This document shows, piece by piece, positions 1-64,000 of a DNA stretch of 64,000 bases. This DNA is from Elusimicrobiota bacterium (GTDB taxonomy: Bacteria > Elusimicrobiota > Elusimicrobia > UBA1565 > UBA9628), in contig DAHXMM010000031.1 in NCBI GenBank assembly GCA_027371715.1, forward strand, positions 12,477-76,476. The letters are read 5' to 3'. The translations under genes were made by a program, and so were the position numbers. Numbering within the stretch: position 1 is the first letter of the stretch; every line of letters starts with the position of its first letter. The notes beneath the pieces were generated by a model. It saw nothing but the letters and a program-made list of their open reading frames with translations. It was not told the origin of the DNA and searched no databases.

Positions 1-1430
1 TTTTCCGCGATTTTATGGAAATCAATCTCAGGGGAAAGACGAGCTTCCTTCAAATGCAATCGCAAAATGCTTTCGCGGCCTTGGATATCCGGATTTTCAA
101 GCGCAATATGGGTTCCAAAGCGTCCTGAGCGCTTAAGAGCCTTATCGAGTTTTCCAAATTCATTGGTAGCCCCGATGATGAGAATGTTGTAATCCGGCCC
201 CGACAACTTATTCATTTCAGTTAAGAGGGCGTCAATGGTCATTTGCTTTTCGTGATCCGCCCCGCTGTCGGCCGTTCCGCCGCGGCTACCGAAGCCGTCG
301 ATTTCATCGATGAAAATTAGGGAAGGCTTTCCCGACTTTTTACTTTGTTCTCGCGCTTTTTCAAAAAATTTGCGCACGGCATCCGGACCGACTCCGACAA
401 ATTTATTCATGAAAGAAGCGCCGTCGGTCTTGAAAAAAGAATCCTTGTCAAGCTTAAGTTCTCCCGCGACGGCTTCGGCCAACAAAGTCTTTCCCGTTCC
501 CGGAGGGCCTACCAGGAGAAAGGCATTGCGAGGTTTAAACCTTGCGTTTATATTTCTGTACTTAGAAGGAGACTCAAAGGCCGAAACAATTTTCCGCACC
601 TCGGCTACGGCTTTGTCTTGTCCCGCGACATCGGCGAATGTGAGAGTGGACGCGGGAGCGTTTTCGTCCTTTTGCTTGGCGGCGCTGGTCTTCCAAACCT
701 TGCTTCGGGCGTTTTTCCAGTTAGAAATCTTTTGGCGGACATTGCCGCCAAATTTTTTCCAGACCCAATAAGTGAAGGCGACGGCGGCGGCGGTGAGAAC
801 AAGATGGGTCAGGCCGCTTGCGCCGAAAAGGGAAGTTAAAATGGAGTGGTGAGCCGGCGCGTTTTGCGGAGTTTGAAGCGGGGCCGCGATAGCGCGGGAA
901 ATGCCCGTTAAAGAAGCGACGGTTCCTGCCACAAAACCGACTTGACGCCAGGGCTTTAGAGAGGAAATCGTTTTTGCGGCGCGCGCTTTTGAAACTGGAG
1001 GCTCTTTGCGGCTTGCGAAGCCTTGGGAATGGTCAAAAAATCGCGTAAGGTTGCCGGCGAGGTTTTCCTTTTTGACAGAGACGGTTTTTTTCGCGTATTT
1101 GATGATCCCTGAAATTTGATGTCTGATTTTCTGAATTGGGTTTTGTTTTGTCGTTAGCGTTTGAGGGATAGCAGAAGCCTCAAGTTTTAACGTAGGGTTT
1201 TGAATGAATGATGCTTGGGGCGTCTCAAGCGTTTTTTCATTTGAAGTATTGACTTGATTAAGTTCTTCGTTTGATATAGGAGTTGCGGACTCTATATTAA
1301 GAGGAGATTGAGTAAGATTGAGAACTTGCGGGGAGTTCTCAGCATGAAAGGAAGTCTCCAAACTGCCCGCGAAAAGAGGGCCGGGCGCGCAGAGGGCCGC
1401 CGCGATGACCAGGGCGATTAATTTTTTCAT
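1..1430 (-). CDS. FtsH-like AAA+ ATPase with signal peptide and long N-terminal non-cytoplasmic region. The 3' end runs off the window (partial).
   Basis: I translated the minus strand from the ATG at 1430-1428, giving MKKLIALVIAAALCAPG.... Further on are Walker A LVGPPGTGKT, Walker B LIFIDEID, and ATNEFGKLDKALKRSGRF. It is absent from the ORF track because there is no stop inside the window. The + strand ORFs 310-771 and 345-839 are antisense shadows. Confidence 0.8.
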   Translation of the reverse strand, partial: MKKLIALVIAAALCAPGPLFAGSLETSFHAENSPQVLNLTQSPLNIESATPISNEELNQVNTSNEKTLETPQASFIQNPTLKLEASAIPQTLTTKQNPIQKIRHQISGIIKYAKKTVSVKKENLAGNLTRFFDHSQGFASRKEPPVSKARAAKTISSLKPWRQVGFVAGTVASLTGISRAIAAPLQTPQNAPAHHSILTSLFGASGLTHLVLTAAAVAFTYWVWKKFGGNVRQKISNWKNARSKVWKTSAAKQKDENAPASTLTFADVAGQDKAVAEVRKIVSAFESPSKYRNINARFKPRNAFLLVGPPGTGKTLLAEAVAGELKLDKDSFFKTDGASFMNKFVGVGPDAVRKFFEKAREQSKKSGKPSLIFIDEIDGFGSRGGTADSGADHEKQMTIDALLTEMNKLSGPDYNILIIGATNEFGKLDKALKRSGRFGTHIALENPDIQGRESILRLHLKEARLSPEIDFHKIAE

Positions 1431-1437
1431 CTTTCTC

Positions 1438-1443
1438 AGTGTA
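1438..1443 (-). promoter_or_regulatory. Candidate -10 box (TACACT), 7 nt upstream of the AAA+ ATG
   Basis: The reverse complement of 1438-1443 is TACACT. It is followed by gagaaag and then the ATG. It lies exactly 23 nt downstream of the tandem-repeat element 1467-1505. Confidence 0.4.
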
Positions 1444-1466
1444 AGATAATTTTCAAAAGTTAAACA

Positions 1467-1505
1467 GGGCCAAAAGGCCTAGACTCTTTAGGGTCAAAAG
1501 ACCTA
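1467..1505 (-). promoter_or_regulatory. Promoter-proximal tandem-repeat element (TAGGTC-type), copy 1
   Basis: The reverse complement reads TAGGTCTTTTGACCCTAAAGAGTCTAGGCCTTTTGGCCC. This is nearly identical to the copies at 52427 and 22658. Confidence 0.6.
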
Positions 1506-1556
1506 TATCTTTCGGCTTATTCGTCGAAAGAAAATAAAGCAGGGACTCTTGTTTGG

Positions 1557-1562
1557 TAAAAT
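1557..1562 (+). promoter_or_regulatory. Candidate extended -10 (TGgTAAAAT), 7 nt upstream of the ychF ATG
   Basis: The sequence is ttTGgTAAAATaaagaatATG. Confidence 0.4.
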
Positions 1563-1569
1563 AAAGAAT

Positions 1570-2640
1570 ATGGAAATCGGAATTGTCGGCTTGCCCAATG
1601 TCGGAAAATCCACTCTCTTTAACGCGTTGACCTCGGCCAATGCCCAGGCTTCCAATTATCCCTTTACGACGATTGAACCCAATGTCGGCATTGTCCCTGT
1701 TCCCGATTCTCGTCTCGGGCGATTAACGGAAATCTTTAAACCAAAAAAAACGACTCCGGCCGCGGTGCGTTTCGTCGATATCGCGGGATTAGTCAAGGGC
1801 GCCTCTTCAGGTGAAGGACTGGGGAATAAATTTTTGTCTCATATCCGGGAAGTGGACGCGATCTTGATGGTGGTGCGCCTTTTTAAAGATTCAAATGTCA
1901 CTCATGTGATGGGGGGAGTTGATCCGGAGCGCGATATTTCGGTTATCGAGACCGAACTCATTTTGGCCGATTTGGCCAGCCTTGAGAAGCAGAAGGAAAA
2001 ACTTTTCGGCAAGGCGAAATCCGGGGACAAGGAAAGCCGCGAGGCTCTTGAGTCTTTGGAAATGGTTAAGGCCGTTTTGGATTCCGGGCGTCCCGCGCGG
2101 AGTTGTGAAATGAGCCCCAAGGTCTTGGCCAGTTTTTCTCTGCTGACTTCAAAACCCGTTTTGTTTGTCGGAAACACCGATGAAGTTCCCGACCCCGTCT
2201 TGGTCGCTAAATTAGACGAGCTTGCGAAAAAACGCGGGGCCAGGGCCTTGACCTTGTGCTCCAAAATCGAATCTGAGATTTCGCAGCTCAATCCTGAAGA
2301 AAGAGAGACTTTTCTTAAGGAGATGGGAATTAAAACGACGGGGCTTGAACGAGTGATTCTCGCGGCCTATGAAATTTTGGGGTTGTGCAGCTATTTTACG
2401 GCCGGGGAAGACGAGGTGCGGGCCTGGACCATTCCGGTTGGCGCCAAGGCTCCGTTGGCTGCCGGAGTTATTCATTCTGATTTTGAGAAAGGTTTTATTC
2501 GCGCCGAGGTTTATTCCTTTAAAGATATCGCCGCGCATCTTAAAGAATCGGTTCTTCGCGAAAAAGGCCTCATTCGTTCCGAGGGGAAAGACTACATTGT
2601 CAAAGACGGAGACGTCTGTTTCTTTAAATTCTCAAACTGA
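1570..2640 (+). CDS. ychF: Ribosome-binding ATPase YchF
   Basis: The N-terminus [21 protein letters not shown] carries the G1 motif. The C-terminal TGS-like end is [13 protein letters not shown] preferred the ATG at 1570 over the upstream TTG at 1549. Confidence 0.92.
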
Positions 2641-2641
2641 T

Positions 2642-3787
2642 TTGAACTCGCCTCGTTGTTCAAGCTTTGGGATATGCGGCGGTTGTTCCTTGCAAAACGA
2701 GCCGTATCCCCGCCAGCTTGAAGGGAAACTGTCAAATCTAAAGACAGTGTTTGAGCCTCAGGGTGTTGTTCCTTCCGCCATTTTGCCTTCGCCTTCGGAG
2801 TGGTTTTACCGCAATAAAATGGAATTTAGTTTTGGCTCTGACGGCGTGGGCCTTTCCTTAGGTCTTAAGGCCAAAGGCCAGTGGTCGAAAGTTCTGAACT
2901 TAAAAGAGTGTTACCTTTTGTCTCCGGAATCTTCGGCCCTTTTAGAATCGGTTCGGAATTGGGCCTTGGCGGAAAAACTTTCCATTCATGACCCAAGGTC
3001 TCATCAAGGGTTACTCAGGCATTTAGTGGTGCGCGAGTCAGGGGATAAAAAAGAACGGATGGTTCTTTTAGTAAGTTCTGCGGAAGATTTTCCCAAGGAA
3101 TCTTTTATTCGCGCGGTTTTAGACTCTTATCCCGCCACCGGCGTTCTGTGGGGGAAAAACGATCAACTGTCGGATACGGCGTTAGTGGAAGAGCCGCGGC
3201 TTCTTTGGGGAAAGAATCATGTCGTCGAAACTTTAAAAAGCGGAAAACGGGAATTAAAATTCCAGGTTTCTCCGCAATCGTTTTTTCAATCCAATACCCG
3301 CGCTTCCGAAATTCTTCACGCGTTTATCCGCGAAAAAGCAAAGCTTGTTTCGCCCAAACTAATTCTTGATCTCTACTGCGGTTTAGGCGCAATCAGTTTG
3401 TCGGTGGCTGATTTGTGTGATAAAGTGATCGGGCTTGAATCAGTGGAAGCTGCTGTTTTGGACGCTCGCTTCAACGCCGATTTAAACGGAGTTAAAAATG
3501 CTTCTTTTTATAGCGGTTTGGCCGAGATCCTTTTGCCCGCTTTGCTGGCCATGAAGCCTGAGCTTTTGATTGTAGATCCTCCCCGATCCGGCATTCACCC
3601 GAAAGCCCTTTCCATGATTGAAAAAGCCGAGATCCCTGCGGTTCTGTATGTCTCTTGCAACCCTAAAACTCTTTTGCGAGACTTAAGCGTTCTCTTGACG
3701 CGCTATAAACCCATTTCTTTTGAAGCCTTTGATTTCTTTCCGCAGACCGAGCATGTTGAGACGGCGATTTTTCTCGCGCGCCGATGA
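2642..3787 (+). CDS. RumA/TrmA-family SAM-dependent RNA (uracil-5)-methyltransferase, without a TRAM domain
   Basis: There is a Cys cluster CSSFGICGGC. The SAM fold is LDLYCGLGAISL, followed by DPPRSG and FDFFPQTEHVE. The ORF-track start at 2369 lies inside ychF, so I propose the in-frame TTG at 2642. Confidence 0.75.
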   Translation: MNSPRCSSFGICGGCSLQNEPYPRQLEGKLSNLKTVFEPQGVVPSAILPSPSEWFYRNKMEFSFGSDGVGLSLGLKAKGQWSKVLNLKECYLLSPESSALLESVRNWALAEKLSIHDPRSHQGLLRHLVVRESGDKKERMVLLVSSAEDFPKESFIRAVLDSYPATGVLWGKNDQLSDTALVEEPRLLWGKNHVVETLKSGKRELKFQVSPQSFFQSNTRASEILHAFIREKAKLVSPKLILDLYCGLGAISLSVADLCDKVIGLESVEAAVLDARFNADLNGVKNASFYSGLAEILLPALLAMKPELLIVDPPRSGIHPKALSMIEKAEIPAVLYVSCNPKTLLRDLSVLLTRYKPISFEAFDFFPQTEHVETAIFLARR

Positions 3788-3824
3788 TTTCCTCTCCAAT
3801 GCCTTGTCCTATACTCTTAAAGCC

Positions 3825-3867
3825 GGCATTGTCCCGACCTTAAGATTATTGAGGAACGGGGCCAAAA
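3825..3867 (+). repeat. Degenerate copy of the composite intergenic element (matches 32644-32682)
   Basis: GGCATTGTCCCGACCTTAAGATTATTGAGGAACGGGGCC compares with GGCATTGTCCCTACCTCAAGATTATTGCGGAAGGGGAC at 32644. Confidence 0.6.
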
Positions 3868-3883
3868 ATGCGATACTAGATGT

Positions 3884-4213
3884 ATGGCGCGCTTAGACGG
3901 AAAGGAGATGGAGTCCGTTCGGAGCGTTTTAAATTCAATTCTCGCTGATTTTCCGGGCTCGCGCGTTTGGCTGTTCGGGTCCCGGGCCAAGGAAAATGCG
4001 CGCGGCGGCGACATTGATTTTCTCATCGAGATCAAGGTCCCGGTCCGGGACGCGGCGGATTTAAAGAGAAAATGGGCGCGTCTCTTTAAAGACAGGATGG
4101 GGGAGCAAAAAATAGATATTGTCCTTAAATACCCGGGCGCCAAACCCAGCAGTTTTTACGATTTGGCCAAAAGCGAGGGAGAAATTATTTGGAGCCATCC
4201 AAGACCGAGCTGA
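3884..4213 (+). CDS. Nucleotidyltransferase-domain protein (MNT-type antitoxin)
   Basis: The motif is LFGSRAKENARGGDIDFLIE (GS...DxD). It overlaps the following HEPN gene. Confidence 0.75.
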   Translation: MARLDGKEMESVRSVLNSILADFPGSRVWLFGSRAKENARGGDIDFLIEIKVPVRDAADLKRKWARLFKDRMGEQKIDIVLKYPGAKPSSFYDLAKSEGEIIWSHPRPS

Positions 4214-4659
4214 AAAAGAAGTATCTTGCGGAGCAGTTGGAGGCGGCGCGCCGGGCCGTCAATGCCTTGACCTTGTCCCATGAATCTCTTCAGGCAAAAT
4301 ATCCTTTTCCGCATTCCTTGTCCAACGAACTAGACGAGAAGTTGGAATCTTTGACCTCGCGCTTCGCGCGCTTGACCGATATCTTGACGCAGAAAGTTTT
4401 CCGCGCCATAGACGCTCTCGAGCTCGAAAATGAAGGGACTTTGCTCGATCGCTTAAACCGTATGGAAAAGCGCGGAGTGATTTCCTCGGCTTCTCTTTGG
4501 CGGGATATTCGCGATTTGCGCAATCAAATATCGCATGACTATTTGGAGGATGAAATCGAATCGTTGAGAAACGGCGCGTTTAAATACTGCCCCGATTTGT
4601 TCGCCGCGTTTAAATCCGCCGAGTCCTACGCGCGAAAAATTCTGGAGCGCGATGAATAA
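4189..4659 (+). CDS. HEPN/DUF86-like protein (HepT-type toxin)
   Basis: The R-x4-H motif is RNQISHDY. The gene is paired with the upstream MNT, and its stop overlaps the carA start. Confidence 0.65.
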   Translation: MEPSKTELKKKYLAEQLEAARRAVNALTLSHESLQAKYPFPHSLSNELDEKLESLTSRFARLTDILTQKVFRAIDALELENEGTLLDRLNRMEKRGVISSASLWRDIRDLRNQISHDYLEDEIESLRNGAFKYCPDLFAAFKSAESYARKILERDE

Positions 4660-5752
4660 AAAAACGCCCGCCGTTATCGTTCTTGAAGATCAAAGCGTGT
4701 GGCCCGGGTTTTCCTGTGGCGCATTAGGAGAAGCGGAAGGCGAATTTGTCTTCAACACCGCGATGACGGGATATCAGGAAATTCTGACCGACCCCTCCTA
4801 CAAAAACCAAATCGTCATCATGAGTTATCCCTTGATTGGGAATTACGGAATTATAACCAAGGACCACGAGGCGGAACGTCCATTTCTTTCGGGTTTTGTG
4901 GTCGGAGAACTCTGCAAAAACCCGTCTAATTGGGAGATGACGGAAACCTTGGAGTCTTTTTTAAAACGCCACGCGGTGGTCGCCATCGAGGGCGTGGATA
5001 CCCGCGCCTTGATCTTGCATTTGAGAAATAAGGGCGTCTTGCGCGGCTTGATCTCCACGCAAACTTCGGAACTCGGGCGTTTAAAGAAAAAAGTAAAATC
5101 CATTCCTTCCATGGTCGGCGCCGCTTTGGCCGAGCAGGTTTCTTGCCGGGAGAAATATTCCTGGAGTTCTTCCGGGAAACCTCATGTTTTGGTTTATGAT
5201 TTTGGCGTTAAAAGAGGCATTTTAAGAGCTTTGGCGGCGGAGGATTTTCGCGTGACCGTTCTTCCGGCCCGCACCTCCGCCCAAGAAGCTCTTGCCTTGA
5301 AGCCGGATGGAATTGTTCTCTCCAACGGCCCCGGAGATCCGGAACCGCTCAAAGAAATTATTCAGGCGACAAAGGCCTTGATCGATTCCGGAAAACCAAT
5401 TTTCGGAATTTGTTTGGGGCACCAGATACTCGCCTTGGCCTTGGGCGGAAAAACCTATAAGCTTAAATTTGGGCATCATGGGTCCAATCATCCGGTGATG
5501 GAGCTTGGATCTCGTCAAGTTGAGATTACCTCTCAAAACCACGGCTTTGCGGTCGATGCGGCGTCCTTGCCTGATTGCGTGTCCTTGACTCATTTAAGCC
5601 TTAACGATCAATCCTGCGAGGGGTTCGCGCATAAAGAGGCGCCGGTTCTTTCGCTTCAGTATCATCCCGAGGCTTCCGCCGGCCCCCATGACGCGCTTAA
5701 ATATTTCCGGCGATTTAAAGAAATGATTGAGAAAAAGGTGAGCCGAACTTGA
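4652..5752 (+). CDS. carA: Carbamoyl-phosphate synthase small (glutaminase) subunit
   Basis: The glutamine amidotransferase triad context is GICLGHQ ... HPE, and the N-terminal CPSase_sm domain is present. Confidence 0.93.
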
Positions 5753-5756
5753 GACT

Positions 5757-8700
5757 ATGCCTAAAAGAAACGATTTAAAGACGATTTTGGTCATCGGTTC
5801 CGGCCCCATCGTCATCGGTCAGGCTTGCGAATTCGACTATTCCGGAACCCAGGGAATCAAGGCTTTAAGAGGCGAAGGCTACCGAGTTATATTGGCTAAT
5901 TCCAATCCCGCGACGATTATGACGGATGCCGAGCTTTCGGATCGGACCTATATTGAGCCCTTAACCCCGGAGTATTTGGCGCGCGTTATTGAAAAAGAAA
6001 GGCCGGAGGCTCTGTTACCTACCTTGGGAGGCCAAACCGCGCTCAATCTCGCGGTGGCTTTAAGCGAGCGCGGAATTCTTGAAAAATTTTCGGTCGAACT
6101 TTTGGGCGCGAACCTTGAAACGATTCGCAAAGCCGAAGACCGCGAGCTGTTTAAAAAGACGATGGAATCAATCTTTGTTTCCGTTCCTCGGGGAGTGGTC
6201 ATCAGCGAATCTTCCGAAATTCGCGCGATTGCCCGCGATCTGGGCTTTCCCTTGATCGTCCGTCCTTCTTTTACCTTAGGGGGAACCGGCGGCGGCATCG
6301 CCTATAATTTAGAAGACTTGCGCCAAAAAGTTCACTCGGCTCTCGAGGCTAGCCCCATCAAAAAAGTCCTTCTTGAGGAATCGGTCTTGGGCTGGAAGGA
6401 ATTTGAGCTCGAAGTGATGCGGGATAAAAAAGACAATTTCGTCGTCGTGTGTTCGATTGAAAATCTGGACCCCATGGGGATTCATACCGGCGACTCCATT
6501 ACGGTGGCGCCCTCTCAGACCCTCAGCGACCGCCAGTATCAAGAAATGCGCGACTTGGCGAAAAAAATTGTCTCGGCTATCGGGGTTGAAACGGGGGGAT
6601 GCAACATCCAATTTGCCGTTCACCCTAAAACCGGGCGCGTGGCGGCGATAGAAATTAATCCCCGCGTTTCCCGCAGTTCCGCTCTGGCCTCAAAAGCGAC
6701 CGGCTTTCCTATCGCGAAAATCGCGGCGCTCCTTGCCGTCGGTTACACCTTGGATGAAATTCCCAACGCGATTACGAAATCAACCCCCGCTTCTTTTGAA
6801 CCCTCCATTGATTACGTGGTGACGAAAATTCCGCGTTTTGCCTCGGAAAAATTCGGGAACTTTACGCTCGATACCGCGATGAAATCAGTCGGAGAAACGA
6901 TGGCCTTGGGGCGCACATTTAAAGAATCTTTTCAGAAAGCGTTGCGCGGGCTCGAACTGTCTTCTCGCAGTCTTCCCTCTTTTAACTCTCCGGAAAACCC
7001 GCAGGAATGGATGAAGCTTTTATCCTTGCCCTCTTCTTCTCGAATCTTTTGGCTGAGAGCCGCCCTTAAATGCGGAATTTCGATAGAGGATATTTCCGCC
7101 TGGACTTCGATTGACCCGTGGTTTATCCATCAGATTAAGGAATTGACGGATTTTGAGGAAGATTTAAGAAGCGAGAAACTGAGTCCCGAACTTTTGCTTG
7201 AAGCCAAGCGCCTTGGCTTTTCAGACGCGGAAGTATCGCGAATTAAAAACATGGCGGAGAAGGCGATTAGAAGCTTGAGGAGAAAATGGAAAATCAAACC
7301 CGTCTATAAGATGGTGGATTCCTGCGCCGGAGAGTTTCCGTCCACAACCCCTTACGTCTATTCGACCTATCTGCCCGGCGGAGATTTAAAGCCGTCCGCG
7401 AAAAAAAAGAAGGTTTTGGTCATCGGCTCCGGTCCCAACCGTATCGGACAAGGAATTGAATTTGATTATTGTTGCGTTCAAGCTTTAAACGCCTTGCGGC
7501 AAGAGGGTTTTGAGGCATTGATGATTAATTCAAATCCCGAGACGGTTTCAACCGACTATGATCACGCCGACCGCCTCTATTTTGAACCCTTGGCCTTGGA
7601 AAACGTGCTTGCGGTCATTGATTTTGAGCGCCCGCAAGGGGTGTTAGTCCAATTTGGCGGACAAACCCCGCTCAATTTAGCCGAAGGGCTTGAGAATGCG
7701 GGAGCAAAAATCTTGGGAACCTCGGTTAAGTCCATCAACCGCTCGGAAGACCGGAAACTCTTCGCCCAAATCTTGAAGCGCCTTCAAATTCCCGCGCCCG
7801 CCCATGGGGCCGCGAAAAACGCCAAAGAGGCCGTCACCGCCGCGCTTAGAATCGGTTTTCCCGTCATGGTTCGCCCGAGTTTCGTCTTGGGCGGGCTGTC
7901 CATGGCGATTGTAGACGACGTAAAAACCCTCCGGCGTTATCTGGAAGAAAACCCCTTGGCTTCTGGAGCGGAAATTTTTATCGACCGTTTTTTAGCGGAC
8001 GCGACCGAAGTGGACGTGGACGCGGTTTCGGACGGAACCTTGGTTTATATCGCCGGCATCATGGAGCATATTGAAGAGGCGGGCATTCATTCTGGAGATT
8101 CGGCCTGCACCTTGCCCCCGCGTTCTTTAAGTCCGGCCTTAATTTCCACGATTTCCTCTTATACCCGGAAAATCGCGCGCGCTTTGAAGGTCAAGGGCCT
8201 CATCAATATTCAATTCGCGGTTAAAGATGGAGCGGTTTATATTATTGAAGCTAATCCCCGCGCCTCTCGAACGATTCCTTTTTTAAGCAAGGCTACGGGA
8301 GTTTCGCTTGCTCAAATCGCGACCAAGGCGGCTTTGGGAAAAAGCCTCAAAAATTTATTGCCGGCCACTCTTCTTAAAAACTCTCCGCCCGATCTTCCGT
8401 TTACGGCGACAAAAGAAGTCGTCCTTCCTTTTATTAAGTTTCCCGGAATCGATCCGCGCCTGGGCCCCGAGATGAAGTCTACCGGAGAAGTGATGGGACT
8501 AGATTCCGATTTCCCGCGTTCCTTTGTCAAATCCCAAGAGGCGAGCGGAATTTTAATTCCGAAAGGGGGAGCGGTTTTTATCAGCGTTCGGGATGAGGAC
8601 AAGTTCCAGATACTGGCGACCGCGCAAGCTCTTAAGGGACTGGGTTTTTCGTTAATCGCCACTCCCGGCACGCATTCCTTTTTTTCGCGGCACGGCCTTG

Positions 8701-8981
8701 AAAGTGCGCGAATCGCCAAAATCGGAGACGGGAAGCCGGATGTGGTTGATTTGTTAAAGCAGAGAAACGTGACCTTGGCCATCAACACTCCCTCCGGCCA
8801 GCGTTCCCGCTCGGACGGTTACGCGATACGGAGAACCGCCCTTGAATTTAACATTCCCTGCGTGACCAATATCCGGAGCTGCCAAGCCCTGGTCGGCGCC
8901 CTCTCCGCCTCCCGAAAAAATTCTCCCGACGTCAAGCCTCTTCAGGATTATTACCAAGAACTCGCGTATTTGGAGAAATAA
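5757..8981 (+). CDS. carB: Carbamoyl-phosphate synthase large subunit
   Basis: The protein is 1074 aa with duplicated ATP-grasp halves ([21 protein letters not shown] and [20 protein letters not shown]). A MGS-like C-terminus is present. Confidence 0.95.
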
Positions 8982-9048
8982 ACTAGAGAGGTCGTTCTAA
9001 AATGAGGCATTCTTCTCGAGTTTTTCAATCAAAGAGGATGTAACTATC

Positions 9049-9279
9049 TTGTTTAGACCGCTGAGCATTATGTTTGTATCGTGGACAATCGTAGTATTAA
9101 TCATCGCTTTTACAGTGGAAGTATTCAATTGGATATATGCGCTAGTAATTCAAAAACAGTTTTTTCATTTGGGAATATGGATTATGCTATCCATGCCTTT
9201 TATCTTCTTATTGTTTGGACTTGGAATACTTTATTGGTTTAATCGTAACAAGAAACAGAAAAACGTCAGGATAAAATAG
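9049..9279 (+). CDS. Small hypothetical membrane protein (2 TM)
   Basis: This is only a hydrophobic ORF in an AT-rich islet. The start is uncertain (TTG 9049 or ATG 9070). Confidence 0.35.
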   Translation: MFRPLSIMFVSWTIVVLIIAFTVEVFNWIYALVIQKQFFHLGIWIMLSMPFIFLLFGLGILYWFNRNKKQKNVRIK

Positions 9280-9280
9280 A

Positions 9281-9415
9281 TGGGGACAGATAGAATGAAT
9301 GAGCCGACAACCTCGCAAAGTTATTAGAATACGCGGGTTATTCCCTGAAAGGGAACCTATCCGCAAATAACAAGGAGGCGTCGGCTCATGAAAGATTGTA
9401 ACACAATAGTCCCCA
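9281..9415. other. Rod-like nested inverted-repeat element (candidate MITE or structured RNA)
   Basis: The helices are nested. TGGGGAC 9281-9287 pairs with GTCCCCA 9409-9415. GAGCCGAC 9301-9308 pairs with GTCGGCTC 9380-9387. CCTC 9311-9314 pairs with GAGG 9375-9378. GCGG 9333-9336 pairs with CCGC 9361-9364. TTCCC 9341-9345 pairs with GGGAA 9351-9355. Confidence 0.45.
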
Positions 9416-9493
9416 GTTTCGTGCTCGTGGGTAAACTATGAGAGATGGAAACAGGGATTATTCCTGTTTCTGCCCAGCTTTCAAGAGACTATT

Positions 9494-9763
9494 ATGTCAT
9501 TGACAAAAAGCTGTAGATCCTTGTTGTTGTTATTGTCTGGGGCTATTTTTTCGCTTCTGGTTTACAAGAGAATCAACTCGGCGTGGATGGCAATTTTATG
9601 GGCGGCGCTTATTGGCGTTGCTTATTTCCCGTTGGCGCGTTTTCGATGTTCGGGGTGCGGCAAGTTCCCATTTAAAAATATCATTAACATTGGCGGAATG
9701 CCGCTTCTGTGTTTTGCAAAGCATCAAACATGCGATTATTGCGGGCGGTCTCTTGAAGTGTGA
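9494..9763 (+). CDS. Small membrane protein with C-terminal zinc-ribbon-like CxxC...CxxC
   Basis: There are two hydrophobic helices, followed by CSGCGK ... CDYCGR. Confidence 0.4.
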   Translation: MSLTKSCRSLLLLLSGAIFSLLVYKRINSAWMAILWAALIGVAYFPLARFRCSGCGKFPFKNIINIGGMPLLCFAKHQTCDYCGRSLEV

Positions 9764-9769
9764 ACGGCA

Positions 9770-9795
9770 TGGAAATGGGGACAGTCCCTATTTTC
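9770..9795. repeat. GGGGAC-N-GTCCC palindromic repeat copy
   Basis: The sequence is GGAAATGGGGACAGTCCCTATTTTCC. Confidence 0.6.
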
Positions 9796-9870
9796 CATCG
9801 CCGAATCGGCTACGCACGAATCTTGATAAAAGCGATTTGCCGGCTTGCGCCTGAGATTTAGGCTTTGACG

Positions 9871-10143
9871 CTATCTGTAAATCTCATGCGTGCCGACGTC
9901 GTAGTAAAGGACTTCATTGCCGTCCAGGAACGCGAACAGAACGCGGTATTGATAATTGACGGAATAGGACCAATATCCGTCCAGTTCTCCTTTCAGCTTG
10001 TGAGCGCCGAGCCTGGGATCAAGCGCATCCGCGCGGAACCATAGATCTTTTTTCTCGGCAAGCGTCCGGACCGGTTTGGGAAGTCGGCGGAAAGATTTTC
10101 GAAAATCGGAGGTGGTGTGAATCCTTAAGACTGGCCGAGTCAC
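9871..10143 (-). CDS. RelE/ParE-family type II toxin
   Basis: The protein is 90 aa. The motif is HKLKGELDGYWSYSVNYQYRVLFAF...VGTHEIYR. A small upstream partner gene is present. Confidence 0.75.
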   Translation of the reverse strand: MTRPVLRIHTTSDFRKSFRRLPKPVRTLAEKKDLWFRADALDPRLGAHKLKGELDGYWSYSVNYQYRVLFAFLDGNEVLYYDVGTHEIYR

Positions 10144-10150
10144 GACGGCT

Positions 10151-10345
10151 TCAACGGAGCTCCGAAAGGGATGTAATCGTCAAACGAGTCCTTCCTTTCA
10201 GCAATTCCTTATTGCCGCGCCTGATTTTAGACAGAGCGTCGCGAGTTTCCGCGAGCCGCTTTTGCAGCTCTTGATAGTCCTTCCTGCGGATGATGAGCAA
10301 TTCATCGCCGTGGGTGACGTTTTTGGGGATAGTAATCGTGGACAT
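10151..10345 (-). CDS. Antitoxin partner of the RelE-like toxin
   Basis: This is a 64-aa ORF lying 8 nt upstream of the toxin. An SD (GAGGAG) sits 7 nt before the ATG. Confidence 0.6.
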   Translation of the reverse strand: MSTITIPKNVTHGDELLIIRRKDYQELQKRLAETRDALSKIRRGNKELLKGRTRLTITSLSELR

Positions 10346-10355
10346 ATCTAGTCTC

Positions 10356-10372
10356 CTCTATGTGTGATAGAG
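10356..10372. promoter_or_regulatory. Candidate TA operator palindrome CTCTAT-gtgtg-ATAGAG
   Basis: The inverted repeat has perfect 6-bp arms and lies just upstream of the antitoxin SD. Confidence 0.4.
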
Positions 10373-10415
10373 TAACAGAAGCGGCGCGGCAAATCAAGGG
10401 GTCTCAATCATGGAT

Positions 10416-10468
10416 AAATAATACCATGAAAATTAGAAATAATAGTCCGAGATTTCATGGTATTATTT
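10416..10468. other. Perfect 16-bp inverted repeat AAATAATACCATGAAA / TTTCATGGTATTATTT with a 21-nt loop
   Basis: I read it directly. It lies between the hemerythrin gene stop (10481) and the TA promoter region. It could be a terminator or an operator. Confidence 0.5.
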
Positions 10469-10480
10469 ATTTCCAAGTCC

Positions 10481-10999
10481 TCAGTTGGGGACTGTCCCCA
10501 TTTCCCACTCATATCCGGCCCGCCGCATGGCGCGTTTGGCGGCCTCAAGGGCTTGAGGGCGTTTAGAGTAAGGACGCAGCGGCAGTTCGGGCGCGGCGGC
10601 GATTTTACCCATCAAGTTTCCGACGGTTTCCTTGGGGAGGGCGTCGCAAGCGGAGTAAAACCCGCCGGGCTCTTCTTCCCTAAGATTATGCGATAGGAGA
10701 ATGGCGCATAAGGCCGCGGCGATTTCTCGGGTAGGCTCTGGGACCAAAAGATTGGTCAGCGCCCCGTGATCCAGACGGAGTTGCGCGGCTAAGGATTTGA
10801 GATGAGCGGCCGGGCTTTTGATGGCGGGCAAAAGAACGGTCTCTTCAATTCCGATATGCCTTAAAAGCCCTTGGCGGAAATCCCAAAAGGGTTTTGCGCG
10901 AACGCCTTCTCGGATACCCAGCGCTTCTTTCATGAGCCCGTCCAGCCTTGAGTGGTCTTGAGCCATGCTCAAGGCGATGGGCCCCGGCTTTTCACTCAT
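10481..10999 (-). CDS. Hemerythrin (HHE cation-binding) domain protein
   Basis: The H/E motifs are QDHSRLDG, LLRHIGIEETVLLPA, LDHGAL and LSHNLREEE. The last residues, EMGTVPN, are encoded by the palindromic repeat. Confidence 0.75.
   Translation of the reverse strand: MSEKPGPIALSMAQDHSRLDGLMKEALGIREGVRAKPFWDFRQGLLRHIGIEETVLLPAIKSPAAHLKSLAAQLRLDHGALTNLLVPEPTREIAAALCAILLSHNLREEEPGGFYSACDALPKETVGNLMGKIAAAPELPLRPYSKRPQALEAAKRAMRRAGYEWEMGTVPN
10484..10506. repeat. GGGGACTGTCCCC palindromic repeat copy (perfect core 10487-10499)
   Basis: The sequence is GTTGGGGACTGTCCCCATTTCCC. Confidence 0.65.
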
Positions 11000-11492
11000 G
11001 GAGATCGAGAGCCTCTTTTGGATGATGGGATTGGCAGCAGCAGGCGTATCTTTCCTCGGGAATGGCTTGCATGCTTTCTTCTATTTTCGCGATTCCTTCT
11101 TTTCCCATCGCCGCGTCGATGGCGGGGTAAAGAACGCGCTCTTCTTTCATGTTGTGGGACTCAAGCAAGGACAATAGGGCCTCTTCCGCCTCGTCGCTTT
11201 CGGGGTTTTTCGCCCGAACTTTTTCGTGAATTAAGTCAAGATATTTTTTGATTTCGCGGTGTTCCCCGCGCATGACCATGGTGGGCCCCGGAAGCACTTC
11301 CGGCGCGCTTTTCTCAAAGGCCGGGAAAAGAATCTCTTCTTCCCAAACGATGTGCCGGGTGAGCCCCTTGAGAAACTCCTTGAACTTTTGTTTCGCCAGG
11401 TCCGGATCCCGGCGCTTTAATTTCCTAAAATCGGAGAAGAACCCGTCGATTCGGTCGTGATCCTCCGCGAAGTAATTCGAGACGCTTTTCAT
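10992..11492 (-). CDS. Hemerythrin (HHE cation-binding) domain protein
   Basis: The motifs are AEDHDRIDG, LTRHIVWEEEILFP, MRGEHREI and LESHNMKEERVLYP. I moved the start to the MKSV ATG at 11492, which has AAGGAG 8 nt upstream. Confidence 0.78.
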   Translation of the reverse strand: MKSVSNYFAEDHDRIDGFFSDFRKLKRRDPDLAKQKFKEFLKGLTRHIVWEEEILFPAFEKSAPEVLPGPTMVMRGEHREIKKYLDLIHEKVRAKNPESDEAEEALLSLLESHNMKEERVLYPAIDAAMGKEGIAKIEESMQAIPEERYACCCQSHHPKEALDLHE

Positions 11493-11523
11493 TTTATTTT
11501 CTCCTTTCGTCATTTTTGCGGCT

Positions 11524-11537
11524 TCCTATTAATAGGA
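11524..11537. promoter_or_regulatory. Perfect 14-bp palindrome TCCTATTAATAGGA in the hemerythrin promoter region
   Basis: It lies between the crp/fnr-family gene stop and the hemerythrin operon start, and it contains TATTAAT. Confidence 0.45.
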
Positions 11538-11581
11538 TAGCGCATGAGAAGAAACGAAATAATGCGCCAGATCAGGTTTTT

Positions 11582-12247
11582 TTAATTTTCTTTAGAGAGG
11601 CTTGAGGCGTACTTTTCCAGCTTTTCTGGGTTAAGCACGGTGATTTTCTTCCATCCTGAAATAATGAGTTTCTTTTTTCTAAAGTCTGAGAGAACGCGAA
11701 TGGCGGTTTCTTCGGTTGTGCCGGACATTTCTGAAATGTCTTCTCTTGTGATAGCCAAATCCTTGCCTACGCTTTTAGAAAGAAGCCCAAGAATAAAGGC
11801 AATTCTCTGCGGAGCGGGTTCTCTTGCAATGGCGCGCAAGGCTTGCGATTGTCGCAAATGTTCGCCGATTTCAGAATAAACCGCTTGCGAGAAGTCAGGG
11901 TGAGTTTTGAGGAGATTTTCAAATACCTTGGCTGGAATTTCATAGAGCTCGGAGTCGCAAATACAGAGGGCGGTCACGGGGTAGGGTTTCTGATCCAAGA
12001 GGGCGATCATGCCGAAAAGGCCTTTCGGCGAGATAATTTCCATAATCACGGGTTCTTCCCGGCGGGAATATTTGACGGCCTTAATCAAACCGGATTTTAA
12101 AAGATAAACCGAATGAGGAGGGTCGCCGTCCATAAAGACCGCTTGTCCTTTGCCAAAACGGCGCAAAAAGACTTTTTGGGATAACTCTTTGAGCGCTTTT
12201 TCCGGCAAACGCTTAAAGAGAGAAAGGGAAGTGAGAAAAAAATCCAT
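11582..12247 (-). CDS. Crp/Fnr-family transcriptional regulator
   Basis: A cNMP-binding-like N-terminal domain is followed by the C-terminal HTH ITREDISEMSGTTEETAIRVLSDFRKKKLI. There is no FNR-type N-terminal Cys cluster. Confidence 0.8.
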   Translation of the reverse strand: MDFFLTSLSLFKRLPEKALKELSQKVFLRRFGKGQAVFMDGDPPHSVYLLKSGLIKAVKYSRREEPVIMEIISPKGLFGMIALLDQKPYPVTALCICDSELYEIPAKVFENLLKTHPDFSQAVYSEIGEHLRQSQALRAIAREPAPQRIAFILGLLSKSVGKDLAITREDISEMSGTTEETAIRVLSDFRKKKLIISGWKKITVLNPEKLEKYASSLSKEN

Positions 12248-13293
12248 TACCGAAGAAAGGGAAAATTCTTGGGCGGAATACCTTTAAGACCTTGACTTTC
12301 TAAAAAGTCGGAGACAATTTTGTTTTCCGCTTGTCGCCAGGCTATTTTAGGGGCAGACTCTCCCAATTCAATTGAGCCTCCGGCGATCATTGAATGGCCG
12401 CCGCCCCGGTTTCCGCCGCCTAAAAGTCTTCTGAGAAGCTTTCCCGCCCTGGCCGCGGGGTTTGAGCTTCTGAGTGAAATAAATAGTTTTCCCTTATACC
12501 TTCCCGTGACGATAGACCAGTCCATTTTTTCATGGGTGAGGAGAAAATCCGCAATTTGAGCGGCGCGGTCGGGGACATTGAGTTCTCCCAAATGAGTGCC
12601 GATGACGTTTCGGCAAATAAAGGCATTTTGAAGAGCCGAAAGAAGCGAGGTAAAAAAATCAGGAGAATGCTTGGGATAGGCGATTTTCCATAGAGTTTGC
12701 ATATGGGCTTTCGGCCAAAATTCCTGATAGGCCTTAATGTCTCTAGGGCTTGCTTCTCGTCCGAGATTTTGGGTTTCAGAACCGATTCCATAGACAATTG
12801 CGGTGGCGAGTTTTTTGGGGACGGCCACTTTGGCGAGGCTTAGGGCTTCGGCTAAAATAGTGGTCGTCGCTCCGGAGGATTCGTCAATTAAGACGCAATC
12901 GGCTTGGGTGTCTGGATGTCGCGGGTGATGGTCAATAATTAAAGCGGGTTTTCTTCGGGGGGGGCAGCGGTTGTTTTTAAAGGGCGGCTGGGTGTCGATG
13001 AGAGCAAGATGAGAACTCGCCTTAATTTCTCCGGGTTTAAGCGGGGAAGCGGGAATCTGAAGACGTTCGGCCATGATGCGGTTTTCGGCCCGGCCAATCA
13101 TCCCGCCGTAGACGATTTTGGCGTGAATATGGGCCACTTCATACGCGAGATGAGACAAGGCCCAGGCGGAGGCAAGGGCGTCGGGATCTGGATGATCATG
13201 GGTTAAAATCGTTAAGGGTTTAAGCCGTGAAGAATTTTCTTTTAGAAATTCAATGAGCTTTCGCGCGTGATAAAAGGAATTTTTTTTAGGCAT
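12247..13293 (-). CDS. DHH/DHHA1 phosphoesterase (NrnA-like; candidate pApA/c-di-AMP phosphodiesterase)
   Basis: The motifs are HDHPDPDALAS, LIDT, IIDHHP and GGGHSMIAGG. Confidence 0.8.
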   Translation of the reverse strand: MPKKNSFYHARKLIEFLKENSSRLKPLTILTHDHPDPDALASAWALSHLAYEVAHIHAKIVYGGMIGRAENRIMAERLQIPASPLKPGEIKASSHLALIDTQPPFKNNRCPPRRKPALIIDHHPRHPDTQADCVLIDESSGATTTILAEALSLAKVAVPKKLATAIVYGIGSETQNLGREASPRDIKAYQEFWPKAHMQTLWKIAYPKHSPDFFTSLLSALQNAFICRNVIGTHLGELNVPDRAAQIADFLLTHEKMDWSIVTGRYKGKLFISLRSSNPAARAGKLLRRLLGGGNRGGGHSMIAGGSIELGESAPKIAWRQAENKIVSDFLESQGLKGIPPKNFPFLR

Positions 13294-13301
13294 TCAATGA
13301 G

Positions 13302-14171
13302 TTAGCGGCTGACAAAGACAAAGGACAACCAAAGAAAGGTTGAGACTGCAATGGCGATGAGTTTTTCCTTGAGATTATATTTCCAAAACCCTTGGGTTTC
13401 CGCCAATTTTGTTTTAAGAAGAGATTTTTCGGCGGCGAAGAGTTCCAGCCGTTGCTGAAGATTTCCGAGATCAGTGACGGGAATAATTTCTCCGGCCAGG
13501 GCGAGAGAAATGGTTCCTTTCTCCTCGCTGACGATGATGGAGAGGGCGTCGGTGAGTTCCGAGAGCCCGATGGCCGCTAAATGCCGAGTTCCTAAGTTTC
13601 CGTCCAAGGATCTTTTGGAGAGGGGCAGGCGGCATCCAAAACGGCTGACTCGTCCGTTTTCGATAATGACGGCCCCGTCGTGACCCAGGGAATGGGCGTC
13701 AAAAATGCTCTCTAAAAGGGCTTCCGATATTTCGCCGTCTAAATCCCAACCGCCGTGAACGTGTCGTCCGAGAGGATCTCTGCCTTCTAAAACAATCAGG
13801 GCTCCAATTTTATCTTTCGCGCAGTCAGACACTGCGCGGGCTATTTTTTCTAAATATTGCGGCGATTGGGGTTGTGGGACGGGGGAGCGAAAACTCCAGA
13901 CCGCAATGCGCTCAAAAACTTGCCTGATTTCTTCCTGGAATATGACGATAATCGCGATGATAAAGACGGTAAAGAAACCGCGGAAAATCCAGACCGTCAT
14001 AATCATGTTGAGAAGACGGGCCGCGATATAAACGAAGATGAAAAGAAAAAAGCCCAAGGCCACAAAAGCCGTTTGGGTGCGCTTAAACCAAATTAAAAGA
14101 CCATAGATGAGACACGCGACGAAGGCGATATCTAGGAGGGCCGAAATAAACGGGAAAGGGGATAGAATCAT
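13302..14171 (-). CDS. cdaA: Diadenylate cyclase CdaA/DacA with an extra C-terminal TM helix
   Basis: Three N-terminal TM helices precede DAC motifs HDGAVII and GTRHLAAIG. I set the start at the ATG 14171-14169, which overlaps the nuoI stop (TAATG). The ORF-track start at 14222 lies inside nuoI. Confidence 0.82.
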   Translation of the reverse strand: MILSPFPFISALLDIAFVACLIYGLLIWFKRTQTAFVALGFFLFIFVYIAARLLNMIMTVWIFRGFFTVFIIAIIVIFQEEIRQVFERIAVWSFRSPVPQPQSPQYLEKIARAVSDCAKDKIGALIVLEGRDPLGRHVHGGWDLDGEISEALLESIFDAHSLGHDGAVIIENGRVSRFGCRLPLSKRSLDGNLGTRHLAAIGLSELTDALSIIVSEEKGTISLALAGEIIPVTDLGNLQQRLELFAAEKSLLKTKLAETQGFWKYNLKEKLIAIAVSTFLWLSFVFVSR

Positions 14172-14704
14172 TACGCGGCGGTCGGATTTTTCTTTCCTTC
14201 CAAGAGTTCCGCCATATTCCAAATCATGTCTTTTCGGTCATAGGCCGTGATAGCGACATCCGTTGAGTCCATGTGGATGGCGTCAACCGGGCAGGCCTCG
14301 GCGCAGTAGCCGCAGAAAACGCAAAGCCCCAGATCGATGCTGAACGATTTTGCGCGCTTTTCAACGATCACGTCCGGGCTGTCCTCGGCCACGATGCGGA
14401 TACATTTAGCCGGGCAAATGGTCTCGCATAAGAGGCATGCCGTGCAGCGGGGAGTTCCATCTTCTCTTTTAAGAAGTCGGTGCCGGGTTCTGGCGCGTCT
14501 TCCCAAGACCGCAGGGTCTTCCGGATATTGAATGGTGACCGCTCCCGGTTCGGACTTAAGGCCGAGAGCTTTGAACGTATGGCGGGCTAAATTAACAAAG
14601 AGATGCCGAAAGGTGACCAAAAGCCCCAGCCAAACTTCCCAGAGATAAATTTGTCCTTGAAAATTTTTCGGCGGGCGCGTGACTTCTTTTATCTTAATCG
14701 CCAT
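14171..14704 (-). CDS. nuoI: NADH-quinone oxidoreductase subunit I (2x[4Fe-4S])
   Basis: The cluster motifs are CTACLLCETICP and CVFCGYCAEACP. Confidence 0.88.
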   Translation of the reverse strand: MAIKIKEVTRPPKNFQGQIYLWEVWLGLLVTFRHLFVNLARHTFKALGLKSEPGAVTIQYPEDPAVLGRRARTRHRLLKREDGTPRCTACLLCETICPAKCIRIVAEDSPDVIVEKRAKSFSIDLGLCVFCGYCAEACPVDAIHMDSTDVAITAYDRKDMIWNMAELLEGKKNPTAA

Positions 14705-15735
14705 AGGTAAACCCCCCAGACCGTCAAAAGAAAATTAAGCAAAGACAAGGGAAGAATATTTTTCCATCCCAGATCCAAGAGCTGGTCAAAGCGAAAGCGC
14801 GGAAGAGTCCAGCGTATTTGCATGAGTAAGAAAAGAACGAACATGACTTTGATAAGGAAAGTCGCTACCATGACCACTCCGCCCAAAACTCCGGCAAGGT
14901 GTAGCCCCGGCGATTGCCAACCGCCCAGGTAAAGCGCGGTTGCGAGTCCCGAAACGACGATGGATTCGACAAAGTCAGTCATCAAAAACATTCCAAATTT
15001 CATCCCGGAATATTCGACGTGATAACCGACAATTTCGCTTTCGCCTTCCGGAAGATCAAAGGGCGTTCGCTTGGTTTCAGCGGCGGCGGCCGTCAAAAAG
15101 AGAATAAATCCCAAGGGCTGGAGAAAAATACCCCAAGCCGGTAAAAATCCAAAGAGATGCCGTCCCTGCCAAATAACCGCTTGCTGTAAATCAAGGGTTC
15201 CGTAAACGAAGGCGACGCTGGCCAAGGTGGTTGCGAGACAAACCTCATAGGCGATCATTTGAGACGCGCCTCGAAGGCCTCCGATGAGCCCGTAATTAGA
15301 GGCGGAAGAATATCCCGCCATCACCACTCCGTGGACTCCCAAGGATAAAAGTCCAAGGACTAGGAGAAGTCCGTAAGGGCTTTGAATAGGCTGAAGGCTG
15401 ACCGAGTGCCCAAAGGCCGTGATGTGACCGCCAAAGGGGAGGGCGGCCAGACCCAAAAGGCCAAACCCCAGAGAGATTCCCGGGGCCATGGCGTAAAAAG
15501 GCTGATGGGCGAAAGGCGGAATATAGTCTTCCTTAGTCAACATTTTAAGCGCGTCGGCGATGGGATGAAAAAAGCCGAGTACGCGAAGGCCAAAAATATC
15601 GGCTCTGTTGGCCCCGATGCGGTCTTGTAAAACCGCGCTTTGTTTTCTCTCAAGCCAGCCTAAAAAGCCGGCGATGTTAAGACCTGTGACGACGGCGAAA
15701 ATCACTTTGACGGCGGTCCAGGCTACTTCAGTCAT
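14689..15735 (-). CDS. nuoH: NADH-quinone oxidoreductase subunit H
   Basis: The protein is polytopic with a typical NuoH/ND1 pattern (PFDLPEGESEIVGYHVEYSGMKFG). Confidence 0.88.
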   Translation of the reverse strand: MTEVAWTAVKVIFAVVTGLNIAGFLGWLERKQSAVLQDRIGANRADIFGLRVLGFFHPIADALKMLTKEDYIPPFAHQPFYAMAPGISLGFGLLGLAALPFGGHITAFGHSVSLQPIQSPYGLLLVLGLLSLGVHGVVMAGYSSASNYGLIGGLRGASQMIAYEVCLATTLASVAFVYGTLDLQQAVIWQGRHLFGFLPAWGIFLQPLGFILFLTAAAAETKRTPFDLPEGESEIVGYHVEYSGMKFGMFLMTDFVESIVVSGLATALYLGGWQSPGLHLAGVLGGVVMVATFLIKVMFVLFLLMQIRWTLPRFRFDQLLDLGWKNILPLSLLNFLLTVWGVYLWRLR

Positions 15736-17255
15736 TTGGATGCTCCCATAAGCGCGTGAGACTGAGCTTCTTTAAATTCGCGCTCAAGCTTTTGCAAGAT
15801 ATTCCAGTCAGGCAAGGCTTCTCCCAAGGGAAGAAGAGCTTGCTCATATTTTTGAACCTGGCCTTCAAAATTCGTGAAATGCCCTTCTTCCTCAGCGTAA
15901 GAAGTCGCGGGCAAACGGTAATGCGCCCAATTTCCAATGCCCGTTTTATAGGGGCTTTGAAAGACGATGATTTCGAGCTTGTCCAGGAGATTTTTTGTTT
16001 TCTCCTTCCAAACCTTTGATGGGTCGCGCTCTAAAATATAGAGCCCCCAAATTTTCCCTGATTCAATTTTTTGGGCGAGACTTTCCCAGGACTCGGATTT
16101 AATCTCTTTTCCAAACCCCAAGGCTTCTCCGCCTTTGAGGTTGGGGACTTTTTCTTTCTTGCGCAAAAGATCGTCTTCTTCGCCCATTTGATCGGGTTCC
16201 GGAGAGAAAAGAAAATGGGAAACTTTAAGCGTGTCAACGAAGAATTTCTTGAATTCTTTCCAATCCTCATTCGATAAAAGCCCGGAAGCGACGACGGCCA
16301 GGCCTTCTTTTCCTTTTTCCTCAATTGCGTGGGATAAAGACTGAGAGATTTCCGCAAGAGCGGTGTCCCAGGAAATTTCTGTCGGCGCTGGCTTTAGGCG
16401 CATGACTTTTCCCAAGCGATCTTCGTCTAGTTTTGAGCAACTATAGCGACCTTCGTCGCAAATCCAGTAGCCGTTGATCTTGTCATTATGGCGCGGCTTA
16501 ATTCTCGCCGCGCGGCGACCTTCGTTGTGCCAAGGCCGCTTGGTGTTGGTGTGAAGCGAAATATTGCAACCGCGGCTGCATCCGGGGCAGATGGAATTGG
16601 TTTTATCCAAATACCAGACGCGAACTTTATAACGAAAATCGCGATCGGTGAGCGCCCCGACCGGGCAAATGTCAACGACATTTCCAGAATAAGGATTGTC
16701 CAGCGTTTTTCCAGGGGCAAGATCAATGCTTTCCTTGTGTCCACGACCAAAAATCCCCAGTTCATGAGTTTTGGTCACCTCTGCGGTAAAGCGCGTGCAT
16801 CTTGTGCAGAGAACGCATCTTTCTTGATCGAGCATCACGTGAGGGCCGATGGGGACGCGTTTTCTTTTATGGAGTTTATTCTCACGAACCTGGCTTTCAT
16901 ATTGGCCGTGCTTCATGTAATAGTCTTGGAGCCCGCACTCTCCCGCCTGGTCGCAGACCGGGCAATCCAAGGGATGGTTGACGAGGTGAAGTTCCAAGGC
17001 GGATGAGCGCGCCCTTAAGGCTTGCGGCGTGTTTGAATGAACGACCATCCCCTCTTTAACCGGAAGACGGCAAGAGACCATGGGTTTGGGCGCGCCTTCA
17101 ACTTCAACCACGCAGAGGCGGCAGTTGCCTGGGTTTCCAAGAGTGGGGTGATAGCAGTAATGCGGAATTTCGGTTCCGGCTTCTCTTGCCGCGTCGATGA
17201 CAAGCGTTCCTTCTTTCGCTTCGACTTTTTTGCCGTCCAGAGTAAATTGAGCCAT
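15732..17255 (-). CDS. nuoG: NADH-quinone oxidoreductase subunit G-like (short form, 507 aa)
   Basis: An N-terminal 2Fe-2S region is followed by HPLDCPVCDQAGECGLQD and further Cys clusters. Confidence 0.8.
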   Translation of the reverse strand: MAQFTLDGKKVEAKEGTLVIDAAREAGTEIPHYCYHPTLGNPGNCRLCVVEVEGAPKPMVSCRLPVKEGMVVHSNTPQALRARSSALELHLVNHPLDCPVCDQAGECGLQDYYMKHGQYESQVRENKLHKRKRVPIGPHVMLDQERCVLCTRCTRFTAEVTKTHELGIFGRGHKESIDLAPGKTLDNPYSGNVVDICPVGALTDRDFRYKVRVWYLDKTNSICPGCSRGCNISLHTNTKRPWHNEGRRAARIKPRHNDKINGYWICDEGRYSCSKLDEDRLGKVMRLKPAPTEISWDTALAEISQSLSHAIEEKGKEGLAVVASGLLSNEDWKEFKKFFVDTLKVSHFLFSPEPDQMGEEDDLLRKKEKVPNLKGGEALGFGKEIKSESWESLAQKIESGKIWGLYILERDPSKVWKEKTKNLLDKLEIIVFQSPYKTGIGNWAHYRLPATSYAEEEGHFTNFEGQVQKYEQALLPLGEALPDWNILQKLEREFKEAQSHALMGASK

Positions 17256-17339
17256 GGTCTTTGTCCTTAAATCCTAAAATCTAAACCTAATACAACTTTA
17301 GAATTTTATGAGGATTTAGTCCAGTGTCGAAGTAAGAGC

Positions 17340-17990
17340 CTATTTGAAACCGAGGTTTACTGGAGATCGGGGGTAATAGTCATTTTCGGTTTTAGCCGTA
17401 ACCGGGACGTTTTTTCCCACAATCTTAAATTTGAGATCGCTGGCTTCGACCGTTCCCGCGCCGGATAAAAGAATTCCAAAATTAATCGACGCGGCCTCAG
17501 ACGGGATATCCATGACGACGGTCTTTTTTTGCCAGGAAGAATTTCCGCTCAGGGCTTGTTTTTTAAACAAATTGTCAAAACCCATGACGCGGCCATAGAG
17601 GCCGTCCACCCGCATCCACAAACTTGCTTTTCCCGCCGTATTTTGAACGCGCAAATATCCGGAGAAAAGGACGCGATGCCCGCGGTATTTGTCAGCGAGA
17701 ATGGTTTGCCTAAGGGTGACAAACGGCTTGGAGTCTGTTTGCTTGGATCGCTTTTGAATGTCTATGCGATTCTTATGTTTCCGCCATGATTCATCTCTCA
17801 CAACTGAGGGAAGGGTTTCGGTTGAGCGTAATACGATGCCGCTATGATTCTGATACATTCCCGACGTTTTGATCGAAACGGCGTATCCGGAAGGAAAACT
17901 CCCTGCCTTCATCCAACCGTGAGGAATTCCTTCGTTCGCGAAAGCGCGGCCGCTAATAAGCATCAACGTCAGACTCAGCCAATATTTCAT
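17340..17990 (-). CDS. Secreted hypothetical protein
   Basis: The signal peptide is MKYWLSLTLMLISGRAFA. The ATG at 17990 is preceded by GGAGAAA. The ORF-track TTG at 18005 is unlikely. Confidence 0.55.
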   Translation of the reverse strand: MKYWLSLTLMLISGRAFANEGIPHGWMKAGSFPSGYAVSIKTSGMYQNHSGIVLRSTETLPSVVRDESWRKHKNRIDIQKRSKQTDSKPFVTLRQTILADKYRGHRVLFSGYLRVQNTAGKASLWMRVDGLYGRVMGFDNLFKKQALSGNSSWQKKTVVMDIPSEAASINFGILLSGAGTVEASDLKFKIVGKNVPVTAKTENDYYPRSPVNLGFK

Positions 17991-18059
17991 GATTTGTTTC
18001 TCCAATTATAATATCTTTCTTTCATGCGTCATCCTATCATTTTTTTTGAATGCAAAGGA

Positions 18060-20195
18060 CTACGTTTCTTCGAGAAGTTTTGATAACTCCTCGACGGTCG
18101 CGACCGGGTTTTGGCAGGAGAGGTCCCGACAGACATAGACGGTTGGTTTTCCGGAGAGGCTTTTCATCTCTTTGAAGAGGGACGGGAGCAAACTCGTAGA
18201 CGAGTTTTCCGGAACGAAAACCATCGCCCGGTTGTAGATGAAACGCCCGCGAATTTCGGATAAAAGGGATTGTCCCTCTTTTGAACCCGTTTTCCCGATG
18301 ACGGCGATGAGAACCGGCTTGGACAAGGACAACTGGAAGGCCGAGAGCATATGGGATAAGGAGAGCGGCCGTTCGTTCATGAGCCCAGAAAATCTTCGCA
18401 GGGTTTTCATCGCGGCATTTTTAAAATCCGCGCGATCTAAAATCAAAGACAAGCGCAACAAAATCGAAGCGGCGACCGAGCTGGAACAAGGCTCGACTGA
18501 ATCGGCGGAGTCCATCACTCGGGGAAGATCTGCGCTTTTGGCTTTTTCACTGGAAAGATAGAAGCCGCCGTACGGAGCGGCAAAATCTTTAACTAATTTT
18601 TCGGAAAGTTCTGCGGCCCAGGAGAGATAAGACTCGTCTTCCGAGGCTTCGTAAAGGTCTAAAAGTCCCTGAGCCATGAACGCATAATCATCCGAGAATC
18701 CTTCGTTCAAAGATGGGTTGAGGCTGGAAGAATGAACGAGGGTTTTAGACTCCGGTAAGTAGAGATTTTCCCGGATAAAAGAAGCCGCTTTTTTCGCCGC
18801 ATCCAAATATTTTTGACTTTCCGTCGCTTCATAAGCTTTGGCCAAGGCCGAGAGCATCAGTCCGTTCCATGAGGAAATAATTTTTTCATCGCGCATCGGG
18901 CGGGTTCTTTTGCTTCGGACTTCCAAAAGCTTCTTTTTTGCCGCTTGGATTTTCAAATTTGCTTCGGATGCGGTCATTGAGAATTGCCGGGCCGTTTTTT
19001 CCAAGGGTTCCGCGATATAAAGGATGTTTTTGCCTTCAAATTCCCCGCCCTCGCCGCTGGATAAATTTCCCTCCGGGACAACTCCGTAGTGATGGCAGAA
19101 AATGTCGGCCTCGGGGCCTAGGATGTTTCTGATCTCCGTTTCATCCCACAGGTAAAAAAGTCCCTCGGATTTTTCGCCCGCTTGTTCTAAATTTTTGTGG
19201 GAGTCTTTTGCTGTCGGCAAGCTGTCGGCGTCTTCCGCCGAGTAAAACGCGCCTTGGGGGCTGGTCATGTCCGTTAAAACATAGGACAACGTTTCTTCGG
19301 CGATTTTAAGAAAAGAGGGGTCTTTTTCTATTTGGTAGGCTTCAAGATAATTGACGGTCAGCTGAGCGTTGTCATAGAGCATCTTTTCGAAATGCGGAAG
19401 CCGCCAAAAAGCGTCGGTGGAGTATCGGTGAAAACCGCCGCCCAGATGGTCGTAAATTCCGCCCGCGGCCATGGCTTTTAAGGTTTGAAGGGCCATTTTC
19501 TTGGGTTCGGGGTTCTGGGTTCGCTGAAAAGCGCGAAATAGAAACGCTTGGTTTCCAGGTACGGGAAATTTGGGCGCGCCGCCGAAACCGAAATGCTCCG
19601 GGTCGAAAGAGCCTTCAAAAGCGCCGAGAGCGCGGTTTAAAAGATCCGAACCTAAATCCGGTCCGATTGCGGGACCGTCAAGCATTTCTTTAAGGGCTTC
19701 GGAAATCCGCTCGGCATCGGCTATAATTCCTTTTTTTTCCTTGGACCATAAATCCGCGATCCGATTAAGAAGTTGGGGAAAGCCCTGCATACCCCATCTC
19801 GGCTCAGGCGGGAAATAAGTCCCTCCGTAGAAGGGCTTGAGATCCGGCGTTAAAAAAACGTTGAGCGGCCAGCCTCCGCGTCCGGACATCGCTTGAACGG
19901 CGGTCATGTAAATTTTGTCGATGTCGGGGCGTTCCTCGCGGTCAAGTTTAATGGGAATAAAGTTTTGGTTTAGAATTTCCGCGATCTCGGGGTTTGAAAA
20001 GCTTTCCTTTTCCATGACGTGACACCAGTGACAGGTGGAGTAACCGACGGATAGAAAAATAGGCTTGTTTTCCGCCCGGGCTTTTTCGTGGGCTTCCTTC
20101 CCCCACGGCCGCCAATCGACGGGGTTGAATGCGTGTTGGAGAAGATACGGGCTTTTTTCATGAATCAAGCGGTTGGGGGTCGCGGATTTTGTCAT
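18060..20195 (-). CDS. Thioredoxin-domain protein, DUF255/YyaL family
   Basis: The N-terminus [18 protein letters not shown]...[11 protein letters not shown] is followed by a long (alpha/alpha)6-like C-terminal region. Confidence 0.85.
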
Positions 20196-20201
20196 TAGTT
20201 C

Positions 20202-20207
20202 ACTTTA
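20202..20207 (-). promoter_or_regulatory. Candidate extended -10 (TGcTAAAGT), 6 nt upstream of the YyaL-like ATG
   Basis: The reverse complement reads TGCTAAAGTgaactaATG. Confidence 0.4.
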
Positions 20208-20226
20208 GCATAAATAGAAAAAGTCC

Positions 20227-20232
20227 TATAAT
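20227..20232 (+). promoter_or_regulatory. Candidate -10 TATAAT, 6 nt upstream of the hutI ATG
   Basis: The sequence is cctTATAATcagaacATG. Confidence 0.45.
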
Positions 20233-20238
20233 CAGAAC

Positions 20239-21552
20239 ATGACCGAGCCTAAGCGAGGAAATGGTTGGAGTCCAGAGTCCGTACGAAAGGAAACCATGGA
20301 ACAAACGCTGATCCTTAATATCGCCCAACTTTTGACTTTTCCGGGTCTTGACGCGCCGAGGCGGGGCCGGGATCTCAATTCCGTCGGCATGATTCGGGAC
20401 GCGGCGGTTCTCATCGAAAAAGGCCTGATCGTTGCCGCCGGGCCCAAGGACGTCGTTTTAAAGAAAACGAGTCCGGAAAAATGCCGCATCATCGACGCAC
20501 AAGGGCGGCTCGTCTTGCCGGGCTTTGTGGATGCTCACGCGCATCCTGTTTTTGCCGCGCCGCGGCTTTTTGATTTTGAACAGAGGACGCGAGGCCGGAC
20601 TTATTCCGAAATCGCCGCCGGCGGAGGAGGAATATTATCGACCGTGGATTTAGTTCGCCGCTCAAGCGCGGAAACCTTGACGGCGTCGCTTAAACGTTGG
20701 ACGCAAAAGTTCTTAGAAAGTGGAACGACCACTGTGGAAGCGAAATCAGGTTACGGTCTTGATTGGGAAAACGAGCGTAAAATCTTGCAAGTTTTGGCCC
20801 AAGCCGGGAAAGAAGGCCCGCTTGGAATTATTCCAACTTTTTTGGGCGCCCATGCCGTTCCTCCTGAGTTGCGAGAGAAAAGAGAAGTTTATATTCGGCG
20901 CATAATTGAGGAAATGATACCGCAAGTCGCCGAGGAAAATTTGGCCCGTTTTGTGGATGTTTTCTGCGAGGGGGGATACTTTTCAAAAGAAGAGTCCCAG
21001 AAAATTTTCGAGGCCTCCCAAAAAGCCGGGTTGGGGCTTAAAATCCACGCGGAACAATTATCCCGCTCCGGCGGTGCGGCCTTGGCGGCGGATTTCGAGG
21101 TCTCAAGCGCGGACCATTTGGATTTCGCGGATGATTCCGACATTCGCGCCTTGGCGCGGTCCAAGGTTGTCGCTTGCCTAGTGCCCGGTTCCAATTATTT
21201 TCTGTCGAAGCCCTATCCGCCCGCCCGGAAACTCATCGATTCGGGCGCAGCGGTGGCTTTAGCCACTGATTTTAACCCTGGAACCTGTCCGTGTTGGGAT
21301 ATGCGGATGATTTTGTCTATCGCCTGTACGCAGATGAAAATGAAAATTGAAGAAGCTTTATCGGCTTCCATCGTCAACGGGGCTTGGGCCATTGGGCTTG
21401 GAAAAACTCACGGCAGTCTTCAAGCGGGAAAAATCGCCGATTTGGTGTGTCATGAAGCCGAGGATTATCGCGAGCTTCCCTATTATTTCGGTCAAACTCC
21501 GGTCCTTTGGACCATGAAAAAAGGCGAAATCGTTTTTCGCCGCGAGAGATGA
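20239..21552 (+). CDS. hutI: Imidazolonepropionase
   Basis: The motifs are PGFVDAHAHPVF, KIHAEQLS, SADHL and ALATDFNPGTCP. Confidence 0.82.
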   Translation: MTEPKRGNGWSPESVRKETMEQTLILNIAQLLTFPGLDAPRRGRDLNSVGMIRDAAVLIEKGLIVAAGPKDVVLKKTSPEKCRIIDAQGRLVLPGFVDAHAHPVFAAPRLFDFEQRTRGRTYSEIAAGGGGILSTVDLVRRSSAETLTASLKRWTQKFLESGTTTVEAKSGYGLDWENERKILQVLAQAGKEGPLGIIPTFLGAHAVPPELREKREVYIRRIIEEMIPQVAEENLARFVDVFCEGGYFSKEESQKIFEASQKAGLGLKIHAEQLSRSGGAALAADFEVSSADHLDFADDSDIRALARSKVVACLVPGSNYFLSKPYPPARKLIDSGAAVALATDFNPGTCPCWDMRMILSIACTQMKMKIEEALSASIVNGAWAIGLGKTHGSLQAGKIADLVCHEAEDYRELPYYFGQTPVLWTMKKGEIVFRRER

Positions 21553-22643
21553 GGAGAGTCAAGTTGGCAGGTTATGCGGGAAAAAATCTCCTTAAGTGGA
21601 TCGAAATTGATTTGAGGGCGATTCGCTCGAACCTCAATCGAATATTGGCTGAAGCTGACCACACCAAGATCATGGCCGTCCTAAAGGCGGACGCTTACGG
21701 ACATGGCCTTGTTTCCGTAGCTCAAGAAGCGGAGAATGCGGGCATTTCTTATCTTGGGGTTCTGACCTTGGAAGAAGCGAGGAATTTGCGGCGGGCAAAA
21801 ATCTCGCGCCCCATTTGTCTGATGGCGCCGATTTTGCCGCGGATGGCGGAAGAGGCCGTTAAATTTAAAATTTCCGCGACCGTCGATCATCTGGATCAGA
21901 TTCGCGCCCTCAACGCCAAAGCTTCCTTGAGTTCTCCCGTTTCTATTCATGTGGACTTGGATTTTGGGCTTGGGCGATGGGGAATTTCTCCCGGGAGTTT
22001 GAACTCATTTCTTGAACGCCTCAAACGCTTTAAAAAAATTCAGCTTCAAGGTTTGTCGGCCCATATTGATTATATTGCCGGAAAAAATGCGGTTGAGGCG
22101 GAAGAAAAATTACGCGATTTTAATCGTATCGCCCAACGTTTGAAAAAAAAATATCCCGGTTTGATTTCTCATGCCGCCAACAGTTCCGTTTTTCTTGATT
22201 TCCCTCATTGGCGGATGGATATGGCCCGGATCGGAAATTTAATTTACGGAATTAACGCAGCAAAATCGCGTAATTTTCCGCTTGAAAACCCGTGGCATTT
22301 TAAAGCGCGAATTATTCATATTCGTTCGATTTCAGCCGGAGAATCCGTTGGATACGCTAGCGCTTATGTTTCTCCAAGAAAAATGAAGGCGGCGACCTTG
22401 CTCGTGGGTTATTCCGATGGAGTCACGATGGAACCCGCCGAACGCCTGATCCGTTTTGGTTCCGGCTTTGAATATTGGGGTATAATGGGAAAAGTTAAAA
22501 CCCCTTTTATTGGAGGTTGCGGAATCTCTCACTTGCTTGTAGACGTTAGCCGCGTTCCTCGCGTAAAAATTGGAGATGCCGTGACCCTCCCTGTTCGCCG
22601 CACCGCCGCCCACTCTCAGATTCCCCGAGTTTATGTGAGTTAG
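21549..22643 (+). CDS. alr: Alanine racemase
   Basis: The PLP lysine motif is VLKADAYGHG. The start ATG overlaps the hutI TGA (ATGA). Confidence 0.85.
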   Translation: MRRVKLAGYAGKNLLKWIEIDLRAIRSNLNRILAEADHTKIMAVLKADAYGHGLVSVAQEAENAGISYLGVLTLEEARNLRRAKISRPICLMAPILPRMAEEAVKFKISATVDHLDQIRALNAKASLSSPVSIHVDLDFGLGRWGISPGSLNSFLERLKRFKKIQLQGLSAHIDYIAGKNAVEAEEKLRDFNRIAQRLKKKYPGLISHAANSSVFLDFPHWRMDMARIGNLIYGINAAKSRNFPLENPWHFKARIIHIRSISAGESVGYASAYVSPRKMKAATLLVGYSDGVTMEPAERLIRFGSGFEYWGIMGKVKTPFIGGCGISHLLVDVSRVPRVKIGDAVTLPVRRTAAHSQIPRVYVS

Positions 22644-22693
22644 ACAGTCCCCAACTGGGTCTTTTGCCGGAAGGGGTCTAGGTCCTTTGGCCC
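22643..22693 (+). promoter_or_regulatory. Composite element made of a half palindrome plus the TAGGTC-type tandem repeat, copy 2
   Basis: The sequence is GACAGTCCCCAACTGGGTCTTTTGCCGGAAGGGGTCTAGGTCCTTTGGCCC. Confidence 0.6.
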
Positions 22694-22716
22694 TTGGGAG
22701 ACTTGAAATTGTTGGC

Positions 22717-22722
22717 TACAAT
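22717..22722 (+). promoter_or_regulatory. Candidate -10 TACAAT, 23 nt downstream of the element
   Basis: The spacing is the same as at five other copies. The hexamer overlaps the only upstream ATG (22721). Confidence 0.35.
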
Positions 22723-24535
22723 GAAAGGGCCGGAACAAACGGCGCGAAGGGAAAGCGCTTATATAAGGAGAATTCCCATTAAAAAAGTAACCGCCTGGGC
22801 GCTGACGGGTGTTCTTTTTGTCTTATCTCCCGGCTTCTCTTCCTATCAGGCTTTTGCCGCTGAATTTTCGGAGAAACCCCCTGAGGTTTCTTCGCTTCAA
22901 ATTCCCGATGTTTCCGTCTCCATTCCCTCGGAGAACTCAGCCGCTTCTCAAGATTTAGCGATAGAAAAAATTGATTCTCTTCCCCCAAGCGAAACCCGTC
23001 TAACGGTGGGGAGGGAAACGAATATTCCGGAGTCGAAATCTCAGGAAATTGCCGCGCGCGTTGTGCAAGCCCTTGCCCCTGCGGCAGGATCAAAATCTGA
23101 AAAGCCTCTTTCCCAAGGCCGCCGGTTTTGGGGGCGTCTGAGCGGCCAGGTTTTTGGAAAATCCCAGGGCTCAAGAAAAATTTCGCTAGGCGTTCTCAAT
23201 CGTCTTTTTGACCGACAAAAAGAGATGGGGACTGTCCCTAACTCGCTTCACTCGCCCACCACAGATGTCCGCTCTGCAGATGGCGGGAGAAATATTTCTC
23301 TTGGAATCAGCAAATTTTCTCCGAAAAAGAGATTGGAGTGGGTTGAGCATATTAAAGCGCTTCCGGCGCCTTTCCTATGGAAATACGTTCCCGGCTGGTC
23401 TATCGCCGCGATGGGGGGCGAAATGCAGGCGGTGGCTCTCCCGGTTTTCACCGCTCAAGTTTTCGGCCTTTCCCAGGCGATTATCGCCGCCGGCGTTAAT
23501 TTGATTGCGCGTATTCCCGGCGCCTGGATGGGGGCTTTTTTTGTCGGGCATTTTAGCCCTAAGACCATTAATAATGTCGCTTTAATTATCTCCGCTTTAA
23601 GCGGCGGGCTTGTGCCTGCGGCGCTTTTTTTTCATTTGCCGCACGCGGCCCTTTTCGGAACTTTTCTTTTGGGTTCGACCCTTTCGGGCTTGGTTTACGG
23701 CGCAACGAGGGGTGTGACTGAAAATTTAATTCCGCCGCTTCTTATTTCAGACCGAACTCAACGGGAATTCGGCCTTAATTACGCCTATCAATGGGTGGAG
23801 CTCAGCTCCATTTTGATGGCGATGATTTCAGTTCCGCTACTCCACGTTTTCGGCGGAAGCGTAATATTGGGAATTTCAAGCTCGTTTTTCCTGATTGCGG
23901 CTTTATTTTATGGGTCTTTAAAACTGCATAAGCCGGAGGCCAAGGCCCCGGCGGCTGTTGAGAAACAAACGCAAGAAGGCTTGTCTTGGAGAAGTTACAT
24001 TCCCTTTGTCTTTTTTAGATTTATTCATTTCTCTCTCTATGCGGTTTTTGCCGCCGCGATTTCCATGGGCATCTTGCATGACGATAAGATGACCGGAAAT
24101 ATCATCGGGGCTTATGATTTTGGAAGCTGGATTTTCGGGTTCTTGGCGACGGCGGCTCTTTTGCCTAAAAAAGGAGAGCGGCCTTGGACCTTGGCTGGTG
24201 TTGGATCTGCGTTAGCTTTCTTATGGGCGAGTTCTCTTCTTCCCATTCCCGCTTTGTCCATGATTCTTGCCGGAGTCATGGGTGGAATGATTATGATTAA
24301 TTCCAACAAATGGATGAGCCTCTACCAGGAAAAGCTTCCACAATCGAAACTTAAAAATCTTTCCAAGTGGATGATGACGGCTAGCATTTTGGGAACCCTG
24401 CCTATCTTTATCGCGGCGGGCTTGAGCCAGGTTTTTCCCGCTTGGGCCGCATTTTTAACCATGCCCCATATTATCATAGGCGCCAACATTTTGGTGACGA
24501 TCTTGGGTCTTGCGGCTCTTTTTGGCTTTCGTTAA
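22721..24535 (+). CDS. MFS-like polytopic membrane protein with about 170 aa of N-terminal extension
   Basis: There are 12 or more hydrophobic helices from about 23390 onward. The start is uncertain. Candidates are TTG 22694, ATG 22721, ATT 22778 (AAGGAG 7 nt upstream, giving IKKVTAWALTGVLFVLSPGFSSYQAFA) and ATG 23224 inside the repeat. Confidence 0.65.
   Translation: MKGPEQTARRESAYIRRIPIKKVTAWALTGVLFVLSPGFSSYQAFAAEFSEKPPEVSSLQIPDVSVSIPSENSAASQDLAIEKIDSLPPSETRLTVGRETNIPESKSQEIAARVVQALAPAAGSKSEKPLSQGRRFWGRLSGQVFGKSQGSRKISLGVLNRLFDRQKEMGTVPNSLHSPTTDVRSADGGRNISLGISKFSPKKRLEWVEHIKALPAPFLWKYVPGWSIAAMGGEMQAVALPVFTAQVFGLSQAIIAAGVNLIARIPGAWMGAFFVGHFSPKTINNVALIISALSGGLVPAALFFHLPHAALFGTFLLGSTLSGLVYGATRGVTENLIPPLLISDRTQREFGLNYAYQWVELSSILMAMISVPLLHVFGGSVILGISSSFFLIAALFYGSLKLHKPEAKAPAAVEKQTQEGLSWRSYIPFVFFRFIHFSLYAVFAAAISMGILHDDKMTGNIIGAYDFGSWIFGFLATAALLPKKGERPWTLAGVGSALAFLWASSLLPIPALSMILAGVMGGMIMINSNKWMSLYQEKLPQSKLKNLSKWMMTASILGTLPIFIAAGLSQVFPAWAAFLTMPHIIIGANILVTILGLAALFGFR
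23221..23245. repeat. GGGGACTGTCCC palindromic repeat copy inside the ORF
   Basis: AGAGATGGGGACTGTCCCTAACTCG is translated as EMGTVPNS. Confidence 0.6.
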
Positions 24536-24540
24536 GGTTT

Positions 24541-24578
24541 AAGGCTTCTATGATTTAGGTCATAGAAGCCTTTTTTTA
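24541..24578 (+). terminator. Rho-independent terminator
   Basis: The stem is AAGGCTTCTATGA / TCATAGAAGCCTT with a 7-nt loop. A T7 run follows. Confidence 0.8.
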
Positions 24579-24633
24579 TTTCCTCTATACTACTTTTACT
24601 GACCTCATAGCTCACCTTTGGGAGGTGTTACTT

Positions 24634-25062
24634 ATGATTTACAAGTTTGAACCCAGTACGATGGCGACCGGGCTTGATTCTCTTGATCGCCAACATGAAA
24701 ACCTTTTTGAACTTTCCAATCGCATGGATACTCTTGCCCAAGGGCCTATCGATCAGGTGGGCATTGAACGGGCCTTGGTCGCTCTGAGAAACTACGGCTT
24801 GGCCCATTTCGTCCACGAAGAACGAATGATGGATGTTTATGTTTGTCCGTTGGCCAAGGCCAATAAAGACGCCCATGGCCTTTTTGTCGAAAAAACCAAG
24901 GAATGGTTTAGACGCTTGGGCGAATGCAAATCAGATTTAGAAATCAAGGACTTAACTCTTGAGGTGAACCGCTTTGTCGGTGATTGGCTGACCAAACATA
25001 TTTGTCGTGTTGATGTGAGTCTTAAGCCCTGTATCGCAAATGCGGGCAAGGGAATTAAATAA
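24634..25062 (+). CDS. Bacteriohemerythrin
   Basis: The motifs are LDRQHENLF, HFVHEERMM, DAHGLF and DWLTKHICRVD. GGAGG lies 8 nt upstream of the ATG at 24634. Confidence 0.8.
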   Translation: MIYKFEPSTMATGLDSLDRQHENLFELSNRMDTLAQGPIDQVGIERALVALRNYGLAHFVHEERMMDVYVCPLAKANKDAHGLFVEKTKEWFRRLGECKSDLEIKDLTLEVNRFVGDWLTKHICRVDVSLKPCIANAGKGIK

Positions 25063-25836
25063 ATGAATCTGCTTCATTTTTTTGGGCTTCCGCCGGCGGC
25101 CTCAACCTATGCCGCAGATATTGATTTCGGATTGCGCCTGACTTTTGGCGCCATTGTCTTTGTTTTTTTCTCCTGGAGCGTTTATTTGGCTTATTTGGTT
25201 TTTCGTTATCGAAATAAGCCTGGCGGACGGGCGGAGTATGAGAAATCGGAGGGAATTTCTAAGGCGATGATTCCCGGCCTGGTCGTTTTAGTCTTGGAAA
25301 TGATCCTTATTATTTTTTGGGAAATTCCGGTTTGGGGAAAAATTAAAGAAGAAATGCCGAAAATGGGTGATGTTGTGGAGGTCAATGTCTTGGCCCAGCA
25401 GTTTGCCTGGAATATCCAATATCCCGGGCCGGATGGGAAATTCGGTCGCCGCGAGCAAAAACTGGTGAGTTTTTCCAATCCCATTGGTCTTGACTATAAC
25501 GATCCGGCGGCCAAAGACGACGTCGTTTTGGCCAACGAGCTTCATTTGCCGCTTGGAAAAATGGCCGTAATTCACTTGATGTCGATGGACGTCATTCATG
25601 ATTTCGCCGTCCCGGAATTTCGTATTAAGCAAGACATCGTTCCGGGAATGGATATCCCTCTCTGGGTGAAGCCGACCAGGATTGGAAATTTTGATCTAGC
25701 CTGCGCCCAACTTTGCGGTTTTGGGCACAGCTTGATGGTCGGACACGTGATTGTTCAGAGCCCGGAAAATTTCGCGGCTTGGCTTAAAAAAGAAGCGCCG
25801 AATCCGCAGGCGGCGAGTTCCGCCAATAACTTTTAA
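25063..25836 (+). CDS. coxB: Heme-copper oxidase subunit II with CuA site
   Basis: There are two N-terminal TM helices. The CuA ligands are DVIHDF ... CAQLCGFGHSLM. The ATG directly abuts the hemerythrin stop (TAAATG). Confidence 0.85.
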   Translation: MNLLHFFGLPPAASTYAADIDFGLRLTFGAIVFVFFSWSVYLAYLVFRYRNKPGGRAEYEKSEGISKAMIPGLVVLVLEMILIIFWEIPVWGKIKEEMPKMGDVVEVNVLAQQFAWNIQYPGPDGKFGRREQKLVSFSNPIGLDYNDPAAKDDVVLANELHLPLGKMAVIHLMSMDVIHDFAVPEFRIKQDIVPGMDIPLWVKPTRIGNFDLACAQLCGFGHSLMVGHVIVQSPENFAAWLKKEAPNPQAASSANNF

Positions 25837-25850
25837 AGAGGAATTTTCCC

Positions 25851-27563
25851 ATGAGCGAACATAAGACGAGTTTCCTGAAAAAATACGTTTTCACAACTGA
25901 TCATAAGATGATTGCGATGCAGTATATGTTTACTTCTTTATCCGCGCTTTTAATCGGGTTTTTCTTTGTCCTCATCATGCGTTGGGAATTGGCTTTTCCG
26001 GGGCATCCGATTCCGATTTTGGGAAGTCTTCTCTCCGCGCGGCTTACTCCCAACGGAGTGATGTCGCCGGAGTTTTATAATATGCTCGGCGCCATGCACG
26101 GAACGGCGATGATTTTCTTGGGCATCGCGCCTTTGGGGTTTGCCGCCTTTGGAAATTACGTGCTTCCGCTTCAGGTGGGAGCTCCCGACATGGCTTTTCC
26201 CAAAATCAACATGATTTCTTACTGGTCTTTCGTCGTGGGGTGTTTGATTTTAGCCGCTTCCTTTTTTCTTCCCAGCGGTCCCTTGCAATCGGGTTGGACG
26301 GCGTATCCCCCGCTTTCCGAAATTACGCGGGGAACGACGTTCTGGATTTTGGCGATGGTGTTTATTATCACCTCTTCGCTTTTGGGGGCCATTAATTTTA
26401 TCGTGACCGGCCTCAATATGCGCGCTCCTGGGCTGACCTTGGGCCGTTTGCCAATCTTTGTCTGGGCGGAGCTGGTGACTTCCGCGATTATTTTGCTGGC
26501 CTTCCCTCCGGTTGAGGCCGGAGCGATTCTTCTTTTAATGGATTGCGTGGCTCACACGAGTTTCTACCTCCCGCAGGGATTGACGATTTTGGGCCATGCC
26601 TCGGGGGCGGCCGGCGGCGGGGCGCCGATTTTGTGGCAGCATTTGTTTTGGTTTTTGGGCCACCCGGAGGTTTATGTGCTTTTACTTCCGGCCATTGGAA
26701 TCGTAGCTGAAATTATCGCTAATAATTCCCGCAAGCCTCTTTATGGATATAAGGCGATGGTGGGTTCTCTTTTGACGATTCTTATCCTATCTTTTGTCGT
26801 TTGGGCGCATCATCTTTATATCAGCGGGATGAGCCCGTTTCTGTCGGATTTCTTCGCCATCACGACCTTGGCGATTTCGGTTCCATCGGTAATTCTCTTG
26901 ACCTGTTTAGTGTTTAGTCTGCAAGGGGGTTCTATTCGTTTTACGACTCCGATGCTCTTTGCGCTTTCATTTTTGCCGCTTTTTGGAATTGGGGGATTGA
27001 CCGGTATTCCATTAGGGGTCACGGTGACCGACATTTATCTCCACGACACCTATTATGTCATCGGGCATTTCCATTATGTGGTTGTGGCCGGAATTTTAAT
27101 GGCTTTGTTTGGCGGAATTTATTTTTGGTTCCCCAAATGGTTCGGCCGCAAAATGAACGAGTCCTTGGGAAAATGGCATTTTTGGGGGACCGTCATCGGA
27201 ATCAATGGCACGTTTTTCCCGATGTTTATTTTGGGTTTGGCCGGTCAATCCCGAAGACTTTGGAATCCCTTGGCCCAGGCGCATAACGTTCCGTGGCAGA
27301 AATGGCATGTCGTCAGCTCCGTTTTCGCCGGAATTTTGCTCTTGGCCCAGATTCCCTTCATTTACAACTTCTTCCACAGCCTTTTTAAAGGCGAGCGCGT
27401 TTCTGATAACCCTTGGGAAGCGACGACCCTGGATTGGGCGTGTCCGTCTCCGCCTCCGCACGGAAATTTCTCATCTCCAGTCGCCGTCTATCGCGGGCCG
27501 TATGAGTATTCCCCGCCTCATCGTCGCGATAGCTGGATTCCCCAAAACGCGGAAGCGTCTTAG
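25851..27563 (+). CDS. coxA: Heme-copper oxidase subunit I (A-type)
   Basis: The protein is 570 aa with TTDHKMIAMQY, WFLGHPEVYVLLLPA and HFHYV. Confidence 0.9.
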   Translation: MSEHKTSFLKKYVFTTDHKMIAMQYMFTSLSALLIGFFFVLIMRWELAFPGHPIPILGSLLSARLTPNGVMSPEFYNMLGAMHGTAMIFLGIAPLGFAAFGNYVLPLQVGAPDMAFPKINMISYWSFVVGCLILAASFFLPSGPLQSGWTAYPPLSEITRGTTFWILAMVFIITSSLLGAINFIVTGLNMRAPGLTLGRLPIFVWAELVTSAIILLAFPPVEAGAILLLMDCVAHTSFYLPQGLTILGHASGAAGGGAPILWQHLFWFLGHPEVYVLLLPAIGIVAEIIANNSRKPLYGYKAMVGSLLTILILSFVVWAHHLYISGMSPFLSDFFAITTLAISVPSVILLTCLVFSLQGGSIRFTTPMLFALSFLPLFGIGGLTGIPLGVTVTDIYLHDTYYVIGHFHYVVVAGILMALFGGIYFWFPKWFGRKMNESLGKWHFWGTVIGINGTFFPMFILGLAGQSRRLWNPLAQAHNVPWQKWHVVSSVFAGILLLAQIPFIYNFFHSLFKGERVSDNPWEATTLDWACPSPPPHGNFSSPVAVYRGPYEYSPPHRRDSWIPQNAEAS

Positions 27564-27619
27564 AATGTTGTAAAATTTTTTGGATTACGACGGTATTTAA
27601 TAAACGGAGACTATTGTTC

Positions 27620-28594
27620 ATGGGAAAATTTTCTTTGAAGGGGAAATTTTTTAATGTTGTTTGCGCGCTCATTCTTGCTGGTTTCTGGTCTCAGTCCTGG
27701 GCCTGGCAAAGCCAAACCCCGGATGAGGCTCTTCTCTCGGTTAATAACAGTTTTGGGGTTTATCTGATTCCGGTTCAAAACGTTAATTATGTGGAACCCA
27801 ATGGGAGCGTGAATAATTGCGCCAATGGCAAATCCTGCGCGAATTATTCCGATGAGGAATCCGGAGGGCTTTTTGGGGACGGGTTTTCTGTTGATTACAT
27901 GAGCCCAAAAATGAAGCTCTATGGTCATCTTTCCTATCAATTTGCATCCGGACATCTCAATTATAATGGGGCAACCCAAGGAGGGACTCCGGTTCAGGAT
28001 ACCTCTGGCGCCCGCATTGGGGATTGGGATTTAAAATTCGGCAAGGGTGTCACTTTGAGCGAGGACCAGAGAGTTTTATTGACTCCCTATATCGAGTTTG
28101 GAAATCATTTTTGGCAGAGAGATCTGGACTTGGGAGGTGGGGCTAATCAGTTTGGGGAAGACTATCAAAATGATTATTTAGACGGCGGGGCGATGATTCA
28201 GTATGTTCCGCCCATTCATATCTTGCATCACAACGACATTGTTTTGGAAGGAAATGCGGGAATCGGAGAAACCATCGGGCCTAATATTACGGTTCCGATT
28301 GCCAACCCACCCATGCCGAGTAATGCGCCCTTGGGGCAAGAACCGTTTATCAATTTGGGCCTTGAAGCCGATTGGCACGCGATGACCGCTTTGTGGGTTT
28401 TCTTTGGGTATCAATACACCTATTTCAGCTATTTTCCAAGCTCGATCTACTCGAATGCCGGCGGCGCCGTCGAAGAGCCGGCGAGCTTTACCAACTACAA
28501 CATCTACAAGCTCGGCGTCAAAATTCCGTTCTCGGGTTTTCCCGTGATCGCCAAGGGAATCTCCCAAATGGGCGACGCCTCGTCCAAGGATTAA
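27620..28594 (+). CDS. Secreted beta-rich protein, possible outer-membrane protein
   Basis: A signal peptide is present. Aromatic-rich alternating segments end in YKLGVKIPF. Confidence 0.5.
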   Translation: MGKFSLKGKFFNVVCALILAGFWSQSWAWQSQTPDEALLSVNNSFGVYLIPVQNVNYVEPNGSVNNCANGKSCANYSDEESGGLFGDGFSVDYMSPKMKLYGHLSYQFASGHLNYNGATQGGTPVQDTSGARIGDWDLKFGKGVTLSEDQRVLLTPYIEFGNHFWQRDLDLGGGANQFGEDYQNDYLDGGAMIQYVPPIHILHHNDIVLEGNAGIGETIGPNITVPIANPPMPSNAPLGQEPFINLGLEADWHAMTALWVFFGYQYTYFSYFPSSIYSNAGGAVEEPASFTNYNIYKLGVKIPFSGFPVIAKGISQMGDASSKD

Positions 28595-28595
28595 A

Positions 28596-28620
28596 GGAGA
28601 TAGGGACTGTCCCCATCTCC
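28596..28620. repeat. Best palindromic repeat copy GGAGATAGGGAC-T-GTCCCCATCTCC
   Basis: The arms are 12 bp with one mismatch. It lies immediately after the stop at 28594. Confidence 0.7.
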
Positions 28621-28665
28621 CTCTCGTGACTTAAATTTGTAACACGCTTCTGTTAAATTTTGAGC

Positions 28666-30399
28666 GTGGATGAGCCAAAATCTCTTCAAGATATAGAATC
28701 CATTCAAAGCCTTGACACCGCGCGCTTGGCTTTGAGATGGGCCCTTGAAAAAATTCAGTCTCTCGAAAAAGACAAGGCCGGGCTTTCTGAAAAAATTAGC
28801 GCAGAGGAACGCGCGCGCGAAAAAACCCAGGAAAATCTCATTTCCCTTCAAAAAACAATCGGGCTTAAAAACGCGGAAGCGACTCAGCGCGAACTTTATT
28901 ACGCGAAACTTGAAGAATATCTGTCCTTAAAACTAGATGGGAAACTCGATGTTGCCTTGCTCGCGAAAAAAGAATTGGAAGTATCCCAGCTTCAAGAGAT
29001 GCTTTCACAAAAGCAGGCGCATCTGGAAAAAGATTTTGCCTCCCGCAAGGAAACCATTGAGCGGGATTTTAACCGGCTGAGAACGGAAATGGAAGGGGAA
29101 ACGCGCGATGTTCGGCGCCGCGCGGAAGCGTCTCTGGAAGCGAGGCGAACGGCCCTTGAAGAAGAGCTTTTGTCTAAAAACGCGGAACTCGCCGATAAAA
29201 GGGCGCAGTTGAATGCCGACTCCAAGCATTTGGAGGAAAGGAAAACCCACTTTGAGAGTTATTATAAGGAAGAGCGGGCGCATCTTCAAGCGGCCCTCAA
29301 AGGTTTCCGTGAGGAAATTAAGGAAGAAGTGGCTTTGCGCTCTCAAATGGCCGAGCGCGTTTTGGAGGAGAGGCGGGAATCTCTTGAGAAAGTTCATTCG
29401 GAGGAACGCGCGCTTTTAATCCGGGAAATTGAGAGCTGGCGTTCCAGGGTTAAAGAGTTGGGGCCCAAAAATATCGACCTGGAAAAATTTCTAGCGTTGT
29501 CTGAGGAAAAAAATCTCCAAATTCAGGCAAGCTTAGACCGCATGGCCATTGCCCGGGAGTCCGAAAGAGCCGCTTATGAGGCGGACAAGAAAGGGCTTGT
29601 TCACGATTCGGAAATGTGGCGCAAACAGGCGTTGGAATTTCTTGAAGAATCTCAGGATCTCAAGACGAAATTAGGCGCGGCGGATACTCATTCTAAGGTT
29701 GCGGACAAGGAAATTGAAAATTTAAAAGGACGAATTCAAATTTTGTCGGAAGAATTTGCTTCAAGCCGAAAGAGAAACGAAGAGCTTTGGAAAAAATCCC
29801 TGGAGCTTCAAAACTCTCTGACCGAAGCCCTTGAGCGCGCCCAAACGCTTGAAGAGCGGGAAAAATCCAATGAAGGGCGGATGAAAAAAGAGTTGGCGGA
29901 TTTTATCCAAAGGCATGAAGCGTTAAGCGCGGAATTTAAAGAAGCGCGGGAGCTCAGCGCCAATCAAATGTCTCGCTTGATTGATTTAGAAAAGAGTTTG
30001 TCTCAAGCGCGGCAGGCGGCCGTTGCGGCCGATTTAAAGCTTGCCGGAGCGCAAAAAGAAATGGACATTCTCAAAAACGAGCGCCAGGCCGCGCTGGAAG
30101 AAGTGGGAAAATTGAGAAAGGAAATCGAGGCGGCCGTCATCGGGAATTTAGCCTTGGAAAGAAATATTTCAGAGCTTGAACAAAAATTAAGAAAAGAAGA
30201 AAAAGTTCGAGAACTTGAGGGCGGGCAATTTAATCACGAAAAAGAGATGTGGAATAAGGAACGAGAAATTCTGGAATCTCGCCTTAAAGCCTACCACTCA
30301 AAGCTTGAAGCCCGCGTCAAAGCCGAGGCCTCTAAAGCGTCTGAGACTTCTTTGGAATCCTCCGGCGGCGGTCTGTGGCCTCCCATCCAGTGGCGCTAA
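28666..30399 (+). CDS. Long coiled-coil protein
   Basis: It is about 577 aa and rich in E/K/L/R heptads. I prefer the GTG at 28666, which lies 6 nt after TGtTAAATT. The TTG at 28660 is an alternative. Confidence 0.6.
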   Translation: MDEPKSLQDIESIQSLDTARLALRWALEKIQSLEKDKAGLSEKISAEERAREKTQENLISLQKTIGLKNAEATQRELYYAKLEEYLSLKLDGKLDVALLAKKELEVSQLQEMLSQKQAHLEKDFASRKETIERDFNRLRTEMEGETRDVRRRAEASLEARRTALEEELLSKNAELADKRAQLNADSKHLEERKTHFESYYKEERAHLQAALKGFREEIKEEVALRSQMAERVLEERRESLEKVHSEERALLIREIESWRSRVKELGPKNIDLEKFLALSEEKNLQIQASLDRMAIARESERAAYEADKKGLVHDSEMWRKQALEFLEESQDLKTKLGAADTHSKVADKEIENLKGRIQILSEEFASSRKRNEELWKKSLELQNSLTEALERAQTLEEREKSNEGRMKKELADFIQRHEALSAEFKEARELSANQMSRLIDLEKSLSQARQAAVAADLKLAGAQKEMDILKNERQAALEEVGKLRKEIEAAVIGNLALERNISELEQKLRKEEKVRELEGGQFNHEKEMWNKEREILESRLKAYHSKLEARVKAEASKASETSLESSGGGLWPPIQWR

Positions 30400-30460
30400 A
30401 AAACCGTGCGCCTGTGATAGAATAAGCCTAAGAGCCGTTAATTATTCTCGGAGGCAAACC

Positions 30461-31447
30461 ATGAATACGCGCCGCGCGACGGTCATCTCCTTCTTAATTT
30501 CGGTCTTATTTCTTTTTCAGTCAAAACTTTGGGCTTGGGGACCTGTGGGGCATGACGTGGTCGCTCTGATTGCGCAGTCACGCTTAAGCCCTGCGGCTAA
30601 AAATCAAGTCGCCGCTATCTTAGGCTCCGATGGAAATTTAGAGGAAATCGCTAACTGCGCGGACTGGATTAAATACGCCAAACAAGACGTTTCCTGCGGG
30701 AATTTCAGCCTTCCGCCGATGCCGGAAACAGCCAGCTGGCATTTTATCGATATTCCCATCAACAGCCAAGACCCTTCCGGCGCGATTAGTTCCGCTTGCG
30801 GGCCGGACGGGCAGTGTTCGATTGACCAGATCGAATCTCATCTTCAAATTCTCTCGGACGCTTCCGCCTCTTTGGATCAAAAACAACAGGCCCTCATGTT
30901 TGTCACGCATTTAGTGGGAGACCTTCACCAGCCGCTTCACAACGCGACCGAAATATTGCCGAACGGAACCTCTGATCGGGGCGGAAATCTTAAGAAAATG
31001 AGCTTTGAGTCGGGCGGCAAGGCGACGAATCTTCACGCTCTGTGGGATGATCTCATTGAACCCGCTTCCGAAGCCAAAAACATGGATCCGGAAAGCTTGG
31101 CCCAAACCTTGGAGGGCGAAATTTCCGATCAAGACGCAGCCCTTTGGGCTAATGCCAGCTTGGCCGACATGGCGTTGGAGGGATATTCCATCGCCCAGAA
31201 TCAAATTTATCCTGATTATCACGCGCCCGGCGGCGACGTCGTGACCTCCGCTTATGAGGATGAAATGCGCCCGGTCGTCTATGTGCGCCTTGAAAAAGCC
31301 GGCGTGCGCTTGGCCGCTCTTTTAAACAAGGCTTTTGCTCCGGCCCCGGTCATTCTTCCGAGTTCTTATGAGCCCATTTCTCTAAAAGGGAAGTTGCCCG
31401 TCATTCAAAAGTTGGTTTTCCCGGCGGTGTCCGCCTGGGGGCGTTGA
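30461..31447 (+). CDS. Secreted S1/P1-family nuclease
   Basis: A signal peptide precedes the mature N-terminus WGPVGH, with HFID, GDLHQPLH and NLHALWD. The ATG at 30461 has a GGAGG SD. The ORF-track start at 30215 lies inside the previous gene. Confidence 0.8.
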   Translation: MNTRRATVISFLISVLFLFQSKLWAWGPVGHDVVALIAQSRLSPAAKNQVAAILGSDGNLEEIANCADWIKYAKQDVSCGNFSLPPMPETASWHFIDIPINSQDPSGAISSACGPDGQCSIDQIESHLQILSDASASLDQKQQALMFVTHLVGDLHQPLHNATEILPNGTSDRGGNLKKMSFESGGKATNLHALWDDLIEPASEAKNMDPESLAQTLEGEISDQDAALWANASLADMALEGYSIAQNQIYPDYHAPGGDVVTSAYEDEMRPVVYVRLEKAGVRLAALLNKAFAPAPVILPSSYEPISLKGKLPVIQKLVFPAVSAWGR

Positions 31448-31489
31448 CAGGATGGAAATCTCCTGATACATTCTAAAGAGAGGCGCTTT

Positions 31490-32602
31490 ATGATGAAAAA
31501 AATATTGGCGATTGGAATGACGGGCTTGTTGTGGGCGCCAAATTTGGCCTTGGCCCATGAGGGAAATTTTTCCCCTAGAAAAATTTACGATAAGGCTTCT
31601 CCGGCGGTCGTGACTGTCATCTGTAGCGGTCCAGAAGGCGGAAACGGAGAACTGGGAAGCGGGAGTCTGATTGCCGAAAACAAGGTTTTGACCAACGCCC
31701 ATGTTGTCATCCATAAATCAACGGGGCGCCCGTGGCCCTTGGTTCGCGTTTATCTGAAGCCCAAACATATGACCGGAAATCCGGATAAAGATCTTAACCA
31801 CGCGATTCGGGCTCATGTGGCTTTTTATGACCGCTCGCTTGATTTGGCGCTTTTAGAACTAGACCATCCTGCTTCCGGCCGTCCGGTTTTGTCTTTAGCC
31901 AATCCCAATAGCGTTTCTGTGGGAGATCCCGTGGCCGCGATTGGGGATCCCGAGGACGGGGGGCTTTGGACCTTGACGACCGGAATCATCAGCGCGGTCA
32001 TCGCCAATCTCGGCGGAGTCAAGGGCCGCTACGGTTATCAGACCGACGCTTCGATTAACCGTGGAAATTCCGGCGGACCGCTTCTGAATGCGAATGCCGA
32101 TATCGTGGGGATGAATACGATGATGGCGCGTCGTGCCCCGGATGGGCTCGCCATTACCGCGGTTAATTTCGCGATCCGTTCGGACGTCATTAAAGCTTGG
32201 CTCAATGCGAATGCCGGAATGGATATCGCCTATGCCGCTCCCGCAAACTCGCCTTCAAACTCCGTTCCTCAATCTGAGGAAGTGGCCCAGAACGGTTCTG
32301 AGTCTTCAGTCTCTAATCAAACTCATCAACAACAGCCTTCTTTACCATCAACTCCCATGTCTGATTCAGCCTTAGTCACCAAGAAAATTCCTGTTTCTCC
32401 CAAGTCGTCTGTCAATCCACCGCAAAAGCCCACGCCGCAAGTGGCCTCCGCAAAACCGATCCCTATCCGCCATGTGACGATTACCGAAAGCCGTCCCTAT
32501 AACCGTCGGCAACTTCTTCTTAAAAAGATGCGCCAGATGGATAATCTTGAGCAGGAAATGCATCAGGAATTTTTACGGCACGCTCAGAATCTGAACCAAT
32601 AA
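31490..32602 (+). CDS. Secreted trypsin-like (S1) serine protease with a Pro/Ser-rich tail
   Basis: The motifs are TNAHVV, DLALLEL and NRGNSGGPLL. Confidence 0.8.
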   Translation: MMKKILAIGMTGLLWAPNLALAHEGNFSPRKIYDKASPAVVTVICSGPEGGNGELGSGSLIAENKVLTNAHVVIHKSTGRPWPLVRVYLKPKHMTGNPDKDLNHAIRAHVAFYDRSLDLALLELDHPASGRPVLSLANPNSVSVGDPVAAIGDPEDGGLWTLTTGIISAVIANLGGVKGRYGYQTDASINRGNSGGPLLNANADIVGMNTMMARRAPDGLAITAVNFAIRSDVIKAWLNANAGMDIAYAAPANSPSNSVPQSEEVAQNGSESSVSNQTHQQQPSLPSTPMSDSALVTKKIPVSPKSSVNPPQKPTPQVASAKPIPIRHVTITESRPYNRRQLLLKKMRQMDNLEQEMHQEFLRHAQNLNQ

Positions 32603-32643
32603 AGGCCTAGCCTTCTATGCCTCTTCCCAATAATCATACGGGC

Positions 32644-32719
32644 GGCATTGTCCCTACCTCAAGATTATTGCGGAAGGGGACTAGGTCCTTTTTCTCTGAA
32701 AATCTAGGACTTTCGGCCC
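32644..32719 (+). promoter_or_regulatory. Composite element made of a half palindrome plus the TAGGTC-type tandem repeat, copy 3
   Basis: The sequence is GGCATTGTCCCTACCTCAAGATTATTGCGGAAGGGGACTAGGTCCTTTTTCTCTGAAAATCTAGGACTTTCGGCCC. Confidence 0.6.
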
Positions 32720-32742
32720 ATAGGGAATTTTTTAAATCAGGA

Positions 32743-32748
32743 TATAAT
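32743..32748 (+). promoter_or_regulatory. Candidate -10 TATAAT, 6 nt upstream of the response-regulator ATG
   Basis: The sequence is gaTATAATagaaatATG. It lies 23 nt downstream of the element. Confidence 0.5.
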
Positions 32749-32754
32749 AGAAAT

Positions 32755-33279
32755 ATGAACGTGATGGAATTAAAATCGGAAAAGGCGGTTGAATTAGGCG
32801 CTTTCTCGCGCCAGGACCGAATTTCTCCGGTGGGAGGGGCTAAAGAACTTCCGAAGTCTCTAGGCAAATTAAAGCCTGCCCGGGTCCCCTCCTCAAAAAA
32901 ATTATTTGTCTATCTTATTGACGATGACGCCCATTTTCGCGAGACTTTCTTAGATGTGATGTCTTTGCGCGGGGTTGAAGCGAAAAGCGCGGCATCCGGG
33001 GTTGAGGCTTTAAAAGAACTTCAGCTTGCTCGTCCGGCGGTCATCATTGTGGATGTTCGCTTGCCTGATATTCACGGTTTTGATTTGTGTCGTCTGATTC
33101 GCCGGATGGACGGTTTCCAAACGATTCCCTTAGTTCTTTTATCGGCTTCTTTCCGCTATAACGATCCGCGAGATCAGGTGGAGGGATTGTTGGCCGGAGC
33201 CTCCATTTTCCTTTCCAAACCTATCACCATGGAAAATTTGTGGACGGAAATTGAGTCTCTCCTTAAACGCGGGCGGTAG
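32755..33279 (+). CDS. Response-regulator receiver domain protein with no output domain
   Basis: The receiver motifs are YLIDDD, IIVDVRLPD, LLSAS and LSKP, after an N-terminal region of about 50 aa. The start is set by the promoter geometry. Confidence 0.7.
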   Translation: MNVMELKSEKAVELGAFSRQDRISPVGGAKELPKSLGKLKPARVPSSKKLFVYLIDDDAHFRETFLDVMSLRGVEAKSAASGVEALKELQLARPAVIIVDVRLPDIHGFDLCRLIRRMDGFQTIPLVLLSASFRYNDPRDQVEGLLAGASIFLSKPITMENLWTEIESLLKRGR

Positions 33280-33315
33280 CCTCCTATTCAAGTTGAAAAC
33301 GCTTTTTCTTCTCCC

Positions 33316-34704
33316 TTGACCTTGGGTCAGCAAATCACGGCAGTCATTAAAGGTCTGGCGGTTGAAGGCGCCGGGCTTGCCGTTCCCGAGGGCAAAACCG
33401 GTCCCATTATTTTTGTTCCTTTTACCGCGACGGGAGATCGGGTTCAGATTGAAATTACCGAATCCAAGAAAAATTTCGCGCGCGGAAAATTGCTTAAAAT
33501 TCTTTCTCCGGGGCCGGGCCGCGCAAACCCTGCCTGTTCTCTTCATTTTTCTGAAAGCCGAAAAATGGGCGCTTGCGGCGGATGCAATTGGCAGCATTTG
33601 GATTATTCCACGCAACTTTTAGAAAAAAGAAAACTTGTCGTTGATACGCTCAAAAAAATCGGCGGGTTTAAAAATCCCCAGGTTAAAGAGACTCTTTCTT
33701 CGCCTAAGGTATGGACATATCGCAATAAAGTCCAAATTCCCTTTGGGAAAAAAGAAGGAAAAATTATTTGCGGCTTTTATGAGACGCAAAGCCACCGGAT
33801 TGTAGATTTTTCCGGTTGTCCGGTTCAGTCGGATATTTCGGTTCGTATCGCCCTTAAGGTCAAATCTCTGGCCCAGGCGGGAAATTGGCCGATTTATGAC
33901 GAAGCCAGCGGAAGCGGTTGGCTGAGGCATTTACTCATTCGTTCAAATCATGAGGGAAAAGCCTTGCTCGCTTTTATTACGCGAAACGATTATTTTCCCA
34001 AAGGATCGTTTCTTGACTTTCTGAGCCAAGAGTTTCCTGAAATCGTGGGAATCCATCAAAATATCCAACCGCTTAATACCTCGGTTATTTTAGGGCGAAA
34101 GTGGAAAAAGCTTTGGGGTCAGGAAACGCTGACGGAGCAAATTGGCTCTTTTGTCTTTAAGGTCTCGGCAGGCTCTTTTCTCCAGGTCAATACTCCGGCC
34201 GCGGAAATTCTCTACCAGACGGCGGTGGAAGGGCTTGCCGAAGGCGGACGTCTTCCCCTGGTTTTAGATCTCTACTGCGGCGTTGGAACCACCAGCCTCT
34301 GGGCTTCTCAAGTGTCTGAGAGAGTCATTGGGGTCGAGGAAAACCCTCAGGCGGTGGCCAATGCCTGGGAAAACGCGCGCTTCAACAAAATCAATCGCAT
34401 CCGGTTTTTAGCCGGAAAATCTGAAACGGTTCTTTCTCGAATCAGGCATGAAATTAAAGAAGGTTCCGCCGTTTTATGCGATCCTCCGCGCACGGGGCTT
34501 GCGCCGCATTTGCCCAAGGTTTTGGGGCGCTTCCCCATCAAAAAATTGGTTTACATTTCATGCGATTTAGCGACTTTTAGCCGGGACGCTTCTCTGTTGT
34601 GCCGAGAAGGCTTTTCTCTGCGTTCGGTGCAGCCGGTGGATTTATTTCCACAAACTGCCCATGTCGAGACCGTTGGAGTTTTCGAGCGAAAACTTAGGTC
34701 CTAG
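33316..34704 (+). CDS. RumA/RlmD-type 23S rRNA (uracil-5)-methyltransferase with a TRAM domain
   Basis: An N-terminal TRAM-like region is followed by Cys cluster CGGCNWQ, then LDLYCGVGT, DPPRTG and VDLFPQTAHVE. Confidence 0.8.
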   Translation: MTLGQQITAVIKGLAVEGAGLAVPEGKTGPIIFVPFTATGDRVQIEITESKKNFARGKLLKILSPGPGRANPACSLHFSESRKMGACGGCNWQHLDYSTQLLEKRKLVVDTLKKIGGFKNPQVKETLSSPKVWTYRNKVQIPFGKKEGKIICGFYETQSHRIVDFSGCPVQSDISVRIALKVKSLAQAGNWPIYDEASGSGWLRHLLIRSNHEGKALLAFITRNDYFPKGSFLDFLSQEFPEIVGIHQNIQPLNTSVILGRKWKKLWGQETLTEQIGSFVFKVSAGSFLQVNTPAAEILYQTAVEGLAEGGRLPLVLDLYCGVGTTSLWASQVSERVIGVEENPQAVANAWENARFNKINRIRFLAGKSETVLSRIRHEIKEGSAVLCDPPRTGLAPHLPKVLGRFPIKKLVYISCDLATFSRDASLLCREGFSLRSVQPVDLFPQTAHVETVGVFERKLRS

Positions 34705-34725
34705 AAGTTCTAGGCCTTTAGGCCC
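34695..34725 (+). promoter_or_regulatory. TAGGTC-type element, short inverted variant, copy 4
   Basis: The sequence is TAGGTCCTAGAAGTTCTAGGCCTTTAGGCCC. It overlaps the rumA-like stop. Confidence 0.55.
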
Positions 34726-34748
34726 AGGATGGAAAGGGGTCTCTTTGC

Positions 34749-34754
34749 TATATT
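34749..34754 (+). promoter_or_regulatory. Candidate -10 TATATT, 7 nt upstream of ATG 34762
   Basis: It lies 23 nt downstream of the element end at 34725. Confidence 0.4.
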
Positions 34755-34761
34755 AATATTG

Positions 34762-35667
34762 ATGGAACAAAAACAGAGAATAGAGAGTCTGTATGGTTGC
34801 CTGCTTTCTCTTGCGCTTTCTTTTGCCGCTTCATCTCTTTACGCAAACCCCATGTATCTCTCCTCTGGAGGTAACATCCCTTCCTCCAATGCCTTGGATT
34901 TAGGACAAGAAACCCAAAAAATTATGAGCCTGGTCGCGAACAAAAACGCTTCCGTTTTCGCCATCCATCAGAAAGCCGAGAACGATTATGAATTCGGGAT
35001 GCCGGGCGCCGCGATTTTAATTCGGCCGCATCTCCACCCCTATAAAATCGAACCGACCTTAGGGGAACCTCCCGCGACGATTGAAGACTTAATTTCCGCC
35101 GCCCGCGATAGAATTGAAAATAATGGAAATCAAAATTCCAATTCGACGGTGGAAGCGACTTTGTCTAAAATTGACGAGATGGAATCTCACAAGCGTATTT
35201 CCTACGCCCAGCTTCCGTCCAATGAACTCGGAGTTTATAATAAGCTTTGCGGCGGGCAAAAAATGGGAAAACGGGCCGGCACGATTAATCTTCATAACCA
35301 TTTGGCCGTTATTTCGGTCGCGGTCGGGCGTCCCTTAGCGGCCTGTGTTCTCTTTCACGAGGCGGGACACGCTTCCGACCGGAATATTTGTCATGAATCA
35401 ACCGAAGACGTTGAGAGTTACGCCTTTCACCGGGAATATGACTGCATCGAGGCGATTTATCCCACCGGAGAAGAGTTGTTGACCACCTACCAACAGCTCA
35501 ATAACGCGGCTCAGGCGGCCGGGGCCAGTCCCGTGATTCGGGAATCCATGAATTTCATAAAAAATATCTACGATATTTACCGCACGGGCGGAGACGATCA
35601 AAAAATTAGGGAACTCGTCAACAAACTTTATAATTCCGACGGAACCCCCAGTTCTCCCGGAGCCTAA
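34762..35667 (+). CDS. Secreted hypothetical protein with an HExxH motif (putative metallopeptidase)
   Basis: The signal peptide is MEQKQRIESLYGCLLSLALSFAASSLYA, and the motif is LFHEAGHASD. The alternative start is 34729. Confidence 0.55.
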   Translation: MEQKQRIESLYGCLLSLALSFAASSLYANPMYLSSGGNIPSSNALDLGQETQKIMSLVANKNASVFAIHQKAENDYEFGMPGAAILIRPHLHPYKIEPTLGEPPATIEDLISAARDRIENNGNQNSNSTVEATLSKIDEMESHKRISYAQLPSNELGVYNKLCGGQKMGKRAGTINLHNHLAVISVAVGRPLAACVLFHEAGHASDRNICHESTEDVESYAFHREYDCIEAIYPTGEELLTTYQQLNNAAQAAGASPVIRESMNFIKNIYDIYRTGGDDQKIRELVNKLYNSDGTPSSPGA

Positions 35668-35668
35668 C

Positions 35669-35687
35669 GGGAAATGGGGACAGTTCC
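35669..35687. repeat. Palindromic repeat copy that supplies the glpK start codon
   Basis: The sequence is GGGAAATGGGGACAGTTCC. The ATG at 35674 lies inside the repeat. Confidence 0.55.
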
Positions 35688-37173
35688 TCATTCTCAACAG
35701 TTCATTCTCTCTATTGATCAAGGAACGACGGGGACCACCGTCATTATCGTTGATTCCCGCGCGCGGCTTCTTTCCAGGGTGACGCATGAATTTAAGCAGA
35801 ATTTTCCAAAACCGGGCTGGGTGGAGCACAATCCGGACGATATTTGGGATTCCGTCTTAAAGGGAATCTCTAAGGCTCTCAAAGACGCAAAAATTTCCGC
35901 TTCCCAAATTGCGGGCATTGGAATCACCAATCAGCGAGAGACAACGCTTCTTTGGGATCGCAAAAGTGGGCGCGCGGTTTATCCGGCGATTGTTTGGCAA
36001 GACCGCAGAACCTCGCCCTTATGCGCTTCTCTCAAAAAAGCGGGTTGGGAAAAACTTTTCCACCAAAAGACCGGGCTATTTTTAGACCCCTATTTTTCCG
36101 GGACCAAAATACGCTGGGTTTTAGATCATGTTCCCGGCGTTTTAACGCGCGCCCAAAAAGGAGAAATCGCTTTTGGCACGATAGATTCTTTCCTTTTATG
36201 GAAGCTAACGGGAGGCAAAATTCATAAAACTGACGCGACGAACGCTTCCCGTACGCTTTTAATGGATATCAAGACCTTATCTTGGGATGAGCGGCTCTGT
36301 TCTATTTTAGGCGTTCCAATTAAAATTCTGCCTGAGATTTGCCCGAATGCGGGAGTTTTGGGGCGGACCCAAAAAGCGCCGCATATTCCAGATGGAATTC
36401 CGATTTCTGGAATGGCCGGAGATCAGCAAGCGGCGCTTTTCGGGCAAGGCGGAAATTCCCTGGGGGATGTCAAATGCACTTTTGGAACTGGGAGTTTTAT
36501 TTTGCTTCAAACGGGGGCGATCCCGGTTTTTAGCCGATCGGGAAATGTGACGACCTTGGCTTTTTATTGGAAGGGTCAGGCTAGTTACGCCCTTGAAGGC
36601 GGGGCTTTTATCTGCGGTGCGGCCGTTCAATGGTTACGGGACGGGCTTCAAATCATTCGTTCGGCCCCTGAAATCGAAAAGCTTGCGTCTTCCGTTTCAG
36701 ATAATGGAGGAGTTCAATTCGTGCCGGCGTTCGCGGGACTAGGAGCTCCTTATTGGAAGCCGGAGGCGCGAGGGCTTCTTTGCGGGTTGACCCGGGGGAC
36801 TGAGCAGGGGCATATTGCGCGGGCCGCTTTAGAGGGAATTGCGCTTCAAAACGTAGATATCTTGCGCGCGATGGGCAAGGATTTTAATCGTCCGATAAAA
36901 ATATTGCGAGTAGACGGCGGAGCTTCCGCCAATGATCTTTTGATGCAAATCCAGGCTGATTATTTGGGAGTTCGTCTTGAGCGCCCCAAGATGATTGAGA
37001 CCACCGCCCTGGGTGCGGCTTTCATGGCGGGACTCGGAGTGGGATTTTGGAAGAACCTCAAGGAGATTAAAAAAGTCTGGAAGAAGGAAAAAGAATTTAT
37101 TCCCGCCCTCAGCGCAGAAGAAAGAAAAGCGCGGATTGAGGCTTGGCATCAAGCGATTCGGCGGGCGCAATGA
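35674..37173 (+). CDS. glpK: Glycerol kinase
   Basis: FILSIDQGTTGT is followed by full-length FGGY kinase similarity. Confidence 0.92.
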   Translation: MGTVPHSQQFILSIDQGTTGTTVIIVDSRARLLSRVTHEFKQNFPKPGWVEHNPDDIWDSVLKGISKALKDAKISASQIAGIGITNQRETTLLWDRKSGRAVYPAIVWQDRRTSPLCASLKKAGWEKLFHQKTGLFLDPYFSGTKIRWVLDHVPGVLTRAQKGEIAFGTIDSFLLWKLTGGKIHKTDATNASRTLLMDIKTLSWDERLCSILGVPIKILPEICPNAGVLGRTQKAPHIPDGIPISGMAGDQQAALFGQGGNSLGDVKCTFGTGSFILLQTGAIPVFSRSGNVTTLAFYWKGQASYALEGGAFICGAAVQWLRDGLQIIRSAPEIEKLASSVSDNGGVQFVPAFAGLGAPYWKPEARGLLCGLTRGTEQGHIARAALEGIALQNVDILRAMGKDFNRPIKILRVDGGASANDLLMQIQADYLGVRLERPKMIETTALGAAFMAGLGVGFWKNLKEIKKVWKKEKEFIPALSAEERKARIEAWHQAIRRAQ

Positions 37174-37940
37174 GAGACAAGAAAAAGAAACTGTCCCTGT
37201 TAATTACGCGCCCGGAAGAAAAATTATCCCATTTTCCTCAAAAACTCAGAGACTTGGGATTTTCTCCGGTGATTCTTCCCTTGACTCAAATTGTGCCGCC
37301 CAAATCTTTTCGCTTGATGGATGAGGCTCTTAAAAAATGGGATAGTTTCGATTTTGTTATTTTCACCAGTTCCCTTGCGGTTAGATTTTTTTTAGAGAGG
37401 GCTCAATCCCTTAAGATTCGGCTGCATCAACCTCGAATTCTTTACGCCATTGGGGCGCAAACCGCAAAAACGCTCAAAACGGCGGGATTTCGGAAAATTA
37501 AACTTCCTATAGAATCCCGCGCCGAAGGGCTTTTGCGTGAACTCAGACATGTGAGCGGAAATAAAATCTTGATTCCGCGGGCGAAAGAGGCGCGAGAAAT
37601 TCTTCCCCAGACGCTTAAGAAGCGCGGGGCCCAGGTTTATGTTCCCGTGGTCTATCAGGTTTGGCCGCATAAAAAATCTTTGTCGAAACTTAAGAGAATG
37701 TCGAGAAAAAATTTTGACGCCGTTATTTTTAGCTCGGGACGAGCGGTTAAAGAATTTATAAAGGCGTATGGCCTTTTAAAATCCAGAAGATTGTTTTTAG
37801 AAATTCCGGCCATTTGTATCGGCGGGGTGACCCTTGAGGAGCTTAAGTCTTACGGAATCAACGGTTTTCGGTCCCGGACCCCGGATGATGAAGGGCTGAT
37901 CAAAATCATTCAAAAAGTATTAAGTCAAGGGAGAAGGTGA
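37170..37940 (+). CDS. hemD: Uroporphyrinogen-III synthase
   Basis: The HemD-like pattern is LLITRPEEK ... IFTSSLAV ... IFSSGRAV. The ATG overlaps the glpK TGA. Confidence 0.7.
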   Translation: MRDKKKKLSLLITRPEEKLSHFPQKLRDLGFSPVILPLTQIVPPKSFRLMDEALKKWDSFDFVIFTSSLAVRFFLERAQSLKIRLHQPRILYAIGAQTAKTLKTAGFRKIKLPIESRAEGLLRELRHVSGNKILIPRAKEAREILPQTLKKRGAQVYVPVVYQVWPHKKSLSKLKRMSRKNFDAVIFSSGRAVKEFIKAYGLLKSRRLFLEIPAICIGGVTLEELKSYGINGFRSRTPDDEGLIKIIQKVLSQGRR

Positions 37941-38779
37941 TGGAAATCTCAACAAAAGAAAAGGCGCAATTTCGCGAAATTCTGCTTAAAGCGTTATTGG
38001 CCGGAGCAAAGGTTCTGAAAAAGAAATTTCTTAAGGTCGCCTTTCAGTATAAAGGGCGCGCCAATTTAGTCACGGAGGCGGATTTTCTCAGCCAAAAAGC
38101 CGTTTTAGCGGTGATTGGCCGCTTAGCGCCTTTGCATGACTATCAGGCGGAAGAAAACGCCGTTCGAAATACCGGTTCTCCTTTTCGCTGGGTCATTGAT
38201 CCCTTGGACGGAACGACTAATTACGCCCACGGTTATCCCGCTTCTTGCGTTTCGATTGTCCTCTTGTTTCAGGAAGAACCATTGCTGGGCGGAATTATTG
38301 ATCCTTTTCGGGAAGAATGTTTTATCGCCGAAAAAGGAAAGGGTGCTTTTCTTAACGGAAAAAGAATTTTCGTTTCGAAGACCAAATCGCTCAAAGAATC
38401 TCTCTTGATTACGGGCTTTGCCTATGATCGTCACCGGCATTCTCATTTTTACGTGGAACGCCTAAGGCGTTTTCTTCTCGCCTCTCATGATATTCGCCGC
38501 AGCGGCAGCGCCGCCCTTGATTTGGCTTGGATTGCTTGCGGGCGAGCGGACGGCTTTTGGGAATTTCGCTTAAACCCTTGGGATGTGGCGGCGGGATGGC
38601 TTTTGGTGGAAGAAGCCGGAGGAAAAGTCACTGATTTTAGCGGGAAGCGCTGGTTAAGTCCCAACGTGTTTGGCCCTCAGACCTTGGCTACGAACGGACG
38701 CATTCATTCCGAGATGCTTTCTTTTTTTAGAGGACTTCGCTTTCCCAGGGACCTGGTTTTAAAGGCCGCGGGCTTTTAA
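37940..38779 (+). CDS. suhB: Inositol monophosphatase family protein
   Basis: The motifs are EADFLSQ, WVIDPLDGTTNY and WDVAAG. Confidence 0.85.
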   Translation: MEISTKEKAQFREILLKALLAGAKVLKKKFLKVAFQYKGRANLVTEADFLSQKAVLAVIGRLAPLHDYQAEENAVRNTGSPFRWVIDPLDGTTNYAHGYPASCVSIVLLFQEEPLLGGIIDPFREECFIAEKGKGAFLNGKRIFVSKTKSLKESLLITGFAYDRHRHSHFYVERLRRFLLASHDIRRSGSAALDLAWIACGRADGFWEFRLNPWDVAAGWLLVEEAGGKVTDFSGKRWLSPNVFGPQTLATNGRIHSEMLSFFRGLRFPRDLVLKAAGF

Positions 38780-39739
38780 ATCGTGAACCTGGATGAGGCC
38801 CACCGGACGACCGCCTTCCACAACCGGAAGAACGTTAAAAGGGTTGCGTCTATTTTCCATGACGGCGATCGCTTTAAAGATGGAACTCTCCGGCGTAATA
38901 AAAGTCGGCTTGGGGTTCATAATTTTTTTAACCGGCAAATCGAGGATGTTTTTTTTCTTCTCAAGGGCGACGCGGATGTCGTAATCGGTAATCAGCCCGA
39001 CAAAACGCCCGTGACGGTCTTTCACTGAAGCCGCACCGGCTTGAAGACGCGTAATTTCAACCAAGGCGTGGCGAAGGGGCCATTCCGCATCAACCACGGG
39101 GTTCATTTCTCCCGAGCGCATGACGTCTCTGACGAGTCCGTGAAGTCTTTTGCCAATTCGTCCGGACGGATGGTTTTGGGCGAAATTTTTTGGGCCGAAT
39201 TTGCGCGCCTTCATCAAGGCGACGGCCAAGGCGTCTCCGACCGCTAAGGCCGCGGTCGTGGATGCGGTCGGCGCCAGATTAAGAGGGCAGGCTTCTTCTT
39301 GAATGGGAGTGATAATGGCGGCTTTTGAGTTTTTAGCGAGCGTGGAAGAGGCGTTAGCGGTAATGGCGATGATAGAGACTCCAATAGATTTCAGCGCCGG
39401 AAAAAGCTCGTTTAATTCTTCCGATTCTCCCGATTTTCCCAAGCAGATGATGAGGTCTTGTTTTTGGATAAAACCAATTCCGCCGTGTTTGGCTTCGGTG
39501 GGATCGAGAAACATCGCCGGGGTGCCGGTGGAAGAGAAGGTCGCCGCTATTTTCTGCGCGATGAGGCCGGATTTTCCGACGCCCATGAAAATGACTTTTC
39601 CCTTACAGTTAATAAGAAGAGACAAAGCCTTGAAGTATTCCGGGCCCACGGATTTTCTAGCTCTTAAAATCGCGTCAGCTTCGATTTTAAGCGTGCGCTC
39701 GATTTCTTTTTTCGCCTCGCGCTCGGATATTTTCCTCAC
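38759..39739 (-). CDS. kdsD: Arabinose-5-phosphate isomerase (KpsF/GutQ/KdsD; SIS domain plus CBS pair)
   Basis: The SIS motif is GVGKSGLIAQKIAATFSSTGTPA, with two C-terminal CBS repeats. The start is a GTG at 39739. Confidence 0.85.
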   Translation of the reverse strand: MRKISEREAKKEIERTLKIEADAILRARKSVGPEYFKALSLLINCKGKVIFMGVGKSGLIAQKIAATFSSTGTPAMFLDPTEAKHGGIGFIQKQDLIICLGKSGESEELNELFPALKSIGVSIIAITANASSTLAKNSKAAIITPIQEEACPLNLAPTASTTAALAVGDALAVALMKARKFGPKNFAQNHPSGRIGKRLHGLVRDVMRSGEMNPVVDAEWPLRHALVEITRLQAGAASVKDRHGRFVGLITDYDIRVALEKKKNILDLPVKKIMNPKPTFITPESSIFKAIAVMENRRNPFNVLPVVEGGRPVGLIQVHDLKARGL

Positions 39740-39745
39740 CCGCTC

Positions 39746-39751
39746 ATTTTA
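39746..39751 (-). promoter_or_regulatory. Candidate extended -10 (TGcTAAAAT), 6 nt upstream of the kdsD GTG
   Basis: The reverse complement reads TGCTAAAATgagcggGTG. Confidence 0.4.
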
Positions 39752-39810
39752 GCAATTTGAGAAAGGCTGTATTGAGACTCAAGGCCTAATATCATAAACT
39801 AATCGTTATC

Positions 39811-40989
39811 ATGCCCGATATTTTTCCATTTCAGGGATTTCATTTTAGTACCCGAAAAATTTCCTTGAGCGCGGTTTTGTGTCCGCCCTATGACGCTATC
39901 GGCCCGCGGGAAGAAAAAGTTTTGCGCGCTAAAAAATTTAATTCTATCCACTTAGACTTGTCGGCGGGAGTCAAGAAAGATGGATACCGGGAAGCGGCCA
40001 AATTGTGGGATTTGTGGAGAAAAACCGGAGTTGTTACCCAAGACGACTCTTCCGCCATTTATATTTTAGAGGAGCGTTTTCGCTACGGAAAGAGAAATTT
40101 CCGCCGGATGGGTTTTTTGGCTCTTGTCAGTTTGAGTTCAAAAAACCTTTCTAAGATCATTCCGCATGAACAAACTCTTCCCATTCCCCGAGCCGATCGC
40201 TTGAAGGTTCTTGAGAGGGTCAAGGCCCATCTAAGTCCCATTTTTACCGTTTATCCAGACCCAAAGGGGCGCATCGAAAACATGGTCCGGGGTTTTGTCA
40301 AAAAAAGAGAATTCAAAAGAGGGCGGCTTCAGGTTCTTCCCCATACCGATTGTCGTTTGTGGAGGATTAGCGATTCTCTTCAAATCGCGGAAATCCAGCA
40401 AGCGTTAAAAAAATTGCCGCTCTTTGTCGCGGACGGCCATCATCGCCTCGGCGCGGCTTGCGATTATTTTAAGAAAAATGGAAACCCTGAATCGGGAAAA
40501 ATTCTCGCTTACCTTTGCGCCGAAGATGACCCCGGGCTTTTGGTCCTTCCTACGCATCGCGTCTTGCCTCAAAAAATTTTAGACCAAGTCAAAATTTCCT
40601 GCGAACTGAAAAAAGAAAAGAACGTGCCTTCTCTTGAAAGAGCTCTTAAGAAAGAAATTAATCCTTATGCCTTTGGGATTTATGAGAAGGGGCGTTTCTT
40701 CTTGGCCTTGCCCAAAAACCAAAAAGGCTGTAAAAGCCGCTTAACCCTTGAGTGGCTCAATCGCAATATTCTTTCCAAAGTTTCTCCCCAGGATTTGCGC
40801 TATACGTATGACGCTCATGAGGCCCAAAAAACGGCGGACTCTTTAGAAGGAACGGCGATTTTAGTTAAAGCGTTTTCCGTTTCCGAGGTCAGAAAGGCCG
40901 CTCAGGCCCTGGGGCTTTTGCCTCCTAAATCGACTTATTTTTATCCCAAGGTCTCAAGCGGGTTCGTGTTTCATGCCTTTGAAAATTAG
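39811..40989 (+). CDS. DUF1015 family protein
   Basis: The N-terminus is IFPFQGFHF...LCPPYDAI, followed by ADGHHR. Confidence 0.7.
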   Translation: MPDIFPFQGFHFSTRKISLSAVLCPPYDAIGPREEKVLRAKKFNSIHLDLSAGVKKDGYREAAKLWDLWRKTGVVTQDDSSAIYILEERFRYGKRNFRRMGFLALVSLSSKNLSKIIPHEQTLPIPRADRLKVLERVKAHLSPIFTVYPDPKGRIENMVRGFVKKREFKRGRLQVLPHTDCRLWRISDSLQIAEIQQALKKLPLFVADGHHRLGAACDYFKKNGNPESGKILAYLCAEDDPGLLVLPTHRVLPQKILDQVKISCELKKEKNVPSLERALKKEINPYAFGIYEKGRFFLALPKNQKGCKSRLTLEWLNRNILSKVSPQDLRYTYDAHEAQKTADSLEGTAILVKAFSVSEVRKAAQALGLLPPKSTYFYPKVSSGFVFHAFEN

Positions 40990-41004
40990 AAATTAGATTA
41001 ATAG

Positions 41005-41010
41005 TAAAAT
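41005..41010 (+). promoter_or_regulatory. Candidate -10 TAAAAT, 6 nt upstream of the amidase ATG
   Basis: The sequence is agTAAAATaaagccATG. Confidence 0.4.
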
Positions 41011-41016
41011 AAAGCC

Positions 41017-42894
41017 ATGGCATTTTTGCTGTTTTTATTCTTGTCGCCGCCGGCGTTCGCCCAACCCGGCGTTTCTCTGCGGCAGTCGACGGCCCCGATC
41101 ATGATCGTTTTTCCGCATGAAAACGATTCTTTCGCCTTTACTTCCCATCAGTTCGTCTTGGGTTCCGTCTCGAACCCGAAGGGCCGTTTTGAGATTAACG
41201 GATCGAGCGTTTCGGTTTATAAAACGGGGGCTTTTATCGCCTGGCTTCCGGTTAAAACCGGGACCTTTACTTTTCATGCGGCCTTGAGCGTCGGAAATAC
41301 CGGTTACGCTTACGACCGCGATATCGTCATTCAACCGCCGCCCATGCCGATGCCGAAACGCCCCATCGCCATCGATGCCGCAAGCATTGTTCCAGCATCG
41401 AATGAGTCTTTACTCGCGGGAGATGTTTTGCGCGTCGCATTTCAGGGGAGCCCCGGCGGGAAGGCGTGGTTTAAAATTCCGCATCATTCATGGGTGAAGA
41501 TGCTGGAATACGACCCGTCCCTCGGCCTCTATCAGGGTTTTTACCGGGTTTTAGAAAAAGATTCTCTTAAGCCTTCTTCTATTGAACTTTATTTGAGCGG
41601 CCGAAAAATTTACACCAAGGCAAAGGTTTCTTTTGATCGGGGAATAGCGAGAGCGGCGCTCGTGAAAGGGCAATATCCCGTGATGATGAAGTCTTTGCCG
41701 GATGCGGGAGAAATGTTTACCCTTTTGCCCGGGACGAGAGTCAGAGCGGGAAAATCCATCGGCCCGTGGACCTATGTTCCGCTCGGCTGGGATCAGGCCG
41801 GATGGGTTGAAACTCGTCATCTCGATTTGTTGCCGGTCAATTCTTCCCTTCCGTCCGCGGAAACGGGGAGCGTCATCGTCAAAAATTCCACGGGCGGAGC
41901 GAAAGCGATTCTTGTCATGTCCGAGCGGGTTCCCTTTGAGATGGAAGAGTCCGCGGATTTAACGCGCTTGAAAGTCCTGGTCTATTACGCGCATATCCAT
42001 ACCAATTGGATTGTCTATCAGGATGATTCGTTTGTTCGTCAAGCCCGTATTTGGCAGCGCGCCAAGAATGTGGTGGAACTTACTCTTGATTTAAGGCATG
42101 GGAAACATTTATGGGGATACCACGCTTCTTTTGAAGGGAATTCTCTCTTGATTGAAATGAGACGGCCTCCATTGATTACCTCTTCCAACTCTCTTAAAGG
42201 GCGCACGATTTTTTTGGATCCGGGGCACATGCCGTCGGCTCCCGGGGCGATTGGAGGCCTGGGAACTCAGGAAATGGAAGTGAACCTCGCCATTGCCCAG
42301 TGCGCCGCGAAGATTTTGGAAAAAAACGGGGCGAAAGTCATTTTAAGCCATCAGACTGATACGGAAGAGGTAGGGCTTGCCGAACGCCCAAAACTGGCGT
42401 GGGAAAGCCGGGCGGATGTTTTTGTCAGCATTCACAATAATACTCTTTCGCCAGGAGAAAATCCGTTCAAATCGGAACACGGATTTTCAATTTTTTATTA
42501 CCTTCCCCAAAGCTTGAGTTTGGCTCGCGCGGTTGAAAAGGAATATCAGAAACTTGTCCCCCTTCCCGATGAGGGAACTCGCTATGGAAATTATTTGGTC
42601 TTGAGAATGACGGAAATGCCGGCCATTTTGACGGAATCGGCTTATTTAAGCGATCCCGCGCAAGAAGCGGAGCTTTTGACGCCTTCTTTTCAAAATAAAA
42701 TTGCGAACGCAATTGTTGACGGCATAAGGTCTTTCTTTAACCGCTTAAGGTTAACGCCTTCGCGTAAAAATGCGGCTGTAGCCGCGGCTCCGGTCTTTCA
42801 TCCCAAGCGGAAAGTAAAAGTCTCTTTTAGACACAAACGAAAAAAGAGCAAAACCCTTAGAAAGAGGAGCAAACTTCATGCAAGAAAGTCATGA
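41017..42894 (+). CDS. N-acetylmuramoyl-L-alanine amidase (Amidase_3) with a large N-terminal domain and a basic tail
   Basis: The motifs are IFLDPGHMP, VFVSIHNN and ILTESAYLSDP. Confidence 0.8.
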   Translation: MAFLLFLFLSPPAFAQPGVSLRQSTAPIMIVFPHENDSFAFTSHQFVLGSVSNPKGRFEINGSSVSVYKTGAFIAWLPVKTGTFTFHAALSVGNTGYAYDRDIVIQPPPMPMPKRPIAIDAASIVPASNESLLAGDVLRVAFQGSPGGKAWFKIPHHSWVKMLEYDPSLGLYQGFYRVLEKDSLKPSSIELYLSGRKIYTKAKVSFDRGIARAALVKGQYPVMMKSLPDAGEMFTLLPGTRVRAGKSIGPWTYVPLGWDQAGWVETRHLDLLPVNSSLPSAETGSVIVKNSTGGAKAILVMSERVPFEMEESADLTRLKVLVYYAHIHTNWIVYQDDSFVRQARIWQRAKNVVELTLDLRHGKHLWGYHASFEGNSLLIEMRRPPLITSSNSLKGRTIFLDPGHMPSAPGAIGGLGTQEMEVNLAIAQCAAKILEKNGAKVILSHQTDTEEVGLAERPKLAWESRADVFVSIHNNTLSPGENPFKSEHGFSIFYYLPQSLSLARAVEKEYQKLVPLPDEGTRYGNYLVLRMTEMPAILTESAYLSDPAQEAELLTPSFQNKIANAIVDGIRSFFNRLRLTPSRKNAAVAAAPVFHPKRKVKVSFRHKRKKSKTLRKRSKLHARKS

Positions 42895-43243
42895 GTCCAG
42901 GCTTTTGGCGGCCATTCTCGAAAATTTAACGGGCGGATTCATCGCAATTGATGAGACCAGGCGCATTATGATTTTAAATCCGGCGGCCCGCCGTATTTTA
43001 GATCTTCCGGAAGGGTTAAATTTGGATTTGCCGGTGGATCAGGTTTTAATCGGCGCGCCTGATTTTGCCAAAATTTTATTGGATACCTTGGCGACGCGCA
43101 ATCCGATTAAGAGAAGCGAGATAAGTTGGCTTCACGGAAATCGCCGTCGCTTGATTGGATATGGGACCATGGTGTTGCGGGATGCACTGTCTCGTTTGAT
43201 GGGAGTCGCGATCACTTTTCAGGATATTACGCCGGCAAGATAG
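42878..43243 (+). CDS. Stand-alone PAS-domain protein
   Basis: The protein is 121 aa with a PAS-like fold pattern (LENLTGGFIAIDETRRIMILNPAARRIL). Confidence 0.55.
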   Translation: MQESHESRLLAAILENLTGGFIAIDETRRIMILNPAARRILDLPEGLNLDLPVDQVLIGAPDFAKILLDTLATRNPIKRSEISWLHGNRRRLIGYGTMVLRDALSRLMGVAITFQDITPAR

Positions 43244-43252
43244 GAGGCTCGG

Positions 43253-43780
43253 ATGAAATTAGGAGATAAAGCCGTAGATTTTTCGCTTAAAGGAATAGAT
43301 GGAAAAAATTACTCTTTATCTTCTTTTTCCGAGGCCAAGGCCTTGGTCGTTATTTTTTCCTGCAATCATTGCCCTTATGTCAAGGCGTATGAGGACCGCA
43401 TGATTGAAATTCAGCGGGACTATCAGAATAAAAAAGTTCAACTTATCGCCATCAATTCTAACGATTCCTTCGGTTACCCGGAAGATTCATTTGAGGAAAT
43501 GGTCAAGCGCGCCCAGGAAAAACGGTTTAATTTTCCCTATCTGCATGACAGGGAACAAATAACCGCCAGGGCCTATCAGGCGACTCATACTCCGCATCTT
43601 TTCGTTTTCGATTCCGGCAGACGCCTGGCCTATACTGGAAAAATCGACGACAATTGGGAAAATCCCTCCTTGGTTCAAAAACGATACCTGAAGGACGCGC
43701 TGGACGATTTGTTGGCGGATAAGCCTGTTCGCTTGCCGGAAACCCACGCCATTGGATGCACGATCAAATGGAAAAAATAA
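43253..43780 (+). CDS. Thioredoxin-fold (redoxin/AhpC-TSA-like) protein
   Basis: The CxxC motif is FSCNHCPYV, within a redoxin-length protein. Confidence 0.75.
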   Translation: MKLGDKAVDFSLKGIDGKNYSLSSFSEAKALVVIFSCNHCPYVKAYEDRMIEIQRDYQNKKVQLIAINSNDSFGYPEDSFEEMVKRAQEKRFNFPYLHDREQITARAYQATHTPHLFVFDSGRRLAYTGKIDDNWENPSLVQKRYLKDALDDLLADKPVRLPETHAIGCTIKWKK

Positions 43781-45081
43781 TTGTCTCTTTTTTTCTTCTT
43801 GTCTCGCCTTCTTGGAGCGCGGTTCGGAAGGCTCAGGACTTAAAATTCTTTTTTGAAAAGTATCACGTTAAAAATGAAATTGTCAAAAGCCCGCGCGGGA
43901 TTTTAAAACACGAGTATATCGTTCCCTACGGCCCGTATTTCCAACTTTTCGACTGGGATATGTATTTTATGTCGGTGGCTCTTAGTTATGATCACGTGTC
44001 CCGCCCGGTAATCGGTTCGGTCAAGGATTTTTTATCTTTTGTGGATGAGTTTGCCAACTGGACGGGTTACGCGCCCCGGGAAATTGCGCCGGAAGCCTTA
44101 TGGGCTCTTCCCGAAATGTGTAAGCCGTTCATGGCTCAGGCGGCTGTTCGCGCTTCTTTGGAATCAGGAGATTTTAGTTGGCTGAAAGATTCCGATACTC
44201 CGCCTTCCTCAAACCCGCGTTACCGGAAACTTCAAATTTTTGAACGTCCGGATGCGGCCCCCAGGCGTTCCTATTACCATAAGCTCAAGGACATGCTTTC
44301 TTTTTGGGAGAATAATCGGCGGGCTCCGGACGGGCTTTTTGTTTGGTATAACGGAGTAGAAAGCGGTATTGACAATAACCCCGCGGTCTCCAATCATCCC
44401 AGTCAAATCACCGAGGGCGTGGATTTGCAGTGTTATATTTACCGCGAGTATCTGGCGATGGCGTTTCTGGCCGGAAAGCTCAAGCTTCCCAATGACGTTT
44501 CTCTTTACCTTTCCAAGGCCGCTGCGCTTAAAGAACTCATTCGCAAACGAATGTGGTCTGAGAAAGACGCAAGTTATTGGAACATCGACTCTCGGACGGG
44601 GAAAATGGTCAAGATTAAGACCTGGACCAATTTTATTCCCCTCTGGACAAAAATCGCGACCGCCACACAGGCGCAAGAAATGATTCAAAAACATCTGCTT
44701 AATCCGGCCGAGTTTTGGTCTCCCAACGGCATTCGGAGTTTGTCTAAGACCGAAGTCCTCTATGATCCGCGTGCGGGATATTGGCGAGGACCGGTCTGGG
44801 TTCTTTCTAATTATTTGATGATGCACGGCCTTTTAAACTACGGCTATAAAAAAGAGGCTCTTGATTTGGCTAAAGAAACACAGTCTTTGCTGATTCGAGA
44901 TTTTAAAAACAGCGGGGGGATGAATGAAAATTATAATCCCGAAACCGGAGGGCCGACTGCGGGCGGGCACTTTGTCAGCTGGAATTTACTCGCCGAACAC
45001 ATGAAAGAAGAAGCTTTATCGGGGTTTGACCCCGCTTTTATCCCGACAGTCAAAAGCCCCTCGCCGCTGTCTCGTCCGTGA
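43768..45081 (+). CDS. Secreted (alpha/alpha)6 glycoside hydrolase, GH63/GH37 (MGH1/trehalase-like)
   Basis: The motifs are FDWDMYFMS, WRGPVWVLSNYLMMHGLLNYGY and NYNPETGGPTAGGHFVSWN. The signal peptide runs from the ATG at 43768. Confidence 0.65.
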   Translation: MEKIIVSFFLLVSPSWSAVRKAQDLKFFFEKYHVKNEIVKSPRGILKHEYIVPYGPYFQLFDWDMYFMSVALSYDHVSRPVIGSVKDFLSFVDEFANWTGYAPREIAPEALWALPEMCKPFMAQAAVRASLESGDFSWLKDSDTPPSSNPRYRKLQIFERPDAAPRRSYYHKLKDMLSFWENNRRAPDGLFVWYNGVESGIDNNPAVSNHPSQITEGVDLQCYIYREYLAMAFLAGKLKLPNDVSLYLSKAAALKELIRKRMWSEKDASYWNIDSRTGKMVKIKTWTNFIPLWTKIATATQAQEMIQKHLLNPAEFWSPNGIRSLSKTEVLYDPRAGYWRGPVWVLSNYLMMHGLLNYGYKKEALDLAKETQSLLIRDFKNSGGMNENYNPETGGPTAGGHFVSWNLLAEHMKEEALSGFDPAFIPTVKSPSPLSRP

Positions 45082-45500
45082 AAAAGAAAATCGTCAAGGC
45101 CAAGGACTTCGCGCGCCGCCATGAGAAAAAAATTCGCTATTTATTTGTGGGGGCTTGGAACACTTTTTTTGGGTATGTTTGTTTTGTCTCTCTTTACCAC
45201 GCGGGAGATTGGATGCGTCGTCATTACTTGGTCGCTCTTCTCATCAGCCAATTCTTAGGGATTGCCAACGCCTATTTAGGCTACAAGCATTTCGTTTTTA
45301 AAACTAAGGGGGGGTATCTTCGAGAGTATATCCGTTTTTCCGGAGTTTATTGGGTTATTTTTATTTTCAATTTTTTTGCCTTGCCCCTTTTGGTTCACAA
45401 AACTTCCCTGAGCCCGGTTTTGGCTCAAGCTGTTTTGCTTCCGATTACCGTCATCCTCAGCTACGTGGTTCATAATCGCTTTTCCTTTAAGACGAGTTAA
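45078..45500 (+). CDS. GtrA-family membrane protein
   Basis: The protein has four TM helices and FVGAWNTFFGY, and ends HNRFSF. Confidence 0.7.
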   Translation: MKKKIVKAKDFARRHEKKIRYLFVGAWNTFFGYVCFVSLYHAGDWMRRHYLVALLISQFLGIANAYLGYKHFVFKTKGGYLREYIRFSGVYWVIFIFNFFALPLLVHKTSLSPVLAQAVLLPITVILSYVVHNRFSFKTS

Positions 45501-45530
45501 TTTATTTCGTCACGAACCCCTAGGGTATAG

Positions 45531-45536
45531 TATAAT
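45531..45536 (+). promoter_or_regulatory. Candidate -10 TATAAT, 7 nt upstream of ATG 45544
   Basis: The sequence is tagTATAATgtctctcATG. Confidence 0.45.
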
Positions 45537-45543
45537 GTCTCTC

Positions 45544-46338
45544 ATGATGATATTAGATCCGGTTAATGCCGTTACCTCAATTCAGTTTTATAAGAAAGTG
45601 GCCCAGCAGTCGTGGGCGCGCACGGTCGGGTATTTGTGCTATGTCGCTTTTGTATTTTCTCTCATCGCAACCGTTGCCTTTAAATTGCGCGTTGGCCCTG
45701 AGATTGACAAGACCTTCTTCTGGCTTGAAAAATCCATGCCGGTCTTGACCTTATCCAACGGCAAAATGACTTCCAATCTGACCGCGCCACTCACCCTGCG
45801 CCATCCCGATGATCCTGATGTGGCCTTGACCATTGACACGATGCGGGTGGATCCGGTGACTCCACAAATGCTGGAAAGCCAAAAGGTCATGGCTTATGTA
45901 ACTTCAAACGCCCTTTACGTTATGCGTCGTCCAGGAGAACTTCGAGTATTTGATTTTTCGTCTCAAAAGCCGATGAGTAAGCCCTTGGTCATCAACCAGG
46001 ATTTTTATGAGTCCTCCCGCCGTTTCCTCGATAAAATTCTTTATCCCTTCATCTTGGTTTTGGTTTTTACCTTGTTTGTAGTCTGGAAAGTCCTAGCGTC
46101 TTTGTTTTATTCGCTGGTGGGGATGATGATGAATTCCTTGCTCAACGCGCAATTACCCTACAATGCCCTCTTTAACATAGCGGCCTATGCCCAGACCCTA
46201 ATGGTGATTGTTCGGGCGATTTTTCTTTTTATGCCCGGTCCCTTGCCCGGAGCCGCTCCGATTTCGTTGGCGGTGACTTCAATCTACATCGCTCTTGCGA
46301 TTAAAAATATCCAAGGTCCGCAGGAAGAACTCGCTTAA
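45544..46338 (+). CDS. Polytopic membrane protein (DUF1189-like)
   Basis: The call rests on the hydrophobicity pattern. Family assignment is from memory only. Confidence 0.5.
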   Translation: MMILDPVNAVTSIQFYKKVAQQSWARTVGYLCYVAFVFSLIATVAFKLRVGPEIDKTFFWLEKSMPVLTLSNGKMTSNLTAPLTLRHPDDPDVALTIDTMRVDPVTPQMLESQKVMAYVTSNALYVMRRPGELRVFDFSSQKPMSKPLVINQDFYESSRRFLDKILYPFILVLVFTLFVVWKVLASLFYSLVGMMMNSLLNAQLPYNALFNIAAYAQTLMVIVRAIFLFMPGPLPGAAPISLAVTSIYIALAIKNIQGPQEELA

Positions 46339-46351
46339 AATTTCTTCGCTT

Positions 46352-47266
46352 TTAGAACCTAAGAGTCAGATCAAGACGATTCGTCACGCCCAAAAGCCCA
46401 AAGGGAACCCAGGCGTAGTCAATCCGAAATTTTCCGATATCGAGGCCGCCGCCTCCCGCGATGCCGCTCAGCCCATTAATTCCGCGCGCGTAGCTTTGGT
46501 TATATCCGATTCGAAGAGCCCCGCTCATCTCATTGTCTTTAAACACGCTTTCTAAACCGACGCTGAGATACGGGGCTTGGTTGGAATCGGCGACGAGGTC
46601 CATTCCGGCATTAAGAATTTCGGATAAATGCCAGATAAATCCGCCTCTCAGCTCAGTCGGCAATGGGGAAGCGACGCTCCCAACCTGGATGGGGGGGCCG
46701 AGATTGGTGATCGAAGCTCCCAGATCAACGGGTCGGTTTCCGATATCGGTTACGTGAAGCGCCTGAACTCCCAAATTTAGCGCGATGTCGGCGGCTTCGG
46801 CGGTGTCAATTTGAGAGCGAATGATGTTGACTCCACCGCCGATTAAAAGCGATTTCCAATGCTGGGCATAGGAGAGATTCATTGCCATGTCATAAGGGGT
46901 AAAACTGCCGACGGAGTTTCCGATATTGTCGTAGGCGGTTTGAGGGGCTTGCGAGAAATAAAGAAGCCCCGCTCCCAAGACGCCTCCGTTGGAGAGTGGA
47001 AGTGCGTAAGAGGCAGAACCTTCGTAAGTCGTTTGAAGAAGACTGTTATAGCCGAGATCAATTTCTGATGGATCCTCGGGTTCGAGTCTCGCCAAGCCTG
47101 CGGGGTTCCAAAATAAAGCGTCGGCGCCCTCGACCGAGGCTGCCGCGACGCCTCCCATCGCGGGAACTCTCGATCCGGTTGGAATTTGAAGAAATTCCGC
47201 TCCGGTTGTTCCTATTCCGCCACTGGTAAAAGGATTGGAAGGCAAAAAAAAAGTCGCGTGAGCCAA
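46352..47266 (-). CDS. PorV/PorQ (UPF0164)-like outer-membrane beta-barrel protein
   Basis: GAEFLQIPTGSRVPAMGGVAAA...DALFWNPAGLA is present, and the protein ends in a beta strand, LDLTLRF. A signal-peptide-like segment (AHLVFLLAVAFAPLAHA) lies in frame upstream, reachable only from the CTG at 47308. Confidence 0.65.
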   Translation of the reverse strand: MAHATFFLPSNPFTSGGIGTTGAEFLQIPTGSRVPAMGGVAAASVEGADALFWNPAGLARLEPEDPSEIDLGYNSLLQTTYEGSASYALPLSNGGVLGAGLLYFSQAPQTAYDNIGNSVGSFTPYDMAMNLSYAQHWKSLLIGGGVNIIRSQIDTAEAADIALNLGVQALHVTDIGNRPVDLGASITNLGPPIQVGSVASPLPTELRGGFIWHLSEILNAGMDLVADSNQAPYLSVGLESVFKDNEMSGALRIGYNQSYARGINGLSGIAGGGGLDIGKFRIDYAWVPFGLLGVTNRLDLTLRF

Positions 47267-47295
47267 GGGGGCAAAGGCGACGGCGAGGAGAAAGA

Positions 47296-48177
47296 CTAGA
47301 TGGGCCAGACGGGGCCCTTCCGAGTCGAAAGCGTATTCTCATCAATGGCGTCCAGATCCTTTGGGTCTTTGATTTTAAGGGGGCTTTTGTTTTTTTCCGC
47401 AGGCTCTTTGGCCGGTTCAATGTTTGTTTTCGGCGAGGTTTCTTCGGCTTTCGCGAGTTTCATTTCCGGAGTTTCTTTGATGGAAAGTTCTAATTGTTGG
47501 GGTTCTGTAACTTCCGTTTTTTGATCTTTCGATTCATTTTCAGGCTTGAGAACGAGCGTTTCCTCGATTTTGGGAGTTTTAAGTTTTATTTTTTTAGAAG
47601 AGGAAGTTTCTTCTTCTTTCACCAGCGAAGGGGCGCTCAATGTGGACATTTTTTCTGTCTGTTCTTTAAGAAGGGCGGAGATTTTTTCCAGCGCCTTGAG
47701 ATTACTCCGAGATTCTGCGATAAAAACTTTTTCTAAGGAGTTCATTTGTTCCGCGAGCTTATTCATCCCTTCGCTGAGAATTTTGATTTCCTCATTCAAA
47801 CGAGGGGCTTCTTTCATTTCTTCTTTTGCAATTGGAATAGAAGGGACGCTCTCTTGCGATGGAGAGGGGAGCGGCGCTTCCAATGGTTCAGGCGAGATAA
47901 GAGTGGGAGCCGATTCTTCGGCTAGAGTTTCCGGCGCAATTTCAAATTGTTCTCGTTCGGTTTGCGATTGGATCGGCTCTTGTGATTTTTCTTGAGGCTC
48001 TACGGATTCCAAAGCTTCTTCATTATCTTCGGTGTTTTCCTCTTCGGCTTCAACCGCGAGGCGATATTGCCCCAGAAGAAAGACAAATAAGATGAGGCTG
48101 GCAAGAAAACCTCCAGCTGAAATATAGAACCAGACGTCTTTAAGCAGATGAATCAGCATACGAAAATCGTATCGCAA
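47296..48177 (-). CDS. Membrane-anchored acidic, low-complexity hypothetical protein
   Basis: A single N-terminal TM helix is followed by E/K/P/S-rich sequence with a coiled-coil segment. Confidence 0.5.
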   Translation of the reverse strand: MRYDFRMLIHLLKDVWFYISAGGFLASLILFVFLLGQYRLAVEAEEENTEDNEEALESVEPQEKSQEPIQSQTEREQFEIAPETLAEESAPTLISPEPLEAPLPSPSQESVPSIPIAKEEMKEAPRLNEEIKILSEGMNKLAEQMNSLEKVFIAESRSNLKALEKISALLKEQTEKMSTLSAPSLVKEEETSSSKKIKLKTPKIEETLVLKPENESKDQKTEVTEPQQLELSIKETPEMKLAKAEETSPKTNIEPAKEPAEKNKSPLKIKDPKDLDAIDENTLSTRKGPVWPI

Positions 48178-48210
48178 ATGAGACGGGCTGTCAAGGGCTT
48201 TTGCGCGAAA

Positions 48211-48780
48211 TTAAAAACTAATGTTGACGGAGCTAGAACCGCAAGTTCCGGTTCCAGAACCGTGAAAGACTGCGGGAGTGGCAACATGATTAGAGTCTTG
48301 CGCTACTCCATTAACAGAGGAAAGATTAAGGTTGACAGCGCATGTCTGATTGAGCCCTGGTCCTGAGACATTGAAAGGTGCGCCTGAAATTGTGACAGAG
48401 CCTTGCGTTGTATTACTGCTCGTATAAACACATTCAGTTAAATTACTACCTGCAGCGATAGTGACGGTGCTGGCAAACAAATAACTGTCAATGGCACAAC
48501 TGGCGGGCGCGCTAGAAAAGGCAAGTTTAAGAGAGCCAGTTTCAGGAAGACAGGCGCCACTTCCTCTCGAACTAAAGCCGCCGCTAATATAGTTAATACA
48601 GGGGCCACTTGGGTCTAAATTAATCATAAAAGTATTTTGCAGCGCTGTTTGAGAAAAAGCGCTTAAAGCCCCTGCCAATGGGTTGCTGGAAGAGCTTGTG
48701 CTGCTTTTATGACAGGCTGCGAGAATCAGGCTCAAACTGAGCGTGAGAAAGAGGCCGTTCCAAAAAGAGAGCGTTTTCAT
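48211..48780 (-). CDS. Lipoprotein, hypothetical
   Basis: The lipobox is LSLILAAC, after MKTLSFWNGLFLTLS. The start at 48780 fits the promoter TTGACA-18-TAAAAT-8-ATG. Confidence 0.55.
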   Translation of the reverse strand: MKTLSFWNGLFLTLSLSLILAACHKSSTSSSSNPLAGALSAFSQTALQNTFMINLDPSGPCINYISGGFSSRGSGACLPETGSLKLAFSSAPASCAIDSYLFASTVTIAAGSNLTECVYTSSNTTQGSVTISGAPFNVSGPGLNQTCAVNLNLSSVNGVAQDSNHVATPAVFHGSGTGTCGSSSVNISF

Positions 48781-48788
48781 CAAGATTA

Positions 48789-48818
48789 ATTTTAATAAAT
48801 GAGTCATTCTCTTGTCAA
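48789..48818 (-). promoter_or_regulatory. Sigma70-like promoter with -35 TTGACA, an 18-nt spacer and -10 TAAAAT
   Basis: The reverse complement of 48813-48818 is TTGACA. The reverse complement of 48789-48794 is TAAAAT. The ATG at 48780 lies 8 nt downstream. Confidence 0.5.
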
Positions 48819-48871
48819 AAAAAGCTAGAATATGGCGGATTCTGAATCGCTAGAAAACAGAGGAAAAGAAT

Positions 48872-51800
48872 ATGCACTTAAAAACGGTGGACATTTTTGG
48901 GTATAAATCTTTCGCCCAAAAAACCCATTTGGACCTTCAACAGGGAATTAATGGAATCATTGGCCCTAATGGCTGTGGAAAATCCAACATCATGGAATCC
49001 ATTCGCTGGTGTTTGGGAGAAAGCTCCTGGAAGTCCTTGCGGGCGGATGCGATGACCGATGTCATTTTTGCCGGGACCGCTCGAAAACCCGCCTTGTCTT
49101 TTTGTGAAGTGACTTTAACTTTTGACAATTCCTCTCAAGGTCTTCCGATTCCATTTTCTGAAGTGACGGTGACCCGCCGCCTTTTTAGATCGGGGGAATC
49201 TCTTTATTTCTTAAATAAAAGCCAATGCCGACTTAAAGACGTGCGCGATCTCTTTTTAGATACGGGGCTTGGAAGCGGCGGATATGCCGTCATCGATCAG
49301 GGGCGCGTGGAAATGATGATTTCAGCCAAACCTGATGAACGGCGCGCGTTCTTTGAAGAAGCGGCTGGCGTTGCCAAATATAACGCGAGAAGAGAAGAAG
49401 CCCTTAAAAAACTTGAGCGCGTTGAAGCGGATATGGCGCGCGTGATGGACGCTCGCGCCCTGGTGGATGAACAGGTCAAGAAACTTGACTCGGACGCCAA
49501 AAAAGCGAATCTATTCCAGAAATATAAGGAAGAGCTGTCGGCGGCGGAAGCCTCGCAAATTCTAAAAGAGATTTCTCGGCTTGAATCTCTGCTGGAAGAA
49601 GGTCGCCTCAAGCGCCAGCCGTTGGAAGAATCTCTGGGCCAGAAGAAAGTTGAAATTGACGTCGCCGGCGCGGAGACTTCCGCCTTAAATTTAGAACAAG
49701 CCCAAGCCCAGGCGCAGGCGATGGAAGCGGGCAAAAAATCTTCCGAGATTAAGGCGCAAGTGGCGCGCCTTGAAGAAAGAATTCAGTCTTGGGAGCGGGA
49801 AGCCGCTTCCGCCGCGGAAAGGGTGAAGTCTCTTCAAACCGAAGAAATGACCCTGAAAGAAAAAATAGCCTCGACAGATGAAGATTTAGATCGGACGCGC
49901 GTGGATTTAGAGAAATTAGAAGCGCAGCTTGAGGTTGTTCATCAGGAAGTGGAAGGCGAGACGGAAAGAATGGAAGGTTTGTCTTTGCAGGTTTCTCAAG
50001 CCCAGTCGGAATGGGAAGAGAAGGGGCGAAAGACGCTTGAGGCTTCCGAGCGGCTTCTAGTTGAGACGCGCAAGGTCTCTGAAGGCGAGTCGGATTTGAC
50101 TCGGATAGAAGCGAGGATACGTTCTTCCTTGAGGGAATATGGGAAGGATTTAGAGGCGGCGGCTTCTTTACTCGCGGCGCTGGAATCGGCGCGCGCAGAA
50201 CTTAAACAGTGCGAAAATATTTTAGAAGCCTCAAAAGCGGATTTGGAAACAACACAGGCGGAGCTAGAGAACGCGCGGCTTAAAGAAAAAGAATTGGATG
50301 CGGAAAATTTGCGTCTCCATTCTCAAGTCGCTGAAACGCAGGCCCAGCTCAAAGCTTTGGAAGCTCGCGGCGAACAGGACGCTTATTGGGTGGGGGCCCA
50401 GACGGTGGCGCGCGCCGGTCTCCCGGGAATCGTGGGAACCTTGCAATCTCTTTTTGAGGTGGAGGAGTCTCTTCGGGTTAAAATTCAGGATATTTTGGGA
50501 GAAAGACTTCATGCGGTGGTGTGCGAGGATTCTTCCGCCGCCCGGAATGCGATTGATTTCTTAAAAGCATCGAACCGTGGGCGCTGTCGGTTTTTAGTTC
50601 TTAGCTCCATTCCCTTGGGCGTTTCTGAGAGAAGTTATCCCGAAGAAGCGATGCCGCTTTTGTCTAAAATCAAGTTTGACTCGCGCTATGAGCCTTTGAT
50701 GCGCTTTCTTTTCGCGGAAAGCTACGCTCTAGGGCCTTTGGTTTTTGGCGATCATTGGGTATTTGGCGGCGCCCTTCTTTCTCCTCATGAAGGGTTATCC
50801 TTGGCGGATATCGAGCGCCTTCGGAGAGATTTGGAATCCTTAAAAACGAGTTTGGCCGACATGGCCATTCAAAAGCAAACCGTTTCCGCTTCAATTGGCG
50901 AATGGGAAAATAAATTTCGCGACGCGTCCCGGAAAATGACTGAAGATTTGGGGCGCCGGGAATCCTTGGCCGCCCAGGTGGCGGAGAAAGAAGCGGTTTT
51001 AGCCGCGCGGCAAAAAAATAGTTTGATCGTGGAGACCGAGGCGGTGGAAGGCTTAAAAGAGTGGTCTGTTTCCGCTGATAAGCTCAAAGATCTCGAAAAT
51101 GCTTTAGGGGCTTTTCGGAGCGCGGAAGAAGCGGCTCGTTTGTCCCAGGAAGAATCTTTGAAAGCCCTTTCCATCCTCAAAGATAAACTGGTTGAGGAAA
51201 AAGCTAAGCAGGGCGCCGTAAAAGCCCGGCTTGAGGCGTTGGAGGGGCAGGCTTTCCAGTTAAAGCGTTCTTGCGAACGCCTTGAAAAGGAAAAAGAATC
51301 TCATCGTCAGTCCATCGCGCGTGCGGTGGAAGCGATTTCTTCCCTGTCTTCCAAACAGGAAGAATGCGCTTTAAGTATCGCCCAGGGCCGGCAGGAGTTG
51401 GATGTCCTCTACCGTGATTTGTCCGCTTCCGAGTCTGAGTTAAAAGCGGTGATGGAGAGACTTCAGCAGCTGGAATTGGACATTCATCAGAAAGGCGAGT
51501 CCTTGAAAATTCTCAAGGCGAATGCCGAAGCTGTTCAAGAAGAGCTTCATGCTTTGGATGTCGAAGCCAGCGCTTCTAAAAGCGCGCAGGATAGCCTCAA
51601 GTCGCGCTTATGGGATCAATGGCAGTTGACCTATGAAGAGGCAAAATCGAAATACGAGTCTCAGGAGGAAGTCAATCCCGAGCGTTTAGAATTTTTAAGA
51701 AAGCGCATTAACAATCTTGGCCACGTCAATATGGCGGCCCCAGAGGAATATCAGGATCTGACCCAGAAGCAATCTTTTCTTAATTCCCAGATTGAAGACA

Positions 51801-52387
51801 TTTCTCATGCGCGGGAAGATTTAAAGCGCGCGATTCAAACCATCAACGATTCGACCAGAGAAAATTTCCGCAATACCTTTAATGAAATCAGGGAACATTT
51901 TAAGAAACTTTATGGGACTCTTTTTGAGGGGGGCGAAGCCGATCTTGTTTTGAGCGATCCGGAAAATATTTTAGAGACCGGCATTGAAATAATGGCCCAG
52001 CCTCCGGGGAAGAAGCTTCAGAGTTTGTCTCTCTTGTCGGGTGGGGAAAAGGCTTTGACCTCGGTCGCGCTTTTGTTCGCGTTCTTCATGGTGCGTCCGT
52101 CGCCTTTTTGTATGTTGGATGAGGCCGACGCGGCATTAGACGATGCTAATGTCGAGCGCTTCGTGGGGCTTCTCAAGGAATTTGAGTCCCGGACGCAGTT
52201 TTTAATCGCCAGCCATAACAAACGCACGATGGAGGCGGCCGACGCGATTTACGGTGTCACGATGGAAGAAATGGGCGTGAGTCAACTTATCAGCGTGGAC
52301 TTTAAGAGCAGGGAGCGTTCCCAAGCTCAACCAAATCCGGCTCAAACAGCGGATTCCTCGATCAGCGAGACCCCCGTCGCGGCTTAA
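48872..52387 (+). CDS. smc: Chromosome partition protein SMC
   Basis: The protein is 1171 aa with Walker A GPNGCGKSN, long coiled coils and a hinge. The signature motif is LSGGEKALT and Walker B is MLDEADAALD. Confidence 0.93.
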   Translation: MHLKTVDIFGYKSFAQKTHLDLQQGINGIIGPNGCGKSNIMESIRWCLGESSWKSLRADAMTDVIFAGTARKPALSFCEVTLTFDNSSQGLPIPFSEVTVTRRLFRSGESLYFLNKSQCRLKDVRDLFLDTGLGSGGYAVIDQGRVEMMISAKPDERRAFFEEAAGVAKYNARREEALKKLERVEADMARVMDARALVDEQVKKLDSDAKKANLFQKYKEELSAAEASQILKEISRLESLLEEGRLKRQPLEESLGQKKVEIDVAGAETSALNLEQAQAQAQAMEAGKKSSEIKAQVARLEERIQSWEREAASAAERVKSLQTEEMTLKEKIASTDEDLDRTRVDLEKLEAQLEVVHQEVEGETERMEGLSLQVSQAQSEWEEKGRKTLEASERLLVETRKVSEGESDLTRIEARIRSSLREYGKDLEAAASLLAALESARAELKQCENILEASKADLETTQAELENARLKEKELDAENLRLHSQVAETQAQLKALEARGEQDAYWVGAQTVARAGLPGIVGTLQSLFEVEESLRVKIQDILGERLHAVVCEDSSAARNAIDFLKASNRGRCRFLVLSSIPLGVSERSYPEEAMPLLSKIKFDSRYEPLMRFLFAESYALGPLVFGDHWVFGGALLSPHEGLSLADIERLRRDLESLKTSLADMAIQKQTVSASIGEWENKFRDASRKMTEDLGRRESLAAQVAEKEAVLAARQKNSLIVETEAVEGLKEWSVSADKLKDLENALGAFRSAEEAARLSQEESLKALSILKDKLVEEKAKQGAVKARLEALEGQAFQLKRSCERLEKEKESHRQSIARAVEAISSLSSKQEECALSIAQGRQELDVLYRDLSASESELKAVMERLQQLELDIHQKGESLKILKANAEAVQEELHALDVEASASKSAQDSLKSRLWDQWQLTYEEAKSKYESQEEVNPERLEFLRKRINNLGHVNMAAPEEYQDLTQKQSFLNSQIEDISHAREDLKRAIQTINDSTRENFRNTFNEIREHFKKLYGTLFEGGEADLVLSDPENILETGIEIMAQPPGKKLQSLSLLSGGEKALTSVALLFAFFMVRPSPFCMLDEADAALDDANVERFVGLLKEFESRTQFLIASHNKRTMEAADAIYGVTMEEMGVSQLISVDFKSRERSQAQPNPAQTADSSISETPVAA

Positions 52388-52426
52388 AACAGTGAGTTGA
52401 TTTCGCCAATTTCATCTTTTCGGAAG

Positions 52427-52464
52427 TAGGTCTTTTGCCGGAAATTTTCTAGGTCCTTTGGCCC
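52427..52464 (+). promoter_or_regulatory. TAGGTC-type tandem-repeat element, copy 5
   Basis: The sequence is TAGGTCTTTTGCCGGAAATTTTCTAGGTCCTTTGGCCC. Confidence 0.65.
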
Positions 52465-52487
52465 ATTTTTTCTTCCTCATTGAATGT

Positions 52488-52493
52488 TATATG
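52488..52493 (+). promoter_or_regulatory. Candidate extended -10 (TGtTATATG), 23 nt downstream of the element
   Basis: The GAATGTTATAT block is shared with 58918-58928. Confidence 0.45.
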
Positions 52494-52515
52494 TAAGGAG
52501 AGGAGGGAAAATGCT

Positions 52516-52698
52516 ATGAATCCCTTAGACCAAAATCAACATAGACGGAAACATTCGTCCAAAGTTCGTCTTGAGTGGTCAAACAGGAGAAAGTCCGTAG
52601 TGGTCATTGGTCGCCAAATGACTCTCGGTTCTTTCGACACATTAAAGGAGAGCTATCACTGGGTTATCAAGCGCGGAACTTGTTTGCTCGAGAAATAG
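52516..52698 (+). CDS. Small basic ORF (60 aa), possibly a leader/coupling ORF
   Basis: The ATG follows AGGAGGG. Its stop, TAG, overlaps the AGGAG that precedes the in-frame CTG of the next gene. No homology was recognised. Confidence 0.25.
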   Translation: MNPLDQNQHRRKHSSKVRLEWSNRRKSVVVIGRQMTLGSFDTLKESYHWVIKRGTCLLEK

Positions 52699-53753
52699 GA
52701 GCTTTCCGCCTGAAGGCGGCGGCTTTTTTATTCGGGTTATTGTTTATGACTTTGGAATTTGTTCAGGCAGGCACGGTCGCCAATCCAAATCTGGATACTG
52801 ATTTTACCAACATGATGGGTTGGATGAGCGGACAATTGGCCAACGGCCTTGGCTTTAACGCCGGAGAAACCTTCGACCCTCCCCGGGAAGTGACCAGCCG
52901 CCGCATCGAGACCGATTTATCCCTGGGTATTGGAAATATGCCGTTTAATAAGGCGCAGTTTCCCCAACTCGATTCCTCTCTTCAGACGGTCGGCGTCGAG
53001 AATTTCTTCCCCGATTCGGTGTTGTTCCCAAATCTGACCATGCATTTAAGAGCCGGGCTTCCCTGGCGATCGGATTTTGCCTTTCGCTTTGCCGATATGA
53101 CGACGCCGTCGTCTTATCGACTCTCGAATTCCTTGACCGGAAACGGGCAGTCTAATTCCATTGGAGCCACCTTGCGGAAGCATTGCTTTGGGGAAGACGG
53201 AGAGCCTCTGCTGACTTTCGCGGCGAATTATAATCACGTCTTCGGGCGTTTCGGATATGCGACTTCGTTTTCCGGGAATCTTCCCACCGTGGGAGGCTCG
53301 AACACCCCGGTCAATGAAAACGTGTCGGGCAATTTGGGATGGAACGTCAACAGCTTCGGGCTCAACGCCATCGTCAGCCAGAAATTCGGGGCTTGGATTC
53401 CTTTCGTGGGATTGGGATACAACTACGTGACGGGACTTGTCAACGCGGGAATGACGGCCGTTGACTTAAGCGGCAATTTGGGCCCTATTGAGGGGGCGGC
53501 AAACAGCGGCCCGGCGGCTAATAATGCCAGCGTTATTTTTGGCGCGCAACTGAATCGTTCCTGGGCCAATTGGTTTTTCAACGGAGAGGTCGAAGCGGCG
53601 GGGCCGGACAAGGGGCAAGCCTGGATCGCTCAAACAGGTTTTTCTCTTCCGTTTTATATAGGCCCAGGTGGGAAAAAGGCTAACTCAGACCAAAACGGTC
53701 GAAAGAACCCGCCTTTGTCTCTTGAGCCTGGAGGAGTGATTTTGTTGCAGTAG
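52575..53753 (+). CDS. Secreted beta-rich protein, putative outer-membrane channel of the glucan locus
   Basis: A signal-peptide-like KAAAFLFGLLFMTLEFVQA starts at the CTG at 52710. There are Gly/aromatic-rich alternating strands and TGFSLPF near the end. The real start is uncertain (GTG 52575 or CTG 52710). Confidence 0.55.
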   Translation: MVKQEKVRSGHWSPNDSRFFRHIKGELSLGYQARNLFAREIGAFRLKAAAFLFGLLFMTLEFVQAGTVANPNLDTDFTNMMGWMSGQLANGLGFNAGETFDPPREVTSRRIETDLSLGIGNMPFNKAQFPQLDSSLQTVGVENFFPDSVLFPNLTMHLRAGLPWRSDFAFRFADMTTPSSYRLSNSLTGNGQSNSIGATLRKHCFGEDGEPLLTFAANYNHVFGRFGYATSFSGNLPTVGGSNTPVNENVSGNLGWNVNSFGLNAIVSQKFGAWIPFVGLGYNYVTGLVNAGMTAVDLSGNLGPIEGAANSGPAANNASVIFGAQLNRSWANWFFNGEVEAAGPDKGQAWIAQTGFSLPFYIGPGGKKANSDQNGRKNPPLSLEPGGVILLQ

Positions 53754-53761
53754 GATTTGTT

Positions 53762-61016: not shown

Positions 61017-62831
61017 CTATTTCGAGATCAGGTACCCGACGCCGACTCCGATCACGCCAAAGACAAACATCCCTATCGGCCCAAGCAAAAGCGCCCCGAG
61101 AAGCCCGCCGTAGGCGCCGATGAGGCCCATTCCTTTCCAGGGCAGTTTCGGCCAGGAAGATTTTTTGTCCTGATTTTGGCCGCCGCAATCGACGGGAGCC
61201 GTTTTATTTCCGGAATCGGCCTTGGCTGTGGAATTCTTATCCGTTTTGTCTCCGGGGTTGGCCGGCGGGGCGGACGCTTGGCCGCAATTTGAAGCGGGAT
61301 TTTGGTTGATGTCGCCTCCCTGGGGGTTGTTGTTTTGATTTCCGCCGGGAACGCAGGTTCCGCCGCCGCTGGCGGCGCTAAACACCTCTCCCTCGGGGCA
61401 ACCTTTTGACTTCTTATCCGACGGTGGAGGAGCGCATTGGGGAGCAGCGGCTATTTGTTTTCTCAGATCAAACACGCGGGCTTGCCAGTTCCCGAGATTC
61501 TGGGTGCATGAAATTTTTTTCGTGAGAGCGGGGTTGCCTTCTATTTTTCTCTTTGAGACAAGAGTAGGAGAGGAGGACATGGGGAGGTTTGCGGCGCATT
61601 CCGCCTCGTCTTTTTTCTCCGCTTTTTCGCAAGCCTCAATGAGCTTCTGCATGGAGGAGTTTTTTTGTAAAGTTTGAAGACAGGCATGAATTTGGGCTTC
61701 CGCCCCTGCTAATTGAGCTTTTAGATCCTGACAAGAATTGCCTTGATGTTTGGTCGGAGTCCCCGAACCTGGATTTTTTTGAGACGGCGGATTTTTAGCG
61801 ACCGAGCCTGGAGTCTTTGACTTTTTTTTCGGCGCAATTCCTGAGGGGGTTTTTGCGACTACGACATCAAAAACATTTCCTCCGGTGGGTATCCCCAAAT
61901 ATTGATTGCCGATTTCGACGGTTGAGGGCGAACCGTTGGAATATCCAATGCTTCCGGCCTGCGGATAAATAGTGAGATGAAGCTTCTTGTGCCCGTGGAC
62001 GTTCTTGCTGTCGACCCCGGCGCTGAAAGTGACTTGTTTTCCCAGAGGAAGGCAGGATTTGGCCAGATTTTTTGCCAGAGTTTTTTTCCGGCAGAGATAA
62101 TCTTTTGTCGCTTGATTTGGGTGGTATCCCGCAGGGCCGTAAAAAACAAATTGAACGTTTCGGTTGAGGCCCGGTTTTAAGCCAATGGACTTGGCGAGTT
62201 TAAAAGTGTCTCCCTGCTTACAGGCGAAATTAGGCTGATCATGCTGTTGTAAAAAGAAAACGGCGCAGGGTATGTAAACATAAAGAGAATGATTGGGGTT
62301 TTTCTCAAGTCTTTTAGACAAGGAGACGCAGGAATTTGTCCGGGAAACTCCCCATTGGTTGGCGCATTTTTGTCGAATCTGAGTCGCTTCTTCTCTCTGG
62401 GATTGAAGGGCCTCGTGGCGTTCTTTTTGAGTCGCAGTCTTACTCTTTAAAATAGCTTGACTATTAACGCAGGTTTTTCCATTCCAAAACTCATGGTCGC
62501 CCAAACAACGGACTTTCGCTCCTGGGGGAGCTTGGATGCAGGCGCTATCGCGCGAAGACCAAACATACCCAGCTCCTTTTTTAGAGCAGTCCGCAAACTC
62601 GGTGTATTGATTAGAGGGAGAGAGGTTGAGCCAGTGTTCAATTTTTGAGAAGCCACTGCCGAGGCTTCCAAACCAAGAAGAGTTTGGGGAGGACTTAGCT
62701 TGGGCGTCGGACTTATGGTGGACTGAGGCCAGGACCATGGTGGAAGTGGAAATTTCTTGTCCAGAAACAAGCCCCGGGAAAGAAGAAAGAATAATCGCGA
62801 CTAAGATTTCTCTGCGCGTGAATTTCTTCAT
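61017..62831 (-). CDS. Secreted Cys-rich hypothetical protein with a C-terminal glycine-zipper TM anchor
   Basis: The signal peptide is MKKFTRREILVAIILSSFPGLVSG. Cys residues are numerous, and there are P/G/N/K-rich linkers. The C-terminus is GLIGAYGGLLGALLLGPIGMFVFGVIGVGVGYLISK. Confidence 0.55.
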   Translation of the reverse strand: MKKFTRREILVAIILSSFPGLVSGQEISTSTMVLASVHHKSDAQAKSSPNSSWFGSLGSGFSKIEHWLNLSPSNQYTEFADCSKKGAGYVWSSRDSACIQAPPGAKVRCLGDHEFWNGKTCVNSQAILKSKTATQKERHEALQSQREEATQIRQKCANQWGVSRTNSCVSLSKRLEKNPNHSLYVYIPCAVFFLQQHDQPNFACKQGDTFKLAKSIGLKPGLNRNVQFVFYGPAGYHPNQATKDYLCRKKTLAKNLAKSCLPLGKQVTFSAGVDSKNVHGHKKLHLTIYPQAGSIGYSNGSPSTVEIGNQYLGIPTGGNVFDVVVAKTPSGIAPKKKSKTPGSVAKNPPSQKNPGSGTPTKHQGNSCQDLKAQLAGAEAQIHACLQTLQKNSSMQKLIEACEKAEKKDEAECAANLPMSSSPTLVSKRKIEGNPALTKKISCTQNLGNWQARVFDLRKQIAAAPQCAPPPSDKKSKGCPEGEVFSAASGGGTCVPGGNQNNNPQGGDINQNPASNCGQASAPPANPGDKTDKNSTAKADSGNKTAPVDCGGQNQDKKSSWPKLPWKGMGLIGAYGGLLGALLLGPIGMFVFGVIGVGVGYLISK

Positions 62832-62885
62832 CGTAAAATTAGAATAACACACAAACGCTTTTTTCGCAAGGGGAAAAAAGACCTA

Positions 62886-62919
62886 TTTTTAAAATAGGCC
62901 TTTAGGCCCTGGCGAGGTT
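62886..62919. repeat. TAGGNC-type element, inverted variant
   Basis: The sequence is AAAAGACCTATTTTTAAAATAGGCCTTTAGGCCC. The spacing to the tsaB -10 does not match the other copies. Confidence 0.45.
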
Positions 62920-63006
62920 TTAAGCCCCGCCGTGTCGGCCTCCAAGGGGGTTATGGGGTAGCCGGTCTGGTGGGGCTTTAAGGTCTCTACCAGCCGCGGC
63001 ATTTCC

Positions 63007-63012
63007 TATAAT
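63007..63012 (+). promoter_or_regulatory. Candidate -10 TATAAT, 7 nt upstream of the tsaB GTG
   Basis: The sequence is tccTATAATagaagccGTG. Confidence 0.45.
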
Positions 63013-63019
63013 AGAAGCC

Positions 63020-63631
63020 GTGAAAGCGCCTATTCTCATTTTAGATACGGTGGGAGAATTTTTGAGCGCGGGATTGTTTCATCAAGATAAACTCAAAACG
63101 CTCAGGTTTAAAGGCGCGGAGGCTGCGGGCGAAGAGCTTTTATTTAAAGCGGTTGACCGGCTTTTAGCCGAGAGGAATCTTCATTTGACGGATGTTAAGA
63201 CGGTGGTTGTCTCCAGCGGGCCGGGAAGGTTTACCGGTATTCGCATCGGCATGACTTTTGCCGCGGTCTTAAGTTCTCAGACGAGGGTTTTGGCGCTGGC
63301 GATATCCGGTCTTGAGGCGGCGGCTTTTGGCTCGAAAGAGGAAAAAATTTGTTCCGTGTTGCCTGGCTACCGCGAAGAAAAGTATTATCAGAGTTTTCAA
63401 CGCAAGAGTTCCCATAAGGCGCCGCTGGCCGTTTCCACACCTGCTTGGAGTTCCAAGGAAGATTGGGAGAAAAAAATACCGGAGATTAGATCCTGTTCCT
63501 TTCAGATTGTCGAGAGAGAGCCCATGCCCGCCGATTTTCTCAAAGCCGCCCTTTTTTATTTAGAGAAAAACCAAATTCCCAAATTTGAGCCGCTTTATTT
63601 GAAAACCGCCGGCTATGAACGAAAAAAATGA
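63020..63631 (+). CDS. tsaB: tRNA t6A biosynthesis protein TsaB
   Basis: ILILDT is followed by VVSSGPGRFTGIRIGMTFA. Confidence 0.8.
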   Translation: MKAPILILDTVGEFLSAGLFHQDKLKTLRFKGAEAAGEELLFKAVDRLLAERNLHLTDVKTVVVSSGPGRFTGIRIGMTFAAVLSSQTRVLALAISGLEAAAFGSKEEKICSVLPGYREEKYYQSFQRKSSHKAPLAVSTPAWSSKEDWEKKIPEIRSCSFQIVEREPMPADFLKAALFYLEKNQIPKFEPLYLKTAGYERKK

Positions 63632-64000
63632 TTGGGCGGTGCGTTTAGCTCAAGCCCCTGATCTCGAAACAGTTTCCTCTTTAGAGTCTTATTGGCCCTT
63701 TGCCCCGCATTGGTCAAAGCCCCAATTGAAAGAAGAATTGTCGCGGCCAGATTCTCTTTTTTTAACTGCGGAATTGTCTTTTCCAAAAGATATTGGGGGG
63801 TATTTGATCGGGCGCGTTTCTGAAAAAGAATTTCAAATCTTAAGCGTGTCCGTAGGCCCCCGATATCTAAGACGAGGCATCGCGGCGGGCCTTTTAGAAC
63901 AGGCGTTATCCAGCGCGCGTCTTAAAGGTTGCGCGCGCGCAAGTCTGGAGGTTTCGGAGCGAAACCTTTCGGCTTTGAGTCTCTATCAAAAGTTGGGCTT
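63615..64000 (+). CDS. rimI: GNAT acetyltransferase, RimI-like (partial; runs off the window)
   Basis: I translated from the ATG at 63615, giving MNEKNDWAVRLAQ...ILSVSVGPRYLRRGIAAGLLEQAL...LEVSERNLSALSLYQKLG. The gene overlaps the tsaB end, as in the typical tsaB-rimI arrangement. Confidence 0.7.
   Translation, partial: MNEKNDWAVRLAQAPDLETVSSLESYWPFAPHWSKPQLKEELSRPDSLFLTAELSFPKDIGGYLIGRVSEKEFQILSVSVGPRYLRRGIAAGLLEQALSSARLKGCARASLEVSERNLSALSLYQKLG

Follow-up and report, generated by a model that had tools for sequence, protein, structure and literature searches.

We describe a tandem, palindromic sequence element that stands in a fixed register to the -10 box and to the inferred transcription start, is restricted to the Elusimicrobia in its conservation, and is biased toward genes with exported products. 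It was analyzed in a window of 64,000 nucleotides (the whole stretch of DNA under study) and in genomes of other species. Our preferred reading, to which we give a probability of about 55%, is that the elements are operators arranged in tandem for a dimeric activator of class II type, which would be conserved throughout the Elusimicrobia and serve a regulon of exported proteins. Transcription in Elusimicrobia, which have very few cultured members, is to our knowledge almost unexplored, and the literature that we searched in full text contained no description of the motif.

Motif promoters in the window

At six promoters of the window, the sequence CTAGGnCyTTnGGnCC lies exactly 23 nt 5' of a -10-like hexamer; in most cases, a second unit is found about 23 bp further upstream. 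The proximal 16-mers are at 1467-1482 (minus strand), 22678-22693, 32704-32719, 34710-34725, 52449-52464, and 58885-58900, and the hexamers that follow the 23-nt gap are, in the order of sites 1 to 6, TACACT, TACAAT, TATAAT, TATATT, TATATG, and TATATC. The first-pass annotation had reported these six sites and their spacing, and all were present as it described them. Its remark that a canonical -35 is lacking was also borne out, since none of the window promoters has one and TTGACA is absent from them. Concerning the -10-like hexamers, they are indeed present, but TATATG and TATATC are without the usual final T. Similarly, the two repeats said to lie some 22 bp apart at all six sites are found everywhere except at site 4, where the upstream sequence is only 15-16 bp from the proximal unit. 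A seventh, new motif promoter was identified at 62871-62910 on the minus strand. The features of the seven sites are the following.

Site 1, distal unit: 1491..1506, minus strand, ATAGGTCTTTTGACCC, 17.0 bits
Site 1, proximal unit: 1464..1482, minus strand, CTAGGCCTTTTGGCCC followed by TGT, 29.3 bits
Site 1, -10: 1438-1443, minus strand, TACACT; ATG at 1428-1430, 7 nt after the -10 (leaderless)
Site 1, product: AAA+/FtsH-like protein with a signal-peptide-like N-terminus
Site 2, distal unit: 22655..22670, plus strand, CTGGGTCTTTTGCCGG, conserved in 6 related genomes
Site 2, proximal unit: 22678..22696, plus strand, CTAGGTCCTTTGGCCC followed by TTG, 32.3 bits; -10 TACAAT at 22717-22722
Site 2, product: MFS-like membrane protein, whose gene probably starts with the ATT at 22778, after AAGGAG at 22765
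Site 3, distal unit: 32681..32696, plus strand, CTAGGTCCTTTTTCTC
Site 3, proximal unit: 32704..32722, plus strand, CTAGGACTTTCGGCCC followed by ATA, 21.8 bits
Site 3, -10: 32743-32748, plus strand, TATAAT; ATG at 32755, 6 nt after the -10 (leaderless)
Site 3, product: stand-alone receiver-domain protein, the sole non-exported product among the seven
Site 4, upstream: 34695-34704, only an out-of-register TAGGTCCTAG, not a regular distal unit
Site 4, proximal unit: 34710..34728, plus strand, CTAGGCCTTTAGGCCC followed by AGG, 26.3 bits
Site 4, -10: 34749-34754, plus strand, TATATT; ATG at 34762, 7 nt after the -10 (leaderless)
Site 4, product: exported HExxH protein
Site 5, distal unit: 52426..52441, plus strand, GTAGGTCTTTTGCCGG
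Site 5, proximal unit: 52449..52467, plus strand, CTAGGTCCTTTGGCCC followed by ATT, 29.3 bits; -10-like TATATG at 52488-52493
Site 5, operon: DUF6588-like exported protein, 1223-aa alpha-amylase-domain protein, and GH15 enzyme
Site 6, distal unit: 58862..58877, plus strand, TTGGGCCCTTTGCCGG
Site 6, proximal unit: 58885..58903, plus strand, CTAGGACTTTGGACCC followed by ATC, 17.8 bits; -10-like TATATC at 58924-58929; ATG at 58939
Site 6, product: second GH15 enzyme, with a signal peptide
Site 7, distal unit, inverted: 62895..62910, minus strand, AGGGCCTAAAGGCCTA on the minus and TAGGCCTTTAGGCCC on the plus strand, 22.9 bits
Site 7, proximal unit: 62871..62886, minus strand, ATAGGTCTTTTTTCCC (TAGGTCTTTTTTCCC at 62871-62885), then CTTGCG
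Site 7, -10: 62841-62846, minus strand, TATTCT, 24 nt after the proximal unit; 9 nt, then ATG at 62829-62831
Site 7, product: 600-aa exported protein of a family not recognised, starting MKKFTRREILVAIILSS

Allowing for up to three mismatches, the 16-mer has 9 copies in the window for 0.44 expected, and none of 100 shuffled sequences reached 9. A PWM made from other genomes only gave 11 window matches of at least 10 bits, compared with 0.65 in shuffles. All matches of at least 15 bits fall within the seven promoter regions, and the two weakest ones (20437-20455 and 50729-50747, around 10 bits) are inside coding ORFs. All proximal units face the gene that follows them and keep a fixed distance from the -10. 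The density is around one motif promoter per 9 kb, and no more than about half of the window's transcription units for exported proteins carry the element. When 32400-35000 was scanned for standard sigma-70 promoters with two hexamers, the promoters of sites 3 and 4 were missed. As for the sequences previously taken for degenerate copies, the one at 62886-62919 is half of the genuine seventh promoter, the copy at 62895-62910 being its inverted distal unit. The one at 3825-3867 is a different two-copy repeat of ~36 nt, whose second copy at 32644-32680 explains the start coordinate given by the first-pass annotation, and the one at 9834-9870 has no PWM match of at least 10 bits.

Unit architecture and register to the promoter

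Each unit is an imperfect inverted repeat of the form TAGG(n)C...G(n)CCTA, with 8-9 bp separating TAGG from CCTA. The proximal unit, CTAGGnCyTTtGGCCC(T/A)(T/G)G, spans approximately -51 to -33 with its centre near -42, and 5-6 of the 9 positions pair in the 19-bp frame CTAGGnCC-TTT-GGnCCTTG. Exact palindromes of the types TAGG-N8-CCTA and TAGG-N9-CCTA were found 16 and 11 times, respectively, against 1-5 times for other spacings. Because the motif served as the bait for gathering the loci, positions fixed in the search pattern are conserved by design. The pattern-free positions show constraint nonetheless: 98% of the sites have C at N4 and 73% have G at position 18, while all have a pyrimidine at position 7 and either T or A at position 16. 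The element is rich in G+C and specific in sequence, and its GG and CC blocks are invariant. In motif promoters, TTGACA is absent, and GGCCC is followed only by T, T/G, and G. We note that a TTG at this place could perhaps be a plain -35 remnant and not a part of the operator.

A search for upstream units gave 52 matches, versus 1 in the downstream control. They occur in either orientation, at offsets of 23-25 bp in 41 of the 52 matches and at 47-48 bp in some others, with the second unit centred near -66. In the lineage of the window the two units are in direct orientation, and 5 of the 7 sites show TAGGTCTTTTGCC...CTAGGTCC. The distal unit is often an inverted copy in other Elusimicrobia, commonly so in Elusimicrobiaceae, and is then sometimes common to divergent promoters. 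The earlier proposal of a regulon-type operator locked to the -10 fits these data well, the proximal unit being at around -51 to -36 and the second at around -74 to -59. We infer that a pair of such operators, occasionally a triplet, would be bound by one sequence-specific dimeric DNA-binding protein, and the second unit 23-25 bp upstream suggests cooperative binding of two dimers.

The position of the transcription start can be approached from the downstream side. Of 89 cases, 26 have the ATG precisely 6 nt 3' of the -10 and another 7 have it at 7 nt; this makes around a third of the downstream genes and is consistent with leaderless mRNAs. A peak at N6 between -10 and ATG is also found genome-wide. 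Furthermore, the aptamers of RF03165 (purine riboswitch) start 8-13 nt after the -10 in three of the collected loci (L017, L025, and L039). Together, the leaderless ATGs and the riboswitch starts place the inferred transcription start where the motif geometry predicts it. Taking the A of the leaderless ATG as +1, the centre of the proximal unit is at -42 to -42.5. The element provides a handle on promoter positions and leaderless starts for the annotation of Elusimicrobia.

Promoters of the same genomes that are devoid of the motif have no -35 consensus either, and carry AAWTT at -19 to -15 plus TAnAAT. The motif promoters have an ordinary TAnAAT box, at the same 6-nt distance to the leaderless ATG, but lack the AAWTT spacer element: T is found at -15 in 29% of them, against 61% of the motif-less promoters. 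An ordinary -10 box together with the missing AAWTT suggests that the bound protein would activate transcription. From a position near -42, class II activators reach both the alpha subunit and sigma region 4, and a protein bound there would contact RNA polymerase. The sign of the regulation, activation or repression, is read from the geometry and the missing spacer element. We tentatively raise a more specific possibility, which is that the ~19-bp palindrome at -42 is recognized by a phylum-specific global transcription factor or RNA-polymerase accessory protein that would define a separate class of promoters for the exported proteome. If this is true, the sorting between exported and cytoplasmic products would already be encoded at transcription initiation for a large share of the secreted proteins.

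Conservation across Elusimicrobia and content of the proposed regulon

We ran two motif scans over 185,579 species, with one genome each, and in both the matches listed were mostly from Elusimicrobia MAGs, with 34-71% GC. The exact 16-mer had 58 matches, of which ~37 were from Elusimicrobia or Elusimicrobia-like MAGs, where taxon labels are the titles of the MAG records and several unclassified bins were counted as Elusimicrobia by sequence similarity. In this first scan, which required no -10, TAnnnT was found at 22-24 nt in 24 of the 37 Elusimicrobia sites versus 1 of the 21 others. Among the matches listed in the variable-gap scan, 66 of the 76 Elusimicrobia gaps between motif and TAnAAT were of 22-24 nt (39 of exactly 23), whereas the 37 gaps from other phyla had a flat distribution and none was of 23. 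The first-pass annotation had named the conservation of motif and spacing in related genomes as a check, and its result is favourable: the 22-24-nt gap is kept in Elusimicrobia, and the gaps are flat in other phyla. At a finer scale, in six orthologous promoters from related genomes, the two units are conserved, as is the -10, with spacers that vary; no conservation of the flanking sequence beyond the units was found in them.

To describe the regulon, we called signal peptides by a crude hydropathy rule. A signal-peptide-like N-terminus was found in 88% of the first downstream genes of the collected loci, against 33% in the background, and in 43 of the 51 clusters of downstream proteins. Among the first genes of transcription units, the frequency was 76% with the motif and 30% without it. 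The Pfam content is mostly one of secreted hydrolases, and the products include secreted peptidases, nucleases, glycosidases (with GH15 enzymes), amidases, and many proteins of unrecognised family. The initial impression that the products are mainly exported or membrane proteins thus holds statistically, over ~50 protein families in ~100 loci. The regulon would be a large set of exported-protein genes, amounting perhaps to one gene in ten. The exported hydrolases and the surface proteins that the element marks form a coherent set, which probably reflects how Elusimicrobia feed. What defines the regulon is mainly that its products are exported, not that they share a pathway, and a dedicated circuit for the control of the secretome may lie behind it.

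The search for the regulator covered the window and the collected loci. The only transcription factor in the window is a CRP/FNR-like protein (11582-12247), beside hemerythrin and c-di-AMP genes; no link between it and the motif was found, and a single-sequence locus search gave only one close relative, with 84% identity. The clustering of 847 ORFs from ~108 loci revealed no recurrent gene for an HTH or small DNA-binding protein beside the sites. The genes with a cNMP domain that adjoin motif sites in L010 and L046 were rejected as regulator because they are without HTH, as was the receiver protein of site 3, which is devoid of a DNA-binding domain and for which the collected promoters gave no orthologue. 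The tandem units themselves offer a bait for capturing the regulator.

Alternative readings and known systems

The same tandem operators might bind a repressor, or a dual regulator, that keeps the exported-hydrolase genes off, with induction upon release of the protein. Such a repressor would block the upstream contacts of RNA polymerase or oligomerise over the promoter. Tandem palindromic units suit repressors equally well, and many motif promoters have good TAnAAT boxes, some also with TTG at the -35 position, so that they might fire unaided. However, the operators of repressors commonly cover part of the -10, the spacer, or the start site and can be placed variably, whereas here the register to the -10 is fixed within 1 bp phylum-wide and the site lies wholly upstream of -33. 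The AAWTT used by motif-less promoters is also missing, as seen above. We therefore regard repression as rather unlikely.

Alternatively, the motif could be read by RNA polymerase itself, either as an UP-like element for the alpha C-terminal domains or as an extended -35 for a dedicated sigma-70-family factor, which would give the secretome a promoter class of its own. The proximal unit is indeed strictly placed, has a fixed orientation, and abuts the -35 position; there are many copies per genome (7 in the 64 kb); and the half-sites are ~11 bp apart, resembling the UP subsites of E. coli. We find this distinctly unlikely because the unit is G+C-rich and two-fold symmetric, while the -10 and its distance to the ATG are identical to those of motif-less promoters. 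Repeats at 23-25 and sometimes 47-48 bp upstream, in either orientation, are explained neither by a single sigma region 4 nor by two alpha C-terminal domains. The alternative sigma factor proposed by the first-pass annotation is not supported on the same grounds, i.e., the shared TAnAAT and 6-nt distance to the leaderless ATG, and the reiteration of the unit upstream.

That annotation also suggested a response regulator bound to direct repeats, which could be one of the OmpR/PhoB or NarL type. The direct orientation of the units in the lineage of the window agrees with it, and one member of the regulon is a receiver-domain protein. This protein is without a DNA-binding domain, though, the period is 23-25 bp and not the 10-11 bp of OmpR/PhoB-type boxes, each unit is internally symmetric, being an imperfect inverted repeat, and the distal unit is commonly inverted in Elusimicrobiaceae. 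A response regulator on two direct repeats is hence very unlikely and not supported.

That the motif is something other than a promoter element, such as a terminator, an RNA hairpin, or a mobile or REP-like repeat in dispersed copies, is almost certainly wrong: GGnCC-TTT-GGnCC could fold into a short hairpin and the copies are dispersed, but N1 varies between T, C, and A without covariation at N4, which stays C (only 2 of 116 pairs are complementary), a result that rejects a hairpin, no Rfam match was found at the motif sites of the window and 18 loci, only the units and not the flanks are conserved (unlike REP/MITE-like repeats) in a fixed register to the -10, and all window matches of at least 15 bits are in promoter regions with the proximal units facing the downstream genes.

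Other identities were considered and rejected. A UP element needs an A+T-rich tract from -40 to -60, whereas this element is G+C-rich and has a second copy near -66. The spacing of GG and GC misfits sigma-54 (-24/-12), as judged by eye against the consensus. The sites of CtsR, LexA, and Lrp-type regulators appear to have a superficial likeness only, and different regulons. A restriction-modification or methylation target (CTAG, GGNCC) leaves the fixed register to the -10 across the phylum unexplained.

If the elements are activator operators, they have parallels in known systems. CRP/FNR class II sites are centred at -41.5, and cyanobacterial NtcA has the signature GTA-N8-TAC-N22-TA-N3-T. Like these, the element is a two-fold symmetric 4-N8/9-4 site with its centre ~42 bp upstream of the start, ~22-23 nt from the -10, with an apparently weak or absent canonical -35 and a global regulon of many promoters. 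It differs by its sequence (TAGGnC...GnCCTA), its centre at -42 to -42.5 instead of -41.5, the regular presence of a phased second site, and a regulon defined by product export and not by a metabolic pathway. A second parallel is OR1-OR2/PRM of phage lambda, where cooperative dimers make contact with sigma region 4. Both systems have operators of 16-19 bp that are quasi-palindromic and whose centres are separated by 23-24 bp, the proximal one being centred near -42 beside the -35 region; by analogy, such dimers and such a contact would be implied for the arrangement described here. Unlike its lambda counterpart, the element is found on the chromosome, across the whole phylum, and at tens to hundreds of promoters, and there is no sign here of a cI/Xre-type binder or of a divergent lytic promoter logic.

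Coordinated transcription of exported or degradative proteins is also achieved by sigma-E, Bacillus DegU, and Xanthomonas Clp, with different cis-elements and regulators, none having this motif or geometry; we know of no such regulon among these that is conserved over a phylum in such a way. Finally, the Bacteroidetes -33/-7 is likewise a promoter feature restricted to one phylum whatever the GC content. There, however, it is the sequence by which the primary sigma factor recognizes promoters in general, whereas the element described here is found in a subset of promoters only, the general promoter of Elusimicrobia being AAWTT plus TAnAAT.

Motif promoters in the window

The first-pass annotation had described an operator of two direct repeats upstream of six genes, 23 nt before the -10 box. 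All six sites are present, with proximal units (those nearest the -10) of the 16-mer type CTAGGnCnTTnGGnCC, GGACCC occurring at one of them. Exactly 23 nt separate this 16-mer from each of the six hexamers described (TACACT, TACAAT, TATAAT, TATATT, TATATG, and TATATC), even if two of these lack the final T. The two-repeat form has one exception: site 4 lacks a distal unit in register, about 23 bp further upstream. Three other stretches had been taken as degenerate copies: 3825-3867 is a different repeat, 9834-9870 is unsupported by our weight-matrix scan, and 62886-62919, rather than a degenerate copy, is part of a genuine seventh promoter, whose ATG opens the gene for an exported protein of 600 aa. 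The sites are:

1467-1505, minus strand: site 1, AAA+/FtsH-like gene
22658-22693, plus strand: site 2, MFS-like gene
32679-32719, plus strand: site 3, receiver-domain gene
34695-34725, plus strand: site 4, HExxH protein gene
52427-52464, plus strand: site 5, glucan operon
58862-58900, plus strand: site 6, second GH15 gene
62895-62910, minus strand: site 7, inverted distal unit
62871-62886, minus strand: site 7, proximal unit, then 24 nt, TATTCT, 9 nt, ATG

With up to three mismatches, the 16-mer occurs nine times in the window, against 0.44 expected. A weight matrix derived from other genomes only gave 11 matches of at least 10 bits, compared with 0.65 in shuffles. All those of at least 15 bits fall within the seven promoter regions; the two weakest, around 10 bits, are situated in coding ORFs. 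Every proximal unit is oriented toward its downstream gene. Extrapolating from seven copies per 64 kb, a genome of a few megabases would carry roughly a hundred copies or more.

Conservation and register to the -10

We searched the exact 16-mer CTAGGTCCTTTGGCCC in one genome per species (185,579 species; scan 1) and obtained 58 matches. Around 37 of them lie in MAGs labelled Elusimicrobia or Elusimicrobiaceae, or in bins with contigs near-identical to such MAGs, and these genomes range from 34 to 71% GC. The others are spread among unrelated phyla, without promoter-like context. The window itself is from this phylum and aligns closely, in coding and intergenic sequence, to the Elusimicrobia-labelled MAGs clean4882 and clean561, and also to the unclassified bins JA2.bin36, LSA5.bin12, and YF2.bin79. 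Some motif-bearing loci come from bins labelled Muribaculaceae (L008, L087), Eggerthellaceae (L045), or Spirochaetes UMGS352 (L048, L113); their contigs are near-identical to Avelusimicrobium/Elusimicrobia contigs at motif promoters and are probably mis-binned Elusimicrobia DNA.

One of the checks proposed was conservation of motif and spacing in related genomes. Both are kept across the Elusimicrobia loci; in one orthologous promoter aligned between six genomes, both units and the -10 are retained and the spacers drift. For the register to the -10, scan 2 used the pattern CTAGGnCnTTnGGnCC-N(18-28)-TAnAAT. Its gap of variable length provides an internal control, and the gap-length distribution is unbiased by which matches were listed. 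Among the matches listed, the Elusimicrobia gaps were 23 nt in 39/76 cases, 22 nt in 13, and 24 nt in 14 (other lengths, 0-4 each), whereas the distribution in other phyla was flat, with 0/37 at 23 nt. In scan 1, which demanded no -10, TAnnnT lies at 22-24 nt in 24/37 Elusimicrobia sites and 1/21 others.

In about a third of the motif promoters, the start codon is also in register. Among 89 motif promoters, the ATG of the first long ORF follows the -10 by exactly 6 nt in 26 and by 7 nt in 7 more. TAnWAT-N6-ATG with a long ORF occurs 77 times in the Elusimicrobia loci, against 3-30 times at other distances. This geometry, which these genomes often show whether the motif is present or not (e.g., window 41017) and which is found at sites 1, 3, and 4, fits leaderless mRNAs with +1 at the A of ATG. 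Taking this +1, the proximal 16-mer lies at -51 to -36, as had been proposed. In three MAGs, a purine-type riboswitch aptamer (RF03165, 2'-dG-II) directly follows a motif promoter (L017 6104-6174; L025 7085-7155; L039 7040-7110), beginning 8-13 nt past the -10, which requires transcription to start where the geometry predicts. These aptamers lie upstream of exported metallo-beta-lactamase-fold proteins.

Structure of the unit and its possible recognition

Constraint was judged at positions that the search patterns left free. The fourth N is C in 98% of sites, position 7 is always a pyrimidine, position 16 is T (77%) or A (23%) and never G/C, and position 18 is G in 73%. In a 19-bp frame, CTAGGnCC-TTT-GGnCCTTG, the unit is an imperfect palindrome of half-site CWAGGnCC centred at -42. 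Counting exact TAGG/CCTA pairs by spacing gave 16 with N8 and 11 with N9, compared with 1-5 for other spacings. The first and fourth N are complementary in only 2/116 pairs; this lack of covariation points to selection on protein recognition rather than on a hairpin, and is among the tests that contradict an RNA or mobile element.

Further copies of the unit were matched 52 times upstream, against 1 in the downstream control; 41 of these matches mark a second unit at a distance of 23-25 bp, and a few a third at 47-48 bp. In the window's lineage, the distal unit repeats the proximal one in direct orientation, TGGGTCTTTTGCCGGAA; in Elusimicrobiaceae, it is commonly inverted, GGGCCAAAAGACCTAG-N7-CTAGGTCTTTTGGCCC, and sometimes common to two divergent promoters. 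The distal unit of the window's lineage closes with a conserved TTGCCGGAA in place of GGCCC or CCTA (22655-22672, 52426-52443, 58862-58879); TTGCCGGAA recurs within the site 6 spacer (58912-58920).

For comparison, 46 motif-less leaderless promoters from the loci and the window have no -35 consensus, and ahead of TAtAAT they carry AAWTT (-19 to -15), a pattern that suggests a phylum-typical promoter without -35. They have T at -15 in 61% of cases, against 29% for motif promoters. The motif seems to take the place of the AAWTT spacer element. An ordinary two-hexamer scan of 32400-35000 detected neither promoter there (sites 3 and 4). Given this and the motif-less promoters without -35, the TTG after GGCCC is ambiguous, and may be the palindrome end, a remnant -35, or both.

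In the best-supported model, a dimeric sequence-specific DNA-binding protein would occupy each unit, two dimers and sometimes three would be bound side by side, and the promoter-proximal one, centred near -42, would touch RNA polymerase in the manner of a class II activator. Class II sites of CRP/FNR are centred at -41.5, NtcA promoters read GTA-N8-TAC-N22-TA-N3-T, and in lambda OR1-OR2/PRM the 17-bp operators are 23-24 bp apart, with OR2 at -42. The geometry is alike in all three, a likeness in working and not evidence of family membership. A repressor could use the same tandem sites; we prefer activation mainly for the indirect reason that the motif seems to stand in for the spacer element. 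Alternatively, RNA polymerase might read the motif directly, via an UP-like element or a special sigma factor. The response regulator on direct repeats suggested earlier is contradicted by the palindromic unit and the commonly inverted distal copy in Elusimicrobiaceae.

The sole transcription factor in the window is a CRP/FNR-like protein (11582-12247) adjoining hemerythrin and c-di-AMP genes. Its geometry would fit a candidate binder of the motif, and we found no link between them in a locus search that reached a close relative only. Across 847 ORFs in about 108 loci, no small DNA-binding gene recurs beside motif sites; cNMP-domain neighbours in two loci were discarded, both being without HTH. 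The surrounding minus-strand cluster (10481-14222) comprises two hemerythrins, this regulator, a DHH/DHHA1 phosphoesterase, and a CdaA-type diadenylate cyclase, and is possibly a module for oxygen/NO sensing and c-di-AMP.

No Rfam model matches the motif sites in the window or in 18 loci, and full-text literature searching brought up no account of a promoter or operator motif in Elusimicrobia. As a type, the element is a putative operator for a transcription factor, placed as class II sites are. What is new is the motif itself, its conservation over the whole phylum whatever the base composition, and a regulon whose chief defining trait is that its products are exported.

Products of the motif promoters and neighbouring features

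By a simple hydropathy rule, the first downstream ORF is signal-peptide-like in 78/89 cases (88%) with the motif, against 33% of 656 other ORFs (p=3e-23); 80% against 23.5% also have no other transmembrane segment. Restricting the comparison to first genes of transcription units gives 76% with and 30% without the motif (p=1e-12), and 43/51 independent protein clusters with the motif are signal-peptide-like. Most products had been described as secreted or membrane proteins; six of the seven in the window are exported or membrane, the exception being a stand-alone receiver protein. The motif is absent from cytoplasmic housekeeping genes (e.g., carAB, glpK, hemD, SMC, nuo subunits, alr), and only about half of the exported-protein units in the window carry it. 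A Pfam search identified M20, M1, S8, and trypsin-like peptidases, endonuclease I, metallo-beta-lactamase-fold proteins, amidases, and GH15, and gave no family for many products.

In 49/78 exported products, A/G/S then Q occurs near the predicted signal-peptidase site, resembling the signal-peptide 'Q-rule' of Bacteroidetes. Promoters of exported endonuclease I have TTGAC...GTCAA inverted repeats just 3' of the -10 (L006 ~3790-3830; L022, L070, L152), which may be a second, gene-specific operator. The MFS-like gene has an apparent ATT start 7 nt past AAGGAG (window 22765-22780), an arrangement kept in six genomes (window, L035, L059, L106, L123, L133); the ORF that would begin at an upstream ATG overlapping the -10 is not conserved.

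Another repeat, about 36 nt long and distinct from the motif, is present in the window at 3825-3860 and 32644-32680, and once in a relative (L118 4828-4854); it reads GGCATTGTCCCnACCTyAAGATTATTGnGGAAsGGGG. At 32620-32680, it is within a hairpin with a 16-bp stem (z = -2.8), just 3' of the protease gene. Toxin genes comprise an MNT/HepT-type nucleotidyltransferase-toxin pair (3884-4659), with a leaderless-type GATACT-N6-ATG at the MNT start, and a HigB/YafQ-like gene (9871-10143). Directly after the second GH15 gene, an isolated 83-aa ORF with a HisKA domain only (60753-61004) may be a kinase remnant.
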